From NCBI GenBank assembly GCA_963822145.1, contig CAWGGG010000004.1:1744426-1808425 (forward strand): a stretch of DNA of 64,000 bases. Direction: 5' to 3'. The position numbers were made by a program, and so were the translations under genes. Every line of letters starts with the position of its first letter. Position 1 is the first letter of the stretch. Positions 1-64,000 of the stretch are shown in pieces. The DNA comes from an uncultured Bacteroidales bacterium (GTDB taxonomy: Bacteria > Bacteroidota > Bacteroidia > Bacteroidales > UBA10428). The notes beneath the pieces are model-generated. The model saw only the letters and a program-made list of their open reading frames with translations, made no database searches and was not told the origin of the DNA.

Positions 1-910
1 GGGCAATGGAGATGTTCATAAAATTAAGGCAGGCGATGATTAAAATTCCAACCGCTATGGCAGATAGTATCCATAAGTACGACGGGGCAACTGCCGGTTT
101 TAAATCGTTTTCAAGTGCGGGATTCAGATGACTCCCCCTGAAAGGTGTTACAAGATAATGATGCCTGTTTTTCATGAAATCAGGATAATAATGCTTTTCT
201 ATATTCGAAAGCTTTTGTTCAAACCCTTCGGGGATTGTTCCTTTAAAAGTTATAAAAGTATAAAGTCCAAAATGGTACCACCGTTCGCTTAAATCAGGAA
301 ATGTCTTATACCTGTAACCATCTGACAAAAAGAAATCAATATTAAAAAGTGAATTGGAGGGGAGCGGTTCAACCAAACCCGTAACCGTAAAGGTCTGATT
401 TTCATATTCAAATGTTTTGCCTATCGGATCAACACTGCCATAGAGTTTATTGGCCAGCTTGCCCGTGATTACCGCTTCAAACGGATCCTGAAAAATTGTA
501 CCCTGATTCCCTGAGATTAAAGGAAAATGAAATAGTTCAAAGAAGTCCTTTTCAACGATGGCCCCTTTCAGGTCCTTGAACCTTTCTTTTTTTACCATGA
601 TTTCATCCCAGGTAGTCATTAATCCAACCACCTTGTCAATCTCGGGATAATCCTTTTTCAGCACATCGGATAAGGCAAGTGGTGTGGAAGCCCTCACTGA
701 AGCGTCCTGGTTGTTTTTTGCAACAACACGATAAATCTGTTGCGCATTTGGATTAAAACTGTCAAATGAGGTTTCATATCGGACATAGAGAAGGATGAGC
801 AAACTCACGGTAAGGCCAACCGATAAGCCAATAATGTTTATGAACGCAAACTTTTTGTAGATAAACAAGTTACGTAGATAAATCCTTAAAAAATAGGTCA
901 AGCTTGTCAT
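1..910 (-). CDS. ABC transporter permease, FtsX/MacB-type (N-terminal part only; 3' end lies beyond the window edge)
   Basis: This ORF is not in the ORF track because it runs off the window. Reverse-complement translation from the ATG (plus 908-910) reads MTSLTYFLRIYLRNLFIYKKFAFINIIGLSVGLTVSLLILLYV. That is the same N-terminal TM-helix start as the two full-length permeases upstream. It is on the same strand, 75 nt downstream of 986..3331. Confidence 0.7.
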   Translation of the reverse strand, partial: MTSLTYFLRIYLRNLFIYKKFAFINIIGLSVGLTVSLLILLYVRYETSFDSFNPNAQQIYRVVAKNNQDASVRASTPLALSDVLKKDYPEIDKVVGLMTTWDEIMVKKERFKDLKGAIVEKDFFELFHFPLISGNQGTIFQDPFEAVITGKLANKLYGSVDPIGKTFEYENQTFTVTGLVEPLPSNSLFNIDFFLSDGYRYKTFPDLSERWYHFGLYTFITFKGTIPEGFEQKLSNIEKHYYPDFMKNRHHYLVTPFRGSHLNPALENDLKPAVAPSYLWILSAIAVGILIIACLNFMNISIA

Positions 911-985
911 ACGATTTAGTGTTAAGCTGATTCCTTTTGCCATAATCTTTGACCTGAAACCACAAATTTCAACGTGAATTCAGGA

Positions 986-3331
986 TTATTCATACCGCAA
1001 GGCCTCCACGGGATTCCTTGTTGCAGCCCTGTATGATTGTACGCTCACCGTTATTACTGCCACTGCCACTGCAAGAGTTCCTGCCACCACAAACACCCAC
1101 CAGCTTAATTCCGTCTTGTAGGCAAAATTTTGCAGCCACCGGTGCATGGCATACCACGCAATTGGACAGGCAATGACAAATGCAAAGGCTACCCATTTGA
1201 TAAAGTCTTTATTGAGCATTGCCATAATTTCAAAAGTCCGTGCACCATTCACCTTGCGGATGCCGATTTCTTTTATCCTGAACCGAAGCAAAAGTTGAAC
1301 TAAACCAAACAGACCGATTAAGGAGATGAGCATTGCCAAAGCAAAAAACAAATTGAACAATTTTAAAAGTGATTTTTCATTGCGATACTGTTGTATAATA
1401 AGGTCGCCAACGAATTGATATTCAAATGGCTCTACAGTTTCAAATTTTTCCCAAACATGACGGATTTCAGCAATATTATTTTCAAATCCTGTCTTTTGCA
1501 GACGAATGATGAAATTCCAACATTTGTCAGCAATTGTAAACTGTATAGGTTTAATCGGATCGTGCATGGATCCAATATGAAAATCACTTACAATACCTAC
1601 AATCTGCACTTTGGTTTCCCCCAAATTGTACGATTTGCCTAAAATTGATTCTCCGATACCGAATTGTATGAATGCTTTGTCATTAATAACAGCTCGATCG
1701 TAAATCGAAGTCGTGTCTTCGGTGAATTCACCAAGTTGGTTTTTTACCGGAATTTTTAAAACATCAAAAAAATTGGATGCTACCTGAGAATGGAAAATTT
1801 CGATCTTTACATCGGTACCTTCTGGCTGCACAGGCCAATAATTTCCCAGGTATCCGGGCAGTGGAAATGCACAGGATGTTGTTGCTACTACTCCCGGGAT
1901 CTTTTTAATTTCGTTGTTCATGGCGTCGAAATGATCAAAAGTCGCTTTGGTACCACTAAAACATATTAGCGAAGAATAGTCGTAACCCAATTCGCCTTTT
2001 GTACTTTCATTCAATTGCTTCTTTATGGTGATGGCAGCTATTAGTAATACTATCGCAATTGAAAACTGAACAGTAATCAGTCCATTTCTAAACAACGATT
2101 TGGATTTTAAAGCTTTAGAGGTTGAAATTGCAACTGTTCTACTAATATAGTTTGCAGGATATAATCCGGAAAGTACTCCGATAATTAAACCGAACAATAC
2201 AATTATCATCCAAAAAAAGGGTTTGCTAAGTGGTATGTCTATCCCAATGATACCCTGCGATTTAAGAAGCGGGATTGCATAGAGTGAAATAATAAAAGCT
2301 GCCAGAATACATAAAAAAGTCAATAATACCGAAAATGACATATATTCCCTGAATAGATATTTTCTGCTTGCACCAATAATCTTTTTTACTGCAACTGATT
2401 TCTTTCTTGCCTCAAAACCTGCTGTTGAAAGATTAATGTAATTTATACAAGAGATGATGAGTATCAGAATGCCAGAAGAGCAGAATATATATATAAGAAT
2501 AATACTAATATCGGAATCGAAACTTCCCAAAATTGAAGAACTGTGTAAATGTATCTTTTCAAGTGGCTGTAAATAATAATCACTTGTTTCTGCATACCAA
2601 TTTCCAACATATTTGGCTTGGAGTGGTTTCATAATGTTTCCAAACCCTGCAACCATTGTTTTATCTTCAACCAAAACAAACGTTCTCCACGTCCACCATA
2701 ACCAGTGATTTTTCATCTCTTCTCCGAATTCATCCAGCGCATCGTTTGTACTTGTGAGGAACTCGAATTGTAATGACGAATTTGAGGGAATATCATCAAA
2801 AACTGCCGATACAGTATATTTCTGTCCATAATTAAGAGTAAGGGTCTTCCCAACTGGTGAAACAGCTCCAAATATTTTATTGGCCAGCGATTTGGAAAGC
2901 GCAATACTTAAAGGCTTTTCAAAAAAATTTTCACTTTCCTGCTGTAACACGCGGAATGAAAAGATATCGAATAGCTCTATATCACCAGACGCGCCTTTTG
3001 CTTTATAGGATTTTTTGTCAAATTCAATATTTTGATCCCATGCCCAGCCAAAACGGGCAGCTTTTTCAATGCCCGGGACCTCTTTGGGTAATACATTGAA
3101 CCAATTGTGATTGGTAGTCGCATTATCTGTACTTTTCTGATTCTGAATATAGTTTAACCGGAAAATCCTTTCCGACCTTGCATTAAACCTGTCAAAAGTA
3201 AATTGGTGATAAACAAAAAGACCTATAATCAAACATGCCGATAAGGCAATTGAATATCCAAAGACGTTTACAATCGTTATCGTTATATTGTATTTAAGTT
3301 CTTTGTAGAAATTGGAAATTTTCATAATCAT
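986..3331 (-). CDS. ABC transporter permease, FtsX/MacB-type
   Basis: 781-aa ORF with an N-terminal TM helix, a large extracytoplasmic domain and a C-terminal multi-TM FtsX domain (KEIGIRKVNGA...VQSYRAATRNPVEALRYE). An alternative start at MKISNF (3325) is possible. Confidence 0.85.
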   Translation of the reverse strand: MIMKISNFYKELKYNITITIVNVFGYSIALSACLIIGLFVYHQFTFDRFNARSERIFRLNYIQNQKSTDNATTNHNWFNVLPKEVPGIEKAARFGWAWDQNIEFDKKSYKAKGASGDIELFDIFSFRVLQQESENFFEKPLSIALSKSLANKIFGAVSPVGKTLTLNYGQKYTVSAVFDDIPSNSSLQFEFLTSTNDALDEFGEEMKNHWLWWTWRTFVLVEDKTMVAGFGNIMKPLQAKYVGNWYAETSDYYLQPLEKIHLHSSSILGSFDSDISIILIYIFCSSGILILIISCINYINLSTAGFEARKKSVAVKKIIGASRKYLFREYMSFSVLLTFLCILAAFIISLYAIPLLKSQGIIGIDIPLSKPFFWMIIVLFGLIIGVLSGLYPANYISRTVAISTSKALKSKSLFRNGLITVQFSIAIVLLIAAITIKKQLNESTKGELGYDYSSLICFSGTKATFDHFDAMNNEIKKIPGVVATTSCAFPLPGYLGNYWPVQPEGTDVKIEIFHSQVASNFFDVLKIPVKNQLGEFTEDTTSIYDRAVINDKAFIQFGIGESILGKSYNLGETKVQIVGIVSDFHIGSMHDPIKPIQFTIADKCWNFIIRLQKTGFENNIAEIRHVWEKFETVEPFEYQFVGDLIIQQYRNEKSLLKLFNLFFALAMLISLIGLFGLVQLLLRFRIKEIGIRKVNGARTFEIMAMLNKDFIKWVAFAFVIACPIAWYAMHRWLQNFAYKTELSWWVFVVAGTLAVAVAVITVSVQSYRAATRNPVEALRYE
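1002..1273. repeat. 272-bp repeat, copy A (3' end of the permease gene), near-identical to 3421..3692
   Basis: Base-by-base comparison by eye shows one mismatch (1019 t versus 3438 g). The flanks diverge immediately outside the tract. Confidence 0.9.
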
Positions 3332-3404
3332 TTCTTATATATGTTTCTTGGCAGATACTTCAATCAGGATCCTAGCCTGACAACTGTCTGGTTCGGTTTC
3401 ATCC

Positions 3405-5762
3405 TCATTCGTATCTCAGCGCCTCCACGGGATTCCTGGTTGCAGCCCTGTATGATTGTACGCTCACCGTTATTACTGCCACTGCCACTGCAAGAGTTCC
3501 TGCCACCACAAACACCCACCAGCTTAATTCCGTCTTGTAGGCAAAATTTTGCAGCCACCGGTGCATGGCATACCACGCAATTGGACAGGCAATGACAAAT
3601 GCAAAGGCTACCCATTTGATAAAGTCTTTATTGAGCATTGCCATAATTTCAAAAGTCCGTGCACCATTCACCTTGCGGATGCCGATTTCTTTGGTGCGGC
3701 GTTCGGTCAAGAACACCGACAGTCCCACCAGACCCAGTATTGCAATGGAAATGGCAATGATCATACAATACACCAAAAGTGTCTGTACGTTTTCTTCGGA
3801 CCGGTACAGGTTGTTGTAACGGTCATTCAGGAACTCAAAGGAAAAAGTGTAGTCAGCAACATTGTATGCCTCCCAGGTTTTTTCGATGAAGGCCAGGGTG
3901 TTTTTTTTATCGATCGAGGCAATCCTAATAGAAACCAGATCAAAATCACTGGGATCATAATAAATGATAATCGGACTGATGGGGTTGTGCAGTGATTCAT
4001 AGTGGAAATCCTTCACAACGCCGATTACGCTTCCTTCTCGACCGCCATATTCAATCACCTGTCCGATGGACTCTTCGGGCGACTTCCATCCGATTTCCTT
4101 CACTGCCATTTCATTGATCAGGTAACCGAAATCACTGGCAATATTTTCGTGGAAATTCCGGCCGGCTAAAAGTTGAACCTTGTAGGTGGGTATAAACTGA
4201 TCATCTGTCCTGACATTCGCCAGCCTGAATCCCAGGGGAATCGCATTGCCTCCCGATATGACCCTGGCGCCATTGCTGTCCCAAAGCCCCGAGGAGGGTA
4301 CCCGTTTGGACCCGGATACAGTTAAAACGTTGGAATTCTTTAGCAGCTGTTGTTTAAAATCATCAAACTTTTGAAGTAACAAGGGTGTGACCGGTATTAT
4401 AACGATATTTTCCTTGTCGATCCCCAGCTCTTTATGATGCAGGTAGTTCAATTGCTTGGATACCAATAGGAACGAGATGATCAACGCAATAGAGACTACA
4501 AATTGAAAAACCACAAGGCCGCTCCGGAATGCTGTTTTTCCGAAACGGGAATCATAAGTCTTTGTTTTTCCCGGCCTGTACGATGATAAAATAACCATCG
4601 GATAAATGCCCGAAAGGATGCCTGTCAGCAAGGATAACACCACAAAACCGCCAACTAGAGCCAGGTTTTCAGTAAATTTAAAACTAAAGGAGTTTATAAA
4701 AAAGGCATTGAACAACGGCAGGGAAATTGAAGCCATATACATTGCAAGGATGAGCGCAACAAAACAAAACAATACCGACTCAGCCAGCAATTGCACAATG
4801 AGCCTTTTTTGGGATGCTCCGATGATCCTTTTTATGGTTGTATCCTTCATCTTTTTGGAATACATAGCCGCATTCAGGTTCATGAAGTTGATACTCCCCA
4901 GGATCAGGATCAGCAAGGCGATTGAGGTTAAAATATAAATATAGGAACGGCTGCTGTACCAGTTAAAATGAATATCCGTCAACCGTTCGAGCCTGATTTT
5001 TGTCCATTTGGTACCATTGTCCAGCTGCTTATCAATGAATGCGTCAAGTTTATTGTCGATATCCGCAGGCAGGAATGGTATCAGTGCAAACGTCTCGTAG
5101 TTGTTGCTGCCCCAGTCCTTTAACTCATCCGGGCCAACAGCAGCCTCCAGGGTACTGAAGGAAACCAGGAAATCGGGGTTAAAGTGGGTAGGTTGTTTCC
5201 ATCTTTTAAAAACCCCTGTGATCTCAAGGGTGTGCTTTCCACCGTTTTCATCTTTAAACTCCAGAGTCTTACCAATGGCATCCTGTTCAGGGAAGTATTT
5301 ATCCGCTGCCTCATCTGTAATAATAGCGGTGAGGGGACGTATCAGCAGGCTACTGTCGGCGGGCAATCCTTCGAATGTAAAAATTTTCAATACAGCAGGC
5401 TCTGCAAAGCATACTTTGTTTTCCTCCGTATTGTAATTGCCTGATGAAAACACCATGCCGGTGTGGTAAACCCGGGCAATTTGCTGGATGGCAGAAAATT
5501 CATTCTTGAGCAGGGGCGCTATTACAGCGGCCACATTGGGCAAATGCAGGTTCTCTGAACCGTTTTCATCATAAAAATAGCGGTGCACCCGGTAAATGTT
5601 ATGGCTATTTTCGTGGAATCCGTCATAACTCAGCTCGTTTTTTATCCATACGGTAATGACAATGACGCATACAAAGCCCAGTACCAAACCTGAAAGATTG
5701 ATCAAGGAGAAAAGCAGGTTTCGCTTAATATTTCTAATCATCGAGATTATGAATCTTTTCAT
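3405..5762 (-). CDS. ABC transporter permease, FtsX/MacB-type
   Basis: 785-aa ORF with the same architecture as 986..3331. Its last ~90 aa are identical to that paralogue. Confidence 0.85.
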   Translation of the reverse strand: MKRFIISMIRNIKRNLLFSLINLSGLVLGFVCVIVITVWIKNELSYDGFHENSHNIYRVHRYFYDENGSENLHLPNVAAVIAPLLKNEFSAIQQIARVYHTGMVFSSGNYNTEENKVCFAEPAVLKIFTFEGLPADSSLLIRPLTAIITDEAADKYFPEQDAIGKTLEFKDENGGKHTLEITGVFKRWKQPTHFNPDFLVSFSTLEAAVGPDELKDWGSNNYETFALIPFLPADIDNKLDAFIDKQLDNGTKWTKIRLERLTDIHFNWYSSRSYIYILTSIALLILILGSINFMNLNAAMYSKKMKDTTIKRIIGASQKRLIVQLLAESVLFCFVALILAMYMASISLPLFNAFFINSFSFKFTENLALVGGFVVLSLLTGILSGIYPMVILSSYRPGKTKTYDSRFGKTAFRSGLVVFQFVVSIALIISFLLVSKQLNYLHHKELGIDKENIVIIPVTPLLLQKFDDFKQQLLKNSNVLTVSGSKRVPSSGLWDSNGARVISGGNAIPLGFRLANVRTDDQFIPTYKVQLLAGRNFHENIASDFGYLINEMAVKEIGWKSPEESIGQVIEYGGREGSVIGVVKDFHYESLHNPISPIIIYYDPSDFDLVSIRIASIDKKNTLAFIEKTWEAYNVADYTFSFEFLNDRYNNLYRSEENVQTLLVYCMIIAISIAILGLVGLSVFLTERRTKEIGIRKVNGARTFEIMAMLNKDFIKWVAFAFVIACPIAWYAMHRWLQNFAYKTELSWWVFVVAGTLAVAVAVITVSVQSYRAATRNPVEALRYE
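3421..3692. repeat. 272-bp repeat, copy B (3' end of the permease gene), near-identical to 1002..1273
   Basis: See copy A. The offset between the copies is 2419 bp. Confidence 0.9.
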
Positions 5763-5857
5763 TTTTATATTGCAGTTAAAATTGATTGATCCATGTATAT
5801 TATCGGTTTTCTGGTCTTTAGCACCTCTTCTTCAGCGACTGCCGTTTGCCTTTCCCC

Positions 5858-6571
5858 CTATATCTCCTCCTTATCCCTGTAAACCACCTCCGCATTCCCT
5901 TTCATTTCCTCCGTAACAATCCTTCCGTCAAACAAATGAATGATGCGGTGCGCATAACTTGAATCCCTTTCTGAGTGGGTCACCATCACAATGGTGGTAC
6001 CTTCCCTGTTCAGGTCCGATAACAATTTCATTACTTCAATACCATTTTTAGAATCGAGGTTACCTGTGGGCTCGTCAGCAAGGACAAGCTTTGGCGCGAT
6101 CACCACGGCACGTGAAATTGCTACACGCTGCTGCTGGCCGCCTGAAAGCTGCTGGGGAAAATGTTTTCCCCGGTGACCGATCTTCATCCGTTCCAGGATG
6201 CTTTCAACCCTCTTTTTGCGTTGAGATTCCCTGATCCCCATATACACCAGGGGAAGTTCCACATTTTCAAAAACCGTTAATTCATCAATCAGGTTAAAAC
6301 TTTGAAAAACAAAACCAATATTCCCCTTTCGCATTTCGGTGCGCTGGCCTTCGTTAAGCGCTGAAACATCCCTATCATTAAAAAAGTACTTTCCTTTCGT
6401 TGGATTGTCAAGCAAGCCGATGATATTCAGCAGGGTTGATTTACCACAGCCCGATGGTCCCATTATTGCCACAAACTCGCCTTGGCTGACCTCCATGGTC
6501 ACATTGTTCAATGCTGTGGTTTCAACCTCGTCGGTGCGGAAAATCCTGGTGAGTTCCTTTGTTTTTATCAT
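5858..6571 (-). CDS. ABC transporter ATP-binding protein (MacB/LolD-type)
   Basis: 237 aa with Walker A GPSGCGKST, signature LSGGQQQRV and Walker B LVLADEPTGNLD. It is the first gene of the minus-strand operon and is followed by three permeases. Confidence 0.9.
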   Translation of the reverse strand: MIKTKELTRIFRTDEVETTALNNVTMEVSQGEFVAIMGPSGCGKSTLLNIIGLLDNPTKGKYFFNDRDVSALNEGQRTEMRKGNIGFVFQSFNLIDELTVFENVELPLVYMGIRESQRKKRVESILERMKIGHRGKHFPQQLSGGQQQRVAISRAVVIAPKLVLADEPTGNLDSKNGIEVMKLLSDLNREGTTIVMVTHSERDSSYAHRIIHLFDGRIVTEEMKGNAEVVYRDKEEI

Positions 6572-6619
6572 TGATTTTGTATAAAGTATTTATGCTTTAG
6601 CCCATTCAATTCCTTCACA

Positions 6620-6636
6620 TTCAAATCCGGTGCCAT
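6620..6636 (-). promoter_or_regulatory. Candidate sigma-54 (-24/-12) promoter for the ABC operon
   Basis: The minus strand reads aTGGCACCGGATTTGAA, which is TGGCAC-N5-TTGA at canonical spacing. The -12 element is GA rather than GC. It sits about 49 nt upstream of the ATG at 6571, and a sigma-54 enhancer-binding regulator is encoded divergently. Confidence 0.3.
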
Positions 6637-6780
6637 ACATGTAATTAACTCACTATTAAATAGATGAAAATAATATCAATAAAAAAGTGTAAAAAAATTG
6701 GCCTTCTTTTGTAAAATAATTGGACACTTTGACCGATCCGAGTTTAAGTTCAATACCTTTGATCAACAAGATCGTAAACG

Positions 6781-8142
6781 ATGCTTACGGGAAAAATACT
6801 TATTGTGGATGACAACAAGAGTGTACTGAGTGCACTGAAGTTGTTTTTACAGGGTGAATTTGAAATGGTTGAAACCATTGCCAGCCCGAACCTGATTATG
6901 GCAACGCTGGGTAAAAACGATTTTGACCTGGTATTGCTTGATATGAATTTCTCTACCGGCATCAATACCGGCAATGAGGGACTGTTTTGGCTGGGTGAAA
7001 TAAAAAAAGAGACTCCGACCACCGAAGTTGTGATGATCACGGCCTATGGTGATATTGAACTTGCCGTTAAGGCACTGAAACTGGGTGCGGCCGATTTTAT
7101 TGTCAAGCCCTGGGAGAATGTTAAACTGCTGGCCACACTGAAATCCACCCTGAAGCTGAGGCGGTCGAACATCAAGGTGGAAGAGCTCAGGCAAAGGGAA
7201 CAAAGTCTCAAATCTGAACTTAACCAGGAACAGCGTCCCATCGTTGGGTCATCACCTGGCATGCTGCAAATGATGCAGATGATTTCAAAGGTGGCCAGAA
7301 CCGATGCCAATGTGCTGATCACCGGGGAAAACGGCACGGGCAAAGAATTGGTGGCACGGGAAATTCACCGGAAATCGGACCGGCACGGTGAATTGCTGGT
7401 GACGGTTGACATGGGTGCCATCCCGGAGACCTTGTTTGAAAGCGAATTATTCGGCCATAAAAAAGGCTCATTTACAGATGCACATGAGGATCGCATAGGT
7501 AAATTCCAGCTTGCACAAAAAGGATCCCTTTTCCTTGATGAAATAGGTAACCTGCCCTTGTCACTTCAGTCGAAGCTTTTAACCACGCTGCAAAACCGAA
7601 CCATCATGCCGGTAGGTTCCAATCAAACTGTGGCCATCGATATCCGTCTGATATGTGCCACCAACTGTGACCTTGAACAATTCATCGTTGAACAGAAATT
7701 CAGGGAGGACCTGCTTTACCGGATCAACACCATTTGCATCGAGGTTCCACCGCTTCGGGAAAGGGGCCAGGATATTGAACTGCTGGCAACATTTTTCCTG
7801 AAATGTTTTGAAAAAAAGTACCGAAAGCCTGCACTCAAAATCAGTACTCAGGCCATGAATAAGCTGATGAAATATGCATGGCCGGGCAATGTGAGGGAAT
7901 TGCAGCATACCATTGAGAAGGCAGTAATCCTTAGCGATTCCCTTACACTTAAGGCGGAGGACTTTATTTTTAAGGCAGCCGGCCGGGTAGTAAATTCTCC
8001 TTTGCTGACCTTTGAAGAAATGGAAAAACAGATGATTGAGGCAGCCTTCGAAAAACACAACGGCAAGCATAATGCTGTAGCCAACCAACTGGGAATCTCA
8101 CGTCAAACCCTGTACAATAAAATGAAACGGTATGATTTATAA
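6781..8142 (+). CDS. Sigma-54-dependent response regulator (NtrC family: REC + AAA+ + Fis-type HTH)
   Basis: 453 aa. The receiver has DLVLLDMNF, and the AAA+ domain has Walker A GENGTGKE. ESELFGHKKGSFTDA is a GAFTGA-loop variant (GSFTDA). The C-terminal HTH is NAVANQLGISRQTLYNKMKRY. Confidence 0.9.
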   Translation: MLTGKILIVDDNKSVLSALKLFLQGEFEMVETIASPNLIMATLGKNDFDLVLLDMNFSTGINTGNEGLFWLGEIKKETPTTEVVMITAYGDIELAVKALKLGAADFIVKPWENVKLLATLKSTLKLRRSNIKVEELRQREQSLKSELNQEQRPIVGSSPGMLQMMQMISKVARTDANVLITGENGTGKELVAREIHRKSDRHGELLVTVDMGAIPETLFESELFGHKKGSFTDAHEDRIGKFQLAQKGSLFLDEIGNLPLSLQSKLLTTLQNRTIMPVGSNQTVAIDIRLICATNCDLEQFIVEQKFREDLLYRINTICIEVPPLRERGQDIELLATFFLKCFEKKYRKPALKISTQAMNKLMKYAWPGNVRELQHTIEKAVILSDSLTLKAEDFIFKAAGRVVNSPLLTFEEMEKQMIEAAFEKHNGKHNAVANQLGISRQTLYNKMKRYDL

Positions 8143-9481
8143 ATCGTTCAACCTCACCATTGTGATCCGCCTGATTGTTTTTGCGGTTACGGCGGCATGC
8201 CTGGGAATCGGGTTGTATCACCGGAATGTATTTGTTTCGGCACCACTGATCCTCCTTGTTCTGATCATCATGTTTGACCTGGTCTATTTCGTGAATGGGG
8301 TGAACCGCAAAGTGGCATTCTTTTTCGATGCGATCAGGAATGAGGATACCACCCTTCACTATGCTGAAAATGTTAAACCCAGTTCGCTGCATGCTTTGCA
8401 CCTAAGTCTGAACAGGCTTAACCAGCATATTGCCGACATTAAATTAATCAGCGCCCATAATGAGAAGTTCTTTCATGAGATGTTGAAGTCTTCTGCCACC
8501 GGACTCATGGCGGTGGATGAAAACGGGTATGTTGAACAGGTAAATGATTCCGCTCTTGAATTCATTGGAATGCCACACATCGCACACACAGATCTGCTGA
8601 GGCAAAAAAGCGGTGAATTGTATGAAATGCTGATGCAAATCGGTCCGGGACAGAGCCGGACAATTAAAGTCTTACAGGGCAACGAGCTTCGCTTGTTATC
8701 ATTGAAAGTGGCATTGTTGCATTTTGGTGAGAAGAAATACAGGCTGTATTCCATTTCTGATATCAAATCCGAATTGGAGGAGCATGAAGTGGATTCATGG
8801 CAAAAACTGATCAGGGTAATGACCCATGAGATCATGAATTCTATAGCACCGATCACTTCCCTGAGCAGCACGCTTACTGCAATATTTGTAAAGGATAGTC
8901 TGCCATTGCCCGTCTCTGAGGTCACTGAAAAGCACATAGCAAATATCCTTCAGGGATTGGATGTGATTGAAAGTACAGGCAGAGGCCTGATGCATTTTGT
9001 GGAGGATTACAGACAACTGACCAAAATACCAAAACCTGTCTTTAAATCCATTGATACCATCAAATGGTTAAACGCGCTTCAATTGTTGATGAAATTCAGG
9101 CTGGATGAAGAAAATGTTAAACTCAGCATTCAGGCGAAGGGGTCGTTGCATGAACTGATCGGTGATGAGAAACTGCTGAACCAGGTAATGATTAATGTGC
9201 TGAATAATGCCATGGATGCATTAAAAAACGTGGCGCAGAAAAAGATAGTGATCAGTCTGTCGGAAAGCACAACCGGTAGATTTAAAATCAGCATTACCGA
9301 TAATGGAAAGGGGATTGCCCCGGATGAAATTGACAAGGTGTTCATCCCCTTCTATACTACCAAGGAAAATGGTTCGGGCATCGGATTAAGCATATCCCGT
9401 AAAATCATGCGGTTGCACAAAGGCAGTATTTCCGTATTTTCAAAGCAGGGAGAGCAAACTACAATAGTATTGAGCTTCTAG
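8132..9481 (+). CDS. Sensor histidine kinase (TM + PAS-like + HisKA + HATPase)
   Basis: 449 aa with N-terminal TM helices. Motifs are H-box MTHEIMNSIAPI, N-box NVLNNAMDAL, G1 DNGKGI and G2 GSGIGLSIS. The start overlaps the regulator's stop by 11 nt. Confidence 0.85.
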   Translation: MIYKSFNLTIVIRLIVFAVTAACLGIGLYHRNVFVSAPLILLVLIIMFDLVYFVNGVNRKVAFFFDAIRNEDTTLHYAENVKPSSLHALHLSLNRLNQHIADIKLISAHNEKFFHEMLKSSATGLMAVDENGYVEQVNDSALEFIGMPHIAHTDLLRQKSGELYEMLMQIGPGQSRTIKVLQGNELRLLSLKVALLHFGEKKYRLYSISDIKSELEEHEVDSWQKLIRVMTHEIMNSIAPITSLSSTLTAIFVKDSLPLPVSEVTEKHIANILQGLDVIESTGRGLMHFVEDYRQLTKIPKPVFKSIDTIKWLNALQLLMKFRLDEENVKLSIQAKGSLHELIGDEKLLNQVMINVLNNAMDALKNVAQKKIVISLSESTTGRFKISITDNGKGIAPDEIDKVFIPFYTTKENGSGIGLSISRKIMRLHKGSISVFSKQGEQTTIVLSF

Positions 9482-9526
9482 TCGTCCCTTCTTCGCCCGT
9501 CCGTAGCTTCGGTGAAGGCGGGGTCC

Positions 9527-11353
9527 CTATTTCTGATTCAGCATATTACGCACTTCCAGGTTCACCTTGCGGATCTTTTCTTCGTTCATCTTGATCACCT
9601 TCCTGTCATACGTCATCAATCCGTTCACCTCAATTTCCACATCCGTGGTTTGTGTGTATACCGCTGCGGAGTAACAGGTCGGGATCAGTTTTTTCAGCTT
9701 TTCAGCCAGTTTGATATACGCATCCGTGGCCTCTTCCGATGTCTTGTATTGAACATATCCCCAGTTACGGCCCTGCTCCCAGAGGTGGCCTTCAAGTGCC
9801 AGACCTATTCCCCCGTATTCGCCCAACACACAGGCCCGCTTACCATCAAACATGGCGATCACGGGATCCGGGTAATTGTGAATATCGAGCATGTCGCCTG
9901 TATCATAATGGTTGCCGCCGCTCGCGGGGTTGACCAGCCGTGAGGGATCATATATCTTTGTCCACTCCACAATTTCCGGGGTTTTGAACTGACCCCAGGC
10001 TTCATTGAAAGGCACCCAGGTCACCACACAGGGATTGGAGATGCAATGATCGATGATCTCCTTCCATTCCTTGCGGTAATTGTCTTCCGACAGCGCGCTG
10101 CGCTCCAGTTCCTTTCCGTTGAAGTAATTGCGCATCTGCCACTGGGGCGAACGGTCGCCACTGGGCATGTCCTGCCATACGAGGATACCCAGACGATCGC
10201 AATGGTAATACCAACGTGCCGGTTCAACTTTCACATGCTTGCGGATCATGTTAAAACCAAAATCCTTGGTTTTTTGTATGTCGTAAAACAAGGCTTCATC
10301 CGTGGGTGCGGTGTAAAGTCCGTCAGGCCACCAGCCCTGGTCGAGCGGGCCAAACTGGAAGTAATCCTGATTGTTCAACTGCAGACGAACCACCCCGTAT
10401 TCGTCACGCTTTGAGGAAATCTTGCGCATGCCAAAATAGCTTTTGACAACATCAACAGCAGCATTTTTACGCAGCAAGGTTACCACCATATCATAGAGGA
10501 AGGGTGATTCGGGACTCCAGAGCTTGGCCCGGGGGATGCCGAGCAATACTTCCTGCCCTGGTGCAGATTTGCCGGCGCTGATAACTTTGCCGTTTTCCAG
10601 AACCTTTACCTCGATAAGATCGTCTGGTGAAGCACCCATGGCTGCAGCCAAAACGGAAACGGAACCGCCATCCACATCAGGAACAGTCCTGATGCTTCCA
10701 ATGTAGGCCTGATCAACAGGTTCTATCCAAACCGTTTGCCAGATACCGGTTACAGAAGTATACCATATGCTCTCCGGTTTATTTACCTGTTTGCCGTGCG
10801 GCTGATAACCCGCATCACTCGGATCCCAGACCCTGACAATCAGGTCCTGATTCCCGCTTTTATTGATGAAGGGAGTAATGTCCATGGAAAAAGGCGTATA
10901 TCCGCCGCTGTGCGAACCGGCCTTGATATTGTTTATCCAGATGTCGGCCTTCCAGTCGACAGCCCCGAAATTGAGCAATACCCTTTTGCCCTTCCACGAG
11001 ACCGGAGTGGTAAAAGTGCGGTGATACCATAGCTCACTGTTTTCGCCAACGGCTTTCTGGACTCCGGAAAGGCTCGACTCAATGGCAAAGGGCACAAGGA
11101 TCTTTCCTTCATAAGCAGCAGGAAATGCATTGCCTTTGGGCAGAATGGCATATTCCCAGAGACCGTTCAGGTTCTGCCACTGGTCACGCACCAGTTGGGG
11201 CCGCGGATATTCCGGCCACGGGTCGGCCGGGTTCACCTTTTCGGCCCAGGCTGTCCTGATCCGGTCACCGGCAGGTTTCCAGTCCTGCCCATTTGCACTT
11301 AAAACCAAAGCCAGCAAAACAATTAAACAGATTTTTTCACGAATAGTATTCAT
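9527..11353 (-). CDS. Glycoside hydrolase family 2-like (secreted)
   Basis: 608 aa with a signal peptide (MNTIREKICLIVLLALVLSANG). It has a GH2-type sugar-binding, Ig-like and TIM-barrel order, and a WVPFNEAWGQ acid/base-type NE motif. Confidence 0.7.
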   Translation of the reverse strand: MNTIREKICLIVLLALVLSANGQDWKPAGDRIRTAWAEKVNPADPWPEYPRPQLVRDQWQNLNGLWEYAILPKGNAFPAAYEGKILVPFAIESSLSGVQKAVGENSELWYHRTFTTPVSWKGKRVLLNFGAVDWKADIWINNIKAGSHSGGYTPFSMDITPFINKSGNQDLIVRVWDPSDAGYQPHGKQVNKPESIWYTSVTGIWQTVWIEPVDQAYIGSIRTVPDVDGGSVSVLAAAMGASPDDLIEVKVLENGKVISAGKSAPGQEVLLGIPRAKLWSPESPFLYDMVVTLLRKNAAVDVVKSYFGMRKISSKRDEYGVVRLQLNNQDYFQFGPLDQGWWPDGLYTAPTDEALFYDIQKTKDFGFNMIRKHVKVEPARWYYHCDRLGILVWQDMPSGDRSPQWQMRNYFNGKELERSALSEDNYRKEWKEIIDHCISNPCVVTWVPFNEAWGQFKTPEIVEWTKIYDPSRLVNPASGGNHYDTGDMLDIHNYPDPVIAMFDGKRACVLGEYGGIGLALEGHLWEQGRNWGYVQYKTSEEATDAYIKLAEKLKKLIPTCYSAAVYTQTTDVEIEVNGLMTYDRKVIKMNEEKIRKVNLEVRNMLNQK

Positions 11354-11388
11354 TGGGTAATAGTTTTTTAACTTGAATAATTGGATAT

Positions 11389-12177
11389 CTATCTCATTCT
11401 GTCGGGATTAAATACCAGGGTGGCAGAGCCATAAACAGCTTTCATGCCACTCCGGGAACCCATCTCATAGCGACTGGTCTCAATAGTGCCGTCGAGTACT
11501 TTTTCTGTTACCATGCGCATATCTGTAATGTACTGCGGTGTCAGTTTCACCTTCTCCTGTTCATAGTGGCCCACATACAGCTCATCAATATCGCCTTTCA
11601 TGCCTTCCAGCTTCCTGACAGAGGCCAGGTAAGCGGTAAGTGGCAAACTGGATATCTGCATCCACACCATGGTGGATCCGATGCCATCACCGGTAAGCAA
11701 GTACCGACCCGACCGGTCATAGAAAGCCACCGATCCGGGCGTATGACCGGGTATACCGATGACTTCAATCTTTTTTCCGCCCAGGTCAAACACGGTGCCG
11801 TCTTCAATAAAATGGCACTGCATTCCGGCCGACTTGGGGATCATACCCGTGTCGGCCGGCTGCATGTATATGTCATGAAAATATTTTATACCTCCGCTGT
11901 GGTCAGAATGACCGTGGGTCAGTGCGAGTTTAAAAGGTTTGCTGCCTATAAGCTCATGAATGGTTTCTTTCAGACCTTCCTGTCCCGAACAGGCATCAAT
12001 AAGGAGCGCCTCGAGGCTTCCTTCGATCAGGTAAGCGGTGGACAGGGTGCCTTTAATGGTCTGAATCCTCCAGAAGCCTTTACCCAGGTTATCGATACGA
12101 TAGTTCGGCTCAGGCTGTGCGCTCAGGGAAAGGAAGGTCAGCATGATAAGGGAACAGATCAAGTATGGGAATTTCAT
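11389..12177 (-). CDS. MBL-fold metallo-hydrolase (secreted)
   Basis: 262 aa with a signal peptide and an HxHxDH motif (LTHGHSDHSGG). Confidence 0.8.
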   Translation of the reverse strand: MKFPYLICSLIMLTFLSLSAQPEPNYRIDNLGKGFWRIQTIKGTLSTAYLIEGSLEALLIDACSGQEGLKETIHELIGSKPFKLALTHGHSDHSGGIKYFHDIYMQPADTGMIPKSAGMQCHFIEDGTVFDLGGKKIEVIGIPGHTPGSVAFYDRSGRYLLTGDGIGSTMVWMQISSLPLTAYLASVRKLEGMKGDIDELYVGHYEQEKVKLTPQYITDMRMVTEKVLDGTIETSRYEMGSRSGMKAVYGSATLVFNPDRMR

Positions 12178-12403
12178 TGATATTTCAAATTGGATTTTGG
12201 ATCATAAATGTAGGAAAATTTTTTTGGATAACCGGATTTTGCCTTATTGGTCATTTCCGGCTTGCCTGCCGATTATTTCCAAAAAAACAAGATAATGATT
12301 TTTTTATTCTGATACATCACTAAATTTGGCTGACCAAAATTCCATAGAATATTCCTGATCTGACCCAACCTGCAGAAAATGGTGAATCATAAACATCGAT
12401 GCA

Positions 12404-12643
12404 ATGAATATTGAAACCAAGGAAAAAGTGTTAAGGGTTGTCAGTCGGGTTACCGGAAGGAATATTAAGGAAATAAATCTTGAAAGTGACCTGAAAACGC
12501 AGCTTTCAGTTGATTCGGTTCAGATCGTTGAATTATTCGCGGTCCTCGAAAAGGAACTGGGAGTTGAACTGCCACTCCGGTTAATGACAGTAAAAACCGG
12601 CAGGGAATTTCTAATGATACTTGAAGAGGAGCTTCATAAATGA
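12404..12643 (+). CDS. Acyl carrier protein
   Basis: 79 aa. LSVDSVQIVEL is a phosphopantetheine-attachment-type DSx motif in a four-helix-sized protein. Confidence 0.75.
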   Translation: MNIETKEKVLRVVSRVTGRNIKEINLESDLKTQLSVDSVQIVELFAVLEKELGVELPLRLMTVKTGREFLMILEEELHK

Positions 12644-12687
12644 CCCTGGAGTCCATATTTGAGTTTTAAACTAATATTGGATTACAG

Positions 12688-14055
12688 ATGAATGATTTCC
12701 GGCGCATAACGCAGCTTGACTTTAAGTATGTAATATTTAAAGGCAAAAGGTTTGATAAACGGTTGATTTCTGAAGCCATTGATCACCTGGTAAAATTCCT
12801 GCGTACAAATAACCAGTCCACTTCGCCGTTTATCTTGTTGACTGCCTATAATCATGTAAAAACGATCATAGCGTATTATGCAATTATCAAAGCAGGTAAG
12901 ATACCTGCATTGCTTGATCCGGGTCATCGATCAATCGAACTTACCGAAATCATCGAGGATATTGATCCGGCCGCAATCATTTTCCTGAACTCAAGTGAAA
13001 TTGGTTTCACCTATGAGGAGGAAATTATTTTCAGAAAGCCGAAACCTGGCTTCCTGATTACATCCGATTTAGAAGATGTCTGTACACTGGCTTTCACCAA
13101 TGCAGAAGATGGTTATTCGAAAGGTGCTATGCTTACCGAAAAAAATCTCTTATCGGAAATTCGGGCCCTGGTTATTACCAACAGGTTAACAACCAGCTCC
13201 GTTACCTGTGCATTGTTGCCGTTTTCTCACTTATATGGTTTGGTTCAGGGAATACTGTTACCAACCCATTCCGGTTCAACAGCTGTGATTATTGAGATGG
13301 ATATACTCCGGATCAGCGAAATAATAAACGAGATCCGGCAAAATCATGTAACCCATCTTTATACAGTACCCTCGCTGTATTATTTGCTCAGCAAAGTGAC
13401 CGGAATTGATCACCTGGTGAAGGGTATTCTTGAATTTTACTCAGGTGGCATTCAGTTATCCCCTTTTATTTATGAAAGCTTCTTTAAGAAAACAAACCGG
13501 ACGATAAGAGAGGGATATGGACTTACCGAATGTTCCCCGGGTGTTGGTCTGGACTATGAAAATGAAAAGCCGGTCGTATCCAGTTTCGGGAAACCAATGC
13601 CAGGTTGTGACATCAAAATACTGGATGAAAATAATAAGGAATGTTTACCTGGCCAGGACGGCGAAATATGCATCAGCGGAGACATGGTGTTCAAAGGCTA
13701 TTTCAATCATGAAAAAGCTACCGGCAGCGTGCTGAGGAATGGCTGGCTCCATTCCGGCGATTACGGAAAAAAAGACCCGCAAGGGAATATTTACTTCTGC
13801 GGCCTGAAAAAGAACATGATCAATGTGGCCGGAAACAATGTATACCCCAGAAAATTGGAACGTCTTTTAAAAATAAACAAAAGGGTGGCCGAAGTTGAAG
13901 TATTTCATGAAGAATCTGTGTTGCAGGGCCAGGTTGTGGGCGCCAGGCTCCAGCTGCATAAAAAATCAGAAAGTGCCCAGAAGGAGGTGAAAAACTGGTG
14001 CTATCAGAACATAAATAACATTATTCTTCCGAAGATTTGGTTGTTTGAACAATAA
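12688..14055 (+). CDS. Adenylate-forming (ANL superfamily) enzyme, putative acyl-ACP synthetase/ligase with atypical core motifs
   Basis: 455 aa. A5 is EGYGLTE, A7 is WLHSGDYG and the A8-like motif is GLKKNMINVAGNNVYPRKLE. The P-loop/A3 position reads FTNAEDGYSKG instead of T[SG]GTTGxPKG. The protein ends ...ILPKIWLFEQ and has no A10 GK. Confidence 0.7.
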   Translation: MNDFRRITQLDFKYVIFKGKRFDKRLISEAIDHLVKFLRTNNQSTSPFILLTAYNHVKTIIAYYAIIKAGKIPALLDPGHRSIELTEIIEDIDPAAIIFLNSSEIGFTYEEEIIFRKPKPGFLITSDLEDVCTLAFTNAEDGYSKGAMLTEKNLLSEIRALVITNRLTTSSVTCALLPFSHLYGLVQGILLPTHSGSTAVIIEMDILRISEIINEIRQNHVTHLYTVPSLYYLLSKVTGIDHLVKGILEFYSGGIQLSPFIYESFFKKTNRTIREGYGLTECSPGVGLDYENEKPVVSSFGKPMPGCDIKILDENNKECLPGQDGEICISGDMVFKGYFNHEKATGSVLRNGWLHSGDYGKKDPQGNIYFCGLKKNMINVAGNNVYPRKLERLLKINKRVAEVEVFHEESVLQGQVVGARLQLHKKSESAQKEVKNWCYQNINNIILPKIWLFEQ

Positions 14056-14066
14056 AAACTCAGCAT

Positions 14067-15275
14067 ATGATAAAAATGGGAAATGGATTGGGCGAATTAT
14101 ATGCTGCGGTTAAGATCCTTCAGCAGAATGGTTGTGTATTTCAATATTATGAAGATACTGAGTATAACGGAAGGACTGTTATCGTTAATAACCGTGAACT
14201 CCTGCATCTGGCAAACTGCAGTTATCTCGGTCTTGAAAAACATCCTTCCCTGATATCTGAGGCGACAGAAGCGCTGAGGCGGTATGGTACCCAAAACTCC
14301 ATGTCGAGGGCTATGTTATCTTCTCCCCTTTATAAGTCATTGGAACAACTGTTGGGAGAAGTTTTCCCTGGTTATCAGGCAGTCTTCCCCACCACTACAT
14401 TGGCCCATTGCTCAGCACTTCCCTTGTTGATCCAGGATAAGGATGCCATTATACTGGATGCACATGTGCATAACAGTGTACGCATGGCAAGCCAGTTATG
14501 CAAAGCCAGTGGCACCTTTGTTGTCTTATCCAGGCACAATGATATGGATCATGTTAAGTACCTGACCTACCGGCTTAGGAAAGAGGGATATGCCAGAATC
14601 TGGTATTGCGCCGACGGGTTGTACAGCATACATGGCAATTTCTGTGATGTAACAGGTTTAGTAAAGTTACTGGATACTGTAGACAACTTTTATGCCTATG
14701 TGGATGATGCGCACAGTACAGGCTGGTATGGTAAGCATGGCTGCGGATATGTTGCTTCACAACATGGTCTTCATGAAAAAATGATCTTGGTTGAATCGTT
14801 TGCCAAATCAATGGCTGCCAACGGGGCCGTGATCATTTCCTCAGACCGGGAGGTTGCGGAATACCTCAAATATACCGGACAAACCATGATCTTTTCCGGT
14901 CCCATTCAACCTGCGACATTAGGTGCAATAAACGCAAGCCTTAAAATTCATTTGTCGGATGAACTTCCCGGGCTGCAGCATGAGTTGGTGGAATTAATTG
15001 AGTTCTTCATTGCGAAAAGCAATGATCTTCAGCTGCCGATTCAGACCAGGGACATAACACCCATACAGCTTTTCAGAATCGGCAGTATGGATAGGATGTT
15101 CAGGGTATTGGTTCAGCTGATAGACAAAGGATTTCTTCCCATGACCGCCGGTTATCCCGCCGTAGCCAAGGGAGAGGAAGGTATTAGGGTAAATATCACC
15201 CGGCATCTGACAAAAAACGATCTAAACAGTTTCCTGGAGACTTTAAGGAACATATTTGACCTGGAAAAAGATTAA
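14067..15275 (+). CDS. PLP-dependent alpha-oxoamine synthase family enzyme (AONS/KBL/SPT/CqsA-like)
   Basis: 402 aa with DAHVHNSV (His stacking on PLP), YVDDAHSTG (Asp/His) and ESFAKSMAANG (Schiff-base Lys). Confidence 0.8.
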   Translation: MIKMGNGLGELYAAVKILQQNGCVFQYYEDTEYNGRTVIVNNRELLHLANCSYLGLEKHPSLISEATEALRRYGTQNSMSRAMLSSPLYKSLEQLLGEVFPGYQAVFPTTTLAHCSALPLLIQDKDAIILDAHVHNSVRMASQLCKASGTFVVLSRHNDMDHVKYLTYRLRKEGYARIWYCADGLYSIHGNFCDVTGLVKLLDTVDNFYAYVDDAHSTGWYGKHGCGYVASQHGLHEKMILVESFAKSMAANGAVIISSDREVAEYLKYTGQTMIFSGPIQPATLGAINASLKIHLSDELPGLQHELVELIEFFIAKSNDLQLPIQTRDITPIQLFRIGSMDRMFRVLVQLIDKGFLPMTAGYPAVAKGEEGIRVNITRHLTKNDLNSFLETLRNIFDLEKD

Positions 15276-15301
15276 AGTATACCGGTTAGAAACAATGCAG
15301 T

Positions 15302-16636
15302 GTGATGCCAAGAAAGATAAGAAAAATAGCGCTGATTAATCCCAAAACACCGCTTCAACAGGAAAATCCCGGGATATTTGAAATGTTTCAAAGAAACAGG
15401 GAAAGACTCAAGCCATGGCTTGCTCCTCCCTTGAATTTGTTGACCATTGCAGCACTCACCCCGGATAGTATTGAAGTATGTGTTATTGATGAACACTTCG
15501 AGAGCATTGATTTCACCTCGGAATATGATCTGATTGGCATTACAGCAATGACACAACAGGCTTTCAGGGCTTACGAAATCGCGGAGATATTCAGAAACAA
15601 GAATGTTCCCGTTGTCATGGGAGGTATTCATGCCTCCGTGCTTCCTGAAGAAGCCCTGCAGCATACTGATACGGTTTTCGTTGGAGAAGCTGAAGAGCTT
15701 TGGAAAGTGTACCTCGATGAATTGCAGGAAGGCAAAGAAAGGAAAATATATAAGTCCGATGGATTTCTTGATCTTCGAAAATCACCTGTACCAAAATACA
15801 ATCTGATTAATTATAACGCATATAAGGACAATGATAACTATTTCAACTATATCCCTGTGCAGGCAACACGCGGTTGCCCGCATGATTGCGTTTTCTGTGC
15901 TGTTTCCAAGCTATATGGAAAAAAAATCAGAAAAAAAACTGTAGACCAGGTGGTCAGGGATATAGAACAAATCCAACTTCACGTCGGTGATTCCCTCATT
16001 CTTTTTGCTGATGATAATTTATTTGTGGATAAAAGGTTTAGCAAAAATCTTTTAAAAGCGTTAATCCCATTGAAGATAAAATATTTTGCCCAGACGGATA
16101 TCAGCATTGCCGAGGATGAGGAACTGCTCAGTCTGGCTTACAGGAGTGGTTGTCATATCGCCTTCATTGGCCTCGAAAGCCTCAGGGAAGAAAGTTTGGG
16201 AGAGATAAACCGTAACAAATGGAAAATGAAGCAGGTGGAAAAATACACCCGTAGCATAAGAAAAATACAAGACAGTGGCATTGTGGCCTTTGGTGCCTTT
16301 GTCATCGGATTTCAGCACGATGATCTTTCAACCTTTGATGAGATTAGAGATTTCACTGTTCAGAACCATATGCCGGGACAATTCACTTTGGCCACTCCCA
16401 TACCCGGCAGCAATTTATATCAGGAATTGCAGCAGGAAGGAAGACTATATCATGATGTTTTCTGGAACAAATGCAATTTTTACAATCTGGTTTATACGCA
16501 TGAAAATCTTACAAAAAAGGAGGCAGAGGATGCATTGATCCGCCTGTATGAGGATGTTTTTAATGATGAAAATACTTTAAAACGCTTTATTCACATGAAA
16601 AATATCTACAAAACCCTTCCTGAAAGATGGATCTGA
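15302..16636 (+). CDS. B12-binding-domain radical SAM protein (class B)
   Basis: 444 aa. The N-terminal region has a Rossmann-like B12-binding layout (IALINPK...VVMGGIHAS), followed by CX3CX2C (GCPHDCVFC). Confidence 0.85.
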   Translation: MMPRKIRKIALINPKTPLQQENPGIFEMFQRNRERLKPWLAPPLNLLTIAALTPDSIEVCVIDEHFESIDFTSEYDLIGITAMTQQAFRAYEIAEIFRNKNVPVVMGGIHASVLPEEALQHTDTVFVGEAEELWKVYLDELQEGKERKIYKSDGFLDLRKSPVPKYNLINYNAYKDNDNYFNYIPVQATRGCPHDCVFCAVSKLYGKKIRKKTVDQVVRDIEQIQLHVGDSLILFADDNLFVDKRFSKNLLKALIPLKIKYFAQTDISIAEDEELLSLAYRSGCHIAFIGLESLREESLGEINRNKWKMKQVEKYTRSIRKIQDSGIVAFGAFVIGFQHDDLSTFDEIRDFTVQNHMPGQFTLATPIPGSNLYQELQQEGRLYHDVFWNKCNFYNLVYTHENLTKKEAEDALIRLYEDVFNDENTLKRFIHMKNIYKTLPERWI

Positions 16637-16836
16637 TCAACCGAAGTTATAGGATAAATTAGCGGAAATTGGAACTTTAAAGCTCAAATATTGAAGTTTT
16701 TCCCACGAGCATCCTCCCGGAAGCTTTTGGATAAACAAGTACTAAAAAAATAAATTGGCGGCCGCTGGTCACATCCAAACTTAATGGTATTGGTTACGTA
16801 TATATTTATGTTCATTTGTATAAAAGGGCTAAACCA

Positions 16837-19638
16837 ATGGGCAGGTCAAATCGCTGCTATATGATCCTCCTCGCTCTCATTTTTCTGATGAAAAATGCAG
16901 GTGCATCAGACACACTTTATATTGACAGTGCGAAAAATATCTTGGAATTGAAAGATTGTATTTATGTCATGGAAGACGTACAAAAATCTTTGGATATAAG
17001 CACAATTTTAAAGAATGCAACCAGTTACCCCTATAAATTTTATAGCAATTCGGAACTTAATTTCGACTATTCCAGGTCAACTTTTTGGATCAGATTCACC
17101 ATTAAGAATAATTCCAGCGTTCAGCAAGATTATTTATTGGAAATAGCCAATCCAGATCTTGATTGCATAAACTTCTCTGAAACAAAGGAGGATAGTTTAA
17201 TTCGTACAGTGCAGACAGGCGAATTGTTCGATGTTAATACAAGAGAAGTATTTAACAGAAATTACCTGTTTAGTATTTCCCTGTTACCGGCAGAATTTCG
17301 AACTTACTATCTGTCTGTGAACAATAATGGCCATCCTTGTTCAATTCCCTTAAAATTAAAAGAAAAAACCTTTTTTGAAAGGAATAACATTGTCTCAGAT
17401 ACTTTTAACTGGTCTATTTATGGATTGCTCATTTTTATTGTATTATTCAACATTTATCTCTACTGGGCTTTAAAGGATAAGGTCAGTCTGTATTACTCGC
17501 TTAGCCTGTTATTTGCAATATTGACCTTCATGCACTATGATGGCTATTTCTACCTGTTAAATCCTTCAACAATCGTAGAAAATCTCAAGTGGGTAAATCC
17601 CAGTCTTTACAGTGTATTTCTGTTGCAGTTCACACAATCGTTTGTTCCCGTTCATATGAGCAACCGAATGATTAACAGATTCCTGAACCCATTGAAGCTT
17701 TTTATTTTGCTAGCACCATTTACTTATACCCTGAGATTTCCTTTTTCGTTGATTGCCGATATTGGTATACCACTGTTTGTGCTGGTGGTGTTTGTGATTA
17801 TTATCAGAATGGCCTGGAAATCATACAGCAAGGACTATTTGCCAATTCAGTTGTTTGTTTTTGCCTATCTGGCTGTATTTATTGGTCTTTCATTTCATCT
17901 GCTAAAAGAAATGAATTTCATTTCAGCAAGTTATCCCGTGATCAATTCAATCAAAATCGGGTTTATGGTTCAGAATATCCTGTTGACTATTGCTGTTCTT
18001 GAACGTTTCCGGGTAACTCAGAGAAATGACAAGCAGATTATCCAGAACAGTCTGGTAAAAATAGAAAGACAAAATAAAGAATTGGAGATCATCAATACTG
18101 AACTCGAAAAGCTCTCTATTGTGGCAAGCGAAACAGACAACAGTATCGCCATTTATGATAATAATGGAAGGCTGGAATGGGCCAATTCAGGTTTTGAGAA
18201 GCTGTATGAAGTGACTATTAATGACCTTATCAGAAAAAATAGGGATAATATTGAGAAGATCATTCCCAATGTAAAAGTCAGCAAATATGTTGATGCGTGC
18301 AGGAAAACAAGGTCGCCAGTGATTTTTGAAACCCGAATCACTTATAGAAACAGGAAAGAAATGTGGATCCAGACCACACTTTCACCTTTTATCCGGTCGG
18401 ATGAAATTTCAAAGATCATATCTATCGATTCGGACATTACAAACCTTAAAAACTACGAACAAGAGCTGGAAACAGCCAAAACGAAAGCTGAAGAAAGCGA
18501 CCGGCTTAAGACTGCCTTCCTGCATAACATCTCCCATGAAATACGCACTCCCATGAATGCCATTGTGGGATTTTCGGGCTTTTTGAACGATCCAACCCTG
18601 GAATATGAAGAGCGAAAGCAATATTCAGATATCATTGTTCAAAGCACAAACCAATTGCTTTGCATCATCACAGATATTATCAGTATTGCTTCCATTGAGG
18701 CAGGACAGGAAAGAATCATTGAAAAACAGATATATCTGAATAGAACCCTGAGCTATATTCACGAACAGTTTCTCTTGAAAACCGTTGAGAAAGAAATCAA
18801 CCTGGAATTAAAATTAAATGTATCACATCAGGAAACTGCCATAATAACGGATGAAACAAAGCTGGTGCAAATACTTACCAATTTGATCGAGAATGCCTTG
18901 AAATTCACTACAAAAGGTCATGTGAGCTTTGGATATGAGATGAAAGACAATGAAATTGAGTTCTTTGTTGAAGATACAGGCATTGGCATCGATCCTTCCA
19001 TGCATGATGAAATTTTTAAACGATTCCGACAGGTTGAAAACTCGCTTTCGAGGCAGTTCGGAGGTTCAGGTTTAGGCTTATCCATCTCAAAGGCCTATGT
19101 TGAATTACTGGGTGGCAGAATCTGGGTAAAATCCGGGCTCGAAAAAGGATCTACTTTCTTTTTTACATTACCATTCAATAAAGCTGAACCTGCTGCCCAA
19201 TCGGAAAAGAAACCAAATCAGAACGCCCATAAGGGAAACCTCCCAAACCTCATCACTGTGCTTATAGCAGAAGATGAGGACTCTAACTTCAAACTGCTGA
19301 AAGAATTCCTGTCGACCCTAAAACTGAATATTATCCGCGCCAATAATGGTATCGAGGCGATTGAAGCATGCAGATCAAACCAGATTGACCTTGTCTTAAT
19401 GGATATGAGAATGCCTGAAATGGATGGATACGAAGCCACCAGACGAATACGGCAATTTTTACCCCATTTGCCCATAATTGCACAGACAGCCTATTCCAGT
19501 GAAAGAGATGTAGAAAAGGCCATGGAATGTGGGTGCAACGAATTCATCAGTAAGCCTTTAAATAGGGAACTGTTGATTTCCATGATTTATGAACTGGTGT
19601 TAATTCACTCACAGAAAAAAGATTTTCCCGGCTACTGA
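16837..19638 (+). CDS. Hybrid sensor histidine kinase/response regulator with a 7TMR-DISM-type N-terminus
   Basis: A signal sequence and an extracytoplasmic DISMED2-like domain (STFWIRFTIKNNS...YLLEIANP) are followed by about 7 TM helices, a PAS domain and a kinase core. Kinase motifs are H-box FLHNISHEIRTPMNAI, NLIENALKFT, EDTGIGI and GGSGLGLSI. The receiver has DLVLMDMRMPEMDG. The ORF track starts at TTG 16816; the in-frame ATG at 16837 is preferred. Confidence 0.85.
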   Translation: MGRSNRCYMILLALIFLMKNAGASDTLYIDSAKNILELKDCIYVMEDVQKSLDISTILKNATSYPYKFYSNSELNFDYSRSTFWIRFTIKNNSSVQQDYLLEIANPDLDCINFSETKEDSLIRTVQTGELFDVNTREVFNRNYLFSISLLPAEFRTYYLSVNNNGHPCSIPLKLKEKTFFERNNIVSDTFNWSIYGLLIFIVLFNIYLYWALKDKVSLYYSLSLLFAILTFMHYDGYFYLLNPSTIVENLKWVNPSLYSVFLLQFTQSFVPVHMSNRMINRFLNPLKLFILLAPFTYTLRFPFSLIADIGIPLFVLVVFVIIIRMAWKSYSKDYLPIQLFVFAYLAVFIGLSFHLLKEMNFISASYPVINSIKIGFMVQNILLTIAVLERFRVTQRNDKQIIQNSLVKIERQNKELEIINTELEKLSIVASETDNSIAIYDNNGRLEWANSGFEKLYEVTINDLIRKNRDNIEKIIPNVKVSKYVDACRKTRSPVIFETRITYRNRKEMWIQTTLSPFIRSDEISKIISIDSDITNLKNYEQELETAKTKAEESDRLKTAFLHNISHEIRTPMNAIVGFSGFLNDPTLEYEERKQYSDIIVQSTNQLLCIITDIISIASIEAGQERIIEKQIYLNRTLSYIHEQFLLKTVEKEINLELKLNVSHQETAIITDETKLVQILTNLIENALKFTTKGHVSFGYEMKDNEIEFFVEDTGIGIDPSMHDEIFKRFRQVENSLSRQFGGSGLGLSISKAYVELLGGRIWVKSGLEKGSTFFFTLPFNKAEPAAQSEKKPNQNAHKGNLPNLITVLIAEDEDSNFKLLKEFLSTLKLNIIRANNGIEAIEACRSNQIDLVLMDMRMPEMDGYEATRRIRQFLPHLPIIAQTAYSSERDVEKAMECGCNEFISKPLNRELLISMIYELVLIHSQKKDFPGY

Positions 19639-21845
19639 GTGGACTTTTTTCCTGCAATGGAAGTGACCGTTAATAAGAAATCACCTTTCAGCAGATCAGC
19701 CTGGACTGAGGATGAACCGATATAAACCTGATAGGCCATTTCTTCCACTTCCCAAGTTTTGGATTCAGGATTGTAATAAGCCAAATCTTTCGCCGGGATG
19801 GTAAAATGAACCATCTGCACTTCACCAGGTTCCAGGTGGATTTTCTTAAATCCGCGCAGGAGCTTTACCGGCCGGTCGTGTTTGGAGTTCCCGAATCCGA
19901 TATACAACTGGGCCACCTCCTTACCCGCTGATCTTCCGGTATTCGTTACAGCCACAGAAACCCTTAATGAATCGTTCAGTGCAATCTCAGGTGTAATAAT
20001 ACGGAGGCTGTCAAATCTGAATGTCGTATAGCTCATTCCAAATCCGAAAGGATAGGCTGGTGTGATTCCCTGCTTGTCGAACAGGGTATAACCATGATAA
20101 TATCCGTAGTCTATTACCGAATCGGTATTGTTGAAATAGGGATAATCCTCCTGCCTTTTGGCAATTGTAAATGGAAGCTTTCCGGAAGGATTGGCCTCAC
20201 CAAAGATGATCCGGGCCAGTGCATTTCCGCCCTCCATACCACTATACCAGGAAATCAGGACAGCGGGTACCTTATCCTTCCAGTCCTCAATAATAACGGC
20301 ACTGCCGGTGACAATCGAAACAACAGTGTTGGGATTGAGGCCGGCCAGTGCATCAATCAAAACGAGATCACGCTCTTTTAGCCTGAGATCCAGGCGGTCA
20401 CCTCCCCGGATAAGCTTTCCGATTTTGATCGATTCGCCTTCCTCAATAGATTTAAAACCAGCAACAATCACCAGGGCATCAGCTTGTCCGGCTATCGTTT
20501 TTGCTTCTTCAAGGTCCTCGCCTGTACAATACTTCACCTCAACCTCTTTCCCGAGCAGATTTCTTAAACCCTCAACAGGAGATACAATGTTCCTGGAATT
20601 TACATGATAGTTTATGTCGCCGGTGATTTCTTCACTGGCTAACGTTCCAATAACAGCCAGACTTTTAATTGAAGATTTATCGAACGGAAGTACATCTCCG
20701 TCATTTTTAAGCAATACCATGCTTTCTTCAGCAGTGGCCTGTGCCAGTTTAACATGGGCTTCTGCACCGATCAGATCTTTGGTATATTCCACAGGATCTT
20801 TCCGGGTAATATAGTAAAGTTTGGTTTTCAAGACCCGCAACACCATGTTGTCAATTTGCTCCATGGAGACCTTCCCGCTCTCAATAAGTTTGACAAGTTT
20901 CTCGCCATAATCTTCGGGAACCGGCATCTCAACATCCATACCCGCATTAGCCGCTTTCTCGCCATCATAAATACCGGCGATAAAGTCGGAGCTGATAAAA
21001 CCCTTCCAGCCCCATTCCTCCCGCGGAATGGTAGTCAACAGATAACGGTTATGTCCGCAATACTCACCATTAACCTTATTGTAGGCAGACATCAGCGATG
21101 CCAGACCGTTATCGGCACATTTTTTAAAATGAGGCAGGTATACCTCATGCAAGGTCCGTTCATCTACCCTGACATTAAGATAGTTTCGTGAGTTTTCGAT
21201 GCTGTTCAGGGCATAATGCTTGGCGCAGGCCATGACATTGTTCTGCTGGACTCCTTCCATGGTGACCAGTGCCATTTCACCCACCAGCCAGGGATCTTCC
21301 CCAAAAGATTCCTGTGCGCGACCGTTGGAGGGATGTCTCAGCAGATTGATGCATAAACCACCGTAATAATTTGCACCTGCACTCCTGGCTTCTTTACCCA
21401 TAACATCACCCACCTGTCTTTCCAGATCAGCATTCCAGGTAGCGGCTCTGGCGATTCCTGCAGGGAAACAGGTGCCTCTGGCAACGGTAATTCCCCTTGA
21501 CCCGTCCGAAAAGGATATGGGCGGGATATCCAGCCGCTTATTACCACCTGCATAGACATGGCCCAGCTTTTTCTCCATCATCCTGATAAGCATCAGCCTT
21601 GTCAGGTTGCCCTTGTCCCCGGTCAGCTGACCAACTTTTTCCTCAACCGTCATCCGGGCAATCAGATCCATGGCGGCTTTTTCGATTTCCGCATCGCTCA
21701 TTCCCTGTTTCCAGTGATAGGCGGTTGGATTAACATCAACGTTGTTGGTGAATTTCGAATAGAGGTAAAGGGATAATAATAGAATCAGGGGTAGTCCTAT
21801 TATGACCCCCAATATCCAGAAAACAATTTTAAAGACAGTTTTCAT
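19632..21845 (-). CDS. Glycoside hydrolase family 3 (beta-glucosidase-like), N-terminally membrane-anchored
   Basis: 737 aa with an N-terminal TM helix and a GH3 nucleophile region (KGFISSDF). It has the GH3 N- and C-domain order with an FnIII-like tail. Its stop overlaps the convergent kinase stop by 7 nt. Confidence 0.85.
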   Translation of the reverse strand: MKTVFKIVFWILGVIIGLPLILLLSLYLYSKFTNNVDVNPTAYHWKQGMSDAEIEKAAMDLIARMTVEEKVGQLTGDKGNLTRLMLIRMMEKKLGHVYAGGNKRLDIPPISFSDGSRGITVARGTCFPAGIARAATWNADLERQVGDVMGKEARSAGANYYGGLCINLLRHPSNGRAQESFGEDPWLVGEMALVTMEGVQQNNVMACAKHYALNSIENSRNYLNVRVDERTLHEVYLPHFKKCADNGLASLMSAYNKVNGEYCGHNRYLLTTIPREEWGWKGFISSDFIAGIYDGEKAANAGMDVEMPVPEDYGEKLVKLIESGKVSMEQIDNMVLRVLKTKLYYITRKDPVEYTKDLIGAEAHVKLAQATAEESMVLLKNDGDVLPFDKSSIKSLAVIGTLASEEITGDINYHVNSRNIVSPVEGLRNLLGKEVEVKYCTGEDLEEAKTIAGQADALVIVAGFKSIEEGESIKIGKLIRGGDRLDLRLKERDLVLIDALAGLNPNTVVSIVTGSAVIIEDWKDKVPAVLISWYSGMEGGNALARIIFGEANPSGKLPFTIAKRQEDYPYFNNTDSVIDYGYYHGYTLFDKQGITPAYPFGFGMSYTTFRFDSLRIITPEIALNDSLRVSVAVTNTGRSAGKEVAQLYIGFGNSKHDRPVKLLRGFKKIHLEPGEVQMVHFTIPAKDLAYYNPESKTWEVEEMAYQVYIGSSSVQADLLKGDFLLTVTSIAGKKSTQ

Positions 21846-21982
21846 TGTTAAGCAGGTTTAATGATTTACAGGTGTTTCTGTTAGAGAATATACATTAAAT
21901 ATAGAATATTTATTTTGTATTAATCAGGGACAAAGCTGATTTTCAACATGCAGTTGGAATATCTTCCAAGGATGTGATTTCG

Positions 21983-22304
21983 GCAAAAGAAATTAAATCC
22001 CTCCGACGCTGCGCGCTGGTTGGTCTTTGGAATATGGGAAGATCGTCAAGCGATCTTTAAACTTCAAAAATCGATGTTCGGTGTTCAGTGTTCGCAGGGG
22101 GATTACTCGCTTCGCTCGTGAGATCGCTGCGCTTAGTTTCTGCGTGATCCCTTGAGGGGTGATCCCAGCAAAAGAAATGAAATTTCGCCATCGCTGCGCG
22201 CTGGTGGGTCTTTGGAAGAGATGGGATTACTGCGTGATCCATTGAGGGGTGGTCCCAGCAAAAGAAATGAAATCCCGCCATCGCTGCGCGCTGGTGGGTC
22301 TTTT
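21983..22304. repeat. Intergenic repeat cluster: about 90-bp tandem unit (2 copies, 22135-22304) plus a diverged partial copy at 21983-22031
   Basis: The core gcaaaagaaat[g/t]aaat..cc[a/g][t/a]cgctgcgcgctggt[g/t]ggtcttt occurs at 21983, 22168 and 22258. The preceding unit (g)attactgcgtgatcc[c/a]ttgaggggtg[a/g]tccca occurs at about 22135 and 22225. The period is 90 bp. A 3-copy heptamer (atgttcg gtgttca gtgttcg) lies at 22074-22094. Confidence 0.75.
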
Positions 22305-22377
22305 GTCTTAGGGGAGGTCTTCAAGCGGGTTTGAGACCTCCCCTAAGACAAAATCCCAGGGCTTCGCCCCGGGATTT
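22301..22377 (-). terminator. Two stacked hairpins immediately 3' of tRNA-Ser (probable terminator)
   Basis: A perfect 20-bp stem joins 22301-22320 and 22334-22353 with a 13-nt loop. A second hairpin at 22351-22377 (aaatccc.ggg/ccc.gggattt) is followed by UUUUG on the minus-strand RNA. Confidence 0.55.
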
Positions 22378-22388
22378 AATTCCTTTTG

Positions 22389-22477
22389 CGGAGGAAGAGG
22401 GATTCGAACCCCCGGTCCCGCGATAGCGGGACAACGGTTTTCAAGACCGCCGCATTCGACCGCTCTGCCATTCCTCC
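22389..22477 (-). tRNA. tRNA-Ser (anticodon UGA)
   Basis: Hand fold of the reverse complement: acceptor GGAGGAA/TTCCTCC, a 3-bp D stem, and anticodon stem GCGGT/ACCGT with loop CTTGAAA. The long variable arm is GTCCCGC-tatc-GCGGGAC (class II). The T arm is GGGGG-TTCGAAT-CCCTC and the discriminator is G. CCA is not encoded. Confidence 0.9.
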
Positions 22478-22485
22478 ATGGCGCG

Positions 22486-22493
22486 CAAAATTA
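22486..22493 (-). promoter_or_regulatory. Candidate Bacteroidota -7 box (TAATTTTG) for tRNA-Ser
   Basis: The minus strand reads TAATTTTG, which matches TAnnTTTG, 9 nt upstream of the mature tRNA 5' end. No clear -33 TTTG was seen. Confidence 0.3.
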
Positions 22494-22787
22494 CAACTTT
22501 TTTGTTCTCATAGGCCTTCCGGCGCCCAAAAATGTTTCCTGACCTTGTGAATGCTGAAAAAAAAATCAACATTTTAATATTTTCCGCGCCGATAAGCCCT
22601 TTCAAGACAGGTAAATTTCCTGGTATTTTTATAGTTCTCAAATATAGATATTTAATAGTTCTTAACTAAACTAATTGTTTAATTTTCCTTCTGAGAATTC
22701 TTTAAATACTGAGGTAGTTATTAACAATTTCACGTAAATAGTTGAATAAATTTCTGATACGAAGTTGGCTATACGTCAGAAATGGTA

Positions 22788-22795
22788 TATATTTG
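22788..22795 (+). promoter_or_regulatory. Candidate Bacteroidota -7 box (TATATTTG) for the HU gene
   Basis: It matches TAnnTTTG and lies 43 nt upstream of the ATG at 22838. Confidence 0.3.
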
Positions 22796-22837
22796 CTTAA
22801 CAAAATAGAAAGTTTACTAACCCTAAAAATTTTTGTT

Positions 22838-23110
22838 ATGAACAAAGCACAATTGATCGATGCCATTGCCGCCGGTGCAGGTTTGACTAAAGCTGATGGA
22901 AAAAAAGCTCTCGATGCTTTCATTAAGGCTACCACTACAGCTTTGAAAAAAGGTGACCGTGTTGCGCTCGTAGGCTTTGGCTCATTCTCAGTTTCCAAGA
23001 GAAGTGCAAGAACTGGCAGAAATCCTCAGACTGGCAAGGAAATTAAAATTCCTGCTAAAAAAGTTGTAAAGTTTAAAGCAGGTAGCGATTTAGCAACTGT
23101 TGTTAAATAA
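22838..23110 (+). CDS. hup: HU family DNA-binding protein
   Basis: 90 aa starting [11 protein letters not shown], with [37 protein letters not shown]. The track ORF starts upstream at 22742; the internal ATG gives a canonical HU length. Confidence 0.9.
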
Positions 23111-23129
23111 TGCTGTCGAAATGATTTAA

Positions 23130-23157
23130 AGGGAGCACTTGCTGCTCCCTTTTTTTT
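23130..23157 (+). terminator. Rho-independent terminator after the HU gene
   Basis: The stem is gggagca / tgctccc with a 5-nt loop, followed by a 9-T run (23149-23157). Confidence 0.75.
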
Positions 23158-23164
23158 TACCCTG

Positions 23165-23884
23165 ATGACTGAAAAACTCATCGAACATCTCTCCGGTTTT
23201 GTTACCGAAAGGCGGGTGAAGCTGTTTGACAGGCTGCTAAACTACCGCACCCGCTATATCACCGTGGTGCTCGAAGATCTTTTTCAGCCGCATAATGCCA
23301 GCGCCGTGCTACGATCGTGCGAATGCTTTGGCATTCAGGATGTTCATATTATTGAAAATCAGAATCAATACCGGATAAGTCCGGATGTCGCGCTGGGCTC
23401 CTATAAATGGCTCACCATGATCCACCACAACCAGGAAAACAATAATACCCGCCCGGCCATCACCATACTCAAAAAGGCGGGCTACCGCATTGTGGCCACC
23501 ACACCACATAAAAACGACTGTACCCTGGAAGACTTCAGTCTCCTCCCGGGCAAAGTCGCCCTCCTGTTCGGAACAGAACTGAAAGGACTTTCACCAACAG
23601 CCATGGAACTGGCCGATGCCTTCGTTAAAATTCCCATGATTGGTTTCACGGAAAGCCTTAATATTTCCGTTACTGCTGCCATTTTTATCCACCATCTTAC
23701 CGCAAAACTTCATAATACCCCTCATCTTCCCTGGCAACTTTCTGAGAAAGAGAAACAGGAAATCAAGCTCGACTGGCTGAAAAAGTCCATACGGAAATCA
23801 GAAATGATTGAAAAAGCTTTTCTTGAGGATCAGATTCTTAAAGGGTATCATGCCACTTTAAATTCAGAAACAAACACGGATTAA
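23165..23884 (+). CDS. SpoU/TrmH family RNA 2'-O-methyltransferase
   Basis: 239 aa with SPOUT motifs LLFGTELKGLS and IPMIGFTESLNISVTAAIF. Confidence 0.8.
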   Translation: MTEKLIEHLSGFVTERRVKLFDRLLNYRTRYITVVLEDLFQPHNASAVLRSCECFGIQDVHIIENQNQYRISPDVALGSYKWLTMIHHNQENNNTRPAITILKKAGYRIVATTPHKNDCTLEDFSLLPGKVALLFGTELKGLSPTAMELADAFVKIPMIGFTESLNISVTAAIFIHHLTAKLHNTPHLPWQLSEKEKQEIKLDWLKKSIRKSEMIEKAFLEDQILKGYHATLNSETNTD

Positions 23885-23955
23885 TATCATTTTTTTCATA
23901 TATTTGAGGTAGATTTTGATGAAGTTTTTCATTTACTTGATGAAATCCACCCTCT

Positions 23956-24657
23956 ATGAATTGCATTATTATTGATGATGACCTGATGTCCAGACGGATT
24001 GTCGAAGAGTTCATTTCACGAACCGATCAGCTTAGATTCCTTGCTTCCTACGAGAATGCCGTGGATGCCATTAATGCCTTTAACGGGGATGAGGATATTG
24101 ATTTGATCTTCCTCGATATTGAAATGCCGGAAATGAGCGGCATCGACTTCCTCGAAACACTCACCAACCCACCCCAGATCATTATCATTTCCTCCAAAGA
24201 CAAATATGCCCTCGAAGCTTTCAACTATGATGTAACTGATTACCTGCTCAAACCCATTTCCTACAGCCGCTTCTTCAAAGCCATCAACAAAGCCAATGTG
24301 CGGTTCAAAACCAAGGTCGACACCAAGGACAATGAGATCTTTATAAAGAAGAACTCTGCCCTGGTGAGACTGAAATATGAAGACATCCTGTGGGTAGAAG
24401 CTCTTGAAAATTATGTGATCTTCAACACGTTCCACGAAAAGTTTACCATTCATTTTACTATGAAAGCAGTTGAAACCAAACTGCCCAGCAACAAATTCAC
24501 CCGTGTTCACCGTTCCTTCATCGTAAATACCAGTCGGATCAACATCATCGAGGACAATTCGGTCATCATCAAAGTACAGGAAGGATCCAAATCCATTCCT
24601 ATCGGGAAGTCCTATAGAGACAAACTTCTCAAGGACATAAACCTGATCATTAAATAA
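23956..24657 (+). CDS. LytTR family response regulator
   Basis: 233 aa. The receiver has IDLIFLDIEMPEMSG and the C-terminal LytTR domain has FTRVHRSFIVN. No kinase gene is adjacent. Confidence 0.85.
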   Translation: MNCIIIDDDLMSRRIVEEFISRTDQLRFLASYENAVDAINAFNGDEDIDLIFLDIEMPEMSGIDFLETLTNPPQIIIISSKDKYALEAFNYDVTDYLLKPISYSRFFKAINKANVRFKTKVDTKDNEIFIKKNSALVRLKYEDILWVEALENYVIFNTFHEKFTIHFTMKAVETKLPSNKFTRVHRSFIVNTSRINIIEDNSVIIKVQEGSKSIPIGKSYRDKLLKDINLIIK

Positions 24658-24703
24658 TTGATGCCGCCGCACCTGCCGCTTTTCATGGTAACTTCTTCAG
24701 GAA

Positions 24704-25552
24704 ATGGATCTTCTTAAGAGGTTTGGACTGTTTCTTTTTTTGTGCCGGTTGGTGCTGTCAGTCAGTGCATCAGAACCTGTACCGCTTTCGCTGCAGCAAT
24801 CGGAAACCAAGTTGAAGGTGTTGTTTACAAAACTAACCTCCGGGCACACGGAGCTGGAAAAATCTGCCACCGCCGACAGTATAACGAACCTCCTGAACGC
24901 CACCCTGCATTTGCCTGGCTCATTCGAATATGCCTTTCAAACACTCAGCGCACTCGGCAAAATTACCTCCCCCGATCAGCATCTCCGGATTTTTACATGG
25001 AACGTTCCTTCCAGCGACGGCACCAATACCTATTACGGTTTCTTACAGTACAGATCGGGCAATGATGATGCGATCAGGGTATTTCCGCTGACAGACGCGC
25101 GATCATCTATCTCCGATCCTGCCACGGCCACACTTACCCGGGAAAATTGGTACGGATGCCTGATTTATGAGATCGTTGAAAAGAAACAGGCCGGCATCAC
25201 CTGGTACACACTGCTCGGTTATAATCCTGAAAACCTCTTCATTTCGAAAAAGGTTATTGATCTGCTCTGGTTTAACGAACTGCACGAACCGGTCTTCGGG
25301 AAGCCAGTTTTTCATTTCCAGAAGCGGATTCAGTGCCGCATCGTGTTTGAATATTCAGCCAAGGTCTCCATGAGCCTCAAATGGAATAACAAGATGGACA
25401 TGATCGTCTATGACCACCTCTCCCCTGCTAAACCTTCCTATGAAGGGAATTACCAGTTCTACGGACCGGATCTTTCATTCGACGGACTGAGATTCGACAA
25501 AGGGATATGGGAAAGCGTGGAGGATATTGATGTCAGGAACAGTAACCAGTAA
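24704..25552 (+). CDS. Hypothetical secreted protein
   Basis: 282-aa ORF with a signal-peptide-like N-terminus (FGLFLFLCRLVLSVSA). I recognise no family motif. Confidence 0.5.
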   Translation: MDLLKRFGLFLFLCRLVLSVSASEPVPLSLQQSETKLKVLFTKLTSGHTELEKSATADSITNLLNATLHLPGSFEYAFQTLSALGKITSPDQHLRIFTWNVPSSDGTNTYYGFLQYRSGNDDAIRVFPLTDARSSISDPATATLTRENWYGCLIYEIVEKKQAGITWYTLLGYNPENLFISKKVIDLLWFNELHEPVFGKPVFHFQKRIQCRIVFEYSAKVSMSLKWNNKMDMIVYDHLSPAKPSYEGNYQFYGPDLSFDGLRFDKGIWESVEDIDVRNSNQ

Positions 25553-25574
25553 CCAGTCACCAGTCACCAGTAAC
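25540..25574. repeat. Heptanucleotide tandem repeat, 5 units (cagtaac x2, cagtcac x2, cagtaac)
   Basis: Read directly from the sequence. The array spans the TAA stop (25550-25552) of the upstream CDS. Confidence 0.85.
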
Positions 25575-25584
25575 CAAATAAAAA

Positions 25585-25620
25585 TGTCATTCCTGTCACG
25601 AATATTGTGACGTATTGACA
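25585..25620. promoter_or_regulatory. Composite dyad TGTCA-N4-TGTCAC-N7-GTGAC-N4-TGACA upstream of htpG
   Basis: The outer arms (TGTCA/TGACA) and the inner arms (GTCAC/GTGAC) are both perfect inverted repeats, and the spacers are equal. The dyad lies 76-111 nt upstream of the htpG ATG. Confidence 0.3.
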
Positions 25621-25695
25621 GTTTCCGGGTTACGGCACAATCTTTGAAACTGCCGGTTTCGGTAAAAATGATGTTGAACCTTAAAACTTAAAACC

Positions 25696-27744
25696 ATGCA
25701 AAAAGGTAAAATTGGCGTTACCACCGAAAACATATTCCCGATCATAAAAAAATTCCTATACTCGGATCATGAGATTTTTCTAAGAGAACTTGTCTCCAAT
25801 GCTGTTGATGCCACACAGAAGTTGAAAACCCTTGCCAATATGGGTGACTTCAAAGGAGAACTGGGTGATATTACGATCCGGGTCAAGATTGACAAGAAAA
25901 ATAAAACACTGACGGTTTCTGACCAGGGTATCGGAATGACGGCAGAGGAAGTTGATCAATACATCAACCAGATCGCCTTTTCAAGTGCTGAAGACTTCCT
26001 TGAAAAATATAAGAACCAGGCAAATAATCTTATCGGACATTTTGGACTGGGCTTTTATTCTTCCTTCATGGTTTCGGAAAAGGTTGAGGTGATCACACGG
26101 TCGCACCAGGAAGGCGCTAAAGCCGTAAAATGGTCGTGTGACGGTACACCTGATTACAGCCTGGAGGAAACTGAAAGAATGGAAAGAGGCACCGAAATTG
26201 TATTATACATCGACAAAGATTCAGAGGAGTTCTTAGAAGAATCGCGGATAAATGACATTCTCCGCAAATACTGCAGGTTCCTGCCGGTACCTATTGGATT
26301 TGGCAGAAAAACCGAATGGAAGGACGGAAAATCCGTGGAACTCGATGAAGATAAAATCATCAACAATACAGTACCCCTCTGGACAAAGAAACCCGCTGAT
26401 GTTAAGGATGAGGACTACAAGGACTTTTACAAAGAGTTGTATCCCGTGGCTGAAGAACCGCTGTTCAACATTCATCTCAACGTGGATTACCCCTTCAACC
26501 TTACAGGTATCCTCTATTTCCCGAGAATTAAAAGCAATTTTGATATTCAGAAAAACAAGATCCAACTGTACAGCAACCAGGTTTTTGTAACGGACTCGGT
26601 GGAAGGTATCGTACCGGAATTCCTTACACTGCTGCACGGCGTGCTGGACTCACCCGATATTCCGCTGAATGTTTCACGCAGCTATCTGCAGAGTGATTCC
26701 AATGTTAAGAAGATTTCCAGTCATATTACCAAAAAGGTTGCCGACCGGCTACAGGACATCTTTAAAAATGACCGCGAGCAATTCGAGAAAAAGTGGGATG
26801 ATCTTAAACTCTTCATTGTATACGGAATGATCTCAGAAGAGAAATTCTATGAACCGGCATCCAAATTCGCTTTGCTGAAAAATACAGAAGCCAAGTATTT
26901 TACCTTCGAAGAATATGAGAAGCTGATCAGGGAAAATCAGACCGATAAGAACAAAACACTTGTTTACCTGTATACTACGGATACAGAAGCCCAGTTCAGT
27001 TTCATCGAATCGGCCCGGAATAAGGGATATGATGTGCTGGTGATGGACGGTCATCTCGATATGCATTTCATCAACCAGATGGAAACCAAATTTAAGGAAT
27101 CCCATTTTGTCAGGGTGGACAGTGATGTGGTCGATAAACTGATCCAGAAGGACGAAACACGTGAATCCCGGTTAACCGTTGATCAGCAGAATGAACTGAA
27201 ACCGGTGTTTCAGGATCATTTCCCCGACGCCAAAGCCAACTATTCTGTCACTTTTGAAAGCCTTTCAGAAGACGATCAGCCGGTCATGATCACTCAGATG
27301 GAATTTATGCGCAGGATGAAAGATATGTCGGCACTCGGCGGTCCGATGAGTTTCTATGGCGAACTGCCCAACCAGTACAATGTGGTGGTAAATGCCAATC
27401 ATCCGCTGGTGTCGCGTGTTCATGAAGAAAAAGAGAAAAAGTGCCGTAAGGACCTGGATAAGTTCGGCGAGAAAATAAAACCGCTGCAGGATGCCAAGGC
27501 AGAAATAGAGAAGGGCAATAAGGATAAGAAAGATGAGGAAATTGCACAGGCGGACAAGGACAGGATTGCAGAACTGGATAAGAAAATAGCGGAATTCCAG
27601 GACAAGCAGAAAGAAGCACTCAAGAAGTTTGGCAAGGAGAACAAAATCGTCCGTCAGCTGGTGGATATAGCCCTGCTCTCGAACAATATGCTGAAAGGCG
27701 AAGACCTGAACCGGTTTGTGAAAAGGAGTATTGAACTTCTATAA
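25696..27744 (+). CDS. htpG: Molecular chaperone HtpG (Hsp90)
   Basis: 682 aa. The GHKL N-domain has LRELVSNAVDA and GHFGLGFYSSFMV, the length matches Hsp90, and there is a charged linker. Confidence 0.95.
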   Translation: MQKGKIGVTTENIFPIIKKFLYSDHEIFLRELVSNAVDATQKLKTLANMGDFKGELGDITIRVKIDKKNKTLTVSDQGIGMTAEEVDQYINQIAFSSAEDFLEKYKNQANNLIGHFGLGFYSSFMVSEKVEVITRSHQEGAKAVKWSCDGTPDYSLEETERMERGTEIVLYIDKDSEEFLEESRINDILRKYCRFLPVPIGFGRKTEWKDGKSVELDEDKIINNTVPLWTKKPADVKDEDYKDFYKELYPVAEEPLFNIHLNVDYPFNLTGILYFPRIKSNFDIQKNKIQLYSNQVFVTDSVEGIVPEFLTLLHGVLDSPDIPLNVSRSYLQSDSNVKKISSHITKKVADRLQDIFKNDREQFEKKWDDLKLFIVYGMISEEKFYEPASKFALLKNTEAKYFTFEEYEKLIRENQTDKNKTLVYLYTTDTEAQFSFIESARNKGYDVLVMDGHLDMHFINQMETKFKESHFVRVDSDVVDKLIQKDETRESRLTVDQQNELKPVFQDHFPDAKANYSVTFESLSEDDQPVMITQMEFMRRMKDMSALGGPMSFYGELPNQYNVVVNANHPLVSRVHEEKEKKCRKDLDKFGEKIKPLQDAKAEIEKGNKDKKDEEIAQADKDRIAELDKKIAEFQDKQKEALKKFGKENKIVRQLVDIALLSNNMLKGEDLNRFVKRSIELL

Positions 27745-27747
27745 GAA

Positions 27748-27831
27748 AGGGACGAGGGACGAGGGACAAGGGACGAGAGGTGAAAGAAGGTTTTCTTGTC
27801 CCTTGTCCCTTGTCCCTCGTCCCTTGTCCCT
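27748..27831. repeat. Inverted heptamer arrays (agggacg/agggaca x4 versus cttgtcc/ctcgtcc x5) forming a long hairpin between convergent genes
   Basis: The left arm is 27748-27780 and the right arm is 27795-27831, with a 14-nt loop. The hairpin starts 4 nt after the htpG stop and overlaps the stop (27830-27832) of the minus-strand gene. It is a likely bidirectional terminator. Confidence 0.75.
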
Positions 27832-28357
27832 AAAACAGCTGGCTGATCTCTTTCTTAATAAACGCAATCGCATCCGCAGTAGGCGTTTTTTCCTGATCCA
27901 CCATCGATTCCAGGATGGCTTTGCTCAGGTTAATGGAAGGAGCATCCTTGGGGAATTTCTCAGCTGTGGAATTGATTATCTGGATGGTGCGTCCCCGGGC
28001 TATCTTAAGCATTTCCCAGGCTCCCGGCGTTACATAAATCTGCTGTGATAAATTGTGCTCAAATTCCGACCGGATGGCATGCATCAGTTCCGCCTGCAAT
28101 TGCTGGCAGGTAAAACCCGACTTGTTGACCCGCATGATCAGGTTATCGGGCGAAATCCTTTCCAGGAAAAGGATCGTCCTTTCGTATGCCTGCAGCCTGA
28201 GCGGCGTGATCAAATTCTGGTTGTTCAGGAATAGCTGATGTTTACGTTTACTATCCTCACCATCAAAGTACTTTTTAACCATATAGAGGGTAGTGCTAAA
28301 AACTACAAGCGCAGGAAGCAGGTATTTAAGGATTTCAAGTATTGTATCCATGCTCAT
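27830..28357 (-). CDS. Hypothetical membrane-anchored protein
   Basis: 175-aa ORF with an N-terminal TM helix (LKYLLPALVVFSTTLYMV). I recognise no family. Confidence 0.55.
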   Translation of the reverse strand: MSMDTILEILKYLLPALVVFSTTLYMVKKYFDGEDSKRKHQLFLNNQNLITPLRLQAYERTILFLERISPDNLIMRVNKSGFTCQQLQAELMHAIRSEFEHNLSQQIYVTPGAWEMLKIARGRTIQIINSTAEKFPKDAPSINLSKAILESMVDQEKTPTADAIAFIKKEISQLF

Positions 28358-28452
28358 AAATTCTGATAAAATATCACCTGGTAATATTAATGATTTTATA
28401 TTGAATAGTTTATTTTTACGCTGTCAAAACCAACAACTCTATAAACCAAAAA

Positions 28453-28487
28453 CAACCAACAACCAACAACTAACAACTAACAACTAA
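28453..28487. repeat. Heptanucleotide tandem repeat, 5 units (caaccaa x2, caactaa x3) in the 5' leader of the aminotransferase gene
   Basis: Read directly from the sequence. The array ends 5 nt before the ATG at 28493. The whole stretch 28424-28492 contains no G. Confidence 0.85.
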
Positions 28488-28492
28488 TATAC

Positions 28493-29686
28493 ATGGAAAA
28501 AATCGCAAACCGCGTCAACAGCCTGTCACCTTCGGCTACCATCGCCATGAATCAAAAAAGTCGTGACCTCCAGGCAAAAGGAGTTAACGTGATTAACCTC
28601 AGCGTGGGTGAACCCGATTTTTTCACCCCGGATCATATAAAAGCCGCTGCTAAGAAAGCCATTGATGATAACTTTTCATTTTATCCTCCTGTTGCCGGAT
28701 ATCCCGATCTTAAAAAGGCCATTGCCGATAAATTCAAACGGGAGAATAATCTCGACTATACTCCTGATCAGATCATTGTTTCCTGCGGAGCTAAACACTC
28801 GCTTGCCAACGTCATGATGTCGCTTGTTGATCCGGGCGACGAAGTGATCATCCCGGCTCCATACTGGGTGAGTTACCTCGAACAGGTGAAACTTTGCGAA
28901 GGTATTCCCGTGGTAATTGAAGCCAAATTCGAATCCAATTTCAAAATTACTGCCAAACAGCTTGAATCGGCCATTACCCCGAAAACCAGGGCGCTGCTCC
29001 TTTGCTCACCTTCCAATCCCTCCGGCGCTGTTTATACGAAAGCGGAGCTTCGTGCCCTCGCAGATGTGCTGGCCAAACACAGCAATATCATGATCATTTC
29101 CGATGAAATCTATGAACACATCAATTTTATCGGTGGACATGAAACCATAGCCCAGTTTGCCGATATGAAGGAACGGACCTTTCTGATCAATGGAGTATCT
29201 AAAGCCTATGCCATGACCGGCTGGAGAATAGGTTACCTGGCGGCTCCGATGTGGATGGTAAAAGCCTGTGACAAGCTGCAGGGCCAGACAACCACAGGAG
29301 CGACAACGATTTCACAGAAGGCTTCTGTGGCTGCGCTTACAGGTGATCAGACCTGTGTTACCGATATGAACAAGGCCTTTAAAAGGAGAAAGGAACTGGT
29401 TGTCAGGCTGGTCCGCGAAATGCCGGGTGTAAAGGTGTATGATCCGGATGGCGCCTTTTATGTATTTCCCAAGGTTGACAGCTATTATGGCAAAAAGTTC
29501 AACGGCACACCCATCCAAAACTCTACAGAAATGTGCCTCTACCTGCTTGACCAGGCCCACATAGCCACTGTCCCCGGAGATGCATTCGGAGATGATGCCT
29601 GCATCAGGATCTCCTTTGCCACTTCTGATGAGAAACTTGTGGAAGCTATGAAAAGAATGAAAGACGCGCTGGCCAACCTGAAATAA
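28493..29686 (+). CDS. Class I PLP-dependent aminotransferase (aspartate aminotransferase-like)
   Basis: 397 aa with SKAYAMTGWRIGY (PLP lysine) and NPSGAVY. Length and motif order are typical of bacterial AspAT. Confidence 0.85.
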   Translation: MEKIANRVNSLSPSATIAMNQKSRDLQAKGVNVINLSVGEPDFFTPDHIKAAAKKAIDDNFSFYPPVAGYPDLKKAIADKFKRENNLDYTPDQIIVSCGAKHSLANVMMSLVDPGDEVIIPAPYWVSYLEQVKLCEGIPVVIEAKFESNFKITAKQLESAITPKTRALLLCSPSNPSGAVYTKAELRALADVLAKHSNIMIISDEIYEHINFIGGHETIAQFADMKERTFLINGVSKAYAMTGWRIGYLAAPMWMVKACDKLQGQTTTGATTISQKASVAALTGDQTCVTDMNKAFKRRKELVVRLVREMPGVKVYDPDGAFYVFPKVDSYYGKKFNGTPIQNSTEMCLYLLDQAHIATVPGDAFGDDACIRISFATSDEKLVEAMKRMKDALANLK

Positions 29687-30883
29687 TTATTTAACCGATT
29701 CAATCGGAATTTGCGCTATCCTTTCGGTATACTTTATGTAATAAGTGTCATAAAGCGTTTTTAAGAAACTTTCCGCTTTCTTTTCACGTTCAGCATATTG
29801 CTGTCGGGTTTCATCACTTTTGCGGGGATCAAACAAAGCAGATGTGGCCTTTGCCTGTTCAATCTCACTTTCATAACAGGATTCTACAAAGTGCTTCTTT
29901 TCAAGGGACCAGAGGCGCATCGACTGATCATCCGAAACGGAGGCGATAAATCGATTGTCATTGCTGAATCTTATGGCATTCACCATGCCGGTGTGACCTG
30001 TGAAAGTATGTAACTTTTTGCCTGTAGCCGTTTCCCAGAGGATAATGGTGCGATCAGCGGAACAACTGATCATGTGGTTGCCATCGTCACTGAACCGGAC
30101 ATCGAATACGGCGCCATCATGACCGATAAAGGTCCTTACAATCTTACCGGTCTCAGCATTCCATAACCGGATAGTCTTGTCAGCAGAGGCAGAGACCAAA
30201 TATTTGCCGGAAGGATGAAAATCAAGGGCAAATATATTCTCCGAGTGTAATTCCATCTGTAAAAGCTGCTTCCCTGAAAGGGCATCCCAAAGACGTACGG
30301 TTCTGTCAAGCGATCCACTGGCAATACGGGTACCATCCGGACTGAAGCAAACCGGCAGGCAGCTTTTCTCAGGACCTTCCAGGGAAAGGACTGCTTTTCC
30401 TGAGGCTGAATCCCATACCTTGATGATTTTCGAATAGGAGCCTGCCACAATCCTAAGTGTTGGTTCACTATAACTGAAACTCCAGATATCCGTTGTATAG
30501 CCGCTGAAGGTCCGCACAAGTCTACCCTGCCGGTCCATCCATTTGATATCGGGTCCGCAGGCAGCCAGGATGCTATTATCTGACGAAAAACAGAGCGCTT
30601 TTATGGCGAAATGATTTTCAATGCTGCCGGTTATTCCGCCGGTCACAATATCCCAGAGGTATACCATCTTGTCATCACCCCCGGTAGCAATGGTTTTTCC
30701 ATCCGTGCTGAAGGCAAGCGCTTTAACCGGGGCATCATGCTTTTTAAAAACCCTCGAAATGGATTCATCCTCCTGTGCTCTGGCAATGCCACAGATGAAG
30801 GCAATTCCTGACATCAATATCAGGAAGATCCCGGTATTAATATCCCAGCATTTCCTTGTAGATAGCATAATTCTCTTCATCAA
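29687..30883 (-). CDS. WD40-repeat protein with an N-terminal signal/anchor
   Basis: 398 aa with about 7 WD repeats (e.g. [52 protein letters not shown]). The annotated start overlaps the upstream macro-domain gene by 47 nt. Alternative starts exist at 30868 and 30814. Confidence 0.8.
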
Positions 30884-31343
30884 AAACCACGAATGTAGCT
30901 TTTTTAATTTCCGGGTGGACAGATAGCCCTTTCTTAACAGATGCTATGGCAATGGCAGCCGCCTCATGTTTGGGGAATCCATATACACCGGTGCTGATAT
31001 TCGGGAAAGCGATTGATTTCAAGTTGTGTGCAGCAGCCAGTGCCAGGGAGTTGGTGTAACACGACTTCAGCAATTCAGGCTCATTGTGGTTCCCGCCATG
31101 CCATACCGGTCCTGCTGTATGAATCACATACCGTGCCGGGAGGTTATACCCGTGTGTCAATTTGGCCTCCCCTGTTTTGCAGCCATTCAGGGTCCGGCAT
31201 TCTTCCAGAAGCTGCGGTCCGGCCGCCCGGTGAATGGCCCCGTCAACCCCTCCGCCACCCAACAGGGAGGTATTGGCTGCATTGACGATTGCGTCTGCGT
31301 CAATCCTGGTAATATCACCGCGGATCAGCTCTATCTTATTCAT
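30837..31343 (-). CDS. Macro domain protein (O-acetyl-ADP-ribose deacetylase / ADP-ribose-binding, YmdB-like)
   Basis: 168 aa with [34 protein letters not shown] and [12 protein letters not shown]. Confidence 0.85.
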
Positions 31344-31345
31344 TT

Positions 31346-33802
31346 TTAACGGATAATAGCACCCAATTCTTTGGTATAAGCTTCTATGAATTTCTTCATG
31401 ATTTTATCAATCCGCTCGTCTGTGAGTGTTGCCTGGGTATCCTGCAGTATAAAGCTAACTGCATAGGACTTCTTGCCTTCTGTCACCTGCTCTCCTTCAT
31501 AAACATCAAACAGATCAACCTTCCTGAGCAACTTGCTTTCCAGGCGGAATGCCAGGTCCCTGATCTGGGAAAAGGTGAGGGATTTGTCAAGCAGAAGGGC
31601 AAGGTCACGCCTGACTTCGGGGAAACGCGGCAATTCAGTGTACCGGATATGATGATCGCCCCTGACCTTAAGAAGTTGATCCCAGTAAACAGCAGCATAA
31701 TAAACATCATTCCTGATGTCAAATTGCTTCAATAAGGCACTTTTAATAATGGTCAGTTCCGCGATCAAAGTATTGCCCAGCTGGTAGGCCAGGCCATCGG
31801 TATACAGGTCCTTTTTCCCTTCAACAGGCCTGATGGACATTTCATCCAGGTCAATGCCCATCCTTGTAAGAACATTCTGCAGGTAGGCCTTAAGCTCATA
31901 TATTCCTGCAGATGCCCCTGATGAAATCCAGTTGGGCTCGTTTTTTCTGCCGGTGATGAAAAGGGCCAGGTTGAACTCCTCCTGGTATTTATCCAGCGGA
32001 TTCCGTTTACCTTTTTTTTCATGATAGGAATAACAATTGCCAAACTCATAGAGTCTGAGATCGGGACGCTGCCGGTTGGTGTTATGCTGAATACTTTCAA
32101 GTCCGCCGAAAAGCAGCGTTTCGCGCATTACATTCAGCTCATTGCTCAGGGGATTTACAACCCTTACCAGATTCTCCGGAGCAAATGATGTTAGTGTGTC
32201 GTAATACGCTGCAGAGGTTAGCGAATTGCACATGATCTCATAGAAACCGTTGGCGGTAAGATACTCTGAGATCATATCCACCAGCTTTTCCTTGTCGGGT
32301 TTACTGCTGTATGACAGGCTTGCCTGAAGTGATTCCGAGATCTCAACGTTGTTATACCCATATATCCTGAGTATCTCCTCGATCACATCGGCCTCACGGG
32401 TAACATCCACCCGGTATTGCGGTACAAGAAGATCATACCCGGTCTGATCCTCCCCAAGGATGGTGAAATCAAGCGACAACAGAATGGACCGGACCAGGGA
32501 AGCCTCGATCTTTTTGCCGATCAGCCTGCTGATATTTGCGAAAGTTACCTTCACCTGAACAGGTTTCAGGGGATCGGGATAGACATCGACAATGTGGGAT
32601 GAGATCTGTCCGCCGGCGATCTCTTTTATCAGGAGTGCGCAACGTTTCAGGGCCGTAAGGGTCATTTCCGGATCCACCCCACGTTCAAAACGAAAAGAGG
32701 CGTCGGTGCTCAGGCCATGACGTTTTGCGGTAAGCCTTACCGATACCGGATCAAAATAAGCGCTTTCAATAAAAATATTGGTGGTATTTTCGGTGATCCC
32801 GGAATGCAGTCCTCCAAAAACGCCGCCTATGGCAACCGGCCTTTCGGCATCACAGATCATCAGGTCGCCGGCCGACAACTGCCTTTCAATGTTATCGAGG
32901 GTAACAAATTTTGTCCCTTCCGGCATGTTCTTAACAATAATCTTATGTCCCTTGAGCTCATCGGCATCAAAGGCATGCAGGGGCTGCCCCAGCTCATGAA
33001 GAACGAAATTGGTCGCATCCACAATATTGTTAATGGGATTCATGCCGATTGAAAGCAGCCGGTCCTGCAACCAGCGGGGAGAGGGGCATACCGTAACTCC
33101 ACTGACGCTGACACCCGCATACCGGGGGCATGATTTCCTGTTTTCCACTACTATGGTAACAGGTGTGTTTTCCTGGTCGATCCTGAATGCGGAAACATCG
33201 GGCTTTATCAGGGAGATATCCCTGTCTTTCCGCATAAAAGCCGCCAGATCTCTGGCCACACCATAATGAGACGCACTGTCGATCCTGTTGGGTGTTAGTC
33301 CGATGACAAACATGATTTCGGGTTCAGCTTTGTAATAGGTTCTGGCAGGCATGCCAACCCGGGCGTCTCCTGGCAGCACCAGGATGCCGCTGTGTCCGTC
33401 GCCCAGCCCGATTTCATCTTCTGCGCAGATCATCCCTTCGGAAACCACGCCCCGGATCTTTGCTTTTTTGATCTGGAAATGCTCTTCTCCTTTATAAATC
33501 GTGGTCCCTATAGTGGCAATAACTACTCGCTGACCTGCCGCAACATTGGGTGCTCCGCAGACGATGCTCAGCAGGGCCTCTTCTCCAACATCAACGGTGG
33601 TTACAGATAACTTATCAGCATCAGGATGCTTTTCACAGGTTTTCACCTCTCCGATAACAAATCCCTCCAAGCCACCTTTGATTTTTTCAATAGTTTCTAT
33701 GGCCTCTACCTCAAGCCCGATTCCGGTAAGCACCCTGGCCACTTCAGCAGGTGTAAGATTGATATCAATGTATTCCTTCAGCCAACTGTACGATATATTC
33801 AT
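31346..33802 (-). CDS. pheT: Phenylalanine--tRNA ligase beta subunit
   Basis: 818 aa starting [14 protein letters not shown]. It has the N-terminal tRNA-binding domain, B3/4, B5 and C-terminal anticodon-binding-like domains in the canonical order. Confidence 0.95.
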
Positions 33803-33916
33803 TGAATTAATTTTAACAAAACAAAAATAGCATTTTTTGAGTGCATCCCTTCATCACCTCACCCTCTGATTACTTCATCGTCAAAAATAGTATCTTTGCA
33901 TTTTATTGATCAAACC

Positions 33917-34699
33917 ATGCCGGAAAAAAAGAGTAAGCCGCTGATCCTGGTTACCAATGATGACGGAGTAGAGGCAAAAGGACTGAATGCACTGATTGAA
34001 ACGGTAAGACCTCTCGGTAGGGTTATCGTTGTTGCCCCCGCTGATCCGCAATCGGGTATGTCTCATGCGATAACGGTAAAGGTTCCCCTGCGACTTACCA
34101 AACTCACTGAAGAAGAAAACCTGGTAATTTACAAATGTCACGGCACTCCGGTAGACTGTGTTAAAATGGCATTTAACAACCTGCTGACCGAGAAGCCGGA
34201 TATTCTTGTTTCAGGAATCAACCATGGCTCAAATGCTTCCACCAGTGTGTTCTATTCGGGAACCATGGGAGCAGCCCTGGAAGGCTGCATTAATGAAATT
34301 ACCTCCATTGGTTTCTCGCTGCTTAATCTTGATCATAATGCTGACTTTACAGCGGCCCAGCATTATGTGGATATCATTACCCGAAAAGTATTGCAGAACG
34401 GCTTATCCAAAGCGGTCTGTCTGAATGTCAATATCCCTGATGTGGAAATGAATAAGATAGCTGGTATTAAAATCTGCAGGCAAAACAGGGGATACTGGCG
34501 TGAAGAATTCGACAAACGGACGGATCCTGCGGGAAAACACTATTACTGGCTGACAGGAACTTTTCATAATTCAGAACCTGGAGCCCATGATACGGATGAA
34601 TGGGCGCTCAGCAATCAATATGTATCAATAGTGCCCCTGCATATTGACCTCACCTGTTACGATACACTGAAAACCTTAAATAACTGGAACTTTGAATAA
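33917..34699 (+). CDS. surE: 5'/3'-nucleotidase SurE
   Basis: Motifs are ILVTNDDG and SGINHGSN. The start was moved to the ATG at 33917 (MPEKKSKPL); the track ORF begins at 33896. Confidence 0.9.
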   Translation: MPEKKSKPLILVTNDDGVEAKGLNALIETVRPLGRVIVVAPADPQSGMSHAITVKVPLRLTKLTEEENLVIYKCHGTPVDCVKMAFNNLLTEKPDILVSGINHGSNASTSVFYSGTMGAALEGCINEITSIGFSLLNLDHNADFTAAQHYVDIITRKVLQNGLSKAVCLNVNIPDVEMNKIAGIKICRQNRGYWREEFDKRTDPAGKHYYWLTGTFHNSEPGAHDTDEWALSNQYVSIVPLHIDLTCYDTLKTLNNWNFE

Positions 34700-35015
34700 C
34701 CCCGGTAATCAAAAAACACACAAATTGAATACCCTGGCTACCGGTATTGTGGGCGGCATCTTACTGCCGGTGATTGTCTACTTTCTCTTGTACTACGCCA
34801 AGGTTCAGGATGTCAGTTTCACCTTGTTCTCAAATAACCTGGTCATTGGGAACATCATCCCCATCATTATCAGCCATTGTATTCTTCCGAACCTTTTATT
34901 GTTCTTTGTTTTCAATGGTTTCAACTGGATACAGGCTTCCAAAGGGGTGCTCGGAACCACAGTGGTACTCACAGTCCTGGTCTTTGCCACAAAGCTTATT
35001 TTTAGTTTAATATGA
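34692..35015 (+). CDS. Small integral membrane protein (hypothetical)
   Basis: 107 aa with three predicted hydrophobic helices. It overlaps surE by 8 nt and lpxB by 4 nt, which suggests translational coupling. Confidence 0.5.
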   Translation: MNNPGNQKTHKLNTLATGIVGGILLPVIVYFLLYYAKVQDVSFTLFSNNLVIGNIIPIIISHCILPNLLLFFVFNGFNWIQASKGVLGTTVVLTVLVFATKLIFSLI

Positions 35016-36130
35016 AGTATTATATCATCGCAGGGGAAGCATCAGGTGATATGCATGCAGCCAATCTGATCAGGGCTTTGAAACGGACAGACCCGGAAGC
35101 AGACTTTCGCTGCTTCGGGGGAGACCTCATGAAGGAAGCCGGGGCATCGCTTTATATTCATTATCGCGACATGGCCCTGATGGGAGGGATCGAAGTGTTA
35201 CGGAGATACCCCACCATCAGGAAGAATAAAATCCGTTGCAGGGAGGACATCCTGAACTACAATCCCGATGCTTTGATCCTGGTGGACTATTCCGGCTTTA
35301 ACCTGCCCATGGCCAGGTTTGCTTCGGAACACAATATCAGGACCATTTATTACATCTCCCCAAAACTCTGGGCCTGGGCTAAATGGCGTGTAAAAACGGT
35401 ACGCGATCATATCCGCAGAATGTTTGTGATCCTGCCTTTTGAAGTTGACTTCTACAAGGAACACCAGGTGGAATCGGAGTATTACGGCAACCCGGTTCTT
35501 GACAGCATTGCTGCCTTCGAAGAAAATTATACTGCCGATCCGGAATTCAATACCAAAAACGGGCTCGATAACAGGCCTGTTGTTGCACTGCTTGCAGGCA
35601 GCAGAAAACAGGAAATTGACCATCTCCTGCCTGAAATGCTGGCCGTGATACCGCATTTCCCCGAATACCAGTTCGTCGTCGCCGGGGCACCCTCCATAAC
35701 ACCGGCTTATTATGAGAAGTACCTGGGCCATACCGGTGCCAAAATTATTTACAATCAGACCTATACGCTGTTAAAACATGCCCGGGCAGCTGTCGTGACA
35801 TCCGGAACGGCGACCCTTGAAACCGCCCTGCTGGGTGTGCCCGAAGTGGTTATTTACAAGACCAGCCCCCTGACTTTCTTTATTGGTAATTTCTTTGTGA
35901 AGATCAAATACTTCTCCCTGGTGAACCTGATTCTCGATAAAGAGGTTGTACAGGAATTGCTGCAGGAAAATCTGGCCGACCAGGTCAGGAAAGAACTGGA
36001 GAGACTTTTGTTCGACCAGCCTTACAGGAATGCCATGATCCAGGATTACAGCAACCTCCGTAAAAAGCTGGGCAGTCCTGGCGTGGCTGATCGCGTTGCA
36101 TCAAGGATTTACAGGATTATAAATGAATAA
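35012..36130 (+). CDS. lpxB: Lipid-A-disaccharide synthase
   Basis: 372 aa. The N-terminus is IIAGEASGDMHAANL and the GT19 layout includes SGTATLETALLGVP. Confidence 0.9.
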   Translation: MKYYIIAGEASGDMHAANLIRALKRTDPEADFRCFGGDLMKEAGASLYIHYRDMALMGGIEVLRRYPTIRKNKIRCREDILNYNPDALILVDYSGFNLPMARFASEHNIRTIYYISPKLWAWAKWRVKTVRDHIRRMFVILPFEVDFYKEHQVESEYYGNPVLDSIAAFEENYTADPEFNTKNGLDNRPVVALLAGSRKQEIDHLLPEMLAVIPHFPEYQFVVAGAPSITPAYYEKYLGHTGAKIIYNQTYTLLKHARAAVVTSGTATLETALLGVPEVVIYKTSPLTFFIGNFFVKIKYFSLVNLILDKEVVQELLQENLADQVRKELERLLFDQPYRNAMIQDYSNLRKKLGSPGVADRVASRIYRIINE

Positions 36131-37298
36131 TAAGGCCGTTATGGCTTTCAGGCAAACAGTATTTGTTGTGATTACCCTGTTAATCAGCACGCTGCCACAT
36201 CAGGGTGCTGATATTACGGTAGGTCTTTTTTATGGCAGGGAGGTTCAGTCTGTTGTGTTTTCAACGGTTGAGGGTGAATACCTGTTGACCGCCAACGGGC
36301 GACAGGTAGCCGTGATACGCCAGGGCGATATCTTTCATATTGAACTTACTCCATCCGGGCTGGAAGTTCACGACACCCTGCAATCCTACGGTGTGTTTAA
36401 AAACCTTGAGTTCAAAGGTGTTTCCGGTGACAATATCTTCCAGGTAAAGCCTGTATTTCCTGCCCTTCCCGCGAAGGAATCCGAGGATATATTGTACATA
36501 AGTCTCTTCAACGATGCCCTGATGCTCATTAACCGGCTCAGTCTTGAAAAATACATTCCCGGCACAGTGGAAGCCGAAGGAGGCTCTAATGCGGGCATTG
36601 AGTATTACAAAGCACAGGCTGTCCTGACACGTACCTTTGCGGTTAAGAATTTTTACCGGCATGCCCACGAGGGTTTTAACCTGTGTGATGGCGTGCACTG
36701 CCAGGCCTTTAATGGCAAAAGCCGGATGAACGCAAAGATCTATGCTGCCGTAAGTGCCACACAGGGTGAAATACTTACTGACCGCGCCAACGACCCGATA
36801 GTAGCCGCCTATCATGCCAATTGCGGCGGAATAACCGGAAATGCATCCATTGAATGGAACAGGGATCTGCCTTACCTGAGTCCGGTGAGGGATCCTTTTT
36901 GTGTTAAATCCGAACACCACAGCTGGATTAAAAACATCACACTGGCAGATTGGAATATTTACCTGCAAAAAAAAGGGTATTTCGGGGAACCTGAAAACCT
37001 TTACAGTACCATGGAGACGGGCCGTCAGAAGTACCTCGACAGGGCAAACAACAAGCTGCTGCTCACCGAAATCCGGACTGACCAAAAGCTTAAGTCCTCT
37101 TTCTTTCATGTAGAACCCGGCAATGGTTCAGTTACCTTGCGCGGTCACGGTTATGGCCATGGCCTTGGCATGTGCCAGGAAGGCGCCATGGAAATGGCCC
37201 GTGTGGGATATACTTATATGGATATTCTCATGTTCTATTTCCACAGCGTAAAAATTACACGGAATCAATCTCCCGTCCAACCCATTCCTGTCCCATGA
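36123..37298 (+). CDS. SpoIID/LytB domain protein
   Basis: 391 aa with YYKAQAVLTRTFAV...NLCDGVHCQAF and HGYGHGLGMCQEGA, which are typical of SpoIID-like amidase enhancers. Confidence 0.8.
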   Translation: MNNKAVMAFRQTVFVVITLLISTLPHQGADITVGLFYGREVQSVVFSTVEGEYLLTANGRQVAVIRQGDIFHIELTPSGLEVHDTLQSYGVFKNLEFKGVSGDNIFQVKPVFPALPAKESEDILYISLFNDALMLINRLSLEKYIPGTVEAEGGSNAGIEYYKAQAVLTRTFAVKNFYRHAHEGFNLCDGVHCQAFNGKSRMNAKIYAAVSATQGEILTDRANDPIVAAYHANCGGITGNASIEWNRDLPYLSPVRDPFCVKSEHHSWIKNITLADWNIYLQKKGYFGEPENLYSTMETGRQKYLDRANNKLLLTEIRTDQKLKSSFFHVEPGNGSVTLRGHGYGHGLGMCQEGAMEMARVGYTYMDILMFYFHSVKITRNQSPVQPIPVP

Positions 37299-39244
37299 TC
37301 TCTGTTGACAATCTGAGCATTTCTTTCGGCGGATCGTTTCTTTTCCAGAATGTTTCATTCATGGTAAGCAGTCATGATAAGGTTGGCCTGGTGGGTCGCA
37401 ATGGAGCAGGCAAAACAACCCTCCTGAAGATATTCATGGGCCTTCAGAAGCCCGATGAAGGCAAGGTCATGGTACCCAAGGGGATCAGGCTGGGATACCT
37501 TCCCCAGCAAATGGTAATCATCGACGATAAAACGCTTTTTGAGGAGGCCTGCAGCGCCTTCGATGAGATTCTTATACTGGAAGCTGAGATCAGGGAACTG
37601 AACCTGCAGATCACCACGCGGAGTGATTATGAATCGGCTGAATACATCGATCTTATCGAACAATTATCAGAAAAAACCGAACGGTTTCATATGCTTGAAG
37701 GCAGCAGCCGGGACCAGAAGATTGAGCAGGTCCTGTTAGGCCTGGGTTTCACCCGCAAAGATTTCAAAAGACACACCCGTGAATTCAGCGGTGGCTGGCG
37801 TATGCGGATTGAGCTTGCCAAAATTCTGCTCAAATCACCGGATGCCTTGCTGCTCGACGAGCCTACCAACCACCTCGACATCGATTCGATCCAGTGGCTG
37901 GAAGAATTCCTGCATGATTATCATGGCGCCGTGATCCTGATATCGCATGACCGAGTGTTCCTCGACCGTGTAACCATTCGAACCGTGGAGATCTCCCTGG
38001 GGAAAATTAACGATTACAGGGTGCCCTATACCCGGTATGTGGAGCTCCGGAAAGAACGGAGGGAACAACAGGCAGCGGCCTATAAGAACCAGCAGAAACT
38101 AATTGATGACACCCGCGACTTTATTGAACGGTTCCGGTATAAACCTACAAAATCGGTACAGGTTCAGTCTCGTGTCAAAATGCTGGAGAAACTCGACATC
38201 ATTGAAATTGATGAGGAAGATACGTCCTCCATCAACATCAGGTTTCCCGGTGCGCCCCGCTCCGGAGCCATTGTGGTGGAAGCGCGCGACCTTTCAGTCA
38301 GCTACGGATATCACAAAGTTTTGGATCAAATCGACCTTACCCTGCACCGCGGCGAAAAAGTGGCTTTTGTTGGCAGGAATGGGGAAGGAAAAACAACGCT
38401 TTCAAAAGTAATCATCGGTGATCTCCCCTCCGAAGGATCCCTGAAGATCGGACACCAGGTGAAAATCGGATATTTTGCCCAGACCCAGGATGAACTGCTG
38501 GATGGAAACAAGACGGTTTTGGAAACCCTGGATGAAGTGGCTGCAGGCGATATCCGAACCAAAATAAGGGATATTCTGGGCGCTTTTCTATTCAGCGGAG
38601 AAGATGTGGATAAAAAGGTCAGGGTCCTTTCGGGTGGTGAACGGTCGCGACTGGCCATGGCAAAACTGCTGCTGGAGCCTTGCAATTTGTTGGTGCTCGA
38701 TGAGCCCACCAATCACCTTGATATGCGATCGAAAGACATTCTGAAAAAAGCCTTGTTGAATTATGATGGCACACTTATTGCGGTTTCACACGACCGGGAG
38801 TTTCTCGACGGGCTGGTTAACAAGGTCTTTGAATTCGGAAAACAGAAAGTTAAGGAACACCTCGGCGGAATCTATGATTTTCTGGCCAAAAAGAAGTTGA
38901 TCACTCTGGCTGAGCTTGAAATAAAGGATAATCAAAAACAGGGCCCTGTCTTCAACCAAGAACCTCAGAGCAAACAGGCTTTCCTGGATAAGAAAGAATT
39001 TGACCGTGAGGTAAGGAAACTGGAGAACCAGATCAGAAAAGTCGAGATACATATAGAGGTATTGGAGCGGGAAATAGGCATCTTTGAGAACAAGATATCG
39101 GATCCGGCAGTTGATCCTGAAAGTATTAAAGCGCCTGGTTTTTATACCACTTACAATCAGCTGAAGGAAGATCTTGCCAGTCAGATGTCGCTTTGGGAAC
39201 AATTGCATGAGGACGTGGAGCTGCTTAAAAATAAAAGAATTTGA
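37295..39244 (+). CDS. ABC-F family ATPase (two ABC cassettes, no TM domain)
   Basis: The start MISVDNLSISFGG overlaps the SpoIID-like stop in an ATGA. Cassette 1 has GRNGAGKTT and FSGGWRMRIELA; cassette 2 has GRNGEGKTT and LSGGERSRLAMA. There is a C-terminal coiled coil. The track ORF (37172) includes a spurious 5' extension. Confidence 0.9.
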   Translation: MISVDNLSISFGGSFLFQNVSFMVSSHDKVGLVGRNGAGKTTLLKIFMGLQKPDEGKVMVPKGIRLGYLPQQMVIIDDKTLFEEACSAFDEILILEAEIRELNLQITTRSDYESAEYIDLIEQLSEKTERFHMLEGSSRDQKIEQVLLGLGFTRKDFKRHTREFSGGWRMRIELAKILLKSPDALLLDEPTNHLDIDSIQWLEEFLHDYHGAVILISHDRVFLDRVTIRTVEISLGKINDYRVPYTRYVELRKERREQQAAAYKNQQKLIDDTRDFIERFRYKPTKSVQVQSRVKMLEKLDIIEIDEEDTSSINIRFPGAPRSGAIVVEARDLSVSYGYHKVLDQIDLTLHRGEKVAFVGRNGEGKTTLSKVIIGDLPSEGSLKIGHQVKIGYFAQTQDELLDGNKTVLETLDEVAAGDIRTKIRDILGAFLFSGEDVDKKVRVLSGGERSRLAMAKLLLEPCNLLVLDEPTNHLDMRSKDILKKALLNYDGTLIAVSHDREFLDGLVNKVFEFGKQKVKEHLGGIYDFLAKKKLITLAELEIKDNQKQGPVFNQEPQSKQAFLDKKEFDREVRKLENQIRKVEIHIEVLEREIGIFENKISDPAVDPESIKAPGFYTTYNQLKEDLASQMSLWEQLHEDVELLKNKRI

Positions 39245-39279
39245 GTATTTTTACGAGTCTTCCATTTAACCGGATATTC

Positions 39280-40560
39280 ATGAAGCTTTCATTATATTGT
39301 TTGTTGGGATTAATGCTCCTGCCGGTAGCTTGCTTTACGCCAAAACCTGCGGCGAAGGAACCAGGGGTGATTAACCTGTCCAATATGTATAATCCGGTGA
39401 ATACGCGACTGCATCCGGCTTTCACAATATATCACGACTCTCCCACCTCGTCCCTGTTACTGATTAAGATTTTCCCCTCAGAACTCCTTTATTCAGGCAC
39501 CATTGAACCCAACAAACTTTTAGGAATGGTTCGCCTGACCTATCAGTTGAGCGATATTACCGAGCCTGAAAAACCAGTTGTGGCCGACTCAGGAAGAATC
39601 ACCTATAGTTTTGCACGTGAAAATGCAGATAAACGTTTCCTTACGCAGGTAGTATTAGCTGCCCAGGCTGGTAAGCGCTACCAGCTCATGGTCATACTAA
39701 AGGACCTGGTCAGAAGCGAGGAAATCCTGAATTATTTTTATCTGGATAAAATCTCCCCACTTTCGGAACAGAATTTCATGTTATTGGAAACTGTTGAAAA
39801 CAATCCCGTTTACCAACCCTATGTGGTAGGTGGCACCAAATTTAGGCTCAATTATTCCGGAGGCGCATATGATACCGTTTATGTGCGCTATTACGGCAAA
39901 GAGATCCCCATGCCCAAACCATCTTTTTCCATGAGCCGCGAAAGGGAATTCCTGGAAACATCCGACAGTATCTGGATCCTGCCTTTCAAAAATGGATTGA
40001 CCTACCAGCTCAATTACGAGGGTATCTATCATTTTCAGCTTGACACCAACCATACTGACGGTCTGACCTTGTTTAATTTCGGCACCGGCTTCCCCAGGAT
40101 CCAGGATGCCGAACACATGATCGAACCTTTGGCATACCTTGCCTCAACTGCTGAATATGAAGCTCTTAAAAAAGCAGCCAACCAAAAACTCGCCGTGGAT
40201 AATTTCTGGCTGGATAAGACCGGGAATGTTGAGAAGGCGCGGGAACTGATCCGGGTATATTATAACCGGGTGTTCTTTGCCAATTACTACTTCACTTCTT
40301 TCAAACCAGGATGGAAAACCGATCGTGGTATGATCTTCATTATCTATGGTCCGCCTCAGGCGGTCAAGGTAACAACCACACAGGAAAAGTGGATCTATTA
40401 CAAAAATAATTTCACCACAACGGTTACCTTTACTTTTGACCATACCCCCACTCCGTTTGCGCTTGACAACTATACCCTGCAGCGTGCCGAGAACTACGAC
40501 AGTTATTGGCGTCAGGCTGTAGACACCTGGCGCAGAGGTAATATTTTTATTATTGATTAG
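39280..40560 (+). CDS. GWxTD domain-containing lipoprotein
   Basis: Lipobox LLPVAC and the motif FKPGWKTDRGMIFIIYGPP. The start was set at the ATG at 39280 (MKLSLYCLLG). Confidence 0.75.
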   Translation: MKLSLYCLLGLMLLPVACFTPKPAAKEPGVINLSNMYNPVNTRLHPAFTIYHDSPTSSLLLIKIFPSELLYSGTIEPNKLLGMVRLTYQLSDITEPEKPVVADSGRITYSFARENADKRFLTQVVLAAQAGKRYQLMVILKDLVRSEEILNYFYLDKISPLSEQNFMLLETVENNPVYQPYVVGGTKFRLNYSGGAYDTVYVRYYGKEIPMPKPSFSMSREREFLETSDSIWILPFKNGLTYQLNYEGIYHFQLDTNHTDGLTLFNFGTGFPRIQDAEHMIEPLAYLASTAEYEALKKAANQKLAVDNFWLDKTGNVEKARELIRVYYNRVFFANYYFTSFKPGWKTDRGMIFIIYGPPQAVKVTTTQEKWIYYKNNFTTTVTFTFDHTPTPFALDNYTLQRAENYDSYWRQAVDTWRRGNIFIID

Positions 40561-40589
40561 TATATCCCGAACTGAGAGCGATCCTTACC

Positions 40590-41339
40590 ATGAAAGCAAA
40601 AACCAGTATAATTTTCGGCATCCATCCTGTAAATGAAGCTGTCAGATCAGGTAAACCCCTCGATAAAGTATTGCTTAAACATGGATTCCGGAATGAAATG
40701 GTTCCCGGTTTGTTTCCTGCCATGAAGGAACAAAATATACCCTATCAGTATGTTCCGGTTGAAAAACTCAACAGGCTAACCGGTAAAAATCACCAGGGCA
40801 TCGTTGCCCTCACATCCGAAGTGGAATATACAGATCTGGAAAAGCTCATACCGATTTTGTTTGATGAGGGAAAGCTGCCTGCAGTAGTCCTGCTTGATGG
40901 CATCACCGATGTACGCAATTTAGGCGCCATTTCACGAAGCGCCGAATGTGCCGGTTTCCATGCCATGATCCTTCCCGCCAAGGGTTCTGCCCAGATCAAT
41001 GCGGATGCCATTAAAACCTCGGCTGGTGCTTTGAATACCCTGCCTGTTTGCCGGGTTAATTCTTTGGCCGATACGGCAAAATATCTTCGGGAGAGCGGTT
41101 TTCAGCTGATTGCCGCAACTGAAAAAGCAGCGGATTATATCTATTCCCCTGATTTCACAAAACCAGTTGCCCTGATCATGGGATCGGAGGACACCGGTAT
41201 TGATCCCAGGCTGCTGAAAATGGCGGACATGGTAGTGAAGATCCCCATGTACGGGACCATTCAGTCGTTGAATGTAAGTGCTGCTGCTTCAGTAATTTTC
41301 TACGAAATCGTGCGGCAGAGAAATTTCCTGTCCCCATAA
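40590..41339 (+). CDS. rlmB: 23S rRNA (guanosine-2'-O)-methyltransferase RlmB-like (SpoU family)
   Basis: 249 aa with an N-terminal SpoU substrate-binding domain. SPOUT motifs are LIMGSEDTGI and IPMYGTIQSLNVSAAASV. Confidence 0.8.
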   Translation: MKAKTSIIFGIHPVNEAVRSGKPLDKVLLKHGFRNEMVPGLFPAMKEQNIPYQYVPVEKLNRLTGKNHQGIVALTSEVEYTDLEKLIPILFDEGKLPAVVLLDGITDVRNLGAISRSAECAGFHAMILPAKGSAQINADAIKTSAGALNTLPVCRVNSLADTAKYLRESGFQLIAATEKAADYIYSPDFTKPVALIMGSEDTGIDPRLLKMADMVVKIPMYGTIQSLNVSAAASVIFYEIVRQRNFLSP

Positions 41340-41391
41340 GAAAAGCTCTTGGGCGGCTTATGGACAATTGACAACCCTTTGAGAAGGGCCT

Positions 41392-41775
41392 TTACTTTTT
41401 ACCCCTGGCAGCTGCTTTTTCCAGGTTTTCCTGAACCCTGAACTTTACGATCTGTGCTATCAGGTCCAGCGGAAGCGGCTCACCAATTGGAAATTGCACC
41501 GACCCCCTGCCCTGTTGGTACCTGGCTAATTCAGTCCTGAATGCTTCTATCCCGGAAGGAACCGGGTAAAACCCGATATGATTTTTATAAGCAGCAAAAT
41601 GTACCAGATTGCCCTTCAGTGTGAAAGTGGGCATCCGATAGCTTATGGTCTCGGTTGCTCCGGGGGCAGCCTTTCTGATGGTTGCTCTCAGTTTCTGTAA
41701 GATTTTTTGAATTTCTTGCGGAAACCCTGCGATATACTCATCAATGGTTTTAGGAAGGGTTTTATCAGTTTTCAT
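41392..41775 (-). CDS. DUF1801 (YdhG-like) domain protein
   Basis: 127 aa. IDEYIAGFPQEIQKILQKLRATIRKAAPGATETISYRMPTF is typical of this family. Confidence 0.65.
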   Translation of the reverse strand: MKTDKTLPKTIDEYIAGFPQEIQKILQKLRATIRKAAPGATETISYRMPTFTLKGNLVHFAAYKNHIGFYPVPSGIEAFRTELARYQQGRGSVQFPIGEPLPLDLIAQIVKFRVQENLEKAAARGKK

Positions 41776-41802
41776 CCAAACAACGCTAAGAAGTTAAAGG
41801 AA

Positions 41803-42432
41803 TTATTCTTCGAAATCAAGATTTACGGGGTTCTCCGGTAGATCAAGCGGCAGCTCTGCTCCCACATTAAAAGGCTGGTTCAGATAATATGCTGTTCTGA
41901 ACACAGAACTGTCCACCACCTCAAACGATACATTATCCATCCAGGCTTTCCCCGTGTTAACAAGTACAAGTCCGTAATTGATCACACAGTTTGATTCTGG
42001 TACATCAAATACAATTACACATTTTGTCCAGGTTTTTGTTCCGTAAATTGGTCTGTCTTCCATATTATCAAAATCACCCATGACATCCAGATCATAATCA
42101 TCTACCCTCGCCCACATCAGGGCACGGGATTCAACTGGTGACAGGGTTTGAATATAACCGGTCATTCTAACCCGCTCACCTCTGTATGCGTCTCCACTGC
42201 AAAACTGCATCAGTGTACCAAATCCATCGATGGTATCCTTGATCGATTCGATAAATCCGCTCTGCTGACCATGATAAGCATACTGATTCTCACTACCGAT
42301 CCTATAATCTTGTGGCAGGCTCCCGGCCAGTATCCATCCGTGTGGATCAGGATTGTTATCTGTTTTGTCTTTCTCACAACCCAGTGAAAAGACAATGACT
42401 ATAAACACGAAGGAGAAAAGCAGTGATTTCAT
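41803..42432 (-). CDS. Hypothetical lipoprotein
   Basis: 209 aa with lipobox VFSLGC. I recognise no family. Confidence 0.5.
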   Translation of the reverse strand: MKSLLFSFVFIVIVFSLGCEKDKTDNNPDPHGWILAGSLPQDYRIGSENQYAYHGQQSGFIESIKDTIDGFGTLMQFCSGDAYRGERVRMTGYIQTLSPVESRALMWARVDDYDLDVMGDFDNMEDRPIYGTKTWTKCVIVFDVPESNCVINYGLVLVNTGKAWMDNVSFEVVDSSVFRTAYYLNQPFNVGAELPLDLPENPVNLDFEE

Positions 42433-42475
42433 AATGGTATGGATTAAAGGTTCAGGAAACAGATACCAGGAAAGT

Positions 42476-43390
42476 TTACCGCTCCTTCCGCCAAATCAGA
42501 GATGCCGCAATACTCATGCCAAGAATAACTGCAATTATAACCAGAGAAACAAAAGGATTAAACTTATAAAAATCAGTGATCAGCATTTTTATGCCTACAA
42601 ATGCCAGAATCAAAGCCAGTCCGTAATGCAGGTAAGTGAAATACTTCAGCGAACCGGCAAGGGCAAAGTAAAGCGACCTTAGGCCCAGTATGGCAAAAAC
42701 GTTTGAGGTATACACGATAAAAGGATCTGAGGTAATGGCTAAAATGGCCGGAATTGAATCCACAGCAAAAATCAAATCGGTACCCTCCACCAGAATCAAT
42801 ACCAGGAATAATGGAGTGGCAATAAGCTTGTTGTTTTGTTTAACAAAGAAACGCGCCTGATGGTAATCAGCAGTGAAAGGAATGACCTTTCGGATGAAGT
42901 TCAAAAATGAATTATTTTCAATATTGATCTTGGTCCCTTTATCCCTGGCTATTTTATATCCGGTATACACCAGGAAGGCTCCGAAAATATAAATGATCCA
43001 ATGGAATTTTTCAATCAGTGAAACACCGGCAAAAATGAACAGGGCACGCATGACCAGGGCACCGAGAATACCCCAGAAAAGCACTTTGTGCTGGTAGGCC
43101 GCAGGGACCTGGAAAGCGGTGAAGATCAGAACAAAAACGAAAATATTATCAATACTCAGAGATTTCTCAATGATATATCCGGTTAAAAATTCAATGGCCT
43201 TCACTTTTCCAAAAGAATACCATATAAACCAATTAAAAAGCAGTGCCAGCACTATCCAAATGCCACTCCAGATAATGGCCTCCTTAAACTTCACTTCATG
43301 CGCTTTCCGGTGAAAGACGCCCAGGTCAAGTCCCAACATGAATAAAACAAATACATTGAAAAAGATCCAAAGCATTATATTCTTATCCAT
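42476..43390 (-). CDS. TerC family integral membrane protein
   Basis: 304 aa and polytopic. EKSLSIDNIFVF and EGTDLIFAVDSIPA are TerC-type repeats. Confidence 0.85.
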   Translation of the reverse strand: MDKNIMLWIFFNVFVLFMLGLDLGVFHRKAHEVKFKEAIIWSGIWIVLALLFNWFIWYSFGKVKAIEFLTGYIIEKSLSIDNIFVFVLIFTAFQVPAAYQHKVLFWGILGALVMRALFIFAGVSLIEKFHWIIYIFGAFLVYTGYKIARDKGTKINIENNSFLNFIRKVIPFTADYHQARFFVKQNNKLIATPLFLVLILVEGTDLIFAVDSIPAILAITSDPFIVYTSNVFAILGLRSLYFALAGSLKYFTYLHYGLALILAFVGIKMLITDFYKFNPFVSLVIIAVILGMSIAASLIWRKER

Positions 43391-44014
43391 TTATTTGGTT
43401 TTTTTATGGAACGGATTAATGATCTTCAAAACTGGCAATGACACCAGCAAAAGAAAGCCAATCATAATGTAAACACTGTAGTTGATGAGCTCAGGATAGG
43501 CATCTCCAAGGAAATATCCGAGGGGTGCAAGCGTTCCGATCCATATAACGCCACCAAAAATGTTGAGGTAACTGAATTTTCGAAGTTTTATACCTGATGC
43601 TCCCGCCAGCATGGGGATCAGGGTTCGTATTACGGGCAAAAACCTGCCGATGATAAAGGCCCAGATGCCATATTTTTCATAAAACACATTCGTTTTTTCC
43701 AGGTATTTCTTCTTAAAAATCCTTGCGTCAGGTTTGCTAAAGAGTTTCGGTCCCAGCCACCGTCCTTTGGCATAACCTGTAAAATCACCAAGTACAGCAG
43801 CCAGGATCATGGATGAAACCAGAAGAACCAGCGGAATATCCAGATAATGGGTCCCACAGAGCAACCCTGCGGTAAAAACGAGGTAATCTCCCCCGGGCAG
43901 CACCAGACCCAGAAAGAATCCTGTTTCGAGATAGATAATGACCAGGAGCAGAAAGATCCCTCCATATTGTATCAAGTGAGCAGGATCACTATAGAGATGA
44001 AATATGTTGTCCAT
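43391..44014 (-). CDS. DedA family membrane protein
   Basis: 207 aa with ETGFFLGLVLPGGDYLVF and RFLPVIRTLIPMLAGASG. Its stop abuts the TerC start with a 0-nt gap. Confidence 0.85.
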   Translation of the reverse strand: MDNIFHLYSDPAHLIQYGGIFLLLVIIYLETGFFLGLVLPGGDYLVFTAGLLCGTHYLDIPLVLLVSSMILAAVLGDFTGYAKGRWLGPKLFSKPDARIFKKKYLEKTNVFYEKYGIWAFIIGRFLPVIRTLIPMLAGASGIKLRKFSYLNIFGGVIWIGTLAPLGYFLGDAYPELINYSVYIMIGFLLLVSLPVLKIINPFHKKTK

Positions 44015-44070
44015 ACCGATGGAACATGTTAATATACAAAAAAGTTCAAAAAAGCAATCCCAATTGTCTG

Positions 44071-44120
44071 AAAAAAAGCCATAATGAGCAATCCCGGACC
44101 GGGAAACTGCTCAGTATGGC
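44071..44120 (-). terminator. Rho-independent terminator after the GH30-like gene
   Basis: The minus-strand RNA forms an interrupted stem of about 19 bp (GCCAUACUGAGCAGUUUCCCGG-U-CCGGGAUUGCUCAUUAUGGC) followed by UUUUUUU. It lies 27 nt past the stop. Confidence 0.6.
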
Positions 44121-44146
44121 TATTCAGACAGAGCAGAAATTAAATC

Positions 44147-46189
44147 TTACTGTTTAACAGGATCATTAATAAGCGTGGTGTATGCAGATGCCGCCAGCAC
44201 GAAACTGGCACTACGCTCCCGCACAAGAATCTTCTCTGCCTTTTCCATTCCTTTTTCAGCATCAGTGATATAAAGCTGAAGCGCTTCAACCCCTTCGGGC
44301 AAACCCTTAATCGTTACCTGGCGTGCGGCTCCGTTATTCACGATATGCAGGGTATAAACCGCGTTCAGGACATCCCCAAATGCCGCACAACTGATATTGG
44401 GACGATTGCAGCGCACCGGAACAGCAAAGGAACCCTTCGGGGTCAGCCCCAGTTGTTTCAGGTTCCAGAAGCGCTGTGTGGGCCTCAGCGGGCCATTGTC
44501 TCCGTATAGCCCCATACCGGTCAATACGGAATAATCCGCAGTCAGTTGCCACTCCAGGATCGTAACCGGCTGGCAAAGGGCACATATGCGGATGTACTTG
44601 TCAATTTCATCGAGCTGAAACCAGGGCTGAAGGAATATCAGCGGATACCTGTGAGCGGCAGAATTAGAACCGCCTTCAGCAACCATGATCGGAAGGTTGG
44701 TTGCCGCGGCCGATTGTGCCCAGGCCATCAAGTCAGGTGTGGTAACCCCGTGATAGGTGTGAAATGATACTGCACCGGCATATTTGTGGAGACCGGGATC
44801 CTTTTCGATGATGCTCATAATTTTGTTTGCTTTTGCCGTTCCGGCACCCGTGTCGCCAATAAGCACCTTGGTTTTAAGTCCGTTTGATGCCAGGCATTCA
44901 CCAATGGCCTTTAACTGAAAGGCATGGTCCTCGGGAGTCTGGAATACTTCAACGCCATAATCCGATTCATTAAAGGAAAAGTAATCCGCCTCAATACCAT
45001 AAGTCTGTTTGACATATACAAAAAAGGAAGCTATTGATTTACTGATTTCCTGGATTCTGTCATTGTCCAGCACCAAACCTTTTGGAACCTTTTTATCCTG
45101 GTCAACCGCCCATGCTGGTGGCCACCATACTGAAAAAATAACCGGCATTTTTCTTTTTGCCAGTTCCACGGCCAGCTGCATCTGTTTCTCAAAGCGTTCG
45201 CTCAATTGACCTGATTGTGCAAGTTTCACCGGATCCATTCCGGCTTCAGGCTGCCATTCATCCCAGTAAAAAGGTACGCGGGCCCAGACAACATTCAGGT
45301 TGTTGAGACAGTATTGAATAACTGCAGGATCTTTATCCGGGAACTGCAATCTGAAATTGCCCCCAATTCCATCAAACGGCCTGCCAGGTTTTGTGACATC
45401 CATAACAATTTCGATTGGTTCCTTATCAATGGTACCGCTTGCTTTAATATCAAAAACCATATTCGCTTTCCTGCCTTTTTTGGGGGAATCCTTCAGTAGG
45501 GTGAAATAAATCTGATAGTTGGCCAAGGTCAGGTTCGGGTCGTGATCTGTAAAGATCTGACGGGGTGATGGATCGTTGAGATAAGCAGGTTGACTGATGA
45601 AATCACTTCGAAGGACAATTTCAATTGTATTTTTTGTGGATATAATGAACTCCCGTTTTTCGGAATGTATGATCATCTTGCTGGCTTTGACACGGGCCAA
45701 TTCACCCTGTTCATTTTTCTTCAATCCCGAAAGAGAAAGAATGCTGACATTTTTATCATCCTTAAAAAAGCTGATGGTGCCTGCAGAAAAAATCGCACCG
45801 GGTACTTCAACACAATAATACAAACCAGCAAGTTTCAATTCATCCATGATCTCAACCTTAATATCCACATGAGCAGAACTCATTGCTGTTTCTGTCATGG
45901 CGGTGGTAAATGCAACGGGCAATCCCAGCAATTCATGAGCAACAGTATGGGTTTTCCCTTCGATTGTATAGGTCTGTTCTCCTTCCCAGTTGTATTTCTC
46001 GGTCTGTACATACCCTTTCCAATCCGGAGTAACGGCACGCAGTGAAGATTCGAATTCCATCTTTTCACCATCAATATAAATACCGTTCACGTTGCCCCAG
46101 GGTGTGAATACCGGCTGGGCATCCAGTTCTATGAGCATAAAACCTGGGCAGAGTCCAAGCATTAAAAAAAGGCATACTAAAGTCTTCAT
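44147..46189 (-). CDS. Putative secreted glycoside hydrolase (clan GH-A, GH30-like) with an N-terminal accessory domain
   Basis: 680 aa with a signal peptide. FDGIGGNF, SFNESDYG (candidate acid/base NE) and IMVAEGG (candidate nucleophile) occur in TIM-barrel order. Family assignment is tentative. Confidence 0.5.
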   Translation of the reverse strand: MKTLVCLFLMLGLCPGFMLIELDAQPVFTPWGNVNGIYIDGEKMEFESSLRAVTPDWKGYVQTEKYNWEGEQTYTIEGKTHTVAHELLGLPVAFTTAMTETAMSSAHVDIKVEIMDELKLAGLYYCVEVPGAIFSAGTISFFKDDKNVSILSLSGLKKNEQGELARVKASKMIIHSEKREFIISTKNTIEIVLRSDFISQPAYLNDPSPRQIFTDHDPNLTLANYQIYFTLLKDSPKKGRKANMVFDIKASGTIDKEPIEIVMDVTKPGRPFDGIGGNFRLQFPDKDPAVIQYCLNNLNVVWARVPFYWDEWQPEAGMDPVKLAQSGQLSERFEKQMQLAVELAKRKMPVIFSVWWPPAWAVDQDKKVPKGLVLDNDRIQEISKSIASFFVYVKQTYGIEADYFSFNESDYGVEVFQTPEDHAFQLKAIGECLASNGLKTKVLIGDTGAGTAKANKIMSIIEKDPGLHKYAGAVSFHTYHGVTTPDLMAWAQSAAATNLPIMVAEGGSNSAAHRYPLIFLQPWFQLDEIDKYIRICALCQPVTILEWQLTADYSVLTGMGLYGDNGPLRPTQRFWNLKQLGLTPKGSFAVPVRCNRPNISCAAFGDVLNAVYTLHIVNNGAARQVTIKGLPEGVEALQLYITDAEKGMEKAEKILVRERSASFVLAASAYTTLINDPVKQ

Positions 46190-46236
46190 AGGAGTATTAT
46201 ATTTTCTGGTTGAACTTTCATTTAAGCTGCACGCAT

Positions 46237-46692
46237 TTAAATACCGAGCTCACGTATGGCTTTTTGCACGATTTCAAGGTCACTGGATCCCCGGAAACCA
46301 CTAAATCCAATGGATAAACGCGTGCCGTCTTTCAAAATTACAGGTTGCCCCCCCGGCCATCCAATAAAATCGGGAGGCTGAATGCCAAAATCTTTCTCGT
46401 TCAATTCACCGTTGAAGATCTTCCGTTCAAATTCAACCGTTTTCATGCCGGTGATCCATACCTGACTGGCCTTGGTCCAGGCAATCTGAAAGGTACGCCT
46501 CGTCGGTATTTTATCCTTACCGTACAGGCGGCCATATACGTTGCCTTCTTCATCGATGATGCATATGGCAACATTCCCTTCTGAAAAGGCATCTTTTGGA
46601 TCGGCAACGTAAGCGGGTATCAGCTTTTCGGCTGCTGTCATGATGGCTTCAATTTGTTCCTTTACAATTTGTTTTTTCATAGGATATCGCAT
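46237..46692 (-). CDS. GlcG/HbpS-like (DUF336) protein
   Basis: 151 aa. WPGGQPVILKDGTRLSIGFSGFRGSSDLEIVQKA resembles the GG..G.iGvSG...D motif of the family. Confidence 0.55.
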   Translation of the reverse strand: MRYPMKKQIVKEQIEAIMTAAEKLIPAYVADPKDAFSEGNVAICIIDEEGNVYGRLYGKDKIPTRRTFQIAWTKASQVWITGMKTVEFERKIFNGELNEKDFGIQPPDFIGWPGGQPVILKDGTRLSIGFSGFRGSSDLEIVQKAIRELGI

Positions 46693-47388
46693 TTACTTGA
46701 ATTCTTCAACCAGAATAAAATCGAGATAAGCCAGGTTTGATCCCTTGTTATATTTAAGTGTCAGTAAATTCAACCCAGTGGATGCAAGCGATATCTCACC
46801 GATGGTCGCCTGGTCCCAGTAATGCCAGTTTCCGGTACTGACCGGTAGTTTCAGGTCACAGATCTTCTGGTTATTCAGCCATAGCGTTGATTTGTTGTCG
46901 TCATTGCCATACACCGTCACAATCTTATATTTACCTGCCACCTTTATATCAACGGTATAATTGGTCCATTCGCCGTCTTCCTGCCAACCAATATAAAGCT
47001 GGTTCACTTTGGGATCAACTTTATTGGGATGGTTAAAATCCGCCCAGTCCTTGGTATAGGAAATATCCACAGCTTCATTTTCACGAAAGAAACAAATGTA
47101 AGGGGATACACCAGGACGGGCATGTCCCTGCGTATGGTTCAGGGCACTTCCCTCATTGATGGGTGTGACATCATGATACGCTACTCCTTCACCACCCAGG
47201 TCATAATAGGCCAGTTCAACCCGTCCGGGGATTACCTGGGCCCCTTGCTGATAATACTTATCTGAAAAGGGCTGGCCTTTATAGTCTTTGGGCATTTGCC
47301 CCCGGGCTGATGCAAGGGCAACAATCACCGTCATGGGTAGCATGAACAGGTTTCGGATGATAATTCGTTGTGAGGTCATAGGTTTCAT
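46693..47388 (-). CDS. Secreted carbohydrate-binding module protein (CBM6/35-like)
   Basis: 231 aa with a signal peptide. YYDLGGEGVAYHD is a sugar-binding-module signature. Its stop abuts the next gene's start. Confidence 0.5.
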   Translation of the reverse strand: MKPMTSQRIIIRNLFMLPMTVIVALASARGQMPKDYKGQPFSDKYYQQGAQVIPGRVELAYYDLGGEGVAYHDVTPINEGSALNHTQGHARPGVSPYICFFRENEAVDISYTKDWADFNHPNKVDPKVNQLYIGWQEDGEWTNYTVDIKVAGKYKIVTVYGNDDNKSTLWLNNQKICDLKLPVSTGNWHYWDQATIGEISLASTGLNLLTLKYNKGSNLAYLDFILVEEFK

Positions 47389-48947
47389 TTTGCTGCTGGA
47401 ATTTCAACTTTCAGGATGTTTGAATAATCGGTACTTCCGGCTGAATTTTCACCTTTCAGGCGATAGTAATAAGTTTTTCCGGCATCTGCGGTCTCATCAT
47501 AATACAGGATAAGGGGATCAGATGCTTCCGGAGTATATTCAAAGTTCTTCACATCAGCAATTACAGCATCTTCAAGTCCGGTTGCGATAACCTTCCAGGA
47601 TCCCTGAACACTTTCAGCACGTTCCATGATGTAAAAAGCCGCTCCGGTGGAACCGCGCCAGGTAAAGCCCGTACCCTGCAACATCAGCACCGGAGCCATG
47701 GAAGGTCTTTCAACTTCCGGAAGCGGAAGTTCACGAATGGAATAGGCTTCCTTCCTGAGTAAATCGAGTAAACGGATTTCTTCGTAGGCAAATCCTGCAG
47801 AGAATCCCGGAACATGGAACGAATTTACCGGTGTACCACCTTCATTATGATAATACCAGCCACCATCACGGCGATGTGCCCGGATGCTCCACATCAGGCC
47901 TCCTGTTATATCCTCCTCACGAATGACAGTCATCAGGGCCCTCAGGTTTTCAGTACTGCCCAAACCAAACTCATCCACCATCAGTGGTTTTTTCCCCCTG
48001 CATTGTTCCCGCGAAGCCCGGGCGATTGGTGCCAGTTCCCAGGATTTTCCACCCATGCGGTTCCAGTATTCATATAGGTGGTCGCTAATGATATCAATGT
48101 TCGGATCAGCCAGGAAAGCATTACGATCTGCCCCTCCCGCTTCCAGGATCAGGTGATTCGGATCGACCCTCTTGATATAAGCGGCCATTTCAATGCTCCA
48201 TGTAAGAATGTGCTTCTCCCATTCCTGGTAATCCAATTTGCGGTCGCCGGCATAACTGCCAAATTCATTGCCGAGTTGCCAGCACAATATAGCGGGATCA
48301 TCTTTATACAGGATCCCGTTAACAGTATTTTTCCGATTCAGTAGGAAATCAAGAAAGTGTCTGAAATCGGACTTAACTTCTTCATCTGTCCAGAAAGAAC
48401 CTTTCGGTTTTCCGCTGAGGGCCGAAAACTCATCCACTCCCCGAATTCCGCCAAAGCTCTGAGAGGCAATGAACGGTATGATCACGCGGACATCATATTC
48501 ATGGCAAAGGGCGATTACCCGGTCAAGACACTTGAAAGCGTCCTCGTTGTATGTACGGCGTGCTGTGATATATACAGGCATTTCCTTATCTTCGGGAGAA
48601 TAAACGGATAACGAGAATGTTCTGGTTGCACGGCCTCCCAGACGTTGTATGCCTCCAAGGATATCCCTGATCTCATACTCATCGGGGAAGCGGTTGGACC
48701 TGTCTGCACGGATTTGCGATTCATTTTGCTGAATATTGGGTGCCGCCATTCCAAAAAACCTGAAAACCCTATCGCCTTCCATCAACTGATCCCCCTGCCG
48801 GGTTATAATGGGCCAGTCGGGCTTATCCCTGGTGATTCGGACTGCCTCCCGGGCTTCAGCCGTAAAGGATATAAGGCCGATCCATAAAACAAATTTTCCA
48901 GGTATTTTAATGTTTGCTCCGGACATAGTCTTAAAAATTATATACAA
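47385..48947 (-). CDS. Glycoside hydrolase family 5-like with a C-terminal Ig/FnIII-like domain
   Basis: 520 aa. WQLGNEFG is the candidate acid/base and LMVDEFGLG the candidate nucleophile. There is a 4-nt overlap with the CBM gene. Confidence 0.7.
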   Translation of the reverse strand: MYIIFKTMSGANIKIPGKFVLWIGLISFTAEAREAVRITRDKPDWPIITRQGDQLMEGDRVFRFFGMAAPNIQQNESQIRADRSNRFPDEYEIRDILGGIQRLGGRATRTFSLSVYSPEDKEMPVYITARRTYNEDAFKCLDRVIALCHEYDVRVIIPFIASQSFGGIRGVDEFSALSGKPKGSFWTDEEVKSDFRHFLDFLLNRKNTVNGILYKDDPAILCWQLGNEFGSYAGDRKLDYQEWEKHILTWSIEMAAYIKRVDPNHLILEAGGADRNAFLADPNIDIISDHLYEYWNRMGGKSWELAPIARASREQCRGKKPLMVDEFGLGSTENLRALMTVIREEDITGGLMWSIRAHRRDGGWYYHNEGGTPVNSFHVPGFSAGFAYEEIRLLDLLRKEAYSIRELPLPEVERPSMAPVLMLQGTGFTWRGSTGAAFYIMERAESVQGSWKVIATGLEDAVIADVKNFEYTPEASDPLILYYDETADAGKTYYYRLKGENSAGSTDYSNILKVEIPAAK

Positions 48948-49018
48948 TACCTATCGCTCACCAAGATACATATTTTGTATATATCCTTTATAAATCCCGA
49001 TAATACTATTTTTCCGTT

Positions 49019-51121
49019 TTATAATGCTTTTATTAAAAGATCCGATTTTTCGGCAATCGAAGTATGTATCCATATTAACAGGGCATTGCCCACCAGGGCT
49101 GATTTATAGGGCACTGCTTCTCCATTAACCAAAACTGATACTTCTTCTTTACCCTTCCAGTTCAGTATTTGTATGGCCGGGTTGATGACGGGCCTTCCCC
49201 CGGGCTGAACCCCGATATGACACAAATCGCTCCCCTTAACGTTATCGAAAATCCAGCAGCGGGCAGTCAGATCATTTTTAACAAATGTGATGTTGTTATC
49301 CATTGAGGCAATGATTCCCGGATCAAGCCAGGTTTGGATGTTGTCTTTTACTGCATTATAATCGTAGGGTCGGCCTACCCCTACCAACATCACATGTTTT
49401 CGGTACATCCGGCCAGAGCTATCTGTTTTAAAATGATCCTTAAAATCAACTCCCTGCTGGTAAAAACCCGCACTTACCAGAGAGGTATGCGTTACTTCAT
49501 TGAGATGTGATGCGTAAGATCGTGAGGTTGCCCCCCATCCGTTGGTATTTTGACCATAAGGTTCGCGACCCACAGGCCAGTGAGAAAAGTTATAATTTGT
49601 ATTATGCCAGCTGATTTGTGTTTCAATTTTGATACCGGTCCATGTTTCGGGGTAGTCATCAGTTTGGTTATAAGCCATATAAAAATCGGGCAGACCATCT
49701 TTGAAATGGCAGTCGAATACCACCTGAGGCCAGTTCCAGGAGTCCTTGGCATATTCATCATGAGTTGGAGGCGGGAAATAGGTCTTCACCGAATCGGTCA
49801 TATTAAAAACGGATAAAGCAGGGGCATTGCAGATATCTCCGGCTTCCACCAGTGAACCGCCAATCGGCATAGGTTCTATTATTTCAGGTCCCCATTGGCG
49901 CCTGTGTTCAATATCAAGCTTGGGCCTATCAATCAGTTGACGCGTTCCGGTACCATCGGGGTAAAAGGTCCAGTACTCGTCGTAATACGGATATGCTGTG
50001 CCCCCAAAGTTCTCACCTGTAAAATGATAATCGGGATTTAAGGGTATGCCGTGCCAGTGAATGATTTTTCTTACCGCGTTATCTTCAATAATAGTAACCG
50101 ACTGGCCATGCCTTTGGCGGTCCGACATTGCCTCGTGACAACCTTCATATATTGAATCGCCACTTTCAAAGAATTCAAAATTGAGTAAAAACTGGTTTGA
50201 AAGTCGCCAGGCTGGCGCATTATTGGCCCTGTCCCATATCAGGAACTTGATGTTCTTATCAAAACCAAACTCATCGCCAAAGGTAACTACCGTGGCTTCA
50301 CCCTCGAAGCCCGACCAGGAAAAACTGCGTTTTTGCGCCCTAAATCCGGTTTGGCTGTCATCCCTGTCATTCACTGGTGTTCTAACCACGGTCAGGTAAT
50401 GGTATTGGGCAGTCTCTGGGCCGTTTGTAGATTCATTGCGACAAATCAGTCCGATAAAATAGGATTGTCCAGCATCGAGCCAGGCGTATTGAGGAGCTAC
50501 TTCGAGCCAGTCGTTTGAGGTTATGCCCCATTTATCAAGCTTTGTCCCGTAATAAAAATGGAATGTATTGGAAAGCGACTCATGCAAAATGCGGATTTTC
50601 CTGTTGGTACCAATAAAGGGAACAGAAAATACGGAGCCATCGAGTTTGGATTCATAGCGGGATGGATCTATCACCTTTTTGGGATCATGCACATTCCGAA
50701 GTCCCTGCTGACGGTCATACTGGTTCACGAATACCTTTCCATCACGGTTATTTACAGTAATAAGGGTATAATTATTAATATCAGGCTCACCGTCTTTAGC
50801 TGCGATAATAACGAGACCTACGGCATCATCTGCCTCAAACTCTGTTTCAGCAAAGAAATTTCCTGAAACCTCCTTCAGATGATAAACCCCTGCCAGCTCG
50901 GTGGTATCTCCTGCAGTGATTTCAAGTCTTTCTGCCGCATACCTGATGACGCAGGAGTTTTTGTCCGGAATCCTGAATAATCCAAATTTTCCGGGATCAC
51001 TGAAATTCTCATAGAAAAGTGTATCGTAAAATTCGCTGCAATCAGCACGGTGTATCAACAAGGAAAATAAGAACATTAATGATATTATCTTCTGCAATGA
51101 GGAGGTTTGATAGCGTCTCAT
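49019..51121 (-). CDS. Large secreted protein of unknown function
   Basis: 700-aa uninterrupted ORF with a signal-like N-terminus (IISLMFLFSLLIHRADC). It is rich in Trp, Tyr and Asp. I recognise no catalytic motif. Confidence 0.6.
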   Translation of the reverse strand: MRRYQTSSLQKIISLMFLFSLLIHRADCSEFYDTLFYENFSDPGKFGLFRIPDKNSCVIRYAAERLEITAGDTTELAGVYHLKEVSGNFFAETEFEADDAVGLVIIAAKDGEPDINNYTLITVNNRDGKVFVNQYDRQQGLRNVHDPKKVIDPSRYESKLDGSVFSVPFIGTNRKIRILHESLSNTFHFYYGTKLDKWGITSNDWLEVAPQYAWLDAGQSYFIGLICRNESTNGPETAQYHYLTVVRTPVNDRDDSQTGFRAQKRSFSWSGFEGEATVVTFGDEFGFDKNIKFLIWDRANNAPAWRLSNQFLLNFEFFESGDSIYEGCHEAMSDRQRHGQSVTIIEDNAVRKIIHWHGIPLNPDYHFTGENFGGTAYPYYDEYWTFYPDGTGTRQLIDRPKLDIEHRRQWGPEIIEPMPIGGSLVEAGDICNAPALSVFNMTDSVKTYFPPPTHDEYAKDSWNWPQVVFDCHFKDGLPDFYMAYNQTDDYPETWTGIKIETQISWHNTNYNFSHWPVGREPYGQNTNGWGATSRSYASHLNEVTHTSLVSAGFYQQGVDFKDHFKTDSSGRMYRKHVMLVGVGRPYDYNAVKDNIQTWLDPGIIASMDNNITFVKNDLTARCWIFDNVKGSDLCHIGVQPGGRPVINPAIQILNWKGKEEVSVLVNGEAVPYKSALVGNALLIWIHTSIAEKSDLLIKAL

Positions 51122-51212
51122 GTCAAATATTTTTAATAGTTAGCGGGCAGGCCGAATGGGGCTCCTTTAATACATTTTTGAAGTGAAAGTACCTTAGGTG
51201 CGACATTATGGT

Positions 51213-52178
51213 CTATTGTTTCTTGATGCCATTCATCCAGATTACCGATTGTTCTGACCGGTGCGGCTGTCCGATAATATCTTTGTACAATTCCGGCCGC
51301 CTGGCCTGCAGGTAACGGTATCCCCCTGAATGTGCCATTTTGCCCGGGGTAAGCATAGCGGTCGCATAACTGTCATCAAATGAACGGCATTCCGCAAGGA
51401 TATCCCCAAAGGGATCAAGGATCATGGAACAGCCGTTTTTCAGCTGGTCATCGTCCATTCCAATGGGATTGGAAAAAACAACATAAATTCCATTATCATA
51501 AGCTCTTGCCGGCAACCACTTCATCAGCCAGCCCCGTCCTTTCATTCCTTCAAACTCTAATCTGAGGGAGGTTGGATCAGATTCACGGTTCTCCCAGAGG
51601 CTTGGATCTATAAATCCGGCACCAGGCCGTGTAGAAGGCGTGCACATGGTAACATGAGGCATAAAGATAATATCAGCCCCCAGCAATCGTGTCGCCCTTA
51701 CATTTTCAATGATATTATTGTCGTAACAAATCAGGATGCCGCATTTCCAACCAAGGATGTCAAAAACACAATACTGGTCGCCAGGCATCAGATAAGGATT
51801 AATGAACGGATGCAATTTCCTGTGCTTTGCGATCAACCCGTTTTTATCAACACAAACATAAGCTTTAAAGAGGTTATCATGAACATCTTTTTCAAAAAGT
51901 CCAGCCAGTACAATGATATCATTGTCCTTTGCGATTTGGGCAAGTTTAGCCATGCTTGGCCCATCCGGAATGAATTCAGCCAGATCGAGCATTTGTGCTT
52001 TTGTAAGATTCCTGGCAAAAGAATACCCTGTTATAGAACATTCATGAAATGCAATCACCCTTGAACCTTCACCGGAGGCTTTTTTGCAAAGATTTTCAAT
52101 AACACTTAAATTATAGTTTTTATCTCCGCTTCTGTGTTCAAATTGTGCTGTTGAAACTTTGAGGTTTTCCATATTCAT
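51213..52178 (-). CDS. Carbon-nitrogen hydrolase (nitrilase superfamily)
   Basis: 321 aa. The Glu-Lys-Cys triad contexts are AFHECSITGY, AKHRKLHPF and CGILICYDN. Confidence 0.85.
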   Translation of the reverse strand: MNMENLKVSTAQFEHRSGDKNYNLSVIENLCKKASGEGSRVIAFHECSITGYSFARNLTKAQMLDLAEFIPDGPSMAKLAQIAKDNDIIVLAGLFEKDVHDNLFKAYVCVDKNGLIAKHRKLHPFINPYLMPGDQYCVFDILGWKCGILICYDNNIIENVRATRLLGADIIFMPHVTMCTPSTRPGAGFIDPSLWENRESDPTSLRLEFEGMKGRGWLMKWLPARAYDNGIYVVFSNPIGMDDDQLKNGCSMILDPFGDILAECRSFDDSYATAMLTPGKMAHSGGYRYLQARRPELYKDIIGQPHRSEQSVIWMNGIKKQ

Positions 52179-52236
52179 ACATTAAACTCTTATTAGGAAT
52201 GTTACCGGTAAAACAGATTCCAATAGGCTGTATCCT

Positions 52237-53001
52237 TTATTTTTTACACTCAACAATAAACTCCTTGGATGATTCATCCAGGGGGTGGCCCTTATAGTCC
52301 CCATAAATCCTGTAGGAAGTGAATTCGGAACGTTCAATCAAATGCTCCAGTTCATAACGGAAGAAGAACCGTAACGGCAAATCCCAGTCCTCCGTTTTCA
52401 GGGTTTCATCCTCATCCCATTCCAGTGTAAAAAAAACCTGAATAACCTGGTTTATCAGGTCAGGTTTTGTGGATACCATCCTCCTCAGCTTTTTTCCAGA
52501 TTCATACTCACCATCAAAATCAACCTGGTTATGAAGCCCTTTTATCAATTGGTTCAGGTCGGGGACAAAAGTGTCGAAGATAAACCTGCCATTGGGTTTC
52601 AAATGCCTGCAAACATTATTTAAAGCAAGGATCTGGTCTTTTTTTTCCGGAATATGCATGATAACCCTGAAGGGGGCAATGATCAAATCAAATTGGAAAT
52701 CAAATGAGAAATCAAGCATGTTTTGCCGGGTAACCCTGTAATGCTGGTTGGGTTCAAGTTTGCTTTTCAGGACCTCAATCATGTTTCGGCTGATATCTAT
52801 GCCATAAACTTCATGTCCGTTGTGCAGGGCTTCAACAAAGAACCTTCCGGTTCCCACGCCTATTTCCAGCACACTTCCCTGGGTTTTCATGACTTCATTC
52901 AGGAAAAAATCATGATCAACACCATCCCTTAACTGGTGATAAATAACATCATAAAACCTGGCAAAGCTGGTTGGATATTCCTGAGTTTTCATAGCATTCA
53001 T
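52237..53001 (-). CDS. Class I SAM-dependent methyltransferase
   Basis: 254 aa with motif I VLEIGVGTGRF and post-I YGIDIS. Confidence 0.8.
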   Translation of the reverse strand: MNAMKTQEYPTSFARFYDVIYHQLRDGVDHDFFLNEVMKTQGSVLEIGVGTGRFFVEALHNGHEVYGIDISRNMIEVLKSKLEPNQHYRVTRQNMLDFSFDFQFDLIIAPFRVIMHIPEKKDQILALNNVCRHLKPNGRFIFDTFVPDLNQLIKGLHNQVDFDGEYESGKKLRRMVSTKPDLINQVIQVFFTLEWDEDETLKTEDWDLPLRFFFRYELEHLIERSEFTSYRIYGDYKGHPLDESSKEFIVECKK

Positions 53002-53810
53002 GTCTTTTTAATGATCCAGATATCCTGTGACAGTCCTTTCCCCCTTTCAGGCTTTTTCTCAACATGCTCCAGGATCTGCACGTTTTTAAAAAGTCTTTTC
53101 ATGAACCCGGGTGGATGAAAGGCCGAAAAGGTGCGGTGGCCTTCCCGGGTCTTCCCTCGGACAATCAATTCATCCCTGTTGTATCGTTTCAATTCCCGGG
53201 GCGTCAGTTTCATGGTAAAGTTATCACCCTGGGTGGTAAAAAGCATAATACCCTTTGTTTTTAGTACACGATAAAGTTCGTTGTACCAGTCATAATGCGA
53301 TTGTTCCGATAAATGGGTGAAAACCGATATGCCATATATCACGTCAAAGTATTGATCAGGGAAGGAAAGTTTCGCCTCCAGGGAATTCCTGCCAAATACA
53401 ATACCTGGAAGGTTCCGGGAACACCAGTCGATAGTTTTTATATTGTAATCCGTCCCGAAATACTCGCATCCATCACCCAACAAAGCAGGCAGGTGTCTGG
53501 TGATCCGTCCTGGTCCACAACCCCAATCCAGTATGCGTTTATCCTTTAAATCAATATGATTTCTGAGATGACTGATCAGCCAAAGGGCTGTTTCCATTCC
53601 TCCCGTATAATAGCCTGAATAATTTATCTGAAAGGTTTCATACATTAAATAATCAGGAGGTAACTTAACCTCAGGGTGATTAACCCTGAATTCACGATTT
53701 GCCCTGCTTTGCTTAAATCGCTGAAAATAAAACCTTACCTGGTCCGTAAAACGGATCAATCGCCATCCCCTCAGCAAATTAGACAGCAGTCCTTTATTCA
53801 TGTGCATCAT
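52998..53810 (-). CDS. Class I SAM-dependent methyltransferase
   Basis: 270 aa with motif I ILDWGCGPGRI. It overlaps the neighbouring genes by 4 nt on both sides. Confidence 0.8.
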   Translation of the reverse strand: MMHMNKGLLSNLLRGWRLIRFTDQVRFYFQRFKQSRANREFRVNHPEVKLPPDYLMYETFQINYSGYYTGGMETALWLISHLRNHIDLKDKRILDWGCGPGRITRHLPALLGDGCEYFGTDYNIKTIDWCSRNLPGIVFGRNSLEAKLSFPDQYFDVIYGISVFTHLSEQSHYDWYNELYRVLKTKGIMLFTTQGDNFTMKLTPRELKRYNRDELIVRGKTREGHRTFSAFHPPGFMKRLFKNVQILEHVEKKPERGKGLSQDIWIIKKT

Positions 53811-54193
53811 CTGCTGGCGGTTAACTCAATCTTGTTCTTATCCGGATCGAGTATTACACTTTCATAGTATCCGTCTCCCGTAGTCCTTGGATAACTGTAT
53901 ACCTCAACACCGGCAAGCTCCAGCTTCCTGGTCATTGCGTCAACTTCTTCACGAGTTCCAACTACCACGGAAAAATGGGCCAGGCCTGTTCTTTCTTTAT
54001 CAGGATTTTCCGTAATATCCGACCGCTTCATGATTTCAATTCTTGCACCATCCTGAAAGGATAAAAAGTAGGAAGAAAACTGCTTTTTAATATTGTTATA
54101 TCCGTGAGAAACCTGACAGTCAAAGAACCTGATATAAAAATCCCGCAGTCGCTCCAAATCATTTGTCCAGATAGCAATGTGGTCAATATACAT
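53807..54193 (-). CDS. VOC (glyoxalase/bleomycin-resistance/dioxygenase) family protein
   Basis: 128 aa. The start is MYIDHIAIWTNDLERLRDFY, with a metal-ligand-type H and E (HFSVVV...YESVILDPD). Confidence 0.75.
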   Translation of the reverse strand: MYIDHIAIWTNDLERLRDFYIRFFDCQVSHGYNNIKKQFSSYFLSFQDGARIEIMKRSDITENPDKERTGLAHFSVVVGTREEVDAMTRKLELAGVEVYSYPRTTGDGYYESVILDPDKNKIELTASR

Positions 54194-54466
54194 AGGCTAC
54201 TTTTTGGTTTGTCGTAATAGCACAGGTGCAGGATGTGTCAGCAGCCTGCATCATGGAATAATGAATTATAAAAATAACAAGATATTCTAAAATCTTTGTT
54301 TAATGGGTATCCAGATTTTCTCTTCTGAAAACGATTTTTCATCTGAATGACGTTTAGCTAATGCATATCTGACAAGTGGTACTCTTCATGGTTTGTGTTG
54401 ATTCGAAATTTTCCTCGCAATATGGAAATGTATGCTTTTAAAGTTATGTTTCGATCTGGCATTTTC

Positions 54467-54781
54467 TTATTCAGGGATATTGGGTACCTCTATTTCAAGA
54501 TCTCCTGTGCTTTTCAGAAAAGTAATATTTAATAGAAGAAGGCAATCTGCACTTGAATCAGAAGAACTTGCGTCCGGGCTAACAAATGAAATGATTTTTT
54601 TCAGACTTTTATGTAGATCCATTAACCTGTTTTCTTCCACCTCAAGCAATAGATTCAGGGAGATATCTGAAAACCTCTGAAAATTTATGATTGCAGCATA
54701 TCTGCTGACCGTGCTGGTTATTTCGCTGATTGCCTTTATTCTCTCATCGCTGCTGATTCCTGACCAATAGTACCGGTTCAT
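54467..54781 (-). CDS. Hypothetical protein
   Basis: 104-aa ORF 28 nt downstream of the beta-lactamase on the same strand. I recognise no motif. Confidence 0.4.
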   Translation of the reverse strand: MNRYYWSGISSDERIKAISEITSTVSRYAAIINFQRFSDISLNLLLEVEENRLMDLHKSLKKIISFVSPDASSSDSSADCLLLLNITFLKSTGDLEIEVPNIPE

Positions 54782-54809
54782 TTATGATGGGGTAATTCCG
54801 ACCATTTTT

Positions 54810-55601
54810 TTATTCAATTAATTTCAACTCCAATAAAATATCTTTAACGATGTTGTAACGCGCCTGGCTCAATTTATTGAAATCATCTGTCTTAAAATTC
54901 ATGGCATAAAAATACAGTCTATTCTCTTTCTCAACATATCCAACCAACCACATAATATAATCCGAATCTGTCAGCAACCCGCCTCCGGTTTTACCGCTTA
55001 AAATATAAGAATTTGTCCGTTCAAGTATGATCAAATCCTTAACAACATCAATGGACCGGTTTGAAACTGGCAAGTTGTAGTTGTAAAACTTTCTTAGGAA
55101 ATCAATCTGCTGATTGGCGCTTATCCGGAACAATCCGGCTAACCAGAAACGTGATGGTGGACCGGTAAGGTTTTCATTACCATAATCAAATGATCTTATA
55201 TAATCATAATATTTATCAATACCTATTTGCTCAGCCAGATCCGTGTAAACCCAAACACATGAATATTTTAAAGCCGTTTTTAAGGTCTGGTCTTGATTCC
55301 ATGACTTATTTGGCCATTCATGCCCATCCCATTTTATGATCTGGCTGGTATCTTTGATCACACCTTCTTCCAGTGCTATCAATGAATTGGGAATTTTGAA
55401 AGTTGAAGCCGGAATATATCCCGAATCGCATAGAGCTGGATTGTATCTCAAAAATTCATTATCTGCCTGGTTGAACAAAACAAAACAACCATCAACTCCA
55501 TATTGGTCAAATTGTGCTTTAAAATCCTTCTCAATCGTTGCCTGGGCGAATCCAGATTGAGAAATCCACAGAGCTATTAAAATGAGTAATATGCCTCTCA
55601 T
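54810..55601 (-). CDS. Class D (OXA-type) beta-lactamase
   Basis: 263 aa with a signal peptide. The class D signature motifs occur in the correct order: STFK (PASTFKIPNSL), SxV (YSCVWV), YGN (FDYGNENL), FWL, KTG (SGKTGGG) and WLVGY. There are no BlaR1-type TM or protease domains. Confidence 0.85.
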   Translation of the reverse strand: MRGILLILIALWISQSGFAQATIEKDFKAQFDQYGVDGCFVLFNQADNEFLRYNPALCDSGYIPASTFKIPNSLIALEEGVIKDTSQIIKWDGHEWPNKSWNQDQTLKTALKYSCVWVYTDLAEQIGIDKYYDYIRSFDYGNENLTGPPSRFWLAGLFRISANQQIDFLRKFYNYNLPVSNRSIDVVKDLIILERTNSYILSGKTGGGLLTDSDYIMWLVGYVEKENRLYFYAMNFKTDDFNKLSQARYNIVKDILLELKLIE

Positions 55602-55683
55602 GTGATATAGCTATTTGTATAGGTAGTCCTTACACAGTATTATTTACACATGAAGACTAAAATTTTTTCGGATCCATTATGCA

Positions 55684-56433
55684 TCACTGGTTTAATTTCT
55701 TTATTCTATACCAGTATCTATAGGCTTCCTTAAATCCTACTTTATTATATAATTTATTAGCAGCTTTATTATCAGTTAATACTTGCAGGTAGGCAACTTC
55801 TGCTCCATTATTTTTACCCCACATCAATAGGTTATCCATCATTGATTTGCCAAATCCCTTATTTCTGTATTGTTTATCAATCACTATATCAAATAATCCC
55901 ACAAATTTATCATCGATCACTCCTAATCCGCAACCAACCGGATATCCATCCAGATTATAAGTCAGCAAGCACTTGGGCAGAATAATCTGATCAATGATTT
56001 TTTTTAAGACGGGTTTATGAATCAAATCTGTTTCATTCATTTGAACATAATTATCAATCCAATCACCTTCTGTGTATTCTATTATATGAGCGTTACTATC
56101 CTTATCGACGGTGAATTTATCTATATTCATTAATTGAACGGATATATCAAATTCATGATGATATCCCTTTGCATCAAGAATTTCGTCCAAATCACAAGGC
56201 TGAGCAATTTCTGTAATCTTAAAACATGCCGGTAAATTCTTAAGTTGATAAAGATTCTCACAGTAACTGATCTTTTCACAGACATCAATTTTTGAATCAT
56301 AAACCGGATAAACAGAATTCGATCTCTTTGTTAATCCTTCAGCAAAACGAAGCACCCAACCATCGTAATGAATTGTCTGCAGAGAGGGCCAGGAATTCAT
56401 GGATACTTCCTCTATCTGTCTTATCAGATTCAT
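55684..56433 (-). CDS. GNAT family N-acetyltransferase
   Basis: The acetyl-CoA motif A is YRNKGFGKSMMDNLL, followed by VLTDNKAANKLYNKVGF. The start was set at MNLIRQIEE (56433) to avoid a 76-nt overlap with the upstream gene; the track ORF extends to 56532. Confidence 0.75.
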   Translation of the reverse strand: MNLIRQIEEVSMNSWPSLQTIHYDGWVLRFAEGLTKRSNSVYPVYDSKIDVCEKISYCENLYQLKNLPACFKITEIAQPCDLDEILDAKGYHHEFDISVQLMNIDKFTVDKDSNAHIIEYTEGDWIDNYVQMNETDLIHKPVLKKIIDQIILPKCLLTYNLDGYPVGCGLGVIDDKFVGLFDIVIDKQYRNKGFGKSMMDNLLMWGKNNGAEVAYLQVLTDNKAANKLYNKVGFKEAYRYWYRIKKLNQ

Positions 56434-56456
56434 AACAGGTTTTCGTGCATTATACC

Positions 56457-57035
56457 TTATTTTGCTGCTAGTAAGCCCATGGTGCATAAGAAAATAATAA
56501 TAATCACTAATGCAACAGATATTATATTCCATGCCTTTTTAGGCTTTACATACCAATAATTTAAAGAAAGTGAGAATAATAAAGTCTGAGGTATGACTTC
56601 AATATATCCCCTTATTTGATCGACCATAGGTATTTTGGTATAAATCATTCCCTCAATTGAACCAGGAGCTGGACCCGTAGTCGATAAAACAGATAACCCC
56701 ACGATTAACCCCCACAACTTTAACCATCCATATTCCTTAAAAAGAAAACTATCCTTTATAACCCATAGAACTACAGAAAATATCAATCCGCGAATCACCT
56801 GCAATATCGGACCAGCTGCGACCCATGGCGAATCGACTGATCGCATAAGATAAGACAATGGAGGATTTTCAAAAGCTACTTTATAGTCAAGAAGAATTGA
56901 TGCAATCAATCCCATTACAAAATAGGAGATCATGTGAGTTGATGTTACCCTCCAGAAAAAAATACCGAATTTCAATCTGTCCTTCTGCATAAGAAAGTGT
57001 TTTGTTTTAGTTAATAAAGTTATTTTGCCTGACAC
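56457..57035 (-). CDS. Hypothetical integral membrane protein
   Basis: 192 aa with about 5 hydrophobic helices. I recognise no family. Confidence 0.5.
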   Translation of the reverse strand: MSGKITLLTKTKHFLMQKDRLKFGIFFWRVTSTHMISYFVMGLIASILLDYKVAFENPPLSYLMRSVDSPWVAAGPILQVIRGLIFSVVLWVIKDSFLFKEYGWLKLWGLIVGLSVLSTTGPAPGSIEGMIYTKIPMVDQIRGYIEVIPQTLLFSLSLNYWYVKPKKAWNIISVALVIIIIFLCTMGLLAAK

Positions 57036-57107
57036 ACATCTTCCTTTTATCAGGCCACTTGTAATAAAGGAGTGCTATTTTTTATAGGTATAACAACCTT
57101 TACCAGA

Positions 57108-57302
57108 TCACTTATTATCTGTTTCTTTCATCATTTGGATCATTCGTGTTAATGCCACCCCTAGCGACATTCCAAGAGCAATAATTATCCAGAAACCAGC
57201 ATCATTTGGTTTAGTCTCAATCCTTGAAAAGAATACCAAGTAGATGCCAAAGGTTGTTAATACCGGTATTAAAACAAACAGGATACCTTTTTTCTTTTTC
57301 AT
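57108..57302 (-). CDS. Small two-TM membrane protein (hypothetical)
   Basis: 64 aa with two hydrophobic helices and a basic N-terminus (MKKKKG). Confidence 0.4.
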   Translation of the reverse strand: MKKKKGILFVLIPVLTTFGIYLVFFSRIETKPNDAGFWIIIALGMSLGVALTRMIQMMKETDNK

Positions 57303-57343
57303 ATTGTTAAGTTTTATTTGAATTTTCTCCAGTTATTTTTTAT

Positions 57344-57694
57344 TTATGATCTTTTTTGCTTTTTCTTTGATGCTTTTGCTTTTGAGTTAAAACCTATTGC
57401 CAGATCAATCCAATAGTCAAAGTCTTTTTTTGATCTCATTCCCGCCTCTTCAATCATAATATATCCTCTCATGGGCCGCTTGGTAAAGTCCATTGTACGG
57501 CAACCGTTCTTCTCTACTTCAATATCATGAAGCGCTGGATCAATGCGGCACATCAACTCATCCTTAATAATTCCCAAACACATTTTTTCGTTATACATAA
57601 AAACCAGCCCTCCCATCATTTCTTTTTCATTTATGTTAGGCAGTTCCGAAATTCGTTCCCGGACCCTGGCAGCCAATTGTTCGTTGTAAGCCAT
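57344..57694 (-). CDS. TfoX N-terminal domain protein
   Basis: 116 aa. LAARVRERISELPNINEKEMMGGLVFMYNEKMCLGI is typical of TfoX_N. Confidence 0.65.
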   Translation of the reverse strand: MAYNEQLAARVRERISELPNINEKEMMGGLVFMYNEKMCLGIIKDELMCRIDPALHDIEVEKNGCRTMDFTKRPMRGYIMIEEAGMRSKKDFDYWIDLAIGFNSKAKASKKKQKRS

Positions 57695-57915
57695 AATTTT
57701 AAGTATATGAAGAATTATGTATCCGCTTTTTGTGCAGTGCAGCTAATGATAGCATATATGATCTGCTGCCTAGGTAAAACACCCAATTATCCATGCAACC
57801 ACAAGATAGGAAGAATAGTCGATATCCGCAACTTACTGCCCAGTAATTAATTGTGTAAGCTGTTAGCGTTTTGCCTTTTGGGCACGGATCAAGATGGTTT
57901 TATAATTAGTAATTT

Positions 57916-58281
57916 TTAATAGAATTCTCCAAAATGCCAGAGTATACCAGAGGGGTCATGCATGAAACATTCTTTACCCCAGTTATATTCTTTAATAGAA
58001 GTCAATTTTACATTTTTATACTTTTGATGCAGTGCCAGGTTTTGCAGTTCATTCCAGTATCTCCCAACATCATCAACTTCAAGAAATATCATTGAATTAT
58101 CAATCCAGTCCTTAACATAAGCATCCTGCAAGTAGAACCCCAGCTTATTTGTAACTTTGAAATATGACATATTCTTTGATATTACCGATTCTTCAAACCC
58201 TAACTCTTTATAAAACAGCCTGGATTCCTCGAAATTAATGGCTCCTATAAAAGCCCTGATCGATTTCGCAATATGTTTCAT
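57916..58281 (-). CDS. VOC/glyoxalase-bleomycin-resistance-like protein
   Basis: 121 aa with a single beta-alpha-beta-beta-beta module pattern (FYKELGF...FLEVDDV...HDPSGILWHF). Confidence 0.6.
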   Translation of the reverse strand: MKHIAKSIRAFIGAINFEESRLFYKELGFEESVISKNMSYFKVTNKLGFYLQDAYVKDWIDNSMIFLEVDDVGRYWNELQNLALHQKYKNVKLTSIKEYNWGKECFMHDPSGILWHFGEFY

Positions 58282-58441
58282 GTTTTATAATTACTGGTGA
58301 TGCGTTAAAAATAAATAAATCTCATATTGGGAGTTGAAAGATTATTTAAAATGCATTTCATACATCGTTTAAAGTGAATATATCCAGAACCTAAGTCCGG
58401 GTAATTGATTAAACATGCTGTTAGCGGCTGTCATTGATTTG

Positions 58442-59098
58442 CTAATAGTAAAGAGCATTTTTCATAAATAATTCCAGTTTCTTCTCATCCAGTTTTCCAT
58501 TTGTTCTGACTCCGTTGCACAAATCCAGACCGAAAGGCTCAACTTCAGCTATCGCTTGTCTAACGTTTTCAGCATTGAGTCCGCCGGCCAAGAATATGGG
58601 AATATTTACACAATTTCTAATTTTTCTGCTCAACTTCCAATTGTGAGTCCGTCCTGTACCACCCAGTTCCTTTATTCTCAAATTCGGATTACCACTGTCC
58701 AGAAGAATGGCATCAACTTGTTCTGAGATCTTCATGGCCTCATCAACAGATTTATTGTCCATTACATGGATTACCTGAACCAGTTTTACTGAAGGTATTG
58801 ATTCACGGATAACACCAAACGCATTGATTGAAATTGAATCAACTATTTGTATTGTGTTTGTCTGCGTCATCTGGTGATGAGCTATTATTTTCTGAGCTGC
58901 AGTTTCACTTGTAAGTAAGAATGTTCCAATTGGGGGCGGAATAATCTTAACAATTCTACGAATCAAATCATCTGAGATAATTCCAGGGCCGCTTGGCATA
59001 TGTCCAACAAGTCCCAAAGCAGATGCTCCGTATTGAACTGCCATATTTGCCTCTTCTTCACTACTTATGCAGCAAATTTTTATTCTTGGTTTTAACAT
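58442..59098 (-). CDS. trpF: N-(5'-phosphoribosyl)anthranilate isomerase
   Basis: 218 aa with KICCISSEEEANMAVQYGASALGLV, LLDSGN and GGTGRTHNW. No other trp genes occur in the window. Confidence 0.8.
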   Translation of the reverse strand: MLKPRIKICCISSEEEANMAVQYGASALGLVGHMPSGPGIISDDLIRRIVKIIPPPIGTFLLTSETAAQKIIAHHQMTQTNTIQIVDSISINAFGVIRESIPSVKLVQVIHVMDNKSVDEAMKISEQVDAILLDSGNPNLRIKELGGTGRTHNWKLSRKIRNCVNIPIFLAGGLNAENVRQAIAEVEPFGLDLCNGVRTNGKLDEKKLELFMKNALYY

Positions 59099-59107
59099 AT
59101 CTCATTT

Positions 59108-59378
59108 ATGTGTTCTTATATACAGTACTGTTGTCCATTTACTTTAATAGTCGGTAGTATCCGCGTGTATAGCCTGTTTCCCCCAGTCGGGATGCCGCGC
59201 GGTCAAAACGCCTACCAATCTGGGTGCATCAAAGTGGTCCAAAGAACAGACCTAGGCAAAAGACCGAAGGGAGATCACAGCTCGCCTCGGTTCATCGGGG
59301 CAGCGAAGCGGAGTAAACCCTCGGCCAGCCACCTGCAGGCCGGCATGCAGGTAGCTTATACAGGCTGTTAGCAGCTGT
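59108..59378. other. GC-rich non-coding segment of unknown nature (possible structured RNA or element remnant)
   Basis: A hand count of line 59281-59340 gives 41/60 G+C, versus about 27-43% for neighbouring island lines. There are several local hairpins, for example acctgca-N8-tgcaggt at 59331-59352. The only ORF is an implausible 87-aa plus-strand frame. Confidence 0.4.
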
Positions 59379-59786
59379 TTATTGAACTTTTATGAAAATA
59401 AAAAAAACAAATATAAAAAATACAATTCGAGCTGCCTTACCCATTATTTCCACTCCGCTTGATTTTAAGTAGTTATGTAATGTAGAATGTAGTGGAGGAA
59501 CTGCAAAATAAATGATAATAACCGCAAGAATTGTAGTGGAAACCGTAATCAGAACATGTACCCAGGTAATACGCTTAGAAAAAAGAAACCTGTCTGTCAA
59601 TAAATAAAGTATCCAAAAGGCCATTAGAAACAAAGGAATTGCCCATACAAAAACAGCTAATGGAACACTGAAAATACTTTTATCCTGAAAAGTAGAGCGT
59701 GCATTTGTCAGGAAAACAAGTGCCAAGGATAAAGCAATTGCCTCAAACAGCAGCAGTCCATAAGGTCTTTCATTGATTTTGAGCAT
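59379..59786 (-). CDS. Hypothetical integral membrane protein
   Basis: 135 aa with four hydrophobic helices. Confidence 0.5.
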   Translation of the reverse strand: MLKINERPYGLLLFEAIALSLALVFLTNARSTFQDKSIFSVPLAVFVWAIPLFLMAFWILYLLTDRFLFSKRITWVHVLITVSTTILAVIIIYFAVPPLHSTLHNYLKSSGVEIMGKAARIVFFIFVFFIFIKVQ

Positions 59787-59845
59787 ATGTAATTATAATT
59801 TTTGAGTTTGCATATATTTTCCCTGAATCATTGTTGATCAATAAC

Positions 59846-60364
59846 TTATTTACTTAATTTTTGTAGTGAGTCATATCTGTTTTTCAAAGCAACAGATAAA
59901 TCAGTTTTTGTATAGGTTATTTCTTTAGAATCCTGGCAGTAAGATAAAGCATTAGATCCCATCCATTGTTCATATGGATCTGTTTTAATGGTTGCAAAAT
60001 GAATCCATTCTTCTTTGTTTTGGTTATCCTGATTAAGAAATTGTCCACAAATAATATATGTTTTTTCCTCATTAGGCTTTGTTAAATATTTAAATTGAAC
60101 ATTACGAAAACCTAAAGGAACTGGAGGTTGATGGTCATGAAAATCTTCGGCAGCCACATCAAGTAAGAAATGAACTATAGAATCTTGTGCAGCATTTTGC
60201 GTTTCAGATTGACCAATGCTGTCATGGCTGCTCTGCGATGATTGAATGCTATTCTTTGATCCCAAGTTACAGGATGTCAGGAATACTGCAAAAAACAGAA
60301 TAGAAATAGACAATAGAATTTTCTGCAGGTCGAATGTTTGTCTCAATTTCGATTTTTTTTTCAT
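59846..60364 (-). CDS. Hypothetical lipoprotein
   Basis: 172 aa with lipobox FLTSC and a Ser/Gln-rich linker after the Cys. Confidence 0.5.
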   Translation of the reverse strand: MKKKSKLRQTFDLQKILLSISILFFAVFLTSCNLGSKNSIQSSQSSHDSIGQSETQNAAQDSIVHFLLDVAAEDFHDHQPPVPLGFRNVQFKYLTKPNEEKTYIICGQFLNQDNQNKEEWIHFATIKTDPYEQWMGSNALSYCQDSKEITYTKTDLSVALKNRYDSLQKLSK

Positions 60365-60471
60365 TAAACTTGATTATTAATTTTGCCTACTCTCTTCAGT
60401 TTTCGGCTTCCCTGTTTTTATTCTGCCAATCTCTTAAAGGCTCATGAAACTCTGTTTGTGCAGGATGCATA

Positions 60472-60499
60472 ATGGGCGGTCTGTATCCAGACCACCCAT
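60472..60499 (-). terminator. Hairpin downstream of katG (possible terminator)
   Basis: The arms are atgggcggtctg and cagaccacccat, a 12-bp stem with 1 mismatch and a 4-nt loop. It lies about 50 nt past the katG stop and has no clear U-tract. Confidence 0.35.
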
Positions 60500-60551
60500 T
60501 ATAATATCTCTGTCGATTTTCAACTTGGTAAATTTCGGATTATTGAAATAA

Positions 60552-62771
<2,220 letters not shown>

Positions 62772-62776
62772 TTAGT

Positions 62777-63208
62777 TTACAAATGGTCATTTTTTCTGGT
62801 GAACTTCCCAATTATTTGAAGCTTAATATCTTCAATTTTAAAACCCGGTATCCCCTTATTCTCAAAATACTTTTCAAGTATTTTGTTTAACTCTGCATCG
62901 TGGTAATCCTCAATCCTGTCAGATTCTGAACAATATAAATGATGGTGACTGTCCACTATAGCATCGTATCTCATAATATCTCTTTCCGTTTTTACTTTTT
63001 TTATCAATTCGTTCGAAACCAATGCATCAAGAACTTTGTATACAGTCGCTGTTGCAATATTTGGATGGTTTTTCCTGATGTACTCAATGATATTATCGGC
63101 AGTAGGATGATTCTTGAGTTTAACAATAGACTCAAGAATGGCAATCCTTTGAGGCGTTACTTTAAGTCCTTTCTCTATCAGTTTGTTACTAAAATCTTCT
63201 GCTTTCAT
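62777..63208 (-). CDS. Fur family transcriptional regulator (PerR-like by context)
   Basis: 143 aa. There is an N-terminal winged helix (TPQRIAILESI) and the metal-site motif DSHHHLYC. It lies 17 nt upstream of katG on the same strand. Confidence 0.8.
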   Translation of the reverse strand: MKAEDFSNKLIEKGLKVTPQRIAILESIVKLKNHPTADNIIEYIRKNHPNIATATVYKVLDALVSNELIKKVKTERDIMRYDAIVDSHHHLYCSESDRIEDYHDAELNKILEKYFENKGIPGFKIEDIKLQIIGKFTRKNDHL

Positions 63209-63223
63209 AGCTAATAATTTTCC

Positions 63224-63242
63224 AAAGAGAATAATTCTCTTT
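63224..63242. promoter_or_regulatory. Perfect 9-1-9 palindrome AAAGAGAAT-A-ATTCTCTTT (candidate Fur/PerR box)
   Basis: It lies 16 nt upstream of the regulator's start codon. The AT-rich 7-1-7-like core GAGAATAATTCTC resembles Fur-family operators. Confidence 0.45.
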
Positions 63243-63447
63243 TAACAATAAACAAATTTAAGGTTTTTTGTATCGAAAGTCAAGTGCCACAGTAATTATT
63301 ATCGAAGCCGGAGGGTGGCAAGATTACAGCTCTACGGCTGTCTTTTTCAATATTTTCCGCTGCTAAGTTCGTATAAAACCTTCCGTTTGAATCCCTCACT
63401 GTAACGCCGTGTTACCTGATCGTTTTTAGCATGCGGTAGTTTTATAA

Positions 63448-64000
63448 TCATTTAATCAATTCAAAGTATTCAATATAAATCCCCAGTAAAATATGCCAAA
63501 TTAAATAGTGCCCCAGGCGAATTGATAGTGATGCTAAAAAGCCTGCTTTCTTGTACCATATTGCCTGAAATAAATTCATTAAGAAACCCGTCAAAAGAGC
63601 ATAGAAAATAAGTAAAATACCACCCTGAGGAAGTTGCTCCAACGGTTCTCTAATTGCGGTTAATATTGCTCCAGCCCAGAAAAAGATCATGTAATACTTC
63701 CCTTGCTTAAACCAATTCCCTAACAACAGTATAAGGGTTAAAGGAATAAGCCGGTAGAATAATTCAACTTCAAATGCGCCCGTAAAATAAAGGAAGATTG
63801 AATATGGGAAAGGTTGAAGAAATGGAGGAAGTTCCTGATATGGCTCAGGATGTAAGATTACTTTGAAAACCAATACATCGAGCAGCCCAAATATTATGCC
63901 TATTACTATTGGAAGTAGAAACCTAAACTTTACTGAAATATCCTTTTGCCAAAAATTGGGGAGTTTTGCTTTGGTCTGAAAAAAAATAAATGGGATTCCG
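63448..64000 (-). CDS. Polytopic membrane protein, possibly a CPBP-type intramembrane protease (5' end probably beyond the window)
   Basis: The track ORF (63448..63873) begins at a TTG. The frame stays open with no stop codon up to base 64000 and encodes further TM-like sequence (FRFLLPIVIGIIFGLLDV). An ExExxxR-like motif (FEVELFYR) and an HxxxH-like motif (HYLIWH) hint at the CPBP family. Confidence 0.45.
   Translation of the reverse strand, partial: GIPFIFFQTKAKLPNFWQKDISVKFRFLLPIVIGIIFGLLDVLVFKVILHPEPYQELPPFLQPFPYSIFLYFTGAFEVELFYRLIPLTLILLLGNWFKQGKYYMIFFWAGAILTAIREPLEQLPQGGILLIFYALLTGFLMNLFQAIWYKKAGFLASLSIRLGHYLIWHILLGIYIEYFELIK

Follow-up and report, generated by a model that had tools for sequence, protein, structure and literature searches.

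A conserved acyl carrier protein, ligase, alpha-oxoamine synthase and radical SAM gene module linked to a membrane sensor kinase in uncultured Bacteroidales

Gene content and organization of the locus

The window analyzed here (the whole 64,000-nt stretch from an uncultured Bacteroidales bacterium) contains four intact, co-directional open reading frames on the + strand, which the ORF listing and translations identify as an acyl carrier protein (ACP), an ANL ligase, an alpha-oxoamine synthase (AOS) and a radical SAM enzyme (rSAM). As the initial annotation had described, they are separated by only 44, 11 and 26 nt, in that order. A histidine kinase (HK) gene follows.

12321..12328, + strand: match to a promoter -7 box, TAAATTTG, fitting the Bacteroidetes-type TAnnTTTG (read from the sequence)
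12404..12643, + strand: dedicated acyl carrier protein, 79 aa (Pfam PP-binding)
12688..14055, + strand: short adenylate-forming ANL ligase, 455 aa (Pfam AMP-binding)
14067..15275, + strand: PLP-dependent alpha-oxoamine synthase, 402 aa (Pfam Aminotran_1_2)
15305..16636, + strand: radical SAM enzyme with N-terminal B12-binding-type domain (Pfam B12-binding and Radical_SAM)
16637..16836, + strand: 200-nt spacer between rSAM and kinase genes (sequence inspection)
16837..19638, + strand: hybrid sensor histidine kinase, 933 aa (Pfam domains)

TAnnTTTG is the -7 consensus of Bacteroidetes sigma-A promoters, and the putative box lies 76 nt 5' of the ACP start codon, inside a 226-nt intergenic region. 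The rSAM reading frame can be taken from a GTG at 15302 (444 aa) or, as in the public gene call, from the ATG at 15305 (443 aa). No terminator-like hairpin was found in the spacer between rSAM and kinase genes, and its counterparts in orthologous loci measure 81–204 nt by coordinates. GC content is 0.40 across the ACP-to-HK block versus 0.47–0.51 in the flanks. Neighboring genes encode an MBL-fold hydrolase and a GH2 protein upstream, and the hybrid kinase and a GH3 protein downstream; no ketoreductase, N-acyltransferase or bioA/B/D gene neighbors the cluster in the window, in agreement with the initial annotation, nor is the cluster linked there to an exporter, an Hpt protein or a cognate response regulator.

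Domain identities and catalytic residues

Each of the domain and motif assignments made initially for the four proteins held up. The ACP (PP-binding, 1.2e-10) carries the expected DSV serine motif within LSVDSVQI, its phosphopantetheine-attachment residue Ser38 (12515-12517) being invariant in 14 orthologues. The housekeeping-ACP models of NCBIfam all scored under cut-off. The second protein belongs to the ANL superfamily (AMP-binding, 3.5e-48); its top NCBIfam matches are fatty-acid-CoA ligase models, all far under cut-off, and its neighbors in the PDB are acyl/aryl-CoA ligases. Its gene adjoins those for ACP and AOS in every related locus, and it is presumed to be an acyl-ACP ligase charging the neighboring ACP.

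The AOS (Aminotran_1_2, 5.8e-22) retains the full catalytic set reported earlier (DAHVH, DDAH and the FAKS lysine). Translation gives DAHVHNS (His135), DDAH (Asp213/His216) and SFAKSMA (Lys247, codon 14805-14807), and the catalytic residues align with H133, S179, D204, H207, T233 and K236 of E. coli BioF and are invariant in 20 family members. None of the curated AOS models (BioF, KBL, SPT, ALAS, CqsA-type and PRK07505) was passed. The top NCBIfam match was PRK07505, a "hypothetical protein" model (244 bits, cut-off 342), followed by bioF (TIGR00858; 179.5 versus 426); KBL scored 130 versus 460, three SPT models 82–144 against cut-offs of 500–670 (144 at most, versus 640), and the CqsA-type model (NF005526) 83 versus 428, so that by these models the enzyme is nearer BioF-type than CqsA-type. 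Identity is about 25% to E. coli BioF and 20% to E. coli Kbl, and the AOS forms its own separate clade in a neighbor-joining tree, outside BioF and KBL; the initial interpretation withstood this test. PRK07505 is the best model and Alb29 of Streptomyces albogriseolus (PDB 8XHA; E = 7.5e-32) the nearest solved structure, at only ~25–30% identity. Unlike the module AOS, true PRK07505 AOSs fall in a separate clade with different neighbors, namely MFS, TauD, O-methyltransferase and ATP-grasp genes. Judged by sequence, the AOS thus belongs to a distinct, uncharacterized clade.

The rSAM combines B12-binding (3.2e-11) and Radical_SAM (2.9e-13) domains, with the CxxxCxxC motif of the previously noted GCPHDCVFC at 15875-15898 (CPHDCVFC). 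No NCBIfam model came near its cut-off, the top one being HpnJ (97 versus 578), and the weak matches include HpnJ, HpnR and "lipid biosynthesis B12-binding/rSAM". Its AlphaFold model (pLDDT 92.9) was best matched by AprD4, TsrM, MgmA, OxsB, CysS and TokK (TM-score 0.62–0.75 on the query), with which it shares an N-terminal Rossmann/B12-type domain and a radical SAM core; unlike these, it passes no curated model, and it is only 13–18% identical to them. CysS and TokK act on pantetheine-tethered substrates, according to their PDB entry titles. Since AprD4, the closest solved structure, is a non-methylating diol dehydratase, the chemistry of the rSAM cannot be transferred from these matches, and the earlier equation of class B radical SAM enzymes with methylases is unsafe here.

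The kinase comprises 7TMR-DISMED2, 7TMR-DISM 7TM, PAS, HisKA, HATPase and REC domains, with the H-box His567 at 18535-18537; neither an Hpt nor a DNA-binding domain was detected in it with Pfam.

Conservation of the module and its sensor kinase

ACP, ANL and AOS genes occur together in 20 analyzed loci from Bacteroidales/Bacteroidetes and candidate division KSB1 MAGs, at AOS identities of 47–72%. The rSAM gene recurs in most of these and is missing from several. Such recurrence of the four genes is not due to chance. With the neighborhood kept in many genomes, the initial interpretation withstood this test too and is supported, the rSAM being an accessory tailoring enzyme without counterpart in some orthologous loci.

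An HK core lies within 3.5 kb of the module in 17 of the 20 loci, phylogenetically related and hence not 17 independent events, while the three exceptions are truncated by contig ends; the background is three kinase cores in 155 kb of remaining flanks. Gene order differs among the loci, with at least four arrangements, and the polytopic sensors are of at least three types. The kinase is downstream and co-directional in loci L001-8, L011, L012, L021, L022 and L028, with orthologues 44–62% identical to that of the window directly downstream in L001-L006, L008, L011, L012, L022 and L028; orthologues in the same range are divergent upstream in L016/L017. A 6-TM kinase is divergent upstream in L015, L018, L020, L044 and L054, L019 (a KSB1 MAG) has a 5-TM PAS hybrid kinase, and an SDR gene stands between module and kinase in L053. 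Polytopic membrane topology, with 5–7 TM helices, is common to all of the linked sensor kinases. What stays invariant is accordingly ACP, ANL and AOS, and wherever the flank is long enough to tell, a kinase is close by. The "orphan four-gene" unit of the initial annotation was too narrow, as the conserved unit takes in the hybrid sensor kinase beyond the coordinates first given: the four ORFs and the next downstream gene are one conserved five-gene module, a reading for which the low GC of the ACP-to-HK block also counts.

The flanks are unlike (GH2/MBL and GH3 in the window, GH88 and GH95 in L040), and no other window gene recurs beside the module in related loci, where only weak ABC-ATPase matches were found. 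The module is patchy in its distribution and atypical in GC. It was probably acquired as a block. It lies among glycoside hydrolase genes in two genomes.

Kinases also accompany more distant relatives. In L023, the AOS gene is followed by a 5-6 TM HK, and in L030 an OmpR-type response regulator, the AOS and a membrane HK follow one another. Relatives of the rSAM outside Bacteroidota (46–50% identical; e.g., Desulfotignum phosphitoxidans) are found without an AOS, and ANL, ACP and a sensor kinase were present in all five such contexts read. Four of the five have a MASE8 kinase whose HD-GYP output is either fused to it or encoded next to it in a response regulator, accompanied in three (L049, L051 and L055/L056) by a PilZ-methyltransferase protein; only in L055 does the LuxD-like Acyl_transf_2 domain of that protein exceed the Pfam cut-off. 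The fifth, L052, has a REC-HK and a Ser/Thr-kinase-HATPase protein instead. Because the AOS-less relatives also lie by a sensor kinase, two off-loading chemistries would both yield small neutral fatty derivatives near a sensor, which would resemble diffusible signals such as 3-OH-MAME, which PhcB makes and PhcS senses (PMC8578825).

Proposed function and alternatives

The best reading, which we hold tentatively, is that the rSAM tailors an acyl-ACP, that the AOS off-loads it as an alpha-aminoketone, and that the linked kinase senses this product. We infer each chemical step and both substrates as follows. The ANL ligase would adenylate a carboxylic (most likely fatty) acid and charge Ser38 of the private ACP; the B12-domain rSAM would then alter an unactivated carbon of the tethered acyl chain, by methylation or another radical transformation. 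Using Lys247, the AOS would join acyl-ACP and amino acid with loss of CO2, freeing holo-ACP and a neutral lipophilic alpha-aminoketone. The hybrid kinase would detect this product, or a spontaneous or reduced derivative, within the membrane through its polytopic 7TM sensor, making the module an autoinducer-type, make-and-sense circuit. The logic proposed initially (private ACP loading, amino-acid condensation and rSAM tailoring) fits all of this evidence, and of its three product options a small signal molecule agrees better with the comparative data than a structural aminolipid does. Counted for a signal are the polytopic nature of the kinases, their retention through rearrangements and the unlike flanks. 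The genetic linkage of kinase and enzyme genes is observed directly, and we infer the direction of their relationship; synteny gives linkage rather than direction, and the kinase could regulate the pathway instead of sensing its product.

Known AOS autoinducer synthases take acyl-CoA directly and need neither ACP nor ligase, which counts against a signal, as do the occurrence of the ACP-ligase-AOS triad in proteobacterial sphingolipid synthesis, the greater similarity of the AOS to BioF-type than to CqsA-type models, and the lack of an exporter, Hpt protein or cognate response regulator in the window. The periplasmic DISMED2 domain is usually discussed as carbohydrate-binding-like, and this, with the glycoside hydrolase surroundings in two genomes, counts against product sensing.

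The closest functional parallels are CqsA/CqsS of Vibrio and LqsA/LqsS of Legionella, in which the gene for an AOS-superfamily PLP enzyme likewise lies beside that of a polytopic sensor kinase (a hybrid in Vibrio). There, an acyl thioester and an amino acid give rise to a lipophilic amino- or hydroxyketone ligand that TM helices sense, the polytopic topology of CqsS/LqsS binding hydrophobic autoinducers (PMC3376566). The 6-TM, HisKA and HATPase kinases noted above share this overall topology, whereas the receptor in the window belongs to the 7TMR-DISM kinases and has a DISMED2 domain in the periplasm. Unlike those systems, found in gamma- and beta-proteobacteria, the module occurs in anaerobic Bacteroidales, adds a private ACP, a ligase and often a B12-domain rSAM, and has an AOS outside the CqsA family, so the resemblance appears functional and not one of family membership. 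In the DSF (RpfB/RpfF/RpfC/RpfG) and Phc (PhcB/PhcS) systems, too, a signal from acyl-ACP/fatty-acid metabolism is sensed by a polytopic hybrid kinase (PMC8578825, PMC4504480). The HD-GYP response-regulator output of the AOS-less relatives recalls RpfG, and the methyltransferase-containing protein linked in three of those contexts, which in L055 also has an acyl-ACP acyltransferase domain of LuxD type, is a parallel to PhcB, the maker of a fatty-acid methyl ester (PMC8578825). Unlike DSF and Phc, however, the module has neither an RpfF-type crotonase nor a PhcB orthologue, and in the window version the AOS replaces the thioesterase/methyltransferase and there is no HD-GYP.

It is possible, though we consider it unlikely, that the module makes a specialized envelope aminolipid or sphingoid-like base, its chain modified by the rSAM, while the kinase monitors the envelope or environment and controls the pathway. 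In Rhodobacteria, a ligase charges a private ACP (AcpR) and SPT uses the acyl-ACP; the module shares this three-protein logic, and the triad is the hallmark of sphingolipid synthesis in proteobacteria (PMC9386255). Several B12-rSAM families act on lipids (HpnJ, HpnR and lipid-biosynthesis models being among the weak matches), polytopic kinases can sense membrane state, and the HD-GYP and PilZ-enzyme fusion of the Desulfobacterota variant suggests control of the enzyme by the kinase via c-di-GMP. However, the module AOS failed every SPT model, and rSAM and sensor kinase stand in place of a linked reductase or ceramide synthase; the conserved partners include neither a ketoreductase nor an N-acyltransferase (ceramide synthase) nor a head-group enzyme, the only SDR being that of L053. 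The patchy distribution, unrelated flanks and atypical GC are unlike a core envelope pathway, and the window kinase lacks a DNA-binding output, with no linked operon regulator.

More doubtful still is the view that the module is a small biosynthetic gene cluster whose product, for example an antimicrobial alkyl-aminoketone or a pyrazine/pyrrole derived from it, is a bioactive secondary metabolite, and that the kinase, as a regulator specific to this pathway, answers to an external cue. Alb29 belongs to a Streptomyces natural-product pathway, CysS and TokK are among the structural neighbors of the rSAM, and true PRK07505 AOSs have the accessory-gene neighbors listed above. Ligase, ACP and tailoring enzyme are moreover a frequent starter-unit logic of natural-product clusters such as JamABC/CylABC, in which a stand-alone ACP receives a fatty acid from an ANL ligase and an unactivated carbon of the tethered chain is tailored before hand-over; the module shares this logic but has an anaerobic B12-domain rSAM instead of a desaturase or halogenase, and an AOS instead of a PKS as recipient. 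Conservation does not extend to any transporter, resistance gene or additional assembly enzyme, and the sole partner kept wherever the flank can be checked is a sensor kinase of at least three sensor types, which fits signaling better than defense. That the AOS is an ordinary BioF/KBL paralogue of primary metabolism beside incidental neighbors is effectively refuted, despite the second-best score of bioF and the acceptance of pimeloyl-ACP by E. coli BioF, by model scores far under cut-off, low identities, the separate clade, the absence of bioA/B/D or tdh neighbors, and an ACP/ANL/AOS order kept where flanks are not.

We found no literature on this gene module. If the proposed make-and-sense function is true, it would constitute an undescribed chemical signaling module, a fatty amino-ketone maker with its sensor. 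That the kinase stays adjacent across many uncultured anaerobic bacteria points to such a module rather than to vitamin or membrane-lipid synthesis.

Gene content and composition of the module

The initial annotation described four co-directional genes in the window as one cluster, and this cluster is intact, with intergenic spacings of 44, 11 and 26 nt and Pfam matches for all four products. With the gene that follows them, they form the module analysed here:

12404-12643 (+): acyl carrier protein (ACP); PP-binding, 1.2e-10; SVDSV motif with Ser38
12688-14055 (+): adenylate-forming ligase (ANL), 455 aa; AMP-binding, 3.5e-48
14067-15275 (+): alpha-oxoamine synthase (AOS); Aminotran_1_2, 5.8e-22; DAHVHNS, DDAH and SFAKSMA motifs
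15302/15305-16636 (+): B12-domain radical SAM enzyme (rSAM); B12-binding (PF02310), 3.2e-11, and Radical_SAM (PF04055), 2.9e-13; CPHDCVFC motif
16837-19638 (+): hybrid histidine kinase (HK), 933 aa; 7TMR-DISMED2, 7TMR-DISM 7TM, PAS, HisKA, HATPase, REC

The motifs originally read from the ACP, AOS and rSAM were all recovered, and Ser38 of the ACP is invariant across 14 orthologues. The members of the unit are thus as claimed, but the unit itself is larger than four genes, the kinase gene beginning 200 nt downstream of the rSAM with no terminator-like hairpin found in the spacer. The DISMED2, 7TM, HisKA, HATPase_c and REC domains of this kinase all exceed Pfam cut-offs, and its H-box reads SHEIRTP. 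A manual match to TAnnTTTG, TAAATTTG, 76 nt before the ACP gene, is a candidate Bacteroidetes-type -7 box; scans with sigma-70 and terminator consensus sequences, which are ill-suited to a Bacteroidetes-type genome, returned the same counts as shuffled sequence.

GC content across the block from ACP to kinase (12200-19600) is 0.40, falling to 0.34-0.36 in the sensor region of the kinase, compared with 0.50-0.51 upstream (GH2 and MBL genes) and 0.47 downstream (GH3). Such a composition would fit a single horizontal transfer of the whole block from ACP to kinase; TM-rich coding accounts for part of the low value in the kinase.

The alpha-oxoamine synthase belongs to a separate clade

The AOS has PLP fold type I and the complete catalytic set of its superfamily (His/Ser/Asp/His/Ser-or-Thr/Lys), with H135, S187, D213, H216, S244 and K247 aligning to H133, S179, D204, H207, T233 and K236 of Escherichia coli BioF, and these six positions are invariant across 20 family members. 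It scored above the cut-off of no curated NCBIfam model, the best match being NF005697, 'PRK07505 hypothetical protein' (244.3 bits against a cut-off of 342). Membership of BioF was rejected (TIGR00858, 179.5 against 426.45 bits), as was that of glycine C-acetyltransferase (KBL; NF005394/TIGR01822, 130 against 460 and 114 against 493 bits), serine palmitoyltransferase (SPT; NF047600, NF047599 and NF047603, 144 against 640, 124 against 500 and 82 against 670 bits), ALAS (91 against 339 bits) and CqsA/LqsA (NF005526, 82.9 against 428 bits). In a neighbour-joining tree that included E. coli BioF and Kbl, true PRK07505 members and other relatives, the window AOS and its orthologues formed one tight clade, whose identity is about 25% to both BioF and PRK07505 proper and 20% to Kbl. 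The AOS therefore lies outside the BioF and KBL clades, by tree and by model cut-offs alike. Consistent with the initial reading that no biotin locus surrounds the cluster, bioA, bioB, bioD and bioC were not found among the ORFs scanned at 986-27744 or in related loci, and no tdh gene adjoins the AOS in the window. The closest solved structure is that of Alb29 from Streptomyces albogriseolus (E = 7.5e-32).

True PRK07505 members form a clade of their own, and the six scanned AOSs assigned to it (from related loci L032-L034, L036, L037 and L039) score 374-481 bits on that model. Related AOS loci of Klebsiella, Winslowiella, Raoultella and Erwinia (L032, L034-L036 and L038) were found together with L033, L037 and L039. 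An MFS transporter adjoins the AOS in Klebsiella michiganensis (L032), and a TauD-type dioxygenase adjoins it in Saccharospirillum (with an ATP-grasp enzyme) and in a Bdellovibrionales metagenome-assembled genome (MAG; with an O-methyltransferase). From their gene content, PRK07505-type neighbourhoods look like another uncharacterised small-molecule pathway. Separately, Xenococcus sp. PCC 7305 (L024:9923-14171) encodes an 816-aa protein in which an AOS sharing 43% identity with that of the window carries a C-terminal GNAT fusion; a fatty acyl-AMP ligase (FAAL) follows it. L031 has a comparable gene order with a frameshift.

The ligase and the radical SAM enzyme

The ANL resembles fatty or aryl acid-CoA ligases more than NRPS adenylation domains and passed the cut-off of no curated NCBIfam model. 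The rSAM has the class B layout, with a B12-binding-type Rossmann domain at the N-terminus and, after it, a radical SAM core that bears CxxxCxxC. An AlphaFold model built from 29 homologues was confident (pLDDT 92.9), indicating that this predicted two-domain architecture is real. Its top structural match was AprD4 (TM 0.75), a non-methylating diol dehydratase, followed by TsrM, MgmA, OxsB, CysS and TokK. The rSAM passed no curated NCBIfam model, methylase models included (best HpnJ, 97 bits against 578). The class B assignment of the initial annotation thus holds for the domain architecture, but the methylase role common in that class cannot simply be carried over, and methylation should not be assumed because the best structural match is non-methylating.

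Conservation in Bacteroidota and candidate division KSB1

At 50% identity and higher, the AOS family counts more than 120 members, nearly all metagenomic. A scan covering one genome per GTDB species yielded 39 loci, and ACP, ANL and AOS genes lay side by side in about 22 MAGs with Bacteroidales or Bacteroidetes labels and in one candidate division KSB1 (KSB1) MAG, with AOS identities of 47-72%. ACP, ANL and AOS are kept together in all 20 of these loci analysed in detail. Co-occurrence of all four genes, as first proposed, holds only in part: the rSAM is present in most loci but absent from L011, L012, L017, L018/L043, L044 and L054. The flanks differ between genomes (GH2 and MBL upstream and GH3 downstream in the window, GH88 and GH95 in L040), and no other tested window gene recurred beside the module in related loci, the only matches being weak ones to the ABC ATPase in L003 and L008. 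Three long-read Bacteroidales MAGs labelled MFD (L002, L022 and L028) have split ANL and/or AOS frames with rSAM and/or kinase intact, and either faulty assembly or sequencing or true degeneration of the enzymes could account for this.

Every informative locus has kept a histidine kinase despite several rearrangements.

Gene architectures of the module in the window and related loci (L handles)
A: ACP-ANL-AOS-rSAM-HK, 7TMR-DISM hybrid kinase; window, L001-L008, L021, L022, L028
A': as A, without rSAM, kinase lacking REC; L011, L012
B: HK divergent, then AOS-ACP-ANL; L016, L017
B': AOS-ACP-ANL-rSAM, SDR, HK; L053
C: 6-TM HisKA-HATPase kinase divergent upstream, degenerate AOS paralogue, then ACP-ANL-AOS with or without rSAM; L015, L018, L020, L044, L054; a DnaA_C-like HTH protein and a P450 lie between in L043, L044 and L054, the only loci in which these gene calls were read
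D: 5-TM PAS hybrid kinase divergent, then ANL-rSAM-ACP-AOS; L019 (KSB1)

Seventeen of the 20 loci have a kinase core no more than 3.5 kb from the module. As the loci are related, this does not amount to 17 independent events. The three exceptions end at contig ends, one of them (L021) with a kinase N-terminus at the cut. The other 155 kb of flanking sequence contained three kinase cores. The architecture C kinase core is 41-44% identical to that of the window. Judged from these gene maps, the informative part of the linkage is its retention through changed gene orders, strands and sensor types. More distantly, an AOS of 39-43% identity is followed by a 5-6 TM kinase in a Saprospiraceae locus (L023), and an OmpR-type regulator, an AOS and a membrane kinase are grouped in a gammaproteobacterial MAG (L030). 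A search for homologues of the sensor domain returned three proteins, and a contig scan with over-degenerate back-translated patterns returned one irrelevant locus.

Two other regulators in the window were considered as partners. An NtrC-type sigma-54 response regulator and kinase (6781-9481), 4 kb upstream, were weighed as a LuxO-like pair and rejected because they are not conserved near the module, the only other match being a 34% paralogue in L001. This pair, overlapping on the + strand, sits beside two MacB/FtsX-type permease genes and an ABC ATPase gene on the - strand, and the region (986-9481) forms a two-component/efflux unit of its own, without conservation alongside the module. An orphan LytTR-type response regulator (23956-24657), 4.3 kb downstream of the hybrid kinase, was found in no related locus and is therefore probably unrelated.

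Variants of the module carry additional genes. The degenerate AOS paralogue of architecture C lies directly 5' of the ACP gene and is 20-28% identical (L013/L042:749-1987, L015:7177-8262, L018:7105-8211, L020:7126-8283, L044:6954-8135 and L054:5079-6269). Among five aligned paralogues, the residue equivalent to BioF H133 is Asn in all, H207 is gone in four and the catalytic Lys is replaced by Arg in one. By analogy with LCB1, a subunit of eukaryotic SPT, the paralogue could be a non-catalytic partner subunit. L043, L044 and L054 encode a cytochrome P450, a small DnaA_C-type HTH protein, a TPR-like protein of 607-622 aa and a SiaC-family (PF09345) protein, with an ACP phosphodiesterase (PF04336) a few kb away and a baeRF-family protein in L043 and L054. 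As these loci lack the rSAM, the P450 may replace its step with an oxygen-dependent one. In L053 alone, an adh_short dehydrogenase (12720-13532, -) lies between the rSAM and the 7TMR-DISM kinase, and could reduce the 3-keto group of an aminoketone.

Related gene sets without an AOS

Beyond Bacteroidota, homologues of the rSAM at 46-50% identity occur without any AOS, and ANL, ACP and a sensor kinase were present in all five such contexts read.

Gene content of AOS-less contexts (related loci, L handles)
L049:5033-15314 (Desulfotignum phosphitoxidans DSM 13687): PilZ-methyltransferase protein, ANL, ACP, rSAM, MASE8 hybrid kinase, REC-HD-GYP regulator
L050: ANL, ACP, rSAM, second rSAM, fused MASE8-HK-REC-HD-GYP protein; no PilZ-methyltransferase protein called
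L051: parts as in L049, kinase and HD-GYP output fused
L055/L056: parts as in L051
L052: REC-HK, ACP, ANL, cyclase-like protein, rSAM, Ser/Thr-kinase/AAA/TPR/GAF/HATPase protein

The PilZ-methyltransferase protein of L049, L051 and L055/L056 has 1089-1174 aa. In L055 it comprises three PilZ stretches, a methyltransferase domain and a LuxD-like acyl-ACP acyltransferase domain (PF02273, 37 bits against a cut-off of 20), which is sub-threshold in L051 (18.1 bits) and was not detected in L049. From their predicted domains, the sets of L049, L050, L051 and L055/L056 look wired into c-di-GMP signalling, and no description of this ANL/ACP/rSAM/MASE8/HD-GYP set was found in the full-text literature. 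On the evidence of the AOS-less contexts, the broader conserved set is therefore ANL, ACP, B12-domain rSAM and sensor kinase, with two alternative off-loading enzymes. All relatives but one come from MAGs or metagenomes; a relative of the module lies in the cultured strain D. phosphitoxidans DSM 13687.

Proposed function and alternatives

Direct observation extends only to the parts list, the preserved catalytic residues and the linkage of the genes. Building on them, we propose that the ligase would charge the private ACP with a fatty acid and that the rSAM would tailor the tethered chain; its structural relatives CysS and TokK use pantetheine-bound substrates. The AOS would then release an alpha-aminoketone by decarboxylative Claisen condensation with an amino acid, and the adjacent polytopic kinase would perceive this lipophilic product. 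Both the chemistry and the order of action between enzymes and kinase are what we infer here, and we put forward such a make-and-sense circuit tentatively, as credible but somewhat short of probable.

Functionally, the closest systems by analogy are CqsA/CqsS and LqsA/LqsS, whose products CAI-1 and LAI-1 are small fatty derivatives used as diffusible signals (PMC3376566). Adjacency of synthase and kinase is common to these cassettes, the window and the 17 loci with a nearby kinase core, whereas the window AOS falls outside the CqsA/LqsA family and the ACP, ligase, rSAM and 7TMR-DISM receptor are extras of the module. Other fatty signals include 3-OH-MAME, made by PhcB and sensed by PhcS (PMC8578825), and the diffusible signal DSF (PMC4504480); the RpfF-type crotonase domain of the DSF (Rpf) system was found in no module gene of the window or related loci. 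Dickeya Vfm was considered as a match, a term search of its paper returning no mention of radical SAM or oxononanoate (AOS). Full-text literature searches found no description of the module or of the wider ANL-ACP-rSAM-kinase association.

The main alternative is that the module makes an envelope lipid under control of the kinase. Dedicated ACP and acyl-CoA/ACP synthetase genes accompany the Rhodobacteria-type SPT (PMC9386255), an enzyme triad matched by the ACP and ANL genes directly upstream of the AOS and kept in 20 loci, although the module AOS fails SPT models. By this comparison, the ACP/ligase/AOS triad is otherwise a hallmark of proteobacterial sphingolipid synthesis (PMC9386255). Also counting against a signal, synteny gives no direction, and the PilZ/HD-GYP wiring may mean that the kinase controls the enzymes. 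Four observations argue for a signal over a structural lipid: the sensor is the only partner kept wherever the flank could be checked; the module has no conserved reductase, N-acyltransferase, head-group enzyme or exporter; it is patchily distributed, looks mobile and stands apart in composition; and both off-loading chemistries would yield small neutral fatty derivatives resembling diffusible signals. A kinase-regulated envelope lipid is rather unlikely in our judgement. Synthesis of a bioactive metabolite by these enzymes appears quite improbable, and primary metabolism or a chance grouping of the genes is scarcely credible.

The module is an AOS-based synthase with a linked sensor; less certainly, the wider family may represent a new class of lipid-based signalling in anaerobes. 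Taken furthest, the window would carry a single branch of an undescribed class of signalling by lipid-derived molecules, between cells or back to the producer, that spans phyla and has ANL, ACP and rSAM as its core 'signal synthase', an extension that we regard as doubtful. The tailored chain would be off-loaded as an aminoketone by the AOS in Bacteroidales and KSB1 and as a fatty ester by the LuxD-like acyltransferase/methyltransferase in Desulfobacterota and others, and a dedicated polytopic kinase (7TMR-DISM, 6-TM, or MASE8 with HD-GYP output) would read the product.

Implications

The chemistry is new whether or not the module is a make-and-sense circuit, combining a distinct AOS clade with an ACP-directed B12-domain rSAM. 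The hypothesis is directly testable, given a relative in a cultured strain and Bacteroidales enzymes that are small, soluble and reconstitution-friendly. For Bacteroidota and for most strict anaerobes, we know of no established pair of an endogenous lipid-type autoinducer and its cognate receptor, and few ligands of the 7TMR-DISM family are known. If the make-and-sense circuit proves true, aminoketone-type signalling would reach anaerobic Bacteroidales, a 7TMR-DISM receptor would gain a candidate ligand, signal biosynthesis would gain a radical SAM step, and the module would join a broader family that in Desulfobacterota is connected with c-di-GMP turnover.
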